Source: Polymyxa betae A26-41
Lineage: Eukaryota; Protista; Endomyxa: Phytomyxea
Direction of reading: 5' to 3'
DNA: 64,000 bases
Assembly: GCA_003693705.1 (NCBI GenBank)
Contig: RBZT01000348.1
Coordinates: 88,886 to 152,885, forward strand
Shown here: piece by piece, positions 1-64,000 of the stretch
Layout: each line of letters opens with the position of its first letter
Position numbering within the stretch: position 1 is the stretch's first letter
Made by a program: the position numbers and the translations under genes
Notes under the pieces: model-generated
Database searches by the model: none
The model's input: the letters and a program-made list of their open reading frames with translations, nothing else
What the model was told of the DNA's origin: nothing

Positions 1-1
1 A

Positions 2-238
2 TACAACTCATTCCTCGGAGAAACTCCAGCACCGGCTACAACATCTACCGGAGCGCCCGCTGATACTCCATCGGCTGCTAACCCTGGGCAGCAGAATGAC
101 GGAAGTATCCAGCAAAACAAAGGTACTCCAGTTTCCACTCCAACACCCCAAACCAGCGACGCCAGCCTCAAGATCAACAGCATTTGGGTTGTGATTTGCA
201 CTGTCATATGCATGGCGATGGTCCCATATCTACTGTAA
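2..238 (+). CDS. 3' end of a probable GPI-anchored or membrane-tethered surface protein (partial)
   Basis: Frame 2 reads YNSFLGETPAPATTSTGAPADTPSAANPGQQ...PTPQTSDASLKINSIWVVICTVICMAMVPYLL*. This is a Pro/Thr/Ser-rich stalk, a small-residue omega-like site (SDA) and a hydrophobic tail, followed by AATAAA near 270. Confidence 0.65.
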   Translation, partial: YNSFLGETPAPATTSTGAPADTPSAANPGQQNDGSIQQNKGTPVSTPTPQTSDASLKINSIWVVICTVICMAMVPYLL

Positions 239-328
239 ATAACGATGACGATTCGATAGTTCAATTGTTCAATAAAGTGCGTTCTTATTGCGGCTACCTA
301 CAGGCTTACATTGCACATTTCCTTCTGC

Positions 329-3300
329 ATGGACATTGAAGAAGGGAGCGGAGTCATCTTGCTTTTCGTAACAGGTTTCATATGGTAGGCTCACTGTCAT
401 ATTATAAAGGTTCAGACCTTCGGTCGTTGCATTCTGGCCTGCTTGCGGCCGACTCTTTTAAAAACAAAGCTGTAATTAATTTCAATTGTTTTGGAATGAT
501 TCCTGAACCGTCGGGCTAGGCTGCTCTGACAGCGCTCTGCGAATATCTGTCTGAACCTTCAAATCAGCTTGATTTGACCACAAATACAAGCAAACTTGTT
601 GTATCACATACTGATATTCCAAGTCGGATTTTCGCTTTAAATGACTAGATTACTCACAGTCGTGTCTTAGAGGGAACCCTGACATGGATCGACATTGTGA
701 AAGCCTCCCTTCGGGCTATCAATATGAAATCAACGTCAACGTTTTCTATGACAAAACTGACAATGTGGACTGATTTCAAGAATTTGATCTCGATTTCTGA
801 AACATGTAAGAGGCACTCGTTTCCCAAGGTCGCTGTTCTCAGATTATCTTTCAGACGGAAAGTTCTTATGCAGTCCAGGATTTCTGAATGTATTACTATC
901 GTTCCTGATATCATCCTTCCAAGATTGCATCTCTCACGCTAATCAAGCCCGACTGTTGGTCCCTATTGTGGACTTGATCAAATTGGTTCTAAGCCCTGTC
1001 GAATATCAAGCTGAGATAAGTGAGAAGAACTACTCGGGTGTGTGTTTGCTCGTAATTTTCAAGCTGCGCTTGGTAACTCGACAAAATCAGATTTATTTGC
1101 AATTTTTTCGAAGAATCTGCTGACTCTTTGCAGTAATCAGGTTTGTGTAATTTGTATGCGTTTGGTCGGTATCTAATGTCATAGGACACCAAAGACCCCT
1201 TTAGCGCTGAAGAACTACAGTTTGGACGTTCGAGCCCGAAGTCGTGCGTCCAGGTTCTTCATCACGTTTTATGTCAGTAGACTGAGCTCACTCTTTCGTC
1301 AGGTTATCTACAAAGTGCTTTTAAGCTATCCATATGATATTTATCCCTTTCTGGAAGATGACGTTTTCCCGTTCTTTTTGAAGTTCTTCAAGCTAAAACC
1401 GTAAAAAACACATTTTCACGTATGTCTCGCTAACTGTTTTCTGTTTCAGAAAAGATTGCCCTTCATCTGGAGAGGCGATCCAGTCTTTGGTCTGGTAAGA
1501 GTTTCATTGTAATATGTGACATGATTTATCAATTACGAATAGTGTGCTCCGCTCCCATGCGCTCTCAGCCACACTGCCTTTTACATCATTTTTCAACGAT
1601 GTACTTCCTTTCATATCCGATATGATAATTAATTCATCACATACGTTTCTGGTAATGATCAATCAATGTCTCCAGCGAATTTTAATGTGTAATTTAGGGC
1701 TCTTTAATAGAGCTTGCACAGGTTGGGCTTGATGTGTTTTTTCAAATTGGCGAACTGCAAAATCTGATCGAATCACGTCGAGCGTGTCTTTCGGAGATTC
1801 GATCTGCCATACTAGAATCCGTTGCTAACCTTGTAATCCTCTCTTAAATCATTTAGTCTCGGAATAACAGCTGCTAGGATGTGCAAGCAAATGCGGTTTA
1901 TCACAACTGTGGCATCAACATTGTTTTGAGTCTGAATTCGCATCGGCTATCGATGATCCGACTGGCAGCGACGCTTCTAAATTTGATTCCCATTGAGATT
2001 TTCGATCCTGATGTTGCCGAAGAGATTTCCCGATCGGTAAATACGGCTTGCTCATCACCGTTGACGATGCTCTTCATCTTTCCGCTGATCCGTCTTTAGC
2101 CTCCACCAAGTAAGCGCCGCCGAGTTGCTGCACAATGCGCATGGACGAATGTGTTCTCATGCGATCCAATTCCGTTGCCGTCTCTCTGGCTACTGTTCGT
2201 TTATATTTGTAATCACCATGCTCAACTGTCCATATCTTTCATTGATCGGATCTTGACACGATTGGCTTCTAGCATTAAACAGGCATTTCGCTCTTTATCT
2301 GTAATTCACTGGGTGCTAATTTTCGGCAGTGGATTGGAATGACGGTTTCCTGCGAATTGACACTTACTTGGTTAACCGCATGCACACGAGTCGCTTCTGA
2401 TGCATACCGGTTAAGCTCACCGAAACCCTGGCCTGGTTCAGAGCAACTTCTTACAGTTGTACTTGGTTGGCCTGACATCTTCAATACAAAAAGTATTTCT
2501 TTGAGTGCTCAGGTCAGTTTTGGGAACTCTCTAAATCAACGATTCGTTCACTTTTGCTTGTAAGGTTTCGCGGTTGTTATTATCTCTAATAACCGAAAGC
2601 ACATTCAACATTGAGTCCGAAATTGGATCGAAGCTCAGACAGAAGAATAGCACGATCGATCCATTTTCTGCCCTTCTATTGGCAGTCATTACTCAAGGTG
2701 ACAATCAATTTATTCTTTTTCAATCTTGTTGTCTAAAAGTGGTAGGTGCCGACAAACAGGCGATTGAACGCCGCCAAGAGCGATGTTCATTCATCCTTGC
2801 CTCACTTGTTGATTACAATGAGCCAATTATCAACAATGAGCTCGTCGATTTCGAGTTAGTTTCCCTGTGTCACCAGTTTCAGGTATGTTTATTTGAGCAT
2901 GTTTGCCGTTCTGATGGCGGTCTCGCCTAGGCTGAATGCATCCAGCAAGCTCTATTGCTCCTGATTGGAAATTCGTCGAGTGCTTCTCTGAAAATGAGTT
3001 TCAGTGAGCTCTTAGAATCTCCTTTACCCGTGCTGCGAAAAGGTGCTTTGCAAGCTACGGGTCATTCTGTGCATTAAACACGAATTCAGACGAAGAGCTC
3101 GGATTTATTGACTTTCAGCGAAAATGGCTACCTGCTTCGGTCGAGCAAATTACAACTACAATCAAGCTGTCTCACCCCGGAAATCCAATTGCCTCGCTCT
3201 TGGACAATGATATTTTGCAGCTAATCTCCCAGTCGATGTATTTTTCATTCACCCAGCTGGTTCGGATACTTCAACTGACATATGCTGTTGCTCCTGGCTG

Positions 3301-6300
3301 TGCTCCGGATCTGATACAGAAGATATGCTCGTATCATATAGGTAAGTTTCCCAAATTCGAGTACTATTGGCGACTGTGCCTAAGTTTAATGCAGGCAAAA
3401 TCACAGAAATTTCAAATGCTGATATCTTCTCACTCCACCATTTGAAGAGCATCATCTTAAGATATCCAGGGAACGACTCGTTTCTTTCGCTATATGAACC
3501 GCTGGTGCACTTGTTGTCGATCGTTTGTAAAAGGCTTGAAAATCTGTTTTGCCAGCCTCGATCAGCTGGCTACTCGCTCGTTGGAGCACAGAGTATTTTG
3601 TGCTTGAATCGAAGACGCTTGACGGTTTGAATGTTTCCTTAGATGACGATAAATATGTTGCTGCGATTGTGGTAATCTGTGAGATACTCAAGCTAGTTGG
3701 ATGCTCTCAGTCTCTTGAAGAGTATGGATTACCTCTTTTTCGTTGCCAAGCTTTCAGAGCGGCTTATGCTGTACTGAACTGTTGCTCTCAGTCTGCATCG
3801 ACTTTTCTTGAAGTGGTTCGCGATTCCGGACTATCGTAAGTTCTTCCATAGCACTGAAATTGAGTTTTAAGTTTGAGCCCAGCTCTGTTGGTCGAAATCT
3901 TTGTGTGATCAACATGTCTATTTCCATCTTACCGCAAGTGCTTCGAAGCTCGAAAAGTCAAGCTGCCGTACAGCACTACAACAACATGATAAAACGCGTC
4001 CGTTTTCCGGATAGTCCTGAGATCGTCGAAAATGAACTTCCTCGCTCTAGCCGTATAGTCTTTTTCAAGGCCGGATCTGCATTCATTGACTTCTACAAAA
4101 ACAAACCCGCAGACGAGTTCGATCCGGATGTAAGTTGTTAATTCCCTTATCTTCTCTCTTTGGGCTTATTTCTATATAGGAGATTACTCTTGAGGGGTGT
4201 GCGGATCTATGTTATTCGGTTCGTTATTTCTGTGGAAGTTATGCTATAACTTCCATCAGTAACGTTTCGACAACAGTCCAATTACAGAGGCTCTTTATTT
4301 CGAAATTTTTCAATTGGCTGAATGACTCTTTAAGCGATTCGCAAGGCCCCGATCATGTTCGGTACTGGCTTAAAACGTTGGATTTGTCTGAAACTTTCTT
4401 TAGGGTCGTATTGTAACGATCCTAAAAACTGCTACAGAGTTGGCCAAGGTCATCGATTTTGCAGTTCAGCCTTCATTTAGCATTTTATGTCAGGCTTCGC
4501 TGCGATCCTATCCTCTTTGCTCGAGGTATAATGCATTTAAACATCTTCGCTTTCAAAAAGAACTGTTCCTAGGACTATCGCTAATCGCTGCTTGTCGGAT
4601 TTGGGCTTGCATTTTGGTCAATCACCAGACCGTATCTTGTCTTGCGATTTCGAAGAAATTTTCAGTATCTTCCTGGACTGTAATAACGCTCCAAGTCTAG
4701 ACCTTATCAAGCAGTTTCCTTTAGAATTATTTATATCAAATTCTGGCTGTTCTCCGAGTATTTTAGGTAATCTCGCGAGTGTATTAACTTCCTTATCTAA
4801 ACTTTCTGGATAGATCTTGATGATATCCCATTATACTTCGCTCAGCGAGTCATAAGTTCCCTGCACTATGTGGATCAGTGCAGAGGGACCAAACTGGTGG
4901 ATGCACTACTGTATAATAACAGGAAAGCGTCCAAGACTCGGAGGAGGGTTGAAAGTTTTTTGTGCTCCCGCATCCTGATAATGATCCAAAACAAGAAATC
5001 CAGCCTTCCAATTCGTTTGCCAAAGGTGAGGTTTTCATGTTTAATCATCCTTCTTTAAATATTTTGATAGAGCTTATTATCCACTGATACATCTTCCTCG
5101 GTCACCGACCCCAATGAAATTATGCTCGGTATTATTCAGGTAACCTATGAGTTATATCATAATAGCTGGAGGCGGTTATCGTCTCTGATTTCAATGATAT
5201 CGCAGGGCTTGTCATTACGTGAGCCGTTTGGAATTGCACCCGACAATTTACCTGAAGTTTTTAACAAGTTATCGTCGCAATTTAGGTAGTTGTGTCCCAC
5301 TTTTCCAAATCAATACTAGAAGCCCTTTAGATTCGACTCGGTTGCACAACTATATCTCAGCCCTGATGAATCCGGAAGGACAGTCTATAATCTGTTGGTG
5401 TCTTTTCGTCATTTATTTGCAGACACTTGTCCCTGGCAAAGTTTTCGTCTAACAAATTTGGTACAAAATGCATTCAGTATATGCCCATGGCGGTTGATCT
5501 TTCTCAGGTTCGATCCTTGGCCGTGCTTGCCGCAGCCTCGTCTTTTCAGCAATGTTTGATTATACCTGCCATATTACAGCAGTTTCTCTCAGTTTGTATT
5601 TGGGTTGCCTTTGACCTTAAGCAGCACACTATATTGTTACCCACCATTCGCTCCTTTATAAACAACGCTCATGAAAAGGACGAAACTCGTAAGTTATGTT
5701 TTTGAAGGCATTTAATTGCAGTAATTTTCCTTAGTGTTGGAGCCATTCCATTTTGATCTGTGGTCGGTATTTCAGCTAGCCGAAACGAGAGCGCCGGAAT
5801 GGCTAGAAGCTGCTTGTCGCTTGAAAGGTTCGTCAGAGGTGATATTGCACGTTGTACTGTACTAAGTTGCTTAGGATCACTCTCTGAAGAATTGGGCATC
5901 TTCCTTCTCCGGCAACCAGAGCAAGCCATTGTCAGGTCGGAGCTGGTAAATCAAATTCGCCTCCGACGTCTGCTTCAGTAAAACGAATACTACCCGAGCG
6001 TCCTATTAGCTAACAATTACATTCAGAGTTATCTCGGATCGTCACTATTCTCAGCAAACCGTACAAGATTCGCTATGGAGTCGGGTATTGCACGAGTTAG
6101 CATTTATTTCAGGAAACCTTGGCCAGAAAGAGGTTTATCGTTATTGGATTTAACAACTGGTATTGACTCAATTCAGAAGAGATTGGCTACAAGAGCGCTC
6201 GGGTCTGTCTCGATTTTTTTAGGACAATCGAAGTTTCAGCGGCTGTTTCATACTAGCCGCATTTATACCAAGAATGCAATGGACATTGCCGAACGAAATA

Positions 6301-9300
6301 GGTGATTCATTCTGCTCTTTCGAAGTTAAATTTCCAACTCAAACGACTTCAGAACTGTTCTTTCGCATCTATGCAGTTCGCTTCAGCATCCCGACCCGGA
6401 AATAGTCTCGCTTTCAGTCGCTTGTTTAGAAACCATTGTTGGAGGAAAGCCAATCGAGACCTTGAATACTTCACATCCTCAGCTGCTTACTCCTTTCTGC
6501 AAAGTATGAAAATAACTCTCGCTGATTTTTCTCAAACATGTTTCCTAGGTAACGTTCGCACCGCAGCGAACTGACAAATTTGATTCAAAGATGATTCGCA
6601 TTCCAGAGGATCATGCTTTCAGCTCTTGGATTTCAGAACTATCGTCACTGCTATGTCTTGCATCTGAAGATGACATTCTTCGGAGTATGCATAAGCTAGT
6701 TCTACACGATCCAATGACAGCAGAGCTCATATTTCCACATTTGGTAGGGGGATGCTTGTCATTCTTCGCAAGGCTGTAAGGCTTTTCAGATCATAGACAA
6801 AGTTTCAGCTGCAGCAAAAACTGGCAAAACACGAATTGAAAACCCTATCGTTCCGCTTCTGCTTAAACTCTTTAACAGTATTGCTAAGCAAGCTTCCGAT
6901 CCAGCCAATGGTTTGCGGTTCGGTAAATCTCTGACGGTGGCCTTATCAGCTCTGCTCCAGATTTGTCACCAAAGGGTTTTTATTTAACGATATCTGCTTC
7001 CAAACTTACCGTTTTATAGATGGTTGTAGAAAAGGCACCATGGCGTGCCTCCCAAAGTAGAGGCAGCAAATCTCTAAATAGTGCCTCCAACATCTCTGCG
7101 CTAGAAAGTACAATGATTTTTTCGTGATGTTTTTGTTGTTTTAAACAAATTTGACGCAGGCGGATTTAATATGCTCAATTTTGCAGAAGCCTGTGTATTG
7201 CATTCAAGGCATTCTACAGCCTTTTTTTTCTTAACACTTTGGGCAGAAACACGTACAGCAGACTGCGTTAATGGACTTGCGTCTTTGCTGACGTCAAACG
7301 GTTACTAATGCAACTGCAGGCACTTCCCGCCCTGATAACTCTGCAGGTGATTTTTCAAGATATGACGAAGATCATCTGCGATTTAACCGGTTGCTTATCA
7401 GAGCGTGCTCGTTCTCGCTGGATTCAGACTTGCTGTAAATTCTGCATGACAGCAATGCCCGTTGATAATGGAAACTCTTAGATACGGTGCGTGTGTGAAT
7501 GATTTCTCTGAGGAGAGTGATCGCCTTCTCTACCGTCATCAAGGTTGCGGGAATATTTTAGCTACTTCAATATAGTGTCTGAACCGTTATTTAGGTGATT
7601 GGGTTCGTGCTCTGCAAACACATTCCAATGCCGTTACTTCGTCTTTCAACGGCGCGCCGGAGCATCTCCATGGCGTGCAGGAATCCCTCCGGAATCTTCA
7701 TTGCTACTCGTTGTTGAAATCGTACGTCAATGTTGCTTCGTACGTAAACGCAGCTTTAATTTGACGCTATAGATTTGCTGAACCTTCATCCCCATTCTTT
7801 TATGAGTCTGCTTGGAACAGCGCCGATTGGTCGATTGATGTTGATACACCAAGTCTATCAAATTTCAATGAGCACATTTACTGCACCTTTCAGGGCTTGG
7901 TGCTTGATAAGGACCGACATTATGTGGATTTTGTTCTGCTAAAGGCGCATGATACTGTGGCTGCATCTGCTTTGTCTTTCGACGAGCATTCAGCGTTGGC
8001 AAACGTTGCCGTCGATCAACTGGCAGTGCTTGCGCTGCTTGATGATGCAGTCCATACCGGCCAGCTGCCTGCACTATATAACGATGATCAGAGCGATTAT
8101 GTTCAAGGCGTTTTAAATGCACTATTGCTGGTTCGATCGGAACCAAACGAATACCGATCGCATTGCATCAAAATGTGTAGCCGTGCAATTGAGATCGGCA
8201 GTGAGAATCTAGCCATGTATTATTTGCACCGCACCCGCCAGATTGAGCAGGTCGTACCTGACCTCCAATTCAATATGAACCATGCTAAGCTTTTGTGGCT
8301 GCAAGGACAGCATGCTCGTGCTATCTTCAATATGAGCCATCTTGTGGATAGCTCTAGAGGTGAGAACGACCAAGATCTTATTGCTGATGGCAATCTCTGT
8401 ATTGCCCAATGGGCAGCCCATGCTCAATCGCACGAATATGATTTCATCAATGACCGGTTTGAAGACTAAAAATGTTGATCTCATAGTCGCTCTAAGAGCT
8501 GCTTCATTAGGTTTATCAGAGCATTAAGTGCAAAGGCATGCGGCTCAGGCCATTTTCATTTTGCATCATTTCAGGACAAAATGCTACAGCAAATGCTCGA
8601 TAAAGAGCACAGCACCGAAGATCAGCGTTTCGCGGAGTTGCATTCTGCAAGAGCTTTGGAGCTCAATCAACTAAAGCAGCAAGTTGAAGCACAGTCTGGT
8701 CGGCAATCAGACGAAACTGTAAAGAAACTCAAATTTTACATAAGATCGTTAGAGGTAAATGCATTTGCGAATTCGCTAATAGTTCATTTTTATATATTTC
8801 TGTGTTAGTTGCAATTCAATGAAGATGAAGCACTGCTAGAACGATGCCGAGTTAGAGTTGCAACACTTGCACAACAAGCTGTGCAGAATTATATTGTTTG
8901 CCTTCAACTCCACAATCAGCACGACTTGCAGGCTCTTTTCAGATTGATCTCGATTTGGTTTAGTCTGTATCAAAGGTTCGTGATCTGCAACTTTGATGCT
9001 CTTTTTTACGGTGCTGCCAGATTACCGTCGATATCGAAGCTGATTTTAAAGGAATTGAAATTGATCGATTCGGCCAAGTTCTTACCTCTCTTTGTTCAAA
9101 TCAGCTCTCGCCTACAAACCGTCAAAGATCCTCTCCAAAATAATTTGGACGCTCTTGATCCTACGTAAAATATCATTCCGTCACTCAGAATGCGATCCCA
9201 TCTGACGATGTTGTCCCAGGCAATTGTTTCATTCGTGCATCTACCAACTTGCTCTATACGTATTGTCTGAGCACCCTCATGTGGTAAGAGGTTGGGATAG

Positions 9301-11157
9301 TCTTATTAACATTTGGCTGATCATCTTCCTGCAGCACTCGTATGCTATTATTGCCCTTCGGAATCTGGAACGAGTTCCAGGGAAAGACCAACTTCAATAT
9401 GACATGAATACAAATAAGCAACAATCAGCCAGCAGTTTGCTCTGCACTCTTGCACAACAATCACCGCCTCTCGGTGCTCACATATCTGCCCAGGTAATAA
9501 TCAACTTGTTGCTGTTTTATGTTGACATTCGTGATTTCCAGCTGAAATTGAGTGAAGCCTATATTGAATTGTGCTCAAAGAAATGGGCTTCGAAGCAGAC
9601 CAGGATTGACTTGAAAACCACCACTTTGGGCAAATTACCGTGGGAAGATCTTCGGTTAGTTTGCGCTCCAACTCGGTAGACAAGTTTCTTGCAATGTGAT
9701 CCCTGATTGAATCTGATTACCAGCGGCTTGCCGTTATCATTTCGTGATAATTACGTCGATGCACTGGAGACATCGTACAGCATCGTATCGTTCGACCGAT
9801 ATGCAGAATTCAGCAAAACAGGTCTAAGCCGTCCAATCATTTTGACATTCACCTGTGCCGATGGCACCAAGCACCAGGTTGGTTTTAGTGAGGCAACGCC
9901 AAATATAAGACAATAAGATTGTTTAGGAGCTCATTAAACCGAACGACGATCTTCGGCAAGATGCAGTGATGGAACAAGTGTTCGATCTCGTGAACACTTT
10001 ACTGAGACATAATAATCGTGCCAGCAGAAATGGCTTAGAAATGAGAACATACAACGTGGTGCCTCTGACACCATGCGTCGGTTTAGTGCAATTTCTCACC
10101 AATACTCAAGCTCTAGGTTACAGCTAAATGATCGGAAACCTGCCTGTCACTCATGAACGTAATTTAGGCGATTATCTAAATCCAGCCCATCGCCGCTACA
10201 GGCCCAACGATTGGACACCGGATTATTGCAGGAGTAGAATTCAAGACGCAACAACGGCGAACGAACTTGATGTTTGCAATCAAAGATTCACATCATCCAT
10301 CAATCTGATAATTTGGTTCAGGTCTTCTTGTCGGTCGTGGAGCACTTCCGTCCAGTATTCCACCATTTCTTGCATGAGAATTTTTCAGACGCTCCGGCAT
10401 CGTGGCTGAGAGCTCAGCTTCGGTATACGAGAAGCGTCGCAGTCAGCAGTATGGTTGGATACATTGTTGGACTGGGTGATCGTCATTGTAGCAATATTCT
10501 CATCGATATGAATGATTTCACTTTGGTGCATATCGATTTAGGAATCGCCTTTGACCAAGGTATGGCGTGGCGTAAAATTTCTAACAACCGCCGAAATATT
10601 CGTTTAGGCAAACTATTAAAGAAACCGGAAAACGTTCCCTTCAGGCTAACACGTGATATTGTGGATGCTATGGGGGTTACAGGCGTTGAAGGCGTTTTTA
10701 GAAGGACGTGCGAGTTAGTGCTGTCCGTATTGAGAGAAAGCCAAGTACACGATATCTCAGACAAGATCCCTGAAAGCGCTTACTGAAATTTAGGACTCGA
10801 TACTAACATTGATTGGCGTGTTCAAGTTCGATCCACTCTACAAATGGTCAATTTCATCGAAAAAGCTGATGAGAGCCGATCAGGTCTGTTTATCTTACAA
10901 ACGATTTTGACAGAAAGGTTGAACGCCGATATCAGAGTTCTTCCGATTCCGCCGAAAACGGTGGTATTCTACAGTCCGAATCCAGTCCTGGCAATGTTAA
11001 TGCCGAGCGCGCCTGTCACGGTGTCAAACAGAAACTGGAAGGTCGGTTTGGAGGCGAGTTGCTCAGCGTTGAAGGCCAGGTTCGCAAGCTGATTGTCGAT
11101 GCGACCTCGCTCGCTAATCTAGCAACAATGTTCTGTGGATGGAGCGCTTTCTTATAA
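329..11157 (+). CDS. ATM: ATM/Tel1 PIKK serine/threonine kinase, many introns (start approximate)
   Basis: Kinase motifs [13 protein letters not shown] (~9945), [41 protein letters not shown] and [34 protein letters not shown] end [31 protein letters not shown] (TAA 11155-11157). FAT-like segment [10 protein letters not shown]. The upstream HEAT-like exons are assigned by continuity only. Confidence 0.9.
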
Positions 11158-11387
11158 ACCGGTGTTTGCCAGCGAATTCTGAATTGCAGTTTCTGGTGAT
11201 GATTACCTCATTTGCCTGGAATGAAGAATGGCTTACAGATCTTTAGACCAGATTTGCAGGTCGTTGAGTTCCCGCAGTTTCTATCCCCAAAGTATCATGG
11301 ACGGGAAACTGCGCGCTCTTCCAGTTCGTATCAAATCTAGCTTTGCCATCAAAGGCAAATCAGTGAAGCGTTGTCCATCACCAGCAG

Positions 11388-12288
11388 ATGGGACGTCGCA
11401 CCACACGCCAGAATTCTGCTCCGCGAATAGGTCATGTCGGCATATTGCTCGATTGTGATGAGCTGCGCTCGAAACATCCCGAGCTAATCGGGCAACTTGC
11501 GACCATCATTGCTTTGGAACAGGATGATCGTTGTCGTGTCCGCCTCGATAACAAAGCGGAAACAGAAACGGTTGTTCCGATCTCGACGTTCCTCTCTGAA
11601 TTCTCTTATCAACAACCTAATGATGGTTTTGAGATTAAAAAACCCAGAAGGAGTCCAGCTCGAAATTCGTTGAAAACCGAACATCTTGTACCTGCTTTTT
11701 CCTCTATCGAGCCAAATTTACTCGAAACAGCTCACGACCTGGCCATGCTGAAGGAAACTGCTCAACAACTAACCGCTTTGCATTCATCTTCTCCAATGCC
11801 GAAACGATCCAGCAATATGGAAGATTCGAAAACATATTGCTCTGTCTGTCTAATGCCTTATGATAACAACGCCATGATTCAATGTGATAGCTGTGATTGC
11901 TGGGTCCACGCCCAATGTGATGGTTCGCAGCCGGTATTTCACATTGTAAAGATTGAACTGACATTTTTGTAGGCATCAATTCCATAAAGTTATCTCGTCT
12001 ACGAAAAGATAAGAATGCTGAATATTTCTGCCCGGTTTGCAGGCAATCACCAAATTTGGCGCAAACCGATCAAGGGTCGAGCTTGCAATCGCCGGGGTAC
12101 TATGACGAAGATCTGTCTCCAGATAAGACATCAGGTGCCCAACATTTATCTTTGAATCCTGCACCTTCTAACATGCTATAGGAATTTTAACATCTATATG
12201 TGTGCTAGTTGCTAGCATTCAAGAAAATCGCAGGCGACTACGATTTCAACAACAGCAACAGCAACAAAATGGCGATTTTCTGACGTGA
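11388..12288 (+). CDS. PHD-finger protein
   Basis: CSVCLMPYDNNAMIQCDSCDCWVHAQCDG, then an intron, then INSIKLSRLRKDKNAEYFCPVC: a C4HC3 PHD. The last exon is Gln-rich and ends at TGA 12286-12288. Confidence 0.8.
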
Positions 12289-13015
12289 CGTATTAGTAAT
12301 TATATAGCCTGTTATTATTTATACTGTAAATTATATGAGGTATCAGTGAAATTTAAGTCTGCTTAGGTAGTCAAACATTGAGTTATTTACATCACGTTTG
12401 TGTCCGCCTCCAGCACACACTTGTTGGATGGTTTCTGATGTTATGCGTTTCATGTTTTGGGCAACTGAAGAAAAACAATTTTGATGATCTTCGTTTTATC
12501 TTAATCAGATATCCTCTTCCAGTCTGTCTCCGCATCTAGCTTCGAGTAAATGGCTTCGTCAGTTGGTTTCGGCCATTCTGTTTCGCCCATATAGTACTTT
12601 GGAATCACATGAAAACCCCCATGAAGTGGATATTTCATTGTAGCATACTGTTCTGGTGGAGCGATTTTGTTTTGATTATCTTAATCACGGTCCAGCATAA
12701 TTTCAGTCAAATCGAAGCTTTTTTGTTGGAAAACCTTTTTGTTGTGCTCTTGATTTGAAATCTCGGCTAAATTTCACTGTCAATATTTTTTGGAGATACT
12801 GTTCAGTTCGCCTTTGTATTGTATTGTATGCAGGCCTAATCGAAACAGGGTAGTCTCCGGAGCACCTGGCAGTGGCAGTCCCAGCACTAAAACATCAAAC
12901 GTAGTGAAACCCTTTTGAAAGGTATATTAATTTTCAGGCAGAATCCAGTGCACAGATGCGGGAAAATGTCAAGTCCATTTTGGCCAACATATTAGGCTAT
13001 GCATAACACTATTCA

Positions 13016-15557
13016 CTATTGATGTTGCTGTTTAGAATAATGTTTAAACATCGATGAAAGGCCACTTGTCGCAGTCGATAGGCCCAATGAAGCATCCGCC
13101 AGCCATTTGGTTGCTGAAGTGGCTACTCCGCTCGACAATCCAGAGCGACTCTCGCGTTTACCGATCGATGTTGATGTCGGCGAATAAGTCGGCATACTGC
13201 TCACATGAGTTTCTGAGTCAGCAATGTCGTCGCCGAAATCACGCCTTTTCAACTCACGGACGCCATACAAATTCACTGGGAGCGAAGGCAGCCTTGGGGT
13301 ATCCCTTGATAGCAAAGGAGCAATGTTGGCTACCCGGTTTAAAGACTGAGATGGGGTCTTTGAGTTAAGAGAAGGAATTGAGTAAAAAATCGACCCAAAT
13401 ATAACAGAGCAACGAGCTGACTGGACACGGACGCTTTCTCTCAAAGCTTGGTCCGATGCTGCTAGAACAACTGGTTCGATTAAGCATCTGACCTCTCTTA
13501 TTGCAGCAGCCGCATTTGTAGAAGAGATTGAAGAGATCCCATGTGAAGATAATATGTGAGACGGGACGCCAATCTGGGCGAAAATGAACAAAACGTCAAA
13601 TAAAAACTGGGACTTGAAGGGTTGTGACAGTGACTTCACCGATTCCAGATTGTCTCTGATTATAGTGGCAACTTGATCACATATACCAGCACAGATATGA
13701 GCATTAATGAAGGCATCGAACTCAGCACAATGCAAGGTTTGAATTTCGCGATTAAGGTCGTACAAGAACGACATGGCAAACGGCGACGCATTGCACGGCA
13801 CTTGAACATCCCCGACTGTTGCCCAAGTAGACGAGATTTGATCAGATTTTGGTAGGTTCCATAACTGGACGCTGGACTCGACACGGTCTCGTAACGAAAC
13901 CGTGATTGATGAAGCGTTGGCGTTCGTCCATAATTGATAAGCCTTCAAGCGGGTTGCCGAATACCTACTCTGGATTTCATTGAACTTATCGGGATGGATA
14001 AGGCTTTTGACACAAACAGCACTGGACCAGAACCGCTGGGATATTCTTCCAAATAAAACCGAACGATTGACGTTCTCACTTTCCAAAACACGCTGTTCTA
14101 GGACACCAGCAATCTTTGACAAAGCGTCCAAACAGCTTTGTTCAATATCATTGCGGACGGTAACTGTCATCAAATCCACGAGGTCCGCGACTTTGAAAGA
14201 ACTCGCAACTGAGCTGTCTAATAATGCATGTGACGTTTGTGACAGCGAACGCAAAGAAACGTTGAATCGCTCTCCGATGCTTTCAACCAGAATCAAATAA
14301 GGGTCAGAGGTATTCTGGTTCATATCCGTAATTTGTCTCCAGAATGTGCTATTTCGGCGATGACGAGTTGCAACCTGCTGTGCACTAGTATTGCAGACCT
14401 TGTCTATAGATGGTTCAAGTTCTACAAGGTGCGCGATCAGCTGATCTGGCAATCTGTCAAACATATGCAGAGCGTGATGAAGTAATGCATTCTTCAGGGG
14501 CTCATAGAAAATAGATTGCCAAATTTGATGGATATCAGAACCGAGACAGTATGTTACAGCAAAAGGCCATGAATTGGTTCCATACTGGAACAGTACATTG
14601 AGAATTTGGTCGCGAACGCTCGCCAACTTGTCTCCGCTATAAGCCAAAAGAACAGCCGAGTAATCTTGAAGTATGAGATCACGAATGGAATCTTGAAACC
14701 AGATGCTGACAGATTCATTGATAGCATCCTGACCAAGAAGCGCAATCTTCCCAGGTTCACCGAGCCAATTATAGCACTCCGATAGTGTCAACCGCAACGT
14801 GTAAGCGAAACGATCATGCTCATCGCCAGATGCAATTAGCTGCTGCATGCCCTTCAAGCGACAATCAAGAAAGCTATGAAGCGCCTCTCTCCAGTCCAGA
14901 CCTTCGATCGCAACGATAGCCCTCAAAGCATCTTCATCACGAAGAGGTTCGTTGGCCTCGATCAAACGGTCACAGCATAACTGCTTGAGCTGACGGGGTA
15001 AGTCATGCACCAATTCCGATTGCTCGACCCAGAATGGATCTGTACGGTTATCGAGCTGTTCAAGAGCCCGAAGTCCTTTAAAATATTCCTCGACACTGTG
15101 CTGAAGCCTTCCAGCATCCATTCCTTCCCAAACACGCTCAGCTGTAAATAAGGCAGTCACCTGGTCTTGCTTCGATTGATGAAGACGATCGCGGTTCTGT
15201 TCTTCAGATTTGGCTTTTTCTATAGCAGCGGATTTCGCATTCGAAACGATGTTGTCAATATCATCAAATAATAAACGTAGATCGTGTATCTCTTGAACTG
15301 CAGAATCTAGCTCGAGTTTCATATCGCAAATTGAGTCAGTTGTATGCAGAAGATCCCGAAATTTATCCCCGATTAAACAACGCAGCTCTTCCACCTATTT
15401 GCATATTTTCAGTCAATGCAGTACTAGCATATCATAGATCAACCTTAGCTGCAGCATCTGAATGGAGTCTTCGCTGAACCTGACGGATATCTTCCAAAGA
15501 CGATTGTTTCCACAATTGATCATAGTTCCCGCCTGGCGACATTGGAAGAACAGCCAT
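13016..15557 (-). CDS. COG1: Conserved oligomeric Golgi complex subunit 1 (Vps51/Cog1 N-terminal domain)
   Basis: Exon 1 MAVLPMSPGGNYDQLWKQSSLEDIRQVQRRLHSDAAAK splices to VEELRCLIGDKFRDLLHTTDSICDM, matching the COG1 EELRxxVGxRYRDL motif. The 792-aa exon also has SPFAMSFLYDL and QFLFDVLF. Confidence 0.8.
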
Positions 15558-15741
15558 CACTTAGCTGTAGTTGGTTATCTCTGGAAGAAATCTCCAACGA
15601 CGAGTTCCCACAAATGAGGTCGGACTCGGAAATCTGCCTCTACCACGCCAAGGATGAGGGAGAAGGGCGAGGTGGCCGCGCACATCCTATACAATTCTCA
15701 CTGAAGTTTGTTACAAGACGAGATGATAAGTTGAGTGATAA

Positions 15742-15960
15742 CTGATGATCAGTCCATATGGAAGGGCATCTCACTCATTTCAGAGTGAGAGCTATACAGT
15801 AACAATTGAGTTCCCACATCTCCAGTGGGTCTCAATGCCCAGGGCGCTGACGCCACTGCAAAAGGGAAAGAAAGCACGTTACAATGCAGTGATCATTGAC
15901 CGAATGACAGTTTATACAGTGAGGGGGCAACTGACAGTAGCCTTATTGTCATCCCCTAAA
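15742..15960. ncRNA. Candidate structured non-coding RNA or cis-element (family unassigned)
   Basis: Nested inverted repeats forming a multibranch fold in the Pet127-COG1 gap (see findings). Confidence 0.35.
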
Positions 15961-15975
15961 TCACCTCTATTTTGC

Positions 15976-17793
15976 TCATTTATACATAAACATTCGTGGC
16001 GATGTGCTCTCCTCTCTCTCTGTCTCCTTCAGAGCATACCAGTATTCCCGAGCGATGGATAACGGGCCGTTCACCGTCTCGGGACCGAACCGGTACTCGG
16101 TCTCTAAAGACGCCGGTGTTTTCTTTAGGCTTAGAGAAGGCATACGAGGACCAATTGACTTCCCATTCAGCAGATGTGTGACATTCATCGTGTACATGAA
16201 CAACTTTCCATTGACCGCCTTGTCATACAGAGGCAGGATGCTATGTCCCTTGCTCTCCTAAACTACATGAGCCAGCAAGTTCTCAGTAAACAAGCACCTA
16301 CACGGGCAGCTTCGAATTTCATGCACTCCTCATAACGGGTTTTCAATGCACCTAACGATGTATCCTCGGGAAACTCAACATTAAATTCATCTAGGAGTCG
16401 CTGCCTGAGTTCATCGGAAGTCATATCATCGATTACTGGAGGGTCCAGTTCGACAAAAATCTGCAGATGACCTGGGAACAAGACAGTCAGAGATTGTTAT
16501 GAAATCCTTCAGCCGCAATGCACCGATCGATTTCTGAGGAGCTCGAAGAGTAATTTTTAAGGCCGATTCGGAGTGAAAATCATTGACGATTTCGCAGAGA
16601 ATCCTTTCCAGCAATTTGACGCTGATATCAAATAGCTTGTCAGCCGTTTTCGAGTCGCCCACCAGAATATCATCCATTCGAGTCAGTGGCAGATACTCGA
16701 ATCTGTTCGAATATCTAAGATCATCAAAAGGATGGCTTTCTTTACATTTACCCGAAGAATTGTTCGGTGTTATGATAGGCAACGAAAACGCCATGCATTC
16801 GACCCAGCCGAACCTATATGAGCTATAGCAAGCGAGCCATGAAATTCCAATCAACTGACTTGGAATGAGTATTTCAGCATTACAGTCCTTGAGAGGTCGT
16901 ACAGCTCCCGCTCAAATGAATTCAGTTCGCCTCTCAAAGACGACAACTCGTACCGTAGGTGCTGTTCGTACGTAGCCAGATTATGCCGAATAGCGAGAAC
17001 AGCCCGAGTTTTCAAGTCGAATGTTTGATTCGGCATTGGTAAATCAGGGTCGGAACAGTCCAATTGCGAACGGATCATGAACCTGCCGATCTTCGTGAAA
17101 GCGAACGCCTCCGGGCGCGATATCAACGACTGATCAGTGGGTCGCGATATGAGACTTTTTAGCACCAATCGGACGTAATCCTCATGGGCCAGAGTCAATT
17201 TATGCTCCAGCGATTTACCGAGGTCCATGAGGATACGACTGGCGGCCGAATTTGGTGACGAATCGCTGTCCATCAGCCAGAGATTGGACTCCTTCTGGTG
17301 CAGTATGATCGCAGCCGGGTTTCGAGCGCTTTGCGTCAGCGTCTTCGGCATGGTCCGAAACGATTCTGATAAATGCGACGTATTTACAGGGCGATGACCG
17401 CTAACAGCAAAGTATACATTCGACAGCGCCGATGTCATCGAAGACTTCATACAGAATATTTCAGCCATTACGTCACAAGGGAAATTATCGAGAAAGAGAG
17501 CTAACCGTTGAGCATGCCAGGCGGCATTGGTATTCGTTGGCGTATTCCATTAACCGAGGGTCACAGGAAGATTTCACGAACGATGGCAGCGCGGCGAAAT
17601 CGACCTTCGATACATGCTCGATGGATTTCAAATGCGAGGGTATATCCAGGAGCTGAACCGTCTGCGGGCCTTTCGCCTTCAAAACGCAGCGGACTTCATC
17701 GACCAATTGAGGTGTCTCCACCGACCCAGAACAATCAATACGTTTGTATATTGTCGGGGTCAAGATGCGACGATACGATCCAGGCGACAGCAT
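15976..17793 (-). CDS. PET127: Pet127 mitochondrial RNA 5'-3' exonuclease family
   Basis: Motifs DFAALPSFVKSSCD, STSSMTSALSNVYF, FMIRSQLDC, TFDLKTRAVLAIRH and FERELYDLSRTVMLKYSFQ match Pet127. The Arg-rich N-terminus resembles a mitochondrial presequence. Confidence 0.85.
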
Positions 17794-18146
17794 CGGTCCC
17801 GGACAGCGATGATACAGGGCGGAGCCCTGAACGCAATATTACCCTCCTGCGTGCGCAAATGCGGGCATTGACACAAGAAACATTCCAAGCCATTTGAAAC
17901 AGGCCAGCATCAGTTCAGGGTGCACAGCAAACAGTACGAAGAGTTGCTTCAAACAGAAAAGAATTGCATTGGATGACAAGTAGCTTGGTAGAAAGAGAAT
18001 TCAGACTCCCGAAGGAAACTGATCATGACGCAGACCAAGGGGTAAGCAGTGCTTGCAAAGCGAAAGAAAGAGGAGTCTCAAAACCCTGTTTCGCTGCCGC
18101 AAGAATAAAAAAAGCAAGCAGCCCAATGATCAACACGATTGATGAT

Positions 18147-19787
18147 TTATATAGGAAAGGCCCAGTTTTGAGTGATAGAATCTGGGAACAACGACATTGG
18201 TGGCACTGTGGTCATCTCGACCTTCCTGCGCTTTGTCCTGTATTTCGATAGCAACTACGCAACAGATATCGTCAGGGCATCCAGCAACCGCACGAAACGC
18301 ATTTCCACTCACCGATTTATAGGTAAACGATGAGTACAGATTCAAGTCGAAGTCGACAGTTGGCAACGTTTCCATTTCAATGCAGGAAGCCAGCTTGGAG
18401 ACCTCCGGACAGAAATGCGACTTGAGAGTGACGATTTCCCATAAACTGCTCTCCAGCGCTTGCGATTTCTTCGGATCGGTCTCGGATTCTACGAACGGAT
18501 CGGCCCTGCCCACAGCCTGATCAAGCGCCTGCAAAGCTGGTGTTAGATTGCCAAGAATGGTATGGTTGCAGCGGTTACCGATGGACGATCGATCAGAACG
18601 CGACAGGACGGAAACCGGCGCAGCAGATTGAAGACGATGGCCAGGCAGAACAAAGCGCCAGACGGCGGCGATGTAATCGCTAGTCGGGCGAACTTTTTGA
18701 TGAAGGCGGCAACCAGATATGACGGCAAGTAGCTGGATCGCATGAACTTCCAGATCAAGGTCAGGAACCGCTCCCGGTAATTCGCATGAAAAATGGACGG
18801 CTTCAGCGAAGCGTACAGGTCATCGTAAAATCCCGGATAGTCGAGGTTATGCTGGGCGATCAGAATGAACAGGCCCTCCAGGGCCAGCATGGTCGCGATT
18901 CCGCCGTTCTTATAAGAATCCATCAGGAAATCGCAGAGGACCAGCGGCTGACGGAAACTCGGCAGAATCGTCATCTTGACGTTAGCCAGTATGATGCGAT
19001 GCAGGTCGCGAGGCAGGTCGGCGTCGCGCAGGATCTCCATCCAGGCCCGGTTCAGGGCGCGCGAATGCGATTTAGCTCGCGACGCCTTCCCGTGCTTGTC
19101 TGCCGGAGACAGGTATTTGCCAACCAGCGCCTGCTCCTCTTTGCCGATCGGGATCTCGACCTGGACCAGGATTAGGATCGCGTTCTCGAACAGGTGGTGA
19201 AGGACGTCATCGTCAGCATCGTTAAATTCGGACACCGATGCCAATGTCAGGTCGACGTCTTCGAACGCCTCCTGCAACGCCTTCAGCGTCCAGAACTGGA
19301 TGTCGTCATACACGCCCAGGTAATGCGTCACGAAATGGACGCGGGCTGCTTTGCCAACGTGGTGGTTGGCGATCAGCGACATGACGACTAGTTTCAGCGT
19401 CTGGAATGGGAATTCGTAGTTATGTTCAGCGCCGACCTGGCAACGGACGGCGACCAGATCCAGCAGCGAATCGATAGCGACAATTTGGAGGCCTTCATCG
19501 GTGCCGTGAAGGCAGCGACGCAAAAGTGTCACAAAAAAGTCGAGTTTTGGCTCAAGCCATGGCAAGAATTTGTTGTCGGGCCTCGGATCGAGGAACAGGC
19601 CGTACTCGCTCGCGAACGAAAACAGGATCCGACGCAGCGATTGGATGGCGGCCAGTGTGATCGTGAAAGAGTCCAGGTGCTTTTCGAGCAGAGACAGCAA
19701 TGTGACGACATCGTCGGCCTGGCTGATATCGTCGTGAATCTGGCCTTCCAGGCGCCGGATCTCCAGCACGACTTCGTCCGGCGCCAT
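18147..19787 (-). CDS. NOC4: Nucleolar complex protein 4 (CBF/Mak21 domain)
   Basis: LCDFLMDSY..GG...LALEGLFILIAQHNLDYPGFYDDLY, SSYLPSYLVAAFIKKFARLAITSPP and ALESSLWEI..LKSHFCPEVS. The start could instead be 19916. Confidence 0.92.
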
Positions 19788-20155
19788 TTCTGACCGGAAC
19801 TTTCGAAAAGACGGGGAAACTGCAATATTCCGTACGGAGTCCGAGAATCTTTTTTTATTCCTTTCTAAAAATGTTTGCCGAATTTTGTTAATGACATCAA
19901 GTTGCTTTGCTGACATCGTTATGCACGACAGATGTCAGTATATTTTCACAAAAAACATTGTGATCCTTTATACCTTCTTAAAACGAATGGCGATCGGCAA
20001 GACAAGCGAGCTGTTAACTAGAATTTACAAATCTGTGAGAGCGAATCATAAACTGCTATCTCAATGTCAAAGGGCGCCATTCAGAAGGACAAAACACTTT
20101 ATTGTGCATAAAATTTGTAAATCTATAGCACTGATGAGAATCAGGTCACGATTGC

Positions 20156-20826
20156 CTATGACAGCGACACCATCCATTCGGCAACTTTCGGGTTTTTGAT
20201 CACATTCTTATACAAGTCATTGAGATTTTCATGACGATCCAAGGCATCTTTTCCAATCGGAGACACCGCTCCTAAAGCATATTAAAACTGTTATCGATAT
20301 CGTCTTCTCAAAACATACCACGCTTGACGGAATCGATCAGACCGAACAAGGACAGATCGGCGATTGTCAGCTGGTCTCCAACAGCGAATCCCTTCGTCTG
20401 CTGCCCGGCCAGACGATTCAACGTATCGAACAGTTTCGCGAATGTATCGGCGTACACAGCCTCCATCAGCTGTCGGCGTGTCGCCTCATCTAGACCCGGC
20501 ATCGACACCAACACGACCGCGTTATAAAAGGTGTCGACAGCGGCGACAATCTCATCGACTGCCATGACCAGAATGGGGTTGGCCGGAAGCAAATCTCCTA
20601 TATTACCGACGAATCGCAGCAGGGCGGACGCCTGCGCGTACAGGGTCCCGTTCACGACCATGAGCGGGCTCTGGCCGAACGGCGCCGTCGTCCGAAACGG
20701 CTCCCATTCTTCGGGCGATAGCCGCTCGTCCTCAAATGGGATATTACTGATGTGCAGGGCGAGACGGATCGGGTTGGCTCGCCCGGTTCTGTCGAAAGTT
20801 GTCAGCTTGATGGTTGGGTATCCCAT
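20156..20826 (-). CDS. Glutathione S-transferase (sigma-like), 2 exons
   Basis: IKLTTFDRTGRANPIRLAL, IPFEDER, PFGQSP, AQASALLRFVG and GDQLTIADL. Exon 2 ends KNPKVAEWMVSLS*. Confidence 0.9.
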
Positions 20827-21354
20827 CGGTCTTTGAATTCACCGATTTTATTAGCTCGGCATTAAAGTTGCCCGTACTGGACCGGACCCGGCCCACTGAT
20901 CGCCCAGTCATTGCCGATCGATAAGCTTGGGCCAGTCCCGTCCTGCGACAATCGGCAAGATGCAAATCTTGCTTCCCTGAAGGAAGGTACTCACCGTCTT
21001 ATGGATTACAGCTGCAGGTGTGATAGATTGTTCTTGGGGTCAGACGAAACGATCTGATGTTCGCCTGACTAGCTGGAGCCATTCGGAGTGGCCGAATCAA
21101 GCCCTGACAATTCAATGGGCTGGTCAATGAGGAGCCGAGACAGCGACCGACAAAACAGCGCGTGACATGACGGCGACTGGCGCGGCCCTCTCGCTCACTG
21201 CGCCTTTCTAACTTAGCGCGGACGACAGGCCGTAGCGATAATTTCATGGCGAAGCGGCGCCCCTGTGGCAGTGAGTTTTGTGCACATGTGCGGAGCGACT
21301 GAGGGCGTGACCTCCTTCCCTCTTCATGTCCTTTCACCATCATTCTATCAATCC

Positions 21355-24300
21355 ATGCTAGACAACATCACCGAGGTCTGGATCCGGTCCGAGTCGGCGA
21401 GCCAGGCGCCGCGAGGCGCTCGCCCCGATCTGGCCATCGATCGTCGAACGCCTCTTACGCCACAATGGACCGCCTATCTAATTGAGAATGACATCAGGTA
21501 GATTCGCCTTGTTCGCTCGTTATCTGCCAAAAACATTGTATTTAGTGTCACTGTTGAGTGCTCTACAGAACGGGCTTATCAAGACGAGGAATATGACCGA
21601 TGCGGCTGCCGTATGGTTGCAACTGGGTCGTGGACATCAGCTCCCAAATCGGCGTTGATTTTGGGCTTACGACTTCCAGAGCCTCTTCCCTCAACGATTT
21701 CCCATGCACACGCTTTTTTTTGTCACGCTTATAAAGGCCAACCAAATTGGCATCGGCGCCTGCTTCCGTTTCTCAAAGGCGATTCCGTTCTGTATGACCT
21801 AGAGTATCTTGTAGACGAGAACGGGCAGCGTTTAGCCTCTTTCGGCCAGACTGCGGGATCTATTGGACTTGCAACGTAAGGTTTTCTTCGACTTTTTAAC
21901 ACTGTTTTCTTATTCGCAACACAACAGAGGACTGTTCGCATGGTCTCGTCAAGTCTTGGCAAACAGATTCCCCGGGGTGTCTCTGCCGTCCAATATGTTA
22001 TCAGGAATGACGATGAACAGCGTGGAGACATTGCTACGAATGGCTGAGCAATGGACACAGCAGAAACCTCGCTGTCTCGTCATCGGAGCTAATGGCCGAT
22101 GCGGTCGCGGAGCCGTCGATTTCGCTGCATCCGCCAATGTCGAAATCGTTTGTTGGACCCGGGCTGATACTGCTCGTGGTGGTCCCTTTCCAGAGTTGCT
22201 TGATTTCGATATTGTCATTAATGCGATTCGCATCGATTCTGGTGATGCGTCGCTCTTCCAACCATGGCTGACCAATGAACTCATTCGAAGAGAGCCCCGA
22301 CGTCTTTCCGTGATAGTAGATATCAGCTGCGAGCCGAATTCGATGTTAAACCCATTCCCTCTATACAAGCAGGCGACCTCATTCGAGAGACCGACGTTAA
22401 CGCTAATCGAGGCTCATGATGGACATTCTGCTCTTGATCTGATTGCTATTCCGAACCTGCCGTCTCTACTGCCAGTCGATAGCAGCAACCAGTTCAGCGC
22501 TCAGCTAGCGCCCCTGCTGTTCGACCTTCTCATAGAACGATCTGCAAAGGTCTTGTTGCCAGCCGGTGCTGCTTTCCACGCAGCTGTTTCCCCTCTGGTA
22601 ATTCCGACTTTATCGAATAACGCTGCTAGAGTTCCAGCAGCGGATACCGAGGAGATCTCGTTCGATGCGGTTGCACTTGCAGATGGCTTCAACTTTGACA
22701 GCCTTCGATCCGCTGTTGAACAGCAGATCAAGCCTATGTTGAAATCAATCATATCCGGTTTAGAATTCGGTGATAAGAGCGGCGGAGGAAAAGTTGTGCT
22801 GCAGGATTACGACTTTGTAAATCGATGTGATGATATCCGGGACATCCAGCTGGTCTACATGAACTTGATGCGCAACCAGGAGTATGCACTTACTCGAGAA
22901 CGACCTCTTCATATTCTCGTATCGCGATCTCATCTATCGGTCGCTGCTCATGGTGCAATTCTTGACCAGATTTCGGTGACGTTGCTGGCCAAGTATCTAG
23001 CAGAAGGCGATTTCTCGTTGACGAAATCAAGTTTGTCGAATTTGCAGTATTGTGATTATGCTCGATGGTTTGCCGAGCGACTGGAGGAATTGAAAACCGG
23101 TAACGATCACGATGGGCTTTTGCTTTTTCGTGATGATCAGCAGTACTGGAAGCAAACACTGCTTGCTGGTGATGGGCAAATTGTCAGCGCCCAGTTGCCA
23201 ATGGATCTATCGCCTTCTCCAATGAGCTGGTAAGTCTTATGCAAAGATGGTATTCACAGCGATATAACTTTTCGGCGATCCAGGAAATTCACGACTCAAA
23301 AACGCCATACTGTCCCACTCCTGTCATCAGTGCTGCATTATCCAATGCCTGTGCAGGCTCTGGCAGCATTGTCACTCATCATTTATCGGCGTACGAACGA
23401 GCCCGATTTTGTCATCGGGACCCGAGCTTCCTTTCGTAATAGGTGATGCCTCTTTTTCTCGGGTTTTGGATGCTTAGAATTCGCAGATATTCACTAAAGC
23501 ATATTTTTGGGCCTTTCGAGGATCGGTCCATTCTGAGGCTTTCGCTGGACAAGGACATGACTGTCAAGGCATTGCTGGAGCAATGTATGCGTCAGTGGGA
23601 AGGCGTCGCACTACATCAAGAACTACCACTGCGCCATCTCAACACTGATTATGCTCATCAAAATATCGAATTCATTGCCGAATCAGAACTTTCTGAACGA
23701 TTCAATCTCACTGAGCCGCAGGGCTCCTACCAAATTCGCTTCCGTCTGTGGCCGAATTCGTTTCTAAGTATCGATTATGATCCGGGAACATTCCTTCCTG
23801 AATCCATCACTGAACTGGCAAATCAAATCTGCTTGATTATTTCCGAACTGAACGAAAGCCTTCATATATCGACTCTGGACGTTAAATTGACGACACGAAG
23901 TGCCAGGCACCTTCTTCCAGACCCGACCCAACCCCTCGATTCTTCTTATCCTGGCCCGATTACTGAAGTTTTTAAAGAAAACTGTTTAAAAACCCCAGAG
24001 GCCATCGCCATATCGTCGGAAGGTATGCAAGAAACCGCTTTGCATCAATGCTTTAACGGCTCTGCTCAGATGTTTCTATAACGTATGGGCGACTATACGA
24101 GCATGTTTCATGGTTAGCTGGACAATTACGATCAGCTGGTATTAGACGTGGTGACATCGTTGCGATATACGGTGACCGCGTCCCGTCTGTTGTTTGGGCT
24201 ATCATGGGCGTTCTATTCTCTGGAGCTGCGTTGTCCATGATGGACCCCCGGTACCCAACCGAACGACTCATTGCATGCTTGGGCATAGCTAAACCGCGAG

Positions 24301-27300
24301 CTTGGATTGCTGTGAAATCTGCTGGCGAAATCAGCAGCGAGCTATCTTCTTTTCTTGACAAAGACTTGAACCTGGTGGCCAAAATCATACTGCCGCCGCT
24401 GGATGAGACGACTGATGTGCTATCACTTAGAGCTGCTGCACCGACTGAGGATTTGGAGTTGCGCTCAGATAATGTCGGTTTCGGCCTAGAAATCGATCAA
24501 GACGATATCGCTGTTGTGACTTTCACATCTGGCTCAACAGGGCTGCCGAAAGGAGTTTGTGGCCGTCACGGCCCTCTGACACATTTCTATCCATGGATGA
24601 GAGAAAAGTTCCAGTTCTCTAACAAAGACCATTTCAGGTTAGTGTCACCGTTTGGTCATTATTTTGAACTGATCCATTGCCAGTATGTGCTCTGGGATTG
24701 CACACGACCCTTTGCAACGCGATATTTTCACGCCATTGTTTTTCGGCGCTCGCATCTGCATTCCTAGCGACTCTACGATCAGGGAAGGCCGGTTATCTCA
24801 GTGGATGGAACATGCCAGAATCAATGTCTCATGTTTAACCCCGGCCATGGGGCAGCTTCTCACAGCGTCGTACAATAGTGGTGATACCCCACCTCTTGAA
24901 TGCTTGCGTTCCGTATTCTTTGTTGGTGACTGCTTGATGAAATCGGACGTTATTCGGCTCCGCACAATGGCACCGAACGCTACCCTTGTCAACATGTACG
25001 GGTCAACCGAGACGCAAAGAGCCGTCGGGCATCTTGTTGTACCAGTTGACATCAACCCGATAAAAGACGTCGTTCCTGTTGGGGCTGGCATGTGCGATGT
25101 TCAGCTTCTAGTTATTAATGAGGCTGGTAAACTAGCGGCCATAGGCGAGCGCGGTGAAATTTACGTTCGTTCGCCGCATCTGGCCAGAGGTTACCTTGGT
25201 CTTTCTGAACAAACGGCGGAGAAGTTCATTTTAAATCAATTCTTGGACAAGCCCGATCCACACGATAGAATGTACTTTGAAGTTGCTTTTGATCGATGCA
25301 ATCTGGGCGTAATGGTTTGAATAGGTACCGAACTGGGGATTTAGGACAATATAATTCACGCGGCTGGGTCGAGTGTTGCGGTCGTTCCGACGATCAGGTT
25401 GGCTCCATATGATCCGTGCATCTATATCTTGACTGTTAGCAGGTTAAAATCCGTGGATTCCGTATCGAGCTAGGTGAGATCAACGCTCGATTATCTCGGC
25501 ACCCTTATGTCAAAGAATGTGTCACAATTGTCGTAAACGAGGACGGCGGTAAGCACAAGTCTTTTGATGTGAATTCAACTTGATCGATGAATCGGATTTG
25601 TTGTGGCTAGATAAGCTGTTGGTTTCATTTGTTGTGTTGAACATCGAGATTGCATCCCGCGACAAAGACGTCGAAGACATAGTTGCTGTCTTAAAAGTAG
25701 ACCTACAGAGCTCGCTGCCGCATTATATGGTCCCAGCAGCAATCCATATCATCAGCTCGATGCCGCTGACGCCGAATGGCAAGATCAATCGCAGCGCTTT
25801 GCGGGCGCCGCGTCGCGAATCGATGCATCAGCCTCCGGCTATATTAAATAATACTCAGGAGAAGATCGTGCAGGTTTGGAACCGTCTCCTGCCCAACGTT
25901 GGCGAGGTCAATATCGATGCGAACTTTTTCGATCTGGGCGGTCACAGCTTGTTGGCAACGCGACTCATAATGGGTATGTAGTAAGGTCTAGTCTGTCATT
26001 CTGGCTCAAATTGTAATTCAGAGTTGTCGCGATCCTTTCATTTGACGATTCCCTTACAAACATTGTTCACAAACGCCACGATCCGTTCTCTTGCAGAAGC
26101 AATCGACTCGCTAGGCGGGGATCGCAAGTGCGACGACCAGAATAAGATGCCGAATCTTATAGAAGATGTGAACTATAATTGGTGTTCCGATATTGAAATT
26201 GCCATTCAGAAACCGAATGATGAAGTGAAGAACGTTCTCGTAAGGATGTCGCTTTCTGTTGTGCCGATCTTTCAACTTATTATAGTTGACTGGATGCACT
26301 GGTTTTGTCGGCTGCTATTTATTGGTAGAATTACTTCAGTGCCTTCCTACAGCACAAATCCATTGCACAGTTCGTGCCGAATCTGGCGCTGCCGGTATGA
26401 TCAGGTTTGAAACAGTTTTACGTATTTCTGCACTTACCGTGTTTACCTCATCATCAGGATCTGTAAAGCCCTTCAAAGTCACCTGCTCTGGCGCGACGAG
26501 TTTCAGAATCGCATTACTCCTATCATTTCGGATTTCTCAAAACCGAACGCTGGCTGGACCGACGTATTCCGCTTTGACGATACGGTTTTCCATAGTAGCT
26601 TATTTTTCTAGGAAACTGTCACGGAAATTTGCTCGAAAATTGATATCATCGTCCATAATGCTGCTCATGTTCACTGGCTGCTGCCTTATGATCGGTTGCG
26701 GGCCGTTAACGTTTCCGCTACCGAATTTTTCCTAAAGATCGCTGCCAACCTTAAGTTGAAACCATTCCATTTCATAAGGTGTGAATGTTGACTTCACTGT
26801 CACGTCTGTGCTCAAATGTTATTGCAGCACAACTTCTGTTTTGGAATCTGCCCAAAACAAAGATTCGTCCAAGAAAATGTTACTCTTGGAGTCTGCACTG
26901 AATGACAATTTTCGAGGTACTTACAATTCAGAATTGTGTTTGTCGATTTTTACATGGTCATCCATTGAACTGGAACGATTGCTCAGGTTTGAGCAGTGGC
27001 TATGCCCAATCAAAATGGGTTGCCGAAAAACTCGTGAGCGAAGCCAGTTCTAAAGGAATCACAGGTAGCTCAGTTTGTAAGGACTCGATAATGCTTCTCA
27101 TGCTATGCTTCAGCCAACATCTATCGGCTGGGTTATGTAACTGGCGATTCCCGTACCGGTATCAGCAATACCGATGATTTTTTGGTTAGGTTAATGCAAG
27201 GTATTGTAGTTCTATACGACAATCTCTGTGTAACCATTCTTCGTAGGCTGCATTGAACTGGGGTCCTGTCCTTTTATGGAGTTTGTTGACGGTAGGAGTA

Positions 27301-27946
27301 TCGATCATCCTTATTAGGCGGTTTATCAATTACAGTTTTTAGGTGATCGCGGATTCACAATCGACATGAGCCCGGCAGACTATGTAGCAAAAACCGTCGT
27401 TGAAATCGTTACCCACAAAAAGTCTGCCGGGCGGGTTTTCCATGTCACAAGCCCGAACCCTTTGCCTTTCTTGTCTTTTTTCCAGCAGATCAAAGATTAC
27501 GGTCCCGACGATGATACAGTTTATGCTGTTCTTATTGCTGATAACTTTCTCAGGTTACGAATTGGTGAATCTGCCGTATGCAACATGGCGACAAAAACTT
27601 TTGGAATCTGTCGCACGAAATGAACCCAATGCTCTAACACCGATCGTCTCGTATTTAACCGAGAACTGGACCGACGATCTTGCTAAAGGACTTCAGCTTG
27701 ATCGTTCGAATGTCTTGGAACTTTCGAGCACCAAATTTCCCTGTTTAGACAGAATCGGTCAGAATATCGCTCCATGTTGCGATCCAATGCTGATACCCTA
27801 ACCACACAGTTCATATATATCTGTCTTATCTCGTCCGATGTGGTGCTATTCCTGCTCCCAGAGATGCCCCAGATGATCATCTTCAAATTGATTGGAGCGC
27901 TATTACCGCCCAGGTACATCGTGTCACGCGAACACAGCGAAGCTGA
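21355..27946 (+). CDS. LYS1-LYS2: Fusion protein: saccharopine dehydrogenase (Lys1-like) + condensation-like + adenylation + thiolation + thioester reductase (alpha-aminoadipate reductase, Lys2)
   Basis: Lys1 motifs: [73 protein letters not shown]. The same open frame (21863-23233) continues into C-domain motifs ([27 protein letters not shown]). Lys2 A domain: [65 protein letters not shown] domain: [10 protein letters not shown] domain: [21 protein letters not shown]. Confidence 0.9.
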
Positions 27947-28116
27947 TTTTTAAGACAATCTATCAATAACCATTGTCCAAGCTTGTGTAAAGTTTATCTA
28001 ATAGATAATGATTCACTCCAAATCGAACGCTGACCGCATTACTCGCAGTGCTCAATCGTACTTCTCCTAGATGAGTGCCGATGTTGGCTTAGAAACGCAG
28101 CATGGATGGAGCGCGA

Positions 28117-31100
28117 TTAGCCATTGATTGGAGAGAACGATGCGGCCATTTGCATTGACAGTTTTACGAAGCTATCCGATCTTTTGGCGATTTGAGTTGG
28201 TTTCTTATGATTGGCTATACTGATCAGGATTTTAGAAGCCTAAGCTCACAGTAAATTGTGGAACAAATCAAGTTAAAACATTGATGACACCTGTCGCTTT
28301 ATATCAGCGGTTACACCAAATTTCGACAATGCTAGAACTGTGTCGACCACATCGTCGTCATTCTCCAGAGCAGCTTGCACATGAACTGAGCACAACATGA
28401 AATGTGGAAACTGCTGCAGGTGATCTGCAATACCATTGTCAAGCAATGAAAGGAAGGCATTGAGGGCCAGGCGACGGCATTCCAAATCGGGATGCAATCT
28501 GGTCGCCAGGATGATTGGCATCATTCCGGCTTCAATCAAGTCAATATGAACGTTTTCATTCGCTGTAAGTTTCGCCAGCGACCGGCATCCTTTCTTCTTC
28601 AGCGCCAGATCCTGAACAAACCGCAGTTTGTCAGTATTGATACCGAAAATTCAATATCACGCTAAGATCAGACTGCAAATGAAGATAATAAGAAAAAGAA
28701 AACAGAGATCGCAATGAATTCAGGGACTGTAGATAGGGTTCCAGACCTTGCTGATGATGAAATCCTTCAAGAGGCGCACTCCACCTGAAGCTTTCACAAA
28801 CGCCACCTGCGCATCACGATACTCGGCCAGGCTGAGCAGCAACGCCAGCGACACGCGTCGGATGCGAACATCCATCGTTCTCTCATAGATGTAACCAAGT
28901 GGTTCAATCGCACCGCAAGCGGCCGAGAATCTACCATCGCAATCAGGCAGCAGACATATCATCTACACGGTAGTACCGCTTGCAATCGTCATTAACCAGC
29001 AAACAGTTCAATGCGAATACAGATAGTTCCACGATTGTTTCATCGACATTTGATCCACCGGGTCGATGTATGTCACTAAAATTGATCAGCTGGCTAGAAC
29101 CGATCAACGACGCCCATCGGTACCGAATTGGATGCACCATCGCCTTGACCAGAATTTCGAGCCGTTCCGGGCTTAACGCGTAATTCTCGAAATAATGAGC
29201 AATGTCGGAAAGAGCATGCAGAATCAGCTGCTGTGCCTACATATCAAGAGCATTACCGAGCTGCCGGACCAACTCAAAATCAATTACGTTGGCATCGGTT
29301 TGGACCGATCTGTGCTTTGAAAGTGTCTCGAGACTCTCAAATCCGGCGCAGTTCACAAACTCGACGTGGTTAATCGTGTTCCGGGCCACATTCCTCAGTA
29401 TATGAATACAATCGATCGGGTCACCGATCTGAGAATCAAACAAGAATCAGGGGCCAGTTCGCCAACCGCTGGGTCGTACCGTCCCGGCCAGAATCAGGTC
29501 GGTGATTAGCCGCAGACCGCGACGCTCGACAATGGCATTGGCGTATTCTGGATTGTGCGAGATGGCCGCCAGCAAGTATAACGACTGGATCCGAAGCTTC
29601 TCTTTCGGGCTGCGGAGCAGGGTCAGTACGGCGCCGAACCCTTCGCTGGAGCACTCCAGCAGCATGTCCATGGTCTCGCGCGAATCCAGGAACATACCCA
29701 GCGTCTCTGATCCGAGCATCGCTGCAATACACATATTCAGCTACTGTCCGACCGTACCGCCCCTTCCATGACCAGCCCACCTGTTCGCTCATCGGGGCAG
29801 GTTGAGATATGTGCCAGAGCAGGAATCAGATTATCAGATTTGCCACGAAGAGCCACCGAACTGAACAACACAGAGATAACCATGTTAGAAACATTATTAA
29901 AACGAACATTAGATTTGGGACGACGCCGACGTACTGACCCTTCGTATTTGACGAACGAATGAACGATCTCGGCGACACATGTGAAGATTGGGACGTCTTC
30001 GCTGAAGCAGAGATCGATCAAGGTCCGGACATATTCATCTTTGGCGAGGTATCGGGTTCCCTGAGCCAGCTCATCAGATGGCCAGCACAAACCACACCCG
30101 TTGTTGGTTGATGAATTATACCTGCCCAGTCCGTACGACGTTTACGAGCGCTAACAGACAGAGCCATTTGGTCGAGCGATCTTTCGACTGAATATAGACC
30201 AGCAACAATGATACGAAATTCTCCTTCTCCATCAGATCCGCTAAACACAACCTTAGATGATGGACATGACAGAAACACAACTTGGTAAAGAACTGTCAAA
30301 TTGCTCTTTGAGAATGTAGTTGCGTACCGATGCTTTCTGCTTTCAAGATGATATTGATAAGTGAGATGAAGGTAAGTTTCTGTGTGAGACCATCTGGTGA
30401 TCTCAACATAGCCGGCAAACATCGTGATTCGAAGAAAGGACGATCATACGCGTACACCTTGAACTCAGGATGACATGATAATCGACATAGAGCCAGAGCA
30501 GTGAACCGCTCCGTCAGCATCGCCTGGATCGACAATCAGAACCCCGAAAACCCTAAACCCTCAACCCTCGACCTGATCTCCAGCCCCGTATTTCAGCAGA
30601 GCCTGCATGATATCGGCGATATTCGTCAAACTGAAATATCGGGCTTGTTTCACCATGGTCGAAGTCAATGAGAACACCAGATTAGCCAGGGCCTGCGCTC
30701 CCATCGCCTACACACGATCAGCCGCACAACTCCGAGGGAGCCGTACGTGCCCACCTGGCTCATGGCATTGGCCAGGGAACAGTTGATGAAATCTGTGAGA
30801 ATTTCGAAGAAGTTGGTCTCGATGAGGCCTGAAGGAGTTCACCGATGTTAGAAGCAGGTAACCCTAAAACCCTAACCGAGATGGCATCGGACGTTGAGGA
30901 CCAGGTTGGACAGGGCCGAGACGGCGTTGGCTTCGGCGACGGCATCACGATCCCGGCTGAGCAAAGCCGTGACGATGGGATCATCGGCGATCACTTCCTG
31001 ACCCAGATCGAGCTCATCATTCCTGAGACAGAATCCGTCAGTTTAGAGCTTCAATACAGCTGAACAAGATCACGTTTGTGATGGATCATTCTCGTTATCA

Positions 31101-34100
31101 CTATCTTGATCACCCTCCTGAGCCCATCGTAAGCACGATGTCAATATTCAAAACTTGTTGATTTCACCTTCCGTTTCGCGATTTGATTTCGGTTGAGACG
31201 ATCAGCTTGCGTCTTCGAGATCGTCCTCTATGCACAAGCAACCAATGAACAATCCATTTTCTGTACAGAAGAAGAGATGTCGCGTTCGTGAAACCAACAC
31301 TCGATAAAATTGCTTTCAAATCGAGAAAATGGCCAACTCAAATAAAGGCGTAAACCTGGGCGGCTCTGAGGCTATGCAACAGGACACGTAATACATCAGG
31401 CCGACATAACAGCTCATGATACGCCTGGTAATATGTGAGCTGGGCCAGGATGCCCAACGCCATGAACCGCGCTTTCATCCCGAAATCGGTGTCAACATTG
31501 GAATTGGCGACCTCAACCAGGGTCGTCACATATTCGGCTTTCAATACGAACCTGTACGACGGTCATCAACTCGGCATCAACAAGACAGAAGCGGCACCGT
31601 ACCGGCTCACGTTGAACGACGCTTCACTGATCATATTGTTCACGGATTTCAGCGACGCCCAGCGCAGAGCGACATTATCGAATTTGGCGAACTGGAAGAG
31701 GGCGTCGAATCCGGTCAGATTACGACCTTTCAAGAAGGGATAATTGGCAGCATTGGATGAGATCACGTTCAGCGCCATCGCCAACATACGCGGCACGGTG
31801 GCGTCGCCGCTAGCACCGAGCTTGGCCAACAGATCCATGGCGTCATCACGCAGGACGTAGATCAGAGCCGGACCGGATTTGGACGGCGCTGCCATACCTG
31901 TGGACATCCTGAGTCCAGGGATGCACGAAACCCTAAACCCTAATCAGACCCATGAAGGCGAGTGACGCGATCAGCGGGTTGTTGGATGTTAGAAATCGGA
32001 CGAAGAGCGGCACCATCCCGGATGATTCCAGATTGAAGGGTTGTAGAGCTTTCTGATCGCTGTAACCTTGTGAGGCCGACCAGGATCCGATCATGGCCTG
32101 ATACAAGATCACGTTGGTTTTCAAGAATACAATCGAGATCAATAAATCAGCATTGAAAGAAGCAGAATCTGGACGATGATTGAAAACTTGGAAGGAATCA
32201 AGAATCAGAAAACTTCAGAAAACAGACCGAATATTGGGACAGATTGCCGAGTACGACGGCAACTTGCAGGGCGATGCGGGCGTCCTCTGGATCATGATCG
32301 GCCAGATACAACAGCGTCTTCAGCGATCGTTCATGAATCAATTCCTCGAAGAACGACCTAAACAGGTTCAGGGCGGTTTCACGTTCTCAGAGACCAACGA
32401 CGGACGCACCTGTACGACGACAGGATTGCCATGGTCCAGGCGCTGAATGCCCGAATCGGGTACGCCTTATGCCGGGCGCTCTTGTAGACGAGTTTCAGAC
32501 CGCCCCGAGCCCGGAATCGTTTCGCCCAATCCTCATTGAAACTCAGCCGAATTACACAACCCAGCGCGTGACGATGTACGGCCGCCTGTTGTCGTTCAAT
32601 CTTGCGGAATCGCGAATAATAAGTTTGAAACTATTAACCGCGGTAAAAATTGGAATGAGCGGTTTGAACAACAGAAAAACAAGAGAAAAAAGGAACGACT
32701 TTATCAGAGACGAGAAGTTTCATGAGAGCATCAATGATATGAGGATCTTGTAAGGCCATCTGTCTGCCACGTTCATGATCGAGAAGATCCTCGAGTGAGG
32801 TGATGGCCAGCTCATGGACACCTATACTACCAGTCCGGGATTCGCACAGGAACAACAGGGCTGGATTGTAACAGAAATCAGTCGATTGGGCCGGTACCAC
32901 ACACGCACGTTACCTTCGATGGTGCCCAGATCGACCATCATCCCGACCACATCCTTCATCGAACACAGTTTCCGGATCATGACCGCCGAATGGAATTCGC
33001 AATTGGATTCGTCGCTGCACTCACCGGTGAGCCCAAAACACCACGCTACCACGGGTCATACTGGTCCCCATCAGTCGCTTACTTTTCGCCCTGGGCGCGG
33101 CTCCGGGCGCATTGAACCAGACCCCGGATTCCGTGCTCATTAACGAGGATGGGTTCGGCGCCCTCCATGGTCGATAGCAGCGCCAGAACGCGAATGATCT
33201 GGGCCGAGACCTGTTGGGCGTGGATCAGTACGACCCCGGGATGCAGGGACGGGGACGGGTGGACATGCTGGACCTTGGGGGATCCCTGGGCGACCACGTC
33301 CCAGAGCGTCCGTGAGATGTGCCCGAGATCCTGACGTAGTAAGGAGGCGATGGCCGCTGCTGAGCCCATGGCGATGTTCAAAGTTCGAGCCGCTGGTAGC
33401 TGTGTGTGCTCTGTTGTAACATGATTAGCCGTTACGTTCACGTTTCAAGTTCGCCGACCTTGATTGCTTTTGAGCAGGAAGAGGAGCCCTCCGACCAGAT
33501 CCTGCTCGATCAATGTCTCCAAGATACAATCATGTTGTGCGAGATTTAAGAAGGCAGCTGCTACAGATCGCTACGTAACATAAGATGTCATCTGTAACAC
33601 TGAACAGGCCGAAACCCTAACCTGGACAGAGGTATGTGGTGAGCTGCACTCACGTGACATCTGCGGAATCAACAGGCCGCTCTCCACGATACGTTTAGCG
33701 TTACGCTCCGTGATAGCCAGGCCCGACACTGTCGCTATAGCATGACCTTGCGTCTCTTCATCGTCACATCTGCGACAACACGCTCGACAATGTCACGGAC
33801 AGGGCAATTTTCGCCGCCATACCCGACCAGGATGGATAATCGGCCCATCTCGACGTGCGTGGCGATAAACTCGTGATTATCCAGGTTACCGGCCAGATTG
33901 GCCAACATCAGTGCCAGGCAGTAACGTATCTCAGGATCGTTACGCATGGCCAACTCGAAGATACGTTTCACGACATCGCCGCAGTTGCGCAGGATATAGA
34001 AATGGTATCGGGGCACCTGAACAGACACGTCTGATCAGCGACTGGCGTAACGAAACCAGCACAGCCACGTTACCGATGTATAGTTGCAGATAGCGATGAT

Positions 34101-37100
34101 GGCGTACTTGGAGATGCGCGAGTCGACACGTTTCGAGAGCGCAGTCTTTGACAGTCGTTGTAGAAGATCATCGGATGGATTGTCCAGACGATGAATGTCG
34201 CTATTATTGGGACCTAGAGGACATGCCTATACTGGGATATCTGCATATGCAACCCTTAAACCCTAGCCCACGTACTTCATGATGTAGATTGGACAAGGCC
34301 CAGATACAGGCCAGTTGGACATCGACATCCGCCGATTCGATGAGCTGCGCGAAAATGTCGTCTTCGCTGGCCCGTGCGATCTTCAGCTGAACATCCTTGA
34401 ACGATAAAATATGCCCGATCGCCCACGACACTGCAACGATACTGGGTTTTTAGGGTACAGCGACCAACGCGTGTCGTACCGGAATGGCGAATTTCCCGAT
34501 CGGAATCGTTCAGGCATTTCAGAAGCGGGAACACCCCATCTTGGACGATGAACTGACGGAATTGCGGAAAGTACGCGATGTTCGCGAACGTACGCGCCAC
34601 CAAACGACGAACCTGCCAACAATATTAAAGAAATCTCCCAAAAATCAATGTAAATTGATCAAACCAAACGTAAGAAATCATCAAGACCACATTGTCAAAT
34701 TTCAGCGTAAAAAAGGCGAAGTTTCTAGCAGACCTGAACGTCAGAATGGTCGAGCATCTGTACGAGAGCCTGAACGCCGCGTTCTTCCCCGAAACTCTTT
34801 ACACAGATATCGTACACGGTCAGCTGGGTCAGAAGCTGAGCCCTATCGACCAATTGAGAACCCTAAAACCCTAGACCCGTCAAAACGCCCGACATCTGTC
34901 GCGTACAGGCCACCTCCCGCTTGCGCCATTCGGCACCCTCTTGCAGCAGGAACTGGGTGATACCTGCCTGCAGCATGAACCGAACATTCTTCTCGTGCAG
35001 CGCCAATGTCGACAGTGCACTAGCACGAGAGTCAGCACGACCCCCCAATACGACACCCAAGCGGTACCTTAAGGCTTGAACTTTCGCGGTCGGGTCCATA
35101 CATCTGGCCACAGCAATGAAGGCCTCCATCACCGATTGTACAGCGAACATGGAATGCATGTACATGGTCGATACAATATTGATCATGAACAGCGACGTAT
35201 GCTATTATAGCGCATTGAGCAAATGAACGGAGGGGACGGTACGGCCGCGAGAGACCTGAAGCAGCTCGACATCACCGGTCTCGATAAAGGCGGGCAGACC
35301 ACGGAACACGAACGGGCCAGCATCGGTGAAATGTTCCTGATTGATCAGATGGAAGCTCATATTGGCCAACACGTACATACAGCACCGACGTTCCTCTATG
35401 GGTTTGGCATCAATAAACCCAATCGCACGCCAAAATTCGATCATGGCAAATGATTGGAAAACAAAACAATGAGAACAGTATGTCCAAAACACAGAGAAAG
35501 ATCGATAAACTGACCGAGATCTCCCTGTGAGCTCTCACATAATGTCAGGAACGATTTGACAATGTTCACATCCATGAGATCAACAGGTGTATGTTCATGA
35601 CTAGCGAACGATCCTGCAGCCCAGATCAGATAGACGACCATGACGCCAACGGGGCCAGTACCGACCCAGGGCGTTGAACGCGTATTTGCGGAAGGCGGCG
35701 TGCGGCGACCGGACGAACGGGGCGATCACCTGAATGACACGCGTCCGTTTCAGTTCTTCGAGGATTTCGGGGACGCCGGCGCATAGACGTGATAGAATGT
35801 GAACGCCCAGTGATTGCAGCGACATCGAGCCTGGAGCAGTCTCAGAACCGACGCCAGCGACAACGATTGACGATGGCGAACCTTTCCGAACGAATTTGAC
35901 GACGAAGTCGAGAAGTTTGGTCCCGATCATGGTACGTTGTACTTCTTCGCTGTCGCAGATGTTCAACAAGAACCGCAGCGCTTCTTGTTGGACTTCGGAC
36001 GACTCCTAAACCGGTTATAAATCATCGGATGGATTTCCCGAATATGGCGCGACCTGTCCCATGAAATGCTCGATCAAGGGTAGGTTTCGATACCACTTGT
36101 ACGACGCCCGAACCTATCAATGTCCATCATTACAGTATCATTAGAAACGCACCAAACAAGAAATCGTGACAATCGAAAACGGGCAATGACGCAGCGATAC
36201 CTTGGGCGCCTTCGTAACATTACTGAGGACTTCAGCGACGGCTAACTGAAATGGTGGATCAGGCCATCGCTGAGCGATCTCCAGGATCTGTTTAACGGAA
36301 ACGGCGGCGAACGTCTCCCGCGCCACATTATCACGCAGCATGGTCACGATGAACGATAGCGCCGACATGGCCGTCTCCATGGAATCCGTCCCGAGGATGT
36401 TCTGGACAGCCTGACAAAACCCTAAACCCTAACAACACCCCCTGTTGAAACTCGCGGACCTGAAACGATGCCCTCGAGCTCAGGAACTCATGCAATGCCT
36501 CATTGGCGGCCAGATTTGATAGCAGCATGGCGAAATAACGCTGAACTTCGCTGTCTTTACTGCTCGCTAATTCGAAGAAGACAGTCAGTTGCATCTGTAG
36601 CTCATCCATAATGAGTCCATGCGAGGCGATATTCGCCGCCAAGTTCGATAGAGAGAGCAGCGCATATCGAGTTAATTCATTATCTTGTTCCATGGAAGTA
36701 ACCTGAGCGGGTTGTTAGTTGAATAGGACACGACGCGGAGGGGTTGGTCGTACCAGAAGCGAGAGCGGTTGTAGGATCTGCTTGACGCAGATGTACCGAT
36801 GATATTCGACATTCTCGGATATGATCGCGCACATGATACAGCTGAAGAACAGCGACGCGCTATCGTTATCTTTAAGAGCGGCCGTGATCACATCTAGACA
36901 TCCTGTGGACCAATCCCATCAATAAATCAATACGGAGCTCTATCGGATACCACAACCTGCATGGATCATATCGCCCTGATAGGCCCGATTCGACGACAGA
37001 TTCGCCAGAGCCCTCGTAGCGCCCTGACGCACACGCGCATCCCTCGACATCGCCAAATGCACCAAGTTATCGATTCCTGTACGACGATTTAATCGTCACC

Positions 37101-38806
37101 TGGGCAAGCACGTCGCCCGCACCGTTCGCGTAGACGATGTTCGGGTGCGAGTCCGGGTTTGACGCCAACGATGCGAGCGTGTTGGCGGCGTGCATCTGCA
37201 CGTCCGGGTTCAGGTCCATCAGAGCCAGTACCATGATGGCGTTGATCGAAGACGGCTGCAGCAGTTCGGCGTGGGCTTCGATCAGGTTGGCGAGGCCGGA
37301 GATCGTGGCCGCGATCTCGACGAGGACGTCGGCCCGGTCGATCGTATCCACAAGGTTCACCAATTCCTGAACAGAATTTTGAAAGAAGTTCGCATCATGT
37401 AACAGATTTGGCGACTTTATGTGCATTGAGGCGGAGGAGCTCGAGCTTGAGATTGTCGTCCGATGTGAGACCACGTAAGGCTGAAACGGCGTGCGTGATC
37501 GACTCGACGTCCATGAGCGGATTGGCGATCATATTAACCAAGGGTCCGATAATGATCTTGAGCTTCTTCGTCAGTTTCTTATTCGACGACACCTACAGCA
37601 TCGTCGTTCAACATCGACCTGCAGAATCCTGTCCAAAAAACGCCAAACATTCTGGACGGTCAGGACGGCACATTCGTGCAGATCGCGGTCCGATGAATCG
37701 ATCAGGTCCAGTATGGATGGCATGTTCTTCATGAGCAGTTTGTGTGTGTCGAAGTCGGCAGCCAGATTTGCCACAGCCATGATCGCATATCTTCAGGCCA
37801 GGGTCAGTACGACCAGCGTCAGTTCCCAGCCACGCACCGTTGCGTGTCCAGGTCGTTGCCACCGTTGATGGCGATCGGCAGCAGATGGTCCAGTATGCCG
37901 AACGCGACCAGGTCCTTGCGCAGCTCGGAATGGGCGGCGATGTTCCCGAAGCACAGCGCGGCGTATCGCTGGCAGATGTGATCGCCGGAGTTCAACAGGC
38001 CCAGGACGGCATGCAGACCTGCATAATCGCATCAACCGACAGCGTGCTCGCCAAAGTTTGACAAAACTCAATTCAACCATTTGCAACCTAAATGCGAGTT
38101 GCAAAGCAAACAAGATGATCATGACCGAATCAGCAATGACTAAAGAGCAAGTATTGGTCGTACCGTACTGGCGCTTCATCTTGACGATTGCGAATTGGGT
38201 CTCCTCCTCCGTGGAGAAATGGGCGAAACTGAATGCCGCCTGGCGTCGTTCATTGGTGTCGCGATCCTCGCCGGCGAACGTAATCATCTCCTCGATGGGT
38301 TTTGCGGCGGCCGCCGAGACTCGGCCCAGGGCCTCATCGTTATCTAAAACTGGAAATCGGAAACCCAACCCAATGGCGTTGTCTTCCAATATGGACCTTC
38401 GGTGCCGGCGCCGTTCAACCCGATGCCACCGGCTTTCGACGCTCGCACATTCGCCGATTTATTCTCTCCGCCATCGCTGTCTTCCTCATCTGATAGAGCA
38501 GCCGGTTTCGTATCGTATTCGACCTGGACAAGGTTGCGGATTACAAGGACAGCTGCAGACTGGGCGACGACCGAACCTGATCGTCGACGAAGCTGTCGGA
38601 ATCGGCGTCCTTCGATTGCTGGCCTTCTTCAGCAATTACCGCCGATTCTGTCTTGGCTGGAACATCGCCGTCTGACATATTGTGAGATTATGATCGTTGG
38701 TACCCTCACCTGTGTCATCTTGAAACACGTTATTATTGCTGTAAGCGATGAACCCGTTTCGACGATTGAACAGAGACACTGTTGAGACACCATCGCCCGC
38801 GTTCAT
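28117..38806 (-). CDS. Giant armadillo-repeat protein (Vac8-like repeats), many introns
   Basis: Repeated ARM units across ~10 kb, e.g. YALLSLSNLAAN, VQRYFAMLLSNLAAN, VQMHAANTLASLASN, IRYCLALMLANLAGN and VQLACIWALSNL. Acidic N-terminal exons start at ATG 38806. The last exon ends SFSPING*. Confidence 0.8.
30542..30569 (-). repeat. Intronic telomere-type repeat
   Basis: The intron reads gtcGAGGGTTGAGGGTTTAGGGTTTTCGGGG...cag on the transcribed strand. Confidence 0.85.
30859..30877 (-). repeat. Intronic telomere-type repeat forming the 5' splice site
   Basis: G|GTTAGGGTTTTAGGGTTA. Splicing here joins ...VRCHL-G-LIETNFFEI in frame. Confidence 0.85.
31928..31943 (-). repeat. Intronic telomere-type repeat
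   Basis: gtctgaTTAGGGTTTAGGGTTTcg...cag. Confidence 0.85.
33612..33622 (-). repeat. Telomere-type motif forming the 5' splice site
   Basis: CAG|GTTAGGGTTTc. Splicing joins PHTSVQ to RSVAAAFLNLA in frame. Confidence 0.75.
34251..34269 (-). repeat. Degenerate intronic telomere-type repeat
   Basis: GGGCTAGGGTTTAAGGGTT. Confidence 0.7.
34444..34456 (+). repeat. Intronic telomere-type motif in the opposite orientation
   Basis: GGGTTTTTAGGGT on the + strand. In the pre-mRNA it reads ACCCTAAAAACCC, at the branch-point position. Confidence 0.7.
34859..34874 (-). repeat. Intronic telomere-type repeat
   Basis: CTAGGGTTTTAGGGTT upstream of a TAG acceptor. Confidence 0.85.
36416..36432 (-). repeat. 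Intronic telomere-type repeat abutting the 3' splice site
   Basis: TTAGGGTTTAGGGTTTTgtcag|. Splicing joins SFQ to AVQNILGTDSMET in frame. Confidence 0.85.
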
Positions 38807-38981
38807 AAAGGAAGAACCATTTTTGGGAACTCGAAACCGGAACTGAGAAATCACAGTTCAAGTGAAAAAGTAGATGATGCAAAAGATTTCTGAATGCAAG
38901 AAAGCCCTTTGAAGCGGGAGCTCGGTCTCTTAATCTAGCTAAAGATGACAAGAAATCATAGACAATAAAGCAGCCGGGCGT

Positions 38982-39333
38982 TTATTTGTTCAGAATCATG
39001 AGGATTCCCCAGACAACAGACCAGATCCATCTAAACCAAAAAATAAGAAATTACGATGTCGAGCTGACACATAATAATCTACCCAACAATCGGCAGAACC
39101 AGCTGCAAGACTCCAATGAGAAAATCAGCAAACGAGTTGGTGAACAAGGAGGCAATCATGGTGCCAATCCCGAAGAAAAAAATATTGACCAGCCCGAGCA
39201 GGATCGTCAGCAGACGACTGCTAGGCTTCGGAACCTATGGACAACAACATTGAGAACCCAGACACCCCAGCTGCTGCACAGACCGAACCTTGACATTGGT
39301 CGTTTTACTGACGATCTCGCTCACCAACGACAT
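38982..39333 (-). CDS. Small SPEC3/Stum-like membrane protein, 3 exons (absent from the ORF track)
   Basis: Spliced product MSLVSEIVSKTTNVK|VPKPSSRLLTILLGLVNIFFFGIGTMIASLFTNSFADFLIGVLQLVLPIVG|WIWSVVWGILMILNK*. It has the N...G.GT, G.LQL and GWIWS..WG signature. Confidence 0.75.
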
Positions 39334-39494
39334 GTACTTAGAGAGGGATCCTTAATCAAAATGAGAAGTAAAAGTGCCGTTATCACATGTCTAGGAGGAG
39401 CACTGTGTAATGTTATCAGTGCGACTCAGCAGTAGGCTGCTTCTCATTTACAAAGGTAAAAAGGCACTCAGCAATTTACAAATCAGTTTCGGTT

Positions 39495-39579
39495 TAAAGA
39501 ACACTCTGGAAGCTGTATCGTAGGCGCTCTAAAGAACACTCTGGATGCTGTCTTGCAGGCGCTCTAAAGAACATTCTGG
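39495..39579. repeat. 35-bp tandem repeat, ~2.4 copies
   Basis: TAAAGAACACTCTGGAAGCTGTATCGTAGGCGCTC / TAAAGAACACTCTGGATGCTGTCTTGCAGGCGCTC / TAAAGAACATTCTGG. Confidence 0.9.
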
Positions 39580-40079
39580 CAATAATCGCTTGACGAGACC
39601 CAACCACTCAGTAATGGAGAAAGACAATGTGATTGGTAGTTTCGATCGACCACCGATTTGGCTTGTTCGGAGAAGCTGTGGGACTTGAACGAGCAGGCCG
39701 GCTTGTTGAAGGTGTTATGACTCGTGTATGCTTCTTTCAATTCCAGTGTCTCTGTCTTTCATCTCTGCATATTTTAACCATAATGTGATGGACTTGCGAA
39801 GAGCGGACGACTTCATTGGCTTCTTTGAGGTCCGAACAAGACCCTTGCTCTTCTGCAAGATGAATTCCAGCAGTGCAGTTTTCCATTATGAGCAAACACC
39901 GTCTATTTCAAAATCTCTAGACTATGTCCTTGCCAGCATAAGGATAATGCAAACAAAAACTTCGGAAAAATTCAGTTATTCTCACATGAAAATGTGTTGA
40001 ATTCTTCGACAACACGGAATGCGACTTTGAAAAGGCTGCAGAGATTCTAAAACTCGCCGACGTAAATATCAAAGACGAG

Positions 40080-41155
40080 ATGGCCGGCGGTCTGCCTAGC
40101 CCTAACGATTACATGGCCACAACTGGTCTTTTACCGAATGATCAGATGACGTTAGAACCCTGGTTGCATCCAAGCATGGTTTATTCAGAACCTATCGACC
40201 CGTCCCCAGAAGGCGACGGGTCGCTGCGATTCCGGCAGTTGACTTCTAAAGAAAGCGAATCGCTCGAGCTGCTGAAACGATCAGACGATGTTCAAGCATT
40301 AGCTGAACGATCGGTGCTGCCGTCGGATGCTGTTCTTTTGCGATTTTTAATCGGATACGGAATGGATATAGATGAAGCAGCCAAAGGGTTGAGGATCGCT
40401 ATGAACTGGAAAGTCGAGCATAACGTCGATGAGCTTTTATGGAACGGGCCCCTATCTGAAGGCGAATCTTGTTTTCAAGAGTATCATGTCCATCGATGGC
40501 ATGGTGTTGATCATCAAGGTCATCCGGCGTTCTTCGATCGAATCGGCATCGCCAATCGCAGAGCATTTCTGAATAAGTATCATGCTAGTGATGCGGCTCT
40601 CAGGTATGCTCGAGTTGTAGAGATCGGCTTGGCGCTGGCCGAAGAAGTGTCGGCCACGATTCGGAAGCATATCGATTCGTTTGTGTTCGTTTTCGATCTC
40701 AGCGGCGTAGGAATACAAGATATTTCAAGCTTTCAGATTCTGTCCACATTTAAGGCCGCTGTTGATGTTATGCAGAAAGTCTATGGTAGGTTGTCGTTTT
40801 ATTGCAGCAATTCACGTTTTTTATTCTGGTGCGCATGGTATTCGTGAGTATTCCTTTTGCCTTATTTAATTTTATTGTTTTGTTCAGTTGTCAATGACCT
40901 AAATTGAGATCAGCTGGGACTTTGTTGAGATTGCTGATTATTAACGCTCCCATGGGGTTCACAACTGTATGGCATGTATTGAAACGATGTGTTGATCACT
41001 CTGCCCATAGCACAATTGAAGTGCTCGGCAAGAACTGGAGAAAGCGATTATTGGAAGTGATGCCAGAGAGCAGCATACCAAGGTACTTGAAGGGATCTTG
41101 CGACAAATGCTCTATTCCTGATTGCATCCCGATGGGCATCTCGCATTGTCGGTAG
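40080..41155 (+). CDS. CRAL-TRIO/Sec14-like lipid-binding protein
   Basis: DAVLLRFL, WHGVDHQGHP, VFDLSGVG, LLIINAPMGFTTVW and IPRYLKG. Confidence 0.88.
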
Positions 41156-41850
41156 CTTCATGCCAGAATAAAACTATCGACATTATTGCAAACACATTCT
41201 TTGCCGTTTAAAGTTAATATCAAGAGCCGGTTGAAATCGATAAGGCCGGAGAGCGTCAATAATCAACATGCATCGCCTCCAGGCCAGACTGCTGGCCAAA
41301 CATCGATTGGAAAACGTATCGGTGGCAGCAGTTCTATTTTCAGGCATAATCACAGAGCTCTAGACAGGCTGAATTGTGATATCGGAATGCACAGAGTGGC
41401 TACAGTCCAACTACTGCTTTAAAAAAACTGATCACAAGGTCGATTCAGAACAATTGTAAACCGTCGCTGTAAGTCCAGCGTCTTCAGAATAAAGTTAAAG
41501 CCGTTGCTCACGATACTTGACGCTCGTCAGACATCTCCAGTAATATTATCGCCACTGTTTAGAGGCACAAAGTATAACCTAATCCACCTAGAGGCTCGGT
41601 TCCATCTCAGCTGTACGTTAGATAAGAGGAATGTCAATAAGCAACCCGAGCAAACCGTGCAATCACGGGTTTTGCCTGTTCCTTATCGCTTTGTAATGCG
41701 AATGACAAGCAATTCTTTTACAATGATCAATCAGCCTTCGCCCAGATCAGCTCGACACTTGCGCCATAGTGAAACCCCGTCTCATCCATATCACGCGGCG
41801 GTTGATCTCCACGGCGAGTAATCAGCCTCAAAACTGTATAAAGCCTTTTT

Positions 41851-41955
41851 AAATGTGAGGTTGTATCAGTCCCATCAAGAGCCTCTCATATACTGCCTCT
41901 GTAACATTACACCTCCCATACAGAAGTCGGTGTTCCCATAGTACAGTAACATTAC
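41851..41955 (-). ncRNA. Candidate H/ACA-like two-hairpin RNA
   Basis: Two hairpins on the minus strand, the first needing G-U pairs and the second closed by GAGG/CCTC followed by ACATTT. The H box is imperfect. Confidence 0.3.
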
Positions 41956-42011
41956 TTTCTGGACCCTGGGTGGCCGCGTCTTGCATATCGTTCGTGTCAT
42001 TGTCAAACTTG

Positions 42012-43453
42012 ATGGGTTCAGATGCTGGTGATGGCGTCATTCCATATCAGCTAGAATCTGAGTCCCGGGATGAACAAGAGTCTAAACCCTCACGAGATGG
42101 ATCGGAATGCAAGCCGCCTGTCGTCGACCTGACCATCCCATCTGTATTGGAAAGGGATGAGTTTTTCCAGCAGGTTCAAAACGCCTGATTGACTCGAAAT
42201 GTTATTCCAATAAACATTATGATTTATAGGACCCTCACGTCTTCATCGTTTCTTGGTCTGGTCGACCGATATTCTCCCGATTTGAACTTCGTGATCAGCA
42301 AGCGTCTCTAGTCGCTGTTATTGCCGCCTTAATCGAGAATGTGCACTCGTTAAGCGATCGTCTTGTTAGTTTCACTTCCACCCTTCGCAATGGCGAATCT
42401 CCTGCTACGATTTATGTATCTGTACAAGGTCCTTTGTATCTAGCCGCTGTTAGTCAGAAACTGAACTCTTCTTCTCTCAAGTCCATGTTGGATTTCATCT
42501 ATAACCAAGTTCTATTGTTATTATCGCAATCAGCGATCAATATGCTACAAACCCATCCTGGTTATGATCTCAGGAATCTGATGGGTGGTGTCGACAAGCT
42601 TCTATGTAGCCAGCTACGTCGTAGCATAGCACAAATAGCATTCGAAGCGAATACGGTCCCGTCGCTGCCGCTGCCGGCTAAAATCCGATCCAAGTTGGGC
42701 CAGAGCATGATTAGGCATTGTCGGCCTTCGTCTCGTGTGTTATTTATTTTGTTATTACGAGGCTCTGCGCTTGTACAGCTCGTTCATGTACAGGGCCGCC
42801 CATTACCTCTATCTGATTGCTTACTGCTGATTACGTTTGCAAATCATATGTCTGCTTTGGAAATGTCAGATGTTATCACTCCAGTCTGCCTTCCAGAATT
42901 CAATAGCAAAGCGTTTGTCTATGCCCATCTCTCGACTGTCGCTGGACGGCTTTATCTTATTCAGATTACGGCCGATAATAATGACTTTAGTATGCTGCAA
43001 TCTTATAAGGGCGAGTTTCTTGAGGATATTTCCCATTCCGGGTTGCTGTCAGTGATTCGTCAGGCTCCTATGCGCTTGCCTTTAGATGCTCTGGGTATCA
43101 CTGATAAGAACGTCAGGCATATTATTGCAATCAGTCGGAAATGTGGTCAGCTCATAACCAGCTTAGTGAGGTCACCTTACCAAGACTGTGTAGAGGACAG
43201 GAGGATGTGCACTGATCGTCATCGCCATGTCCTAACTCAGCTAAAGTCTCTACCAAACGCATCGAAAGTATACCTGGAATCGACAACTAAAGATACATTG
43301 GTGGCGGTTCGAACAGGAAGCCTTGACGTCCTTGCTATCATGTCGCCTCTCGTATCCAAAATCGAAGCCATTCAATGTATCAAAAAAGCGTCAAGTTCTA
43401 TTCAGGATCAGGAATCGTTTCTGTTCGCAATGAAATTCGGGATTTGGTCATAA
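42012..43453 (+). CDS. MON1: Vacuolar fusion protein Mon1/SAND
   Basis: HVFIVSWSGRPIFSRF, GPLYLAAVS, PGYDLRNLMGG and PVCLPEFNSKAFVYAH. Confidence 0.9.
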
Positions 43454-43500
43454 TATATTATAGTATTTGTCTTAAAATACAGTTTACATTGTCTGTATTT

Positions 43501-43522
43501 TGGGTTTAAGGTTTTAGGGTTT
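43501..43522 (+). promoter_or_regulatory. Telo-box-like motif upstream of lipoyl synthase
   Basis: TGGGTTTAAGGTTTTAGGGTTT lies ~60 bp before the ATG. A regulatory role is inferred only. Confidence 0.4.
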
Positions 43523-43579
43523 ACTGCACATTTTGAGCCCAACGAAAAGTTGCGTTGTTGAAGGTCGCTTACCAGGAAG

Positions 43580-44733
43580 ATGATGGCGTTCACCAAAACC
43601 TGTCGGCGTCGATTCACCGTTCTGCCAAATGGACCGACGTTGGAATCATTCCTTCCTCCGGCTCGGCAACGGATACGTGATCCGAAGCCGTCATGGTTAA
43701 AGGCCGATCCTGTCGACGGTCCCAATTATCAGCGGCTTCGTGAAACGGTGAAGACGTTGGGTCTAGCGACTGTTTGTCAGGAAGCGAGATGCCCCAATAT
43801 CGGAGAATGCTGGGGTGGTGCCAAAGGCACTGCAACCGCCACTATCATGCTAATGGGCGACACGTGCACGCGCGGTTGTCGATTTTGCTCGATCAAGACC
43901 AGCAAAGCACCGCCGCCGCTTGATGAACACGAACCGGAGAAGGTTGCTAAAGCTATTCATAGCTGGGGTCTTGACTATGTAGTTCTAACCTCTGTTGACC
44001 GCGATGATTTGCCTGATCAAGTAGCGATAAACTCTCTCCTCCTTTGTAACCGTTTCTGACATTTATCTAGGGTGCCAATCACATAGCCAAAACAATTCGG
44101 CTGTTGAAAGATGTCAACGATGGCCAAAAGCTTTATGTGGAGTGCCTGACACCAGATTTTTCTGGTCATAAGGATTTAGTCGAGACAGTTGCTCACTCTG
44201 GTTTGGATGTATTTGCACACAATGTCGAAACTGTCGAAGCCTGCACACCATTCGTCAGAGATCGTCGTGCGAACTATCGCCAAAGTCTCAATGTACTTGA
44301 GATCGCAAAAACCGTATGTTTTTCATCACTTCTTGTCTGGAAACATCCTGAACTCGAGCTTAAGGCTAGACCCGACTTAATAACCAAATCATCAATTATG
44401 CTGGGAGTTGGTGAGACGGAAGATGAATTACGGCAAACAATGAAAGATCTTCTGAACGTTGGCGTTTCGGTGTTAACACTGGGCCAGTATCTGCGCCCTA
44501 CACGCCGCCATATGAAGGTTGCTTCTTACGTACCTCCTGAAAAATTCGAACAATATCGGAAAGAAGGTATGCTCGCTTTGGATTTGTATGCGTTCCTCTC
44601 ATTAACTCATTCAAAGGTGAAGAGCTTGGATTTGCCTATGTTGCAAGTGGGCCTTTAGTGAGATCGTCGTATCGCGCTGGTGAATTCTTCATCACAAAGA
44701 TCTTGCAGCAAAGAGACGCTAAAGGCCCAGTAA
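43580..44733 (+). CDS. LIAS: Lipoyl synthase, mitochondrial (radical SAM)
   Basis: [47 protein letters not shown] and [13 protein letters not shown]. Confidence 0.97.
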
Positions 44734-44890
44734 CCCGATAACAGCTTCTGTTGAAACTGGAATAATAACTTGCCTGAGCTCTTCCAGTTCGGCCTTACAC
44801 ATGCCTCTATCTTATTATTCAATGTTTATAAGCAAAGCTAAATAAATATTAAATTAATGCAGTATCGAGCACGATATTATCCAGATTTCG

Positions 44891-46345
44891 CTATGATTCA
44901 ATTGCACTCATGTCTTGCCAAAGAATGATAGACATATCATTTTCAAAGCCAGCTGAGGCAATGATATCTTGAAATGGATGGCAAGATACCGATCCGACCA
45001 CATCTTTATGTCCTAAATAAAAACTATTACAAAGAGCTGAGAAACGGAAAGGGATGTGACAAGTACCTTCTAACTTCTGCAGTAGTTCTTTCGAGTTCAA
45101 GTCCCATAAATAAACGTAACAATCCTCAGAGCCGCTGACCACATATCTGTGCATTTCGATCAGGAATTCCACCGCATAAAGAAGCACAAACATACTTGCC
45201 CCTCGTTGTGGAGAAACTGCTTTGAATGCTGAACTTGGTGTTCTCATGTCCGCGATACACTTTTGAGCACCTAAATGAATGTTAGCCATTGATTTTCTCA
45301 AGAACCAGAGGACATACTGTCCAGAGCGAGTTGACCAAAGCCGAATGGTGCTATCTAACGTAGCTGTCAGGATATAATCAGAATTGGGAGAAAACTGGAC
45401 GAATGACCTGAGCAAACACTTAGAAACAATTTGAGGTACAATAAGGCTTCGGTCCTACACTGGAGGATTGCTATCTTCTAATAACGTGATAAGACATTCG
45501 CCATTATCAGTGTTCCAAACCCGTCTGTCAGAAGAATGCATTAAGGCACACAGATCCATCAGATAAAAAAATCATACACTAATCCATCATAGCTGCCAGA
45601 AACGATCAGTGTTCCGTCTGCTGCGAAGTCAACGCAAGATACTGGATCTGGATGTGCAGTTTCAAATTAGTGAAACAAACATAAGCAGAATGTTGACCAA
45701 CCGGAATGAGCTGCAAACGATCTTATACATGTTCCATGACGAACGTCCCAAAGTCTGATCGTTTCGTCGAACGATCCGCTAGCGATCATATTTCCCTGAG
45801 GATTAAATGATACAGAGAAAACATAAAGCGTGTGTCCTTTCATCATCGAGCGTAACGATCCAGATACGACTTCCCATAGACCGACTAAATCGGAGTTACA
45901 ATATTTTTTGAGATAGGTAAACGCAATACCGTTCGTGTCATCGGATGCAGTAGAAACCATTTTAGAATCGGCTGACCATGCGATATCCGAAATGCCAAGA
46001 CTGTGGCCTTTAAGAACATGCAGGATAGCACCAGAACTGAGATCCCAGATCACAGCTGTTCCATCTGAAGCTACGAAGACGTTAAGGGTGCTGCAAAAGT
46101 CGTTAGAGCAATTTTCGCTTACAAGATGATGCCAGTTTGGTTCCATCTGGGGAGAATTGCACACTACGCTCAATCGGTAAGCTTTCATTTCGAGAGAATT
46201 TCGTCATCAAACCTGGCGACGGCCCTGGTGTGCCCTTTGAGCGTCTGTACTCGTTCATATCTCGGTCTGTTGGACATGTGCCGACCAGATGTTTGACAGA
46301 CGAAATGGGAATAGCCTCAGCGGCAGCAGCCTCGGAGAGTGTCAT
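44891..46345 (-). CDS. WDR5: WD40 protein, WDR5/Swd3-like
   Basis: QFSPDGTKLAS, GHSLGISDIAWS, GHTLYVFSVSFNPQGNMIASGSFDETIRLWDV, FSPNSDYILTATLDSTIRLW and VVSGSED..VYLWDL...ELLQKLEGH. Confidence 0.85.
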
Positions 46346-46906
46346 GGCGGGGCCTCCTCTACAGCACGAGAAGCGGGCCCCATCACCCCATCATCAAAGT
46401 TGATTGCGGATGACATGGCCTCGCCTCCCAGCCTAGAAGTGCCAGTTACAAACTCGTCATTGTCTGAGTGAAGATTTCGGTAGCAGGGTTCTCGGTGATC
46501 AGTCACAGCCTCGCTGCAAGGGCTTGATGAATCGGCTTACCTAGCAAATGACCTAGAGAAGGTATATTGTTGCAGCTTGCTCCCTTCCCACCACGTCTGT
46601 TATAGGGATTATTTCTCTTTGTTCTTAATAATGAAATGTGTTAGACTTTTTGACCTGGATAGGATGGTCATTATACATTATTGATAAGCCGTCTCTCGTG
46701 ATTAATACATTTGACGCTAATCAGATAATTCTGCATTAGAAATGTCTCAGCGAGACTCGACGTTTGATTGGTAGACTGGATACATTTATATTAAACGATG
46801 ATAAAGGGTATTGATTTGAAAAGATATAGTTGATATAAGGCGACGAGTGCAGCTAAATCCCGACCCATCGATTTTTCCACGAAGAAATTCTGTTGGAGGG
46901 ATGATA

Positions 46907-47278
46907 TTACACCAAACCAACAGGGTTCACCTGCTGTTGATGTTGCTGTGCCAGTAGCAATCGTTTCTTCTCAGCTTTCTGGCGCTTCTGCTTGTTAGTC
47001 TCGGCAATACAGAGCAGGATCGTGGCCGCCTTCCACAGCTTTTGATCTTCGACGCCGACGGCACCGCATAGCTCGAGTTCCCCAGCTCTCTTCATCAGCA
47101 TCCCTCTGTTGTTATCCAGCTCGACAGCGTAGAATCCATGACCGCTCCTCCTGATCACGCCAACCTCGCCCCGATTCTTCTGGCTGATGACCTCGACTCG
47201 CTGTCCAATCCAACTCGCCGTCCCGAAACATCTCTTGGGGTCGACGTCTTCCCAGGAGTCCTGCGGCTTCTCCATCAT
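46907..47278 (-). CDS. Small KOW/SH3-like domain protein
   Basis: 123-aa intronless ORF with WIGQRVEVISQKNRGEVGVIRRSGHGFYAVEL (KOW-like), followed by basic and Gln-rich tails. Confidence 0.65.
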   Translation of the reverse strand: MMEKPQDSWEDVDPKRCFGTASWIGQRVEVISQKNRGEVGVIRRSGHGFYAVELDNNRGMLMKRAGELELCGAVGVEDQKLWKAATILLCIAETNKQKRQKAEKKRLLLAQQHQQQVNPVGLV

Positions 47279-48131
47279 CCGGCGCTTGAAGCGACGCTTC
47301 GATGTCTCTCTGCAATTGTCTCAATTGCGCACTCAAGACGGTTGGCGGTCTGAGCTTCTACGGATAGAATCACGAGAAAGCACTGCTAACAGACGTCCAG
47401 TGATTTGAATAACGCACGTCGCACAGGCCAATTCAGTCCAGTCCAGCTTGCGGAGCGCGCCCCGTAACTCATACAGCACATATACCTGGCAGTGGCTGGT
47501 TTACTGGTCCACGCATATTTCGCATTGCCTTGCCAACGTACGGGATACTTCTCGGCTACTGGCGTAGTGTCCGACAGTCACGAGTCGACTGGTGACACTA
47601 TCGTGAGGGGCTCCAACTTTCTCCCCGCGTTATGTTCAGTTGTGGGGTGCGGGTTGTCATCTGTCGGCGCTATAGGAATGCAGTCGTGTGAAAGCTCACC
47701 AACTCGCCACTCTGTTCCCAGAATTGGCGTCTAGTAGTCGGAATGAATGCGTGATGCATTTCAAGGCCTTGCATTAACACACACATTAACAGCTAACGCA
47801 AAAGTCAAATTTATGAAACGAAACTTCATAAGCATAATTTTATTGAAGACCCTCGGCTAAGACCTATCAACTTACAAATCACAAGATATACAGAAGGCTC
47901 ACTTGTAGAACAGGCAATTCGGACGCGAAATTTGACGCTGAAAATCGCTACCAGCCAATTTCAAAAGCAGAATAAACAGAATACCATAACAAAACAGAGC
48001 GATCCCGATAGATGATGACTTCGACGCTATTGCAGAATAAAACTAGGCAGCTGCATTTATAATCAGATGCGACCAACAGAACAGCAATTGCAAAGAGCGC
48101 CTCTTAGCACAGTCCACGTCGTCAAAACTGT

Positions 48132-64000: not shown

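What the first reader, a model, noticed from the sequence alone, without database searches (positions are those of the whole stretch)
21355..27946. Single-polypeptide Lys1-Lys2 fusion (saccharopine dehydrogenase joined to an NRPS-like aminoadipate reductase)
Seen: the ORF 21863-23233 runs without a stop or a required intron from the Lys1 Rossmann domain and its terminal LPSLLP motif into a condensation-like domain. Later exons give Lys2-type A ([21 protein letters not shown]), T (GGHSL) and R domains. Known: in fungi Lys2 and Lys1 are separate genes of the alpha-aminoadipate lysine pathway. They are not consecutive, because Lys9 (saccharopine reductase) acts between them. Inference: a fusion that skips the middle step, in an apparently non-fungal protist, suggests a scaffold for a Lys9 partner or a rewired route in which the extra domain handles the released semialdehyde. 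I do not recall this architecture being described.
Basis: partly seen in the sequence, partly recalled or inferred. Interest (0 to 1): 0.88.

Follow-up and report, generated by a model that had tools for sequence, protein, structure and literature searches.

The report
Lys1-like domain fused onto Lys2
A root parasite of sugar beet (almost certainly Polymyxa betae) makes its lysine-pathway enzyme aminoadipate reductase as one 1,858-residue protein with an altered copy of saccharopine dehydrogenase at its front end; this design is shared by a few other protists and I found no paper that describes it.

Summary
Window 21355-27946 (+) is one gene of 21 exons with a 5,577-nt CDS (1,858 aa). Spliced transcript contigs from two studies cross it at 100% identity. 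The end of the Lys1-like domain and the start of the next domain lie in one exon with no stop.

The C-terminal ~1,450 aa are a Lys2-type aminoadipate reductase. It has a near full-length condensation-like domain that lacks the catalytic His, then A, T and R domains. It carries the only Lys2-type A domain found in this genome.

The interpretation needs correcting:
- The genome, almost certainly Polymyxa betae, also has a separate Lys9-Lys1 fusion with canonical Lys1 residues. No pathway step is skipped, and no Lys9-scaffold or rewired route is needed.
- The fused domain is a distinct Lys1 paralogue. The catalytic base K77 is Arg, E78 and K13 are lost, and latch residue D319 is Pro. Its dinucleotide site has the Thr/Arg solution of the NADPH-specific human LOR domain. 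The nicotinamide pocket, H96, K99, R18 and R131 are kept.
- The architecture is not unique. It occurs in Phalansterium, Rigifila and several uncultured eukaryotes, and the fused domains form one clade. In one of these organisms the gene lies next to a Lys9-Lys1 fusion.

I found no paper describing it. The role of the N-terminal domain is unresolved. An earlier first-reader note (s1-665363) had already noted the Lys9-Lys1 locus.

The parts
21355..27946 (+). Whole gene: 21 exons, CDS 5,577 nt = 1,858 aa. Exons: 21355-21497, 21546-21875, 21928-23229, 23284-23442, 23487-24022, 24070-24637, 24684-25271, 25325-25397, 25443-25548, 25611-25973, 26022-26239, 26286-26404, 26458-26563, 26612-26778, 26828-26916, 26987-27064, 27114-27200, 27247-27291, 27343-27501, 27554-27757, 27810-27946.
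   Evidence: Joints of the spliced contigs X1 and X5. GT..AG sites and open phase for every exon. Colinear tblastn of the 1,853-aa homologue P0002 from 21376 to 27943. Introns after 27064 rest on consensus and homology, apart from 27201-27246 (loose end).
21355..22560 (+). Lys1-like (saccharopine dehydrogenase-fold) domain, exons 1-2 and the first ~210 codons of exon 3. The catalytic Lys77 position is Arg (GLR, about 21668-21676). The Asp227-Ile228 position is Thr-Arg (WTR, about 22154-22162). The Asp319-His320 position is Pro-Asn (IPNLPSLLP, about 22442-22468).
   Evidence: PDB 2q99/3ugk at E 1.5e-25 and 1e-18. PF05222 hit at window 21511-21858 in the own-genome search. Residue audit against 67 canonical Lys1 domains.
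22561..23900 (+). Condensation-like domain (the ADA/C* equivalent, but including the N-lobe). The motif-3 position reads AAHGAILDQ, so the first His is kept, the second (catalytic) His is Gly, and the Gly after Asp is Gln. It covers the rest of exon 3, exon 4 and most of exon 5.
   Evidence: hhalign to the family C-domain profile A1: exon 3 tail on columns 137-231 (93%), exon 4 on 274-300 (78%), exon 5 on 305-480 (97%). Relatives reach Pfam Condensation 8-454/456 at E 1.6e-59. The window's own pieces do not reach Pfam significance. The first ~130 profile columns (about 22561-22930) have no detectable similarity.
23901..25800 (+). Adenylation domain (AMP-binding plus AMP-binding_C) with the Lys2-type signatures [10 protein letters not shown] and YGSTETQR.
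   Evidence: Pfam PF00501 and PF13193. NCBIfam TIGR03443 (L-aminoadipate-semialdehyde dehydrogenase) is the best family for exons 5, 6 and 7, colinear on positions 167-654. Among the top hits, the two signatures occur together only in eukaryotic Lys2-like proteins.
25859..26110 (+). Thiolation (carrier) domain with the phosphopantetheine-attachment serine in GGHSL.
   Evidence: PF00550 at E 3.5e-7. Exon 10 on TIGR03443 positions 784-888.
26286..27946 (+). Thioester reductase (R) domain, with the NAD(P)-binding TGxTGFxG motif in exon 12 and YxxxK (YAQSK) in exon 16.
   Evidence: PF07993 hits. tblastn to P0002 residues 1262-1851. Exon translations.

Best explanation
This is one gene and one mRNA for a 1,858-residue protein with the domain order Lys1-like, condensation-like, adenylation, thiolation, reductase. 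It belongs to a small, conserved protist family with that architecture.

The C-A-T-R part is the organism's only alpha-aminoadipate reductase (the Lys2 step of the alpha-aminoadipate lysine pathway). By analogy with fungal Lys2:
- the A domain adenylates the 6-carboxyl of L-2-aminoadipate and loads it on the phosphopantetheinyl arm of the T domain;
- the R domain reduces the thioester with NADPH and releases aminoadipate semialdehyde;
- the condensation-like domain has lost the catalytic His and most likely serves, like the fungal ADA domain, to make the A domain competent.

The semialdehyde is then converted to lysine by a separate Lys9-Lys1 fusion protein encoded elsewhere in the genome.

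The N-terminal domain is therefore not the pathway's Lys1. It is an old paralogue under purifying selection. It keeps the nicotinamide pocket, H96, K99 and the two carboxylate-binding arginines. It has Arg in place of the acid-base Lys77, has lost the K99-D319 inter-lobe latch, and carries an NADP(H)-type dinucleotide site.

Its role is inferred only. My split is:
- About 55%: an NADPH-dependent reductive catalyst with a changed reaction. Candidates are reductive amination of 2-oxoadipate to aminoadipate (the step before Lys2), reductive condensation of the semialdehyde with glutamate, or reduction of its cyclic imine.
- About 45%: a ligand- or NADPH-binding regulatory or structural module acting on the adjacent activating domain.
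For: One gene:
- Spliced contigs from two studies match at 100% identity. X1 is 5,685 nt, which equals 51 nt of 5' UTR plus the 5,577-nt CDS plus about 57 nt.
- The junction lies inside exon 21928-23229, and every exon is open in phase.
- Homologues are single uninterrupted ORFs in genomic contigs of other organisms: P0002 in L017, P0319 in L019, P0152 in L020.

Lys2 identity:
- TIGR03443 is the best family for exons 5, 6 and 7, colinear; exon 10 also matches it (784-888) but scores slightly higher on two NRPS models. The Phalansterium member scores 1036 bits against a cut-off of 1030.
- The Lys2 signature motifs are shared with named eukaryotic Lys2-like proteins and are absent from about 90 bacterial hits.
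- There is only one Lys2-type A domain in the genome. The second NAD_binding_4 locus has no A or T domain.

Pathway context in the own genome:
- A homocitrate-synthase-like gene, a homoaconitase-like gene, three PPTase hits, and Lys9-Lys1.
- No lysA and no DapF.

Family and single origin:
- The same Pfam architecture occurs in P0002, P0003, P0004, P0062, P0042, P0170 and P0171.
- The fused Lys1-like domains form one clade, SH-aLRT 99.
- All fusion proteins fall in one 99-supported clade of the Lys2-part tree.

Co-occurrence: in L019 the fusion gene lies 57 nt from a canonical Lys9-Lys1 gene.

N-domain audit:
- Of 72 positions at least 85% conserved in canonical Lys1, only K13, K77, E78 and D319 are consistently lost.
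- Asp227 is never Asp, and Arg228 is invariant. This matches Ser266/Arg267 of the NADPH-specific human LOR domain (PMC9490328, PMC13763937).
- The Ala-Gly nicotinamide pocket is kept (PMC9490328).
- K77 and H96 are the acid-base catalysts. This rests on the title of Kumar et al. 2012 as cited in PMC9490328, and on PMC13763937, where they are conserved as Lys93/His111 of LOR.
Against: - No enzymology exists for any member of the family.
- Contigs cannot show transcript ends, so a shorter Lys1-only or Lys2-only isoform is not excluded. The two raw-read RNA runs laid no reads.
- The joined protein was never scored as a whole, so the TIGR03443 cut-off could not be tested for this gene.
- Homocitrate synthase and homoaconitase are exon-wise sums just below the curated cut-offs, and could be paralogues.
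- The genome is a 91%-complete draft (PMC6328671), so 'only one Lys2' and 'no DAP genes' are not proof of absence.
- Arg in place of the catalytic Lys, together with a broken latch, fits a pseudoenzyme as well as it fits a new chemistry.
- A T/G-R pair at the 227/228 position also occurs in a minority of stand-alone Lys1 proteins.
Confidence: 0.8

Rival explanations
1. One reading: a functional Lys1 (the last step) is fused to Lys2 (the third-last step). The protein would then scaffold a Lys9 partner, or run a rewired route in which the extra domain handles the released semialdehyde.
For: The domain is clearly Lys1-derived and strongly conserved. It keeps H96, K99, R18, R131 and the nicotinamide pocket. 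A role at the semialdehyde/saccharopine node is chemically conceivable and is one of my sub-hypotheses.
Against: A canonical Lys9-Lys1 fusion exists in the same genome and is transcribed. In another organism it lies next to the fusion gene. The fused domain lacks the Lys77 base, E78, K13 and the D319 latch, and has an NADP-type site instead of the NAD-type Asp. Lys1 in the biosynthetic direction needs NAD+.
Confidence: 0.08
2. The protein is not a lysine-biosynthesis enzyme. It would be an NRPS-like enzyme of another pathway, for example making pipecolate from aminoadipate (R domain, then imine reduction by the N-domain) or an opine-like N-substituted aminoadipate.
For: The N-domain looks NADPH-dependent and has lost the residue that deprotonates the lysine amine, which suits reduction of a preformed imine. 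The C-domain N-lobe is retained, unlike in fungal Lys2. Cyanobacterial C-A-T-R NRPSs are about 40% identical in the R domain.
Against: It is the only Lys2-type gene in a genome that otherwise appears to have the aminoadipate pathway and lacks lysA and DapF. It is linked to Lys9-Lys1 in L019. The Lys2 signature motifs are intact. Both carboxylate-binding arginines are retained, which suggests a dicarboxylate ligand rather than a monocarboxylate cyclic imine.
Confidence: 0.1
3. Artefact: two adjacent genes were merged by assembly or read-through, or the sequence is contaminant DNA misassigned to this genome.
For: Transcript contigs can bridge neighbouring genes; X5's contig runs about 4.6 kb beyond this gene. 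The assembly was binned from infected roots (PMC6328671). An identical 308-aa fragment is filed under Beta vulgaris.
Against: There is no stop and no intergenic space: both domains share one exon. The same architecture appears as single ORFs in at least eight other 90%-identity clusters, from transcriptomes, metatranscriptomes and genomic contigs. Intron size and GT..AG style match the Lys9-Lys1 locus on another contig of the same genome. The beet entry is a 983-nt unplaced contig, best read as parasite contamination of the beet assembly.
Confidence: 0.02

Closest known systems
Fungal Lys2-type alpha-aminoadipate reductase (S. cerevisiae Lys2, P. chrysogenum Lys2, C. subvermispora NPS3; NCBIfam TIGR03443)
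   Same: Colinear ADA/C-like, A, T, R order. TIGR03443 is the best family for exons 5, 6 and 7; exon 10 also matches it. It has the signature motifs GIAHDPxQRD and YG[ST]TETQR, the GGHSL carrier serine and the YxxxK reductase motif.
   Different: About 380 extra N-terminal residues form a Lys1-like domain. The N-terminal domain is near full length and includes the C-domain N-lobe with a degenerate motif 3. The fungal ADA domain keeps only the C-lobe and lacks motifs C1-C5 (PMC7884236). On the Lys2-part tree the fusion family sits apart from the Holomycota and Heterolobosea clades.
Yeast Lys1, saccharopine dehydrogenase (NAD+, L-lysine-forming; PDB 2q99, 3ugk)
   Same: Same two-lobe fold by sequence (E 1e-25 and 1e-18). 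R18, H96, K99, E122, R131, the GxGxxG motif, the Ala-Gly nicotinamide pocket and about 58 of 72 conserved positions are kept.
   Different: K77 is Arg, E78 and K13 are lost, D319-H320 is Pro-Asn, and D227-I228 is Thr-Arg. It is fused to another enzyme and forms a separate clade.
[quoted passage not shown]
   Same: A Lys1-fold domain at the N-terminus of a bifunctional lysine-pathway protein. A hydroxyl residue plus Arg replaces the NAD-type Asp, which in LOR gives NADPH specificity (PMC9490328, PMC13763937).
   Different: LOR keeps the catalytic Lys (Lys93) and the Lys114-Asp358 latch (PMC13763937), whereas this family has lost both. The fusion partner is Lys2-type, not Lys9-type. A separate AASS-like LKR-SDH gene exists in this genome on contig C839.
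C* domain of ACV synthetase module 1 and the ADA domain of NPS3
   Same: A condensation-derived, catalytically inactive domain directly upstream of an aminoadipate-activating A domain. In those enzymes it is required for adenylation (PMC7884236).
   Different: Here and in relatives the domain spans nearly the whole Pfam Condensation model (8-454/456 in P0003). This fits that paper's suggestion that these enzymes descend from an NRPS elongation module.
Lys9-Lys1 fusion proteins (reverse order to AASS), e.g. P0058, P0072, P0097 and the contig C1 gene of this genome
   Same: Another lysine-pathway fusion in the same organisms. The Lys1 part is the nearest canonical relative of the fused domain on the tree.
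   Different: It joins consecutive steps and keeps canonical GLKE, WD and IDH residues.

Membership tests
Lys2-type alpha-aminoadipate reductase (TIGR03443, EC 1.2.1.95) | Adenylation domain of the Lys2 type (family-specific signatures, best match to the Lys2 model rather than to generic A domains) | tested here: met
   Exon 7 scores 224 bits on TIGR03443 against 137 on generic TIGR01733. Exon 6 scores 139 against 105. [10 protein letters not shown] and YGSTETQR are present, and co-occur only in eukaryotic Lys2-like proteins.
Lys2-type alpha-aminoadipate reductase (TIGR03443, EC 1.2.1.95) | Carrier domain with the phosphopantetheine serine, and a PPTase in the genome | tested here: met
   PF00550 at E 3.5e-7 with GGHSL. 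Three ACPS-domain loci in the own genome. Which of them is the Lys5 equivalent was not determined.
Lys2-type alpha-aminoadipate reductase (TIGR03443, EC 1.2.1.95) | C-terminal NADPH-dependent thioester reductase domain | tested here: met
   PF07993 in exons 12, 14 and 16. TGxTGFxG and YAQSK motifs. Colinear with the R domain of P0002.
Lys2-type alpha-aminoadipate reductase (TIGR03443, EC 1.2.1.95) | Whole-protein score over the curated cut-off (1030 bits) | tested here: inconclusive
   The four exons scored sum to about 460 bits. Family member P0171 scores 1036 bits and P0002 scores 856 bits.
Lys2-type alpha-aminoadipate reductase (TIGR03443, EC 1.2.1.95) | Reduces L-2-aminoadipate to the semialdehyde; complements lys2 | not testable with these tools
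   Needs enzymology or yeast complementation.
Lys1 saccharopine dehydrogenase (NAD+, L-lysine-forming, EC 1.5.1.7) | Homology and fold of the AlaDh_PNT two-lobe type | tested here: met
   PDB 2q99/3ugk at E 1.5e-25 and 1e-18. PF05222 over its cut-off at window 21511-21858.
Lys1 saccharopine dehydrogenase (NAD+, L-lysine-forming, EC 1.5.1.7) | Acid-base pair Lys77 / His96 | tested here: not met
   His96 is kept. Lys77 is Arg in the window and in 4 of 5 family members that cover the site (Gly in one), against Lys in 63 of 67 canonical domains.
Lys1 saccharopine dehydrogenase (NAD+, L-lysine-forming, EC 1.5.1.7) | NAD-type Asp at the end of the second Rossmann strand (Asp227) | tested here: not met
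   Thr-Arg in the window. No family member has Asp, and the following Arg is invariant. This is the same solution as NADPH-specific human LOR Ser266/Arg267 (PMC9490328).
Lys1 saccharopine dehydrogenase (NAD+, L-lysine-forming, EC 1.5.1.7) | Inter-lobe latch Lys99-Asp319 | tested here: not met
   Lys99 is kept. Asp319 is Pro in all 8 family members and the window, against Asp in 65 of 67 canonical domains. The latch is described in PMC13763937.
NRPS condensation domain (PF00668) | Catalytic motif HHxxxDG with the second His | tested here: not met
   The window reads AHGAILDQ. Six family members have H[ESRQ]xxxD[AKE] and two have no His at all. The second His is absent in all.
NRPS condensation domain (PF00668) | Sequence membership at Pfam's threshold | tested here: not met
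   No Pfam Condensation hit for the window's pieces or anywhere in the genome. Homology is shown only through the family profile, whose other members do pass Pfam.

The most novel reading that the evidence does not exclude
The N-terminal Lys1 paralogue is a new enzyme: an NADPH-dependent reductive aminase that makes L-2-aminoadipate from 2-oxoadipate. It would keep the 2-oxo-dicarboxylate site (R18, R131, H96) and have lost the residues that serve the lysine amine (K77 base, E78, K13, D319). It would hand its product to the adjacent activating and adenylation domains. In these protists, two fusion proteins would then cover steps 4-5 and 6-7 of the aminoadipate pathway, and the usual aminotransferase step would be replaced.
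Probability: 0.15. Interest if true: 0.8.

Novelty: new variant of a known kind. Interest (0 to 1): 0.6.

Why it matters
- It places a fungal-type aminoadipate lysine pathway in a plasmodiophorid, an obligate crop-root parasite and virus vector. Older surveys assigned the diaminopimelate route to Rhizaria (PMC3287585), and lysine synthesis was called compromised in the relative P. brassicae (PMC4471660). Pathway enzymes that the plant host lacks are potential selective targets.
- It defines a conserved protist form of Lys2 with a near full-length condensation domain. This is direct comparative support for the idea that Lys2 and ACVS module 1 descend from an NRPS elongation module (PMC7884236).
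- It provides a natural experiment on the Lys1 fold. The paralogue has the catalytic Lys swapped for Arg, the lobe latch removed and the cofactor site switched, while everything else is kept. Its activity, or lack of one, can be tested directly.
- Together with the Lys9-Lys1 fusion, it is a possible rare genomic marker for deep eukaryote relationships, if the fusion arose once (Amoebozoa, CRuMs, Rhizaria).

Tried and rejected
- Raw-read RNA runs X16 and X11 (same species label) laid no reads on the stretch, so they are no test of expression or transcript ends. The label is probably that of the host plant.
- Pfam on the window's own ORF pieces gave only a sub-threshold AlaDh_PNT_C hit and no Condensation hit. 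A genome-wide PF00668 search found nothing. Homology had to be shown through PDB and family profiles.
- The first exon alone finds nothing in PDB.
- The A-domain region search was swamped by multi-module bacterial NRPSs and gave no taxonomic information.
- tblastx of the relatives' contigs L017 and L018 against the window showed no synteny beyond the gene.
- Neighbours in the window are unrelated to lysine metabolism: GST, CBF/Mak21, Pet127 and unassigned ORFs.
- The primary papers on yeast Lys1 residues (PMC3174770, PMC3297426) are not held. The roles of K13, E78 and D319 beyond what PMC13763937 and PMC9490328 state rest on my own recollection of the Cook/West work.
- I considered that the C621 NAD_binding_4 locus is a second Lys2 and rejected it, because it has no A or T domain.
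- Exons were searched and aligned one by one by reference. In some searches they were added as separate fragments to alignments; one search printed them on one display row.
- No structure or complex prediction was run, because neither would separate the functional hypotheses.


Full report
**What is in the sequence**

- Its residues 66-232 align to yeast saccharopine dehydrogenase (PDB 2q99/3ugk) residues 191-354 of 373 at E 1.5e-25, through the LPSLLP motif to within about 11 residues of the yeast C-terminus.
- The preceding ORF piece 21613..21879 aligns to yeast residues 59-145 at E 1e-18.
- Downstream ORF pieces carry AMP-binding, AMP-binding_C, PP-binding and NAD_binding_4.
- The quoted motifs are all present.

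**One transcript**

Six runs from two studies hold 76% of the stretch's sampled words. Laying two of them shows why. Each contributes one contig (X1 5,685 nt, X5 10,290 nt) that matches at 100% identity and skips short GT..AG introns of 44-70 nt (15 listed, one more counted). So these are spliced RNA assemblies.

With the cut offsets applied, the first 15 exons are all flanked by AG and GT and are open in the required phase. I placed the remaining exons from consensus sites, phase and colinear homology to the 1,853-aa relative P0002. One of these introns, 27201-27246, is also supported by the loose end.

The model has 21 exons. The ATG is at 21355 and the stop codon ends at 27946. The CDS is 5,577 nt, or 1,858 aa. 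X1's length equals 51 nt of leader plus the CDS plus about 57 nt.

The Lys1-like C-terminus and the following domain lie in a single exon (21928-23229). No splice choice or intergenic space could separate them.

Caveats:
- Contigs cannot show transcript ends.
- The two raw-read RNA runs laid nothing.
All searches and alignments were done exon by exon, by reference.

**The organism**

The assembly has 1,001 contigs and 27,085,814 bases. The Polymyxa betae draft genome is described as 1,001 contigs and 27,085,946 bp, at 45.1% GC (PMC6328671). A 308-aa fragment identical to exon 3 is filed as a hypothetical protein on a 983-nt contig of Beta vulgaris, the parasite's host.

**The Lys2 part**

- NCBIfam TIGR03443 (L-aminoadipate-semialdehyde dehydrogenase) is the best-scoring family for exons 5, 6 and 7, in colinear order (positions 167-253, 270-459, 461-654). 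Exon 10 also matches it (784-888, 67.8 bits) but scores slightly higher on two NRPS models. It clearly beats the generic A-domain model.
- The Phalansterium relative passes the curated cut-off over the whole model (1036 against 1030 bits).
- Among the 120 closest R-domain relatives, the motifs GIAHDPxQRD and YG[ST]TETQR occur together only in eukaryotic Lys2-like proteins. One is a chytrid protein named L-aminoadipate-semialdehyde dehydrogenase. None of the roughly 90 bacterial NRPS/PKS proteins has both.
- The genome has no second Lys2-type A domain. The only other strong NAD_binding_4 locus has no A or T domain.

**The 'condensation-like' domain**

Fungal Lys2 enzymes have an N-terminal ADA domain. 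It is a C-domain remnant that lacks motifs C1-C5 and is needed for adenylation. ACVS module 1 has the equivalent C* domain (PMC7884236).

In relatives of this gene the domain covers almost the whole Pfam Condensation model (8-454/456, E 1.6e-59 in P0003). The window's own copy is too diverged for Pfam. It does align colinearly to a profile of the family's domain: the exon 3 tail on columns 137-231, exon 4 on 274-300, and exon 5 on 305-480 of 481.

At motif 3 the window reads AHGAILDQ, six relatives read H[ESRQ]xxxD[AKE] and two have no His there. The first His is kept in the window and those six, and the catalytic second His is missing in all. This is the Lys2 family's own N-terminal domain in a less reduced, non-catalytic form. 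It is not an added module.

**The pathway is not missing a step**

The own genome holds two loci with Lys9-type domains and four loci with a Lys1-type (AlaDh_PNT_N) hit.
- On contig C1, a Lys9-type gene is followed on the same strand by a Lys1-type gene. A 49-nt GT..AG intron joins the Lys9 C-terminal tail in frame to the Lys1 N-terminus.
- A spliced transcript contig from a further run has this intron removed. The protein called on that contig runs from the Lys9 tail straight into Lys1.
- That Lys1 is canonical: GLKE, FAHCFK, WD, IDH.
- Lys9-Lys1 fusions of about 830 aa exist in other organisms.
- Contig C839 carries an AASS-like LKR-SDH gene.
- The genome also has a homocitrate-synthase-like gene, a homoaconitase-like gene and three PPTase loci.
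- lysA and DAP epimerase were not found.

The aminoadipate route with ordinary last steps is thus the simplest reading.

**The fused domain is a distinct paralogue**

I aligned 67 canonical Lys1 domains (stand-alone and Lys9-Lys1) with 8 fused domains and the window's three exons as fragments. There are 72 positions at least 85% conserved in canonical Lys1.
- The fused family keeps about 58 of them. These include R18, H96, K99, E122, R131, GxGxxG and the Ala-Gly pair that makes room for the nicotinamide (PMC9490328).
- It consistently loses only four: K13, K77 (to Arg), E78, and D319 (to Pro).
- At the Asp227 position, which binds the NAD ribose, no fused domain has Asp, and the next residue is always Arg.

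For comparison, in the NADPH-specific human LOR domain:
- Ser266/Arg267 occupy the Asp227 place and hold the 2'-phosphate.
- The catalytic Lys93/His111 (yeast K77/H96) are conserved.
- A Lys-Asp latch between the lobes (yeast K99-D319) closes the active site.
- Two arginines hold the saccharopine carboxylates (PMC9490328 and PMC13763937).

So the fused domain has LOR's cofactor solution. It lacks the base and the latch that both Lys1 and LOR keep.

The pattern is targeted change against a background of strong constraint, with branch lengths like those of canonical Lys1. It argues for a kept but altered function. It does not show whether that function is catalysis of a different reductive reaction or ligand and cofactor sensing.

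**Distribution and history**

An exhaustive profile-free search with exon 3 found long proteins that match it near their N-termini. Pfam confirms AlaDh_PNT + Condensation + AMP-binding + PP-binding + NAD_binding_4. Members include:
- Phalansterium solitarium (Amoebozoa) and Rigifila ramosa (CRuMs) from EukProt;
- metatranscriptome contigs of 5.9 kb encoding 1,927 aa;
- genomic contigs in which the gene is a single uninterrupted ORF.

The fused Lys1-like domains form one clade (SH-aLRT 99). On a tree of the A-T-R part rooted with cyanobacterial C-A-T-R proteins, all ten fusion proteins fall in one clade (99). That clade also holds chlorarachniophyte and Arcella C-A-T-R proteins without the extra domain. 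Heterolobosean and holomycotan Lys2 lie outside it. One old fusion with later losses is the simplest account; lateral transfer is not excluded.

In contig L019 (also in NCBI assembly GCA_041443025.1) the fusion gene lies tail to tail, 57 nt from a canonical Lys9-Lys1 gene. This links the two proteins functionally. It also shows again that organisms with the fused domain keep a normal Lys1.

**How it most likely works**

Shown:
- one gene, one spliced mRNA contig and the domain order;
- Lys2-type A, T and R domains;
- the degenerate C-like domain;
- the altered Lys1-like domain;
- canonical Lys9-Lys1 elsewhere in the genome.

Inferred from the families:
- The A domain adenylates the distal carboxyl of aminoadipate.
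- The T domain carries it.
- The R domain releases the semialdehyde with NADPH.
- The C-like domain activates the A domain, as ADA does.

Unresolved: the role of the N-domain. The retained 2-oxo-dicarboxylate/saccharopine-carboxylate arginines, the nicotinamide pocket and the NADP-type site suggest a reductive reaction on a dicarboxylate. Losing the base that deprotonates the lysine amine suggests the amine partner is no longer lysine. The most attractive specific idea is reductive amination of 2-oxoadipate to aminoadipate. The two fusion proteins would then cover steps 4-5 and 6-7. I put this at about 15-20%. Arg in place of the catalytic Lys and a missing latch fit a non-catalytic sensor equally well (about 45%).

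**Novelty**

No paper in the searchable library mentions this architecture. Predicted proteins with it sit unremarked in public collections. It is a new variant of a known enzyme, not a new kind of system. An earlier first-reader note of this scan (s1-665363) had already noted the Lys9-Lys1 locus on other DNA of this genome. First-reader notes on the remodelled active site and the degenerate C domain agree with what I found.

Noticed in passing
L013:3060-6295 (G000 contig C1, about 37060-40295, + strand): A Lys9-Lys1 fusion gene, in the reverse order to animal and plant AASS. A 49-nt intron (L013 4813-4861) joins the Lys9 tail in frame to a canonical Lys1. The spliced transcript contig L016 (SRR18189689) has this intron removed, but keeps an in-frame stop upstream of the Lys9 C-terminal tail (about L013 4640-4710, probably an unspliced intron) that splits its ORF into 402 and 405 aa.
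   Followed up: partly
L019:1157-9348: In an uncultured, 70%-GC eukaryote (ENA ERZ28008908; also NCBI GCA_041443025.1), the Lys1-like-Lys2 fusion gene (P0319, 1,931 aa) and a canonical Lys9-Lys1 fusion (779 aa, cut by the contig end) are convergent neighbours 57 nt apart. This amounts to a two-gene lysine cluster.
   Followed up: partly
L014 (G000 contig C839, about 184500-188300, - strand): An AASS-like gene with AlaDh_PNT_N upstream of Sacchrp_dh_C (LKR-SDH order). The genome therefore carries at least three, possibly four, Lys1-fold domains and two Lys9-fold domains. A fourth AlaDh_PNT_N hit on contig C569:1139-1264 was not identified.
   Followed up: no
window 22466-23229 (protein P0001): A 308-aa fragment 100% identical to exon 3 is deposited as a hypothetical protein of Beta vulgaris (KMS94531.1) on a 983-nt contig. 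This is most likely parasite DNA in the sugar-beet assembly.
   Followed up: partly
window 21271 to beyond 28000 (run X5, contig record 2): The X5 transcript contig is 10,290 nt, about 4.6 kb longer than this gene needs. It probably runs into the convergent downstream gene(s) at 28270-30420 (- strand ORFs with no Pfam match). It shows that contigs in this compact genome can bridge genes.
   Followed up: no
G000 contigs C729:76790-78211 and C592:173615-176084: Homocitrate-synthase-like and homoaconitase-like genes are present, while lysA and DAP epimerase were not detected. An obligate biotroph appears to keep a fungal-type lysine pathway, although lysine synthesis was reported as compromised in its relative P. 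brassicae (PMC4471660).
   Followed up: partly
proteins P0318, P0321, P0320, P0322: Chlorarachniophyte (Amorphochlora) and related C-A-T-R Lys2-like proteins of about 1,590-1,660 aa nest inside the fusion clade but lack the Lys1-like domain. This suggests secondary loss within Rhizaria.
   Followed up: no
window 20308-20826 (-), 18543-19916 (-), 16851-17468 (-): The upstream neighbours are a GST, a CBF/Mak21-family protein and Pet127. None is related to lysine metabolism.
   Followed up: yes

Follow-up and report, generated by a model that had tools for sequence, protein, structure and literature searches.

The α-aminoadipate pathway to lysine is usually described from fungi, in which Lys2, Lys9 and Lys1 are separate enzymes. 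In the window, i.e., the whole 64,000-nucleotide stretch of the Polymyxa betae A26-41 genome (contig RBZT01000348.1) that was analyzed, a Lys1-like domain is instead found on a Lys2-type protein, which raises the question of what a relative of the lysine-forming saccharopine dehydrogenase does at this position. The original prediction ascribed to the domain a remodelled active site and an apparent switch from NAD to NADP, and suggested reductive use of NADPH, for example in place of Lys9 or towards an opine- or pipecolate-type product, or else a loss of activity.

The gene is a single spliced open reading frame on the plus strand, in which the Lys1-like domain (21355–22545, spread over three exons) is followed by a degenerate condensation-type (C) domain and a Lys2-type adenylation–carrier–reductase (A-T-R) module. 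Exon 1 (21355–21497), delimited by translation and profile alignment, contains the start codon, the WIRSE strand, a 15-residue loop and IDRRTPLTP, and its 3′ end matches spliced contigs. Intron 1 (21498–21545, 48 nt, GT..AG) is supported by a frame check and by the joint 21495/21544, cut +2, in runs X1 and X5. Exon 2 (21546–21875) encodes the AlaDh_PNT_N lobe (PF05222, E 2.4e-9; alignment to 3ugk_A, E 1.5e-21; column statistics) and is separated by intron 2 (21876–21927, 52 nt, GT..AG; joint 21875/21928 in spliced contigs) from the first part of exon 3 (21928–22545), which encodes the dinucleotide-binding lobe (alignment to 2q99_A and 2qrj_A, E 7e-26; weak PF01262 match). The linker and a near full-length condensation-type domain (22546–24022) occupy the remainder of exon 3, which ends at 23229, together with exon 4 (23284–23442) and exon 5 (23487–24022); they were assigned by PF00668 in homologues, motif reading and TIGR03443 over the C-terminal half. 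The adenylation domain (exons 6–9, 24070–25548) was recognized by PF00501 (E 1e-30 and 4e-23), exon frames and comparison with fungal Lys2 motifs, and carries motifs of 40 and 13 residues. Exons 10–11 (25611–26239) encode the A-domain end (AMP-binding_C, PF13193) and the carrier domain (PF00550, with an 11-residue motif), and exons 12 onward (26286–27946) the thioester reductase (R) domain (PF07993, with a 10-residue motif; TIGR03443 exon matches to 27214), whose end coordinate was taken from an earlier annotation of the window. The R-domain region has two more introns beyond 26985, absent from the spliced-read joint listing.

An annotation or assembly artefact was rejected as the source of the fusion: exon 3 is one open reading frame across the Lys1 lobe and the C domain, spliced contigs from two public studies join every exon, and the domain order is identical in the intron-less homologue P0002 and in complete transcriptome ORFs. 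The two introns predicted from sequence within the Lys1-like domain are exactly those spliced out in the contigs of both studies. The gene is thus expressed and spliced in frame, the in-frame check across exons being based on exon ends. Raw RNA runs X16 and X11 yielded no reads here, which has no bearing on expression. For homology searches, the window exons were used separately, and residues 1–400 of P0002 served as a proxy for the whole Lys1-like domain.

The remainder of the polypeptide is of Lys2 type. A TIGR03443 profile search recovered this gene as the only Lys2 homologue in the P. betae assembly; apart from the Lys1-like domain, the protein matches Lys2 of the fungal/protist TIGR03443 type end to end, carrier and R domain included, and its A-domain pocket motifs (one of 16 residues, and NMYGSTETQ) are identical to those of fungal Lys2. 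The window exons span profile positions 168–1205, and fused homologues score 856–1026 bits over positions 2–1377, just below the curated cut-off of 1030.1. The protist proteins differ from fungal Lys2 in two respects: fungal Lys2 has only an N-terminal remnant of about 225 residues, whereas the protist clade has a full-length, His-less C domain, and the fused members carry the additional Lys1-like domain ahead of the Lys2 part. In the window, the C domain has a 10-residue string where the second His of HHxxxDG is missing. The framing of the locus as a fungal secondary-metabolite NRPS was wrong, and a fungal secondary-metabolite cluster was rejected: the host is a plasmodiophorid, the A-T-R part is its sole Lys2, and the genes around it have housekeeping functions (GST, CBF/Mak21, Pet127 and PI-kinase). 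A literature search for Lys1–Lys2 or SDH–NRPS fusions found nothing relevant.

The other pathway functions are encoded elsewhere in the genome. A Lys9-like region runs directly into a downstream canonical NAD-type Lys1 (C1:37074-40288), apparently a second fusion, and a separate AASS-type gene is located at C839. PF03435 and PF16653 gave no match in the Lys1-like domain in a Pfam search; both are located at C1 and C839. A Lys9-like activity carried out by another fold would be compatible with this result. The suggestion that the domain is a Lys9 substitute is weakened accordingly, because a genome with its own Lys9-like region and AASS-type gene does not need one. With Lys9-like and canonical Lys1 functions present elsewhere, the pathway would also have no need for the domain, a point against any enzymatic role proposed for it in reduction.

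Sequence and fold both place the domain closest to yeast Lys1 (EC 1.5.1.7; PDB 2Q99, 2QRJ, 3UGK and 3UH1). In phmmer searches against the PDB, yeast Lys1 was the best match (E 1e-21 and 7e-26), and the PF05222 match points to the two-lobed AlaDH/PNT fold. An AlphaFold model of P0002:1-400 (pLDDT 92.6, pTM 0.92) has yeast Lys1 2QRJ, 2Q99 and 3UH1 as its best PDB matches (TM 0.81–0.89); the model predicts with confidence that this close homologue adopts the whole Lys1 fold, both lobes included. The NADPH-dependent LOR/LKR region of AASS (EC 1.5.1.8; PDB 8E8T and 8E8U) has the same fold and, like the window domain, is fused to another lysine-pathway enzyme, but it is more distant (E 1e-7, TM 0.65–0.70, against E 1e-21 for Lys1), and its partner is a C-terminal Lys9-type SDH, whereas that of the window domain is Lys2. 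Yeast Lys1, in turn, is a free enzyme.

To compare active sites, residues were mapped by HMMER alignments to the yeast Lys1 chains 3ugk, 2q99 and 2qrj and are given in native yeast numbering. K77 is replaced by Arg (CGA, 21670–21672; the Arg of ILGLR-LPE), and E78 is gapped. D227 and I228 are replaced by Thr-Arg (22157–22162) in the cofactor loop, of which a 13-residue string begins at 22151. D319 reads Pro (22451–22453) and H320 Asn (22454–22456), within an 11-residue string; in addition, R130 is Gln and the A134 equivalent is Ser. The K13 loop comprises 15 residues (21394–21438) after WIRSE versus 4 in yeast, an 11-residue insertion, so the predicted insertion of about ten residues is real. 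The domain keeps the Gly-rich loop GANGRCGRG (22085–22111), the equivalents of R18 (21445–21447), H96 (21724–21726), K99 (21733–21735), Q101, E122 and R131, and the DxSCD and NPxPxY motifs common to it and yeast Lys1. All strings quoted in the original prediction were found in place, its substitutions were recovered in the yeast Lys1 alignments, and the equivalents of H96, K99, E122, R131 and GxxGRCG that it listed as retained were confirmed there.

The functional weight of these positions is known from yeast Lys1 and human LOR. Lys77 and His96 have an acid–base role according to PMC13763937, which cites Kumar et al. 2012 on this point, and the earlier designation of K77 as the catalytic base agrees with literature cited there and in PMC9490328. 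In human LOR, the equivalents Lys93 and His111 are catalytic, Arg39, Arg146 and Gln116 are ligands of the saccharopine carboxylates, and Lys114–Asp358, equivalent to K99–D319, form an inter-lobe latch that stabilizes the closed, active form (PMC13763937). LOR keeps both the catalytic Lys93 and the latch, and the window domain has lost both: only His96 remains of the acid–base pair, and K99 has lost its Asp partner to Pro. The carboxylate-binding residues R18, R131 and Q101, plus K99, are all present. The kept carboxylate triad suggests that saccharopine would bind in the Lys1 orientation, which would suit Lys1/LOR chemistry better than Lys9-type chemistry and is a point against the reductive role favoured below.

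The same Lys1–Lys2 fusion is present in Phalansterium, Rigifila, Paulinella and metagenomic members, and the fused domains cluster together on the Lys1 tree (SH-aLRT 88). In every member of this clade readable at these positions, residue 77 is Arg or Gly, never Lys, and residue 319 is Pro (11/11 fused sequences plus the window); among canonical sequences, position 77 is Lys in 98% and position 319 Asp in 99%. Because the same changes recur throughout the fused clade, chance can be excluded as their source. The view that all listed substitutions are special did not survive, however, for D227 and H320: the former is Gly, Thr or Ser in about 26% of stand-alone homologues, with many separate origins on the tree, and the latter is Asn in 33% of them. 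Judged by these column frequencies, the D227 and H320 changes are ordinary family variation, which is in part the free variation that would have refuted the original prediction, and only those at K77, E78 and D319 are specific to the fused clade.

Column statistics show that about seven otherwise conserved positions differ between the fused domain and canonical Lys1, in two groups: the acid–base and latch network (K77 to Arg or Gly, E78 variable, D319 to Pro, the K13 loop replaced) and the cofactor loop (D227 to Thr, Gly or Ser followed by Arg, plus E230 and G234). Enzymological work has assigned to the changed residues the roles of general base, general-base modulators, latch between the lobes and selector of the cofactor. 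General decay to a pseudogene-like domain was rejected, as only these few conserved positions have changed and identity between fused orthologues is 45–49% in the Lys1-like domain versus 41–47% in the Lys2 part. The Gly-rich loop, the NADP-type motif, H96, Q101, R18 and R131 are maintained across Amoebozoa, CRuMs and Rhizaria. The clade is not uniform at other sites: position 77 is Gly rather than Arg in the fused cluster P0274, Ala replaces E122 in P0002 and Thr replaces K99 in Paulinella, and the K13 loop is longer by anything from 0 to about 30 residues. The fragment P0005, placed in this clade by the tree, retains Asp at 227 (WDS). Apart from the loop length, each of these exceptions tells against a reductive enzyme. 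Given the Gly in P0274, no new catalytic role can be assumed for Arg77.

The cofactor loop has a direct precedent in human LOR, in which Ser266-Arg267 occupy the yeast Asp227 site and contact the 2′-phosphate of NADPH (PMC9490328, PMC13763937). The Thr-Arg of the window domain, read by the original prediction as an NADP(H) signature, parallels this pair, and [T/G/S/R]-Arg is found in 12/12 fused-clade sequences scored there, window included. Stand-alone W[G/T]R Lys1 homologues (such as P0014, P0051, P0084 and P0135) likewise have Gly or Thr at the Asp227 position with Arg directly after it, and presumably use NADP(H), judging from this motif; they are unfused, keep K77 (23/23) and D319 (27/29), and have many origins apart from the fused clade. 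By analogy with LOR, the Lys1-like domain probably uses NADP(H) rather than NAD(H).

With the catalytic Lys and the inter-lobe Asp lost and an NADPH-type motif present, the domain probably makes no lysine, and it bears out the earlier view that this Lys1 homologue has ceased to be an ordinary NAD-dependent producer of lysine. One could still envisage NADP(H)-linked Lys1/LOR chemistry (saccharopine ↔ lysine + 2-oxoglutarate) in which Arg77 or another group replaces Lys77, poorly or adequately, so that the polypeptide would carry out both the final step of lysine synthesis and the step two before it, or would return lysine to saccharopine as a buffer. The kept H96 and all three saccharopine carboxylate ligands fit this proposal; the stand-alone W[G/T]R homologues, with their K77 and D319, make NADP-type Lys1 enzymes plausible, and the K77M mutant of yeast Lys1 is about 100-fold slower rather than dead. 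The near-invariance of K77 in canonical and stand-alone NADP-type sequences, set against its absence from a fused clade that includes Gly, nevertheless makes such chemistry unlikely, as do the canonical NAD-type Lys1 in the same genome and the argument that thermodynamics in vivo disfavour oxidation coupled to NADP+ (PMC9490328).

The Arg at position 77 could alternatively have created a new activity: an NADPH-dependent 2-oxoacid reductase, with His96 as the acid, Arg77 polarizing the carbonyl and 2-hydroxyglutarate or 2-hydroxyadipate as the product, or a 2-oxoadipate aminator supplying aminoadipate to the A domain. A His/Arg pair is catalytic in 2-hydroxyacid dehydrogenases such as lactate dehydrogenase, which the domain would resemble with its kept H96, its R18/R131 carboxylate clamps and, in most members, a new guanidinium at 77. 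We consider this activity highly improbable: the P0274 cluster has Gly at 77, amino-acid dehydrogenases of the same fold retain Lys, and Q101, the third ligand, for the lysyl carboxylate, is conserved although it would be superfluous in a simple 2-oxoacid reductase. We also know of no pathway that uses such products next to Lys2.

The principal competitor of an enzymatic role is regulatory. The domain may be a non-catalytic pseudo-enzyme whose ligands are NADP(H), a metabolite of the pathway (saccharopine, lysine or 2-oxoglutarate) or both, and that regulates Lys2 allosterically or docks onto the partner Lys1 domain of the Lys9–Lys1 protein to form a Lys2–Lys9–Lys1 assembly. Loss of the main acid–base residue in every member without a fixed replacement, abolition of the latch of the closed, active form, and the variability at E78, E122 and the K13 loop are what such a role would predict; the canonical Lys1 and Lys9 activities lie in what is apparently another fusion, and the adjoining C domain is likewise a non-catalytic relic. 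Retention of the Gly-rich loop, NADP-type motif and ligand residues across three supergroup-level lineages is harder to reconcile with it, since selection for cofactor specificity would be unnecessary in a pure metabolite sensor, and divergence is confined to about seven positions. On balance, a regulatory pseudo-enzyme appears a doubtful but serious candidate.

We therefore favour, with a probability of roughly 0.45, NADPH-driven reduction, for which no general base would be needed, of an intermediate delivered by the fused module; this figure applies to the mechanism class and to no particular product. The N-terminal domain of the single P. betae Lys2 descends from a duplicated Lys1 gene and shares one polypeptide with the degenerate condensation-type domain and the A-T-R module. 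In this scenario, the domain would bind NADP(H) instead of NAD(H) and still accept a saccharopine- or 2-oxoglutarate-like polycarboxylate, having lost the Lys77-dependent amine deprotonation used for formation or cleavage of saccharopine on the lysine side. Overall, the domain is conserved, neofunctionalised and probably NADP(H)-dependent, and reduction of an intermediate of the pathway is its likeliest activity.

A more specific version, to which we give somewhat less credence than to the regulatory alternative, is a Lys1 fold repurposed as an imine reductase or reductive aminase that uses NADPH and receives aminoadipate semialdehyde, open or cyclized, directly from the R domain to which it is joined. 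The substrate might be the spontaneous cyclic imine of the semialdehyde, yielding pipecolate, or alternatively a pre-formed imine with glutamate, yielding saccharopine; both substrate and product are purely conjectural. Either reaction would trap the reactive aldehyde where it is produced. A side activity forming pipecolate would compete with lysine synthesis.

The locus places a conserved Lys1-derived domain on the sole Lys2 of P. betae, with the fusion also present in Amoebozoa, CRuMs and other Rhizaria, and offers a compact case of enzyme neofunctionalisation or pseudo-enzyme regulation within a primary pathway. Annotation pipelines label such proteins "L-aminoadipate-semialdehyde dehydrogenase" or their fragments "saccharopine dehydrogenase (NAD+, L-lysine-forming)"; for this domain, the latter name is probably wrong. 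If the imine reductase or reductive aminase activity is correct, one protist protein would convert aminoadipate to saccharopine or pipecolate, bringing the chemistry of Lys9 or a P6C reductase to a scaffold on which it is not known, and together with the Lys9–Lys1 gene this would point to channelling of lysine synthesis in several supergroups of protists. Because P. betae, a parasite of beet roots, is an unculturable biotroph, knowledge of its amino-acid steps is useful and informs our view of its host dependence.

The Lys1-like domain forms the N-terminal part (window 21355-22545) of a single spliced Lys2-type gene on the plus strand, downstream of housekeeping genes. Exon 1 (21355-21497) was delimited by translation, exon 2 (21546-21875) encodes the AlaDh_PNT_N lobe (PF05222, E 2.4e-9), and exon 3, starting at 21928, runs in a single open frame from the dinucleotide-binding lobe into the condensation-like region; AMP-binding, AMP-binding_C, PP-binding and NAD_binding_4 domains lie on downstream exons. 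Contigs from public runs of two studies (X1 and X5) are 100% identical to this stretch with 17 GT..AG introns spliced out, including both introns predicted inside the Lys1-like domain, and an exon-by-exon phase check gave one unbroken frame from the start codon to at least residue 1622. Two raw RNA runs yielded no reads here, an outcome that carries no weight either way. The 17 introns (window 21300-27299), all GT..AG, are very short (44-70 nt). The X5 contig, at 10,290 nt, far exceeds the coding sequence and may extend into a neighbouring gene. A fragment of the gene (P0001, window 22470-23393) is deposited as KMS94531.1, 'hypothetical protein BVRB_020480, partial [Beta vulgaris subsp. vulgaris]', from a 983-bp contig; this almost certainly stems from DNA of Polymyxa betae that contaminated the sugar-beet assembly. 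P. betae, a root parasite of beet, is a plasmodiophorid (Rhizaria) rather than a fungus.

A phmmer search of all PDB chains placed yeast Lys1 (3UGK, 2Q99, 2QRJ) top for both lobes (E 1.5e-21 and 7e-26), with the lysine-oxoglutarate reductase (LOR) domain of human AASS far behind (E 1e-7). As a stand-in for the window's domain, residues 1-400 of the intron-less fused homologue P0002 were modeled with AlphaFold from a 66-row alignment that included the window exons as separate rows; the model is confident (mean pLDDT 92.6, pTM 0.92), with only the insertion loop lower (72-86). Foldseek ranked six yeast Lys1 entries first (TM 0.79-0.89), followed by human LOR and then by alanine dehydrogenase and transhydrogenase dI.

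Alignment to yeast Lys1 (native numbering) revealed K77R (CGA, 21670-21672), a gap at E78, R130Q, D227T with I228R (22157-22162), and D319P with H320N (22451-22456), while H96, K99, E122, R131 and GxxGRCG are retained and the loop after WIRSE has 15 residues versus 4 in yeast. The PDB-chain alignments thus bear out every substitution, retained residue and insertion listed in the original prediction, at the right coordinates. Human LOR, which uses NADPH, has Ser266/Arg267 at the place of the yeast Asp (PMC9490328), and in a cryo-EM structure with NADPH and saccharopine these residues touch the 2'-phosphate (PMC13763937). The same structural work assigns catalysis to Lys93 and His111, the counterparts of the yeast catalytic residues, and carboxylate binding to Arg39, Arg146 and Gln116, with a Lys114-Asp358 salt bridge, conserved from yeast, as the latch between the LOR lobes (PMC13763937). 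By alignment, the yeast equivalents are K77/H96 (catalytic), R18/R131/Q101 (carboxylate) and K99-D319 (latch), so that the window retains the ligand-binding set and His96 together with an NADPH signature, whereas the base, the glutamate that partners it and the latch are gone. Papers by Cook and West reportedly detail the kinetic roles that K13, E16, E78 and D319 play in yeast Lys1. Lys1/LOR chemistry might persist with NADP(H), as the preserved ligand set would allow, but with the base gone we consider this improbable. A role as a 2-oxoacid reductase or aminase is more improbable still.

To establish which substitutions are particular to the fused clade, an exhaustive HMMER search was used to collect 144 non-fused homologues, which were aligned to a profile of 59 stand-alone sequences. 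Position 77 is Lys in 84/88 non-fused sequences, and the two Arg77 cases among them are pieces of fused genes (P0016 and P0072, the latter from Paulinella), whereas of the fused members covering the region, seven and the window carry R and the P0274 cluster carries G. Asp319 is likewise kept in 131/139 non-fused sequences and replaced by Pro in every fused member that covers this region. In contrast, position 227 is Asp in only 105/141 non-fused sequences (Gly in 21 and Thr in 10, mostly followed by Arg) against T/G/S/R followed by Arg in the fused clade, and position 320 is His in 89 and Asn in 46, against N or T. As the non-Asp227 state also requires at least 15 changes on the C-terminal-lobe tree, both H320N and the switch in the cofactor loop count as common variation. 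The free variation that would have made the site unremarkable therefore holds for D227 and H320 but not for the near-invariant K77 and D319; stand-alone W[G/T]R sequences retain K77 (23/23) and D319 (27/29). A scan for columns whose conservation is 75% or more among canonical sequences but drops to 20% or less in the fused clade returned only K77, E78, A134, D227, E230, G234 and D319. The K13-loop insertion ranges from none (P0274) to ~30 residues (Paulinella). A 233-aa fragment, P0005, groups with the fused clade and has an AIPNL motif, yet retains Asp227 (WDSSDT), so the cofactor motif is not uniform within the clade.

The fused Lys1-like domains cluster on the tree (13 fused rows and two short fragments, SH-aLRT 88), with named members from Phalansterium solitarium (Amoebozoa), Rigifila ramosa (CRuMs) and Paulinella micropora (Rhizaria), besides several metagenomic clusters. 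On the Lys2 tree they belong to a protist clade in which C-A-T-R proteins (condensation, adenylation, carrier, reductase) without the domain are scattered among them; of the latter, P0168 is simply the detached second half of the Paulinella gene. A single origin with later losses is plausible. Fused orthologues share 45-49% identity in the Lys1-like region versus 41-47% elsewhere, so constraint on the two is comparable. The pattern is one of targeted remodelling rather than decay. No account of a Lys1-Lys2 fusion, or of such an active-site variant, turned up in searches of the literature, and database names for the fused proteins are automatic only.

Intron-less or transcript-derived fused homologues (1772-1930 residues) carry AlaDh_PNT_N, Condensation, AMP-binding, PP-binding and NAD_binding_4, in that order, and the Lys2 equivalog TIGR03443 matches them over nearly its full length, scoring 856-1026 bits, just under its cut-off of 1030; A-domain substrate-pocket motifs are identical to those of fungal Lys2. 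The second His of HHxxxDG is absent from the C domain (window 22780-24022) in all the protist members inspected, whether fused or not (MHQIIADEQS, AHRLVADEAS and SHSIIVDKWS in other members). Since fungal Lys2 keeps only the C-terminal half of this condensation-type domain, its N-terminal 'activating' domain is suggested to be a truncated C domain. Across the assembly searched (27,085,814 bases, 1001 contigs), TIGR03443 matched only this gene's exons and one marginal site on another contig (E 8.7e-4). The published draft (1,001 contigs, 27,085,946 bp, 45.1% GC) is ~91% complete by CEGMA (PMC6328671), and a second Lys2 copy is unlikely.

Lysine synthesis is reported to be compromised in Plasmodiophora brassicae (PMC4471660). 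In P. betae, a homocitrate synthase-like gene (C729:76790-78211, plus strand) and a homoaconitase-like gene (C592:173615-176084, minus strand), each covering its full profile exon by exon, suggest that the upper aminoadipate pathway is retained. On contig C1, a Lys9-like region (37074-38647, plus strand; Sacchrp_dh_NADP and Sacchrp_dh_C profile matches, loci L014 and L019) leads directly into a canonical Lys1 (38872-40288, plus strand; LWIRAEVKPGELR, GLKE, WDLAET, VNC, SIDHLP), the whole spanning 37074-40288. Because the 405-aa database model of this Lys1 (P0050) begins within an apparent Lys9 C-terminal helix (KRPVYLELYDLILSEMEQKGVKFSEQ), the two are likely fused, with Lys9 before Lys1 as in the biosynthetic pathway and opposite to the arrangement in AASS. 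An AASS-type bifunctional LKR-SDH gene (LKR lobe, Sacchrp_dh_NADP, Sacchrp_dh_C; loci L009, L015, L020 and L021) lies at C839:184558-188340 on the minus strand, bringing the total to three Lys1-type and two Lys9-type domains. The fused domain is therefore not needed for Lys1 or Lys9 supply, and the proposal that it substitutes for Lys9 loses ground, given the separate Lys9-like gene and the retained Lys1-type carboxylate triad.

Loss of the amine-deprotonating Lys points to either base-free chemistry or no chemistry. A non-catalytic sensor or scaffold, serving as a regulatory or docking module, would suit the second case, but the intact ligand-binding set and NADP(H)-type site make it a rather unlikely one. 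In vivo, that site speaks for a reductive role, an argument already made for LOR (PMC9490328). We therefore hypothesize, with a probability of roughly 45%, that the Lys1-like domain acts reductively on one of the fused module's intermediates, where it could reduce a pre-formed imine, such as cyclic aminoadipate semialdehyde, or a carbonyl.
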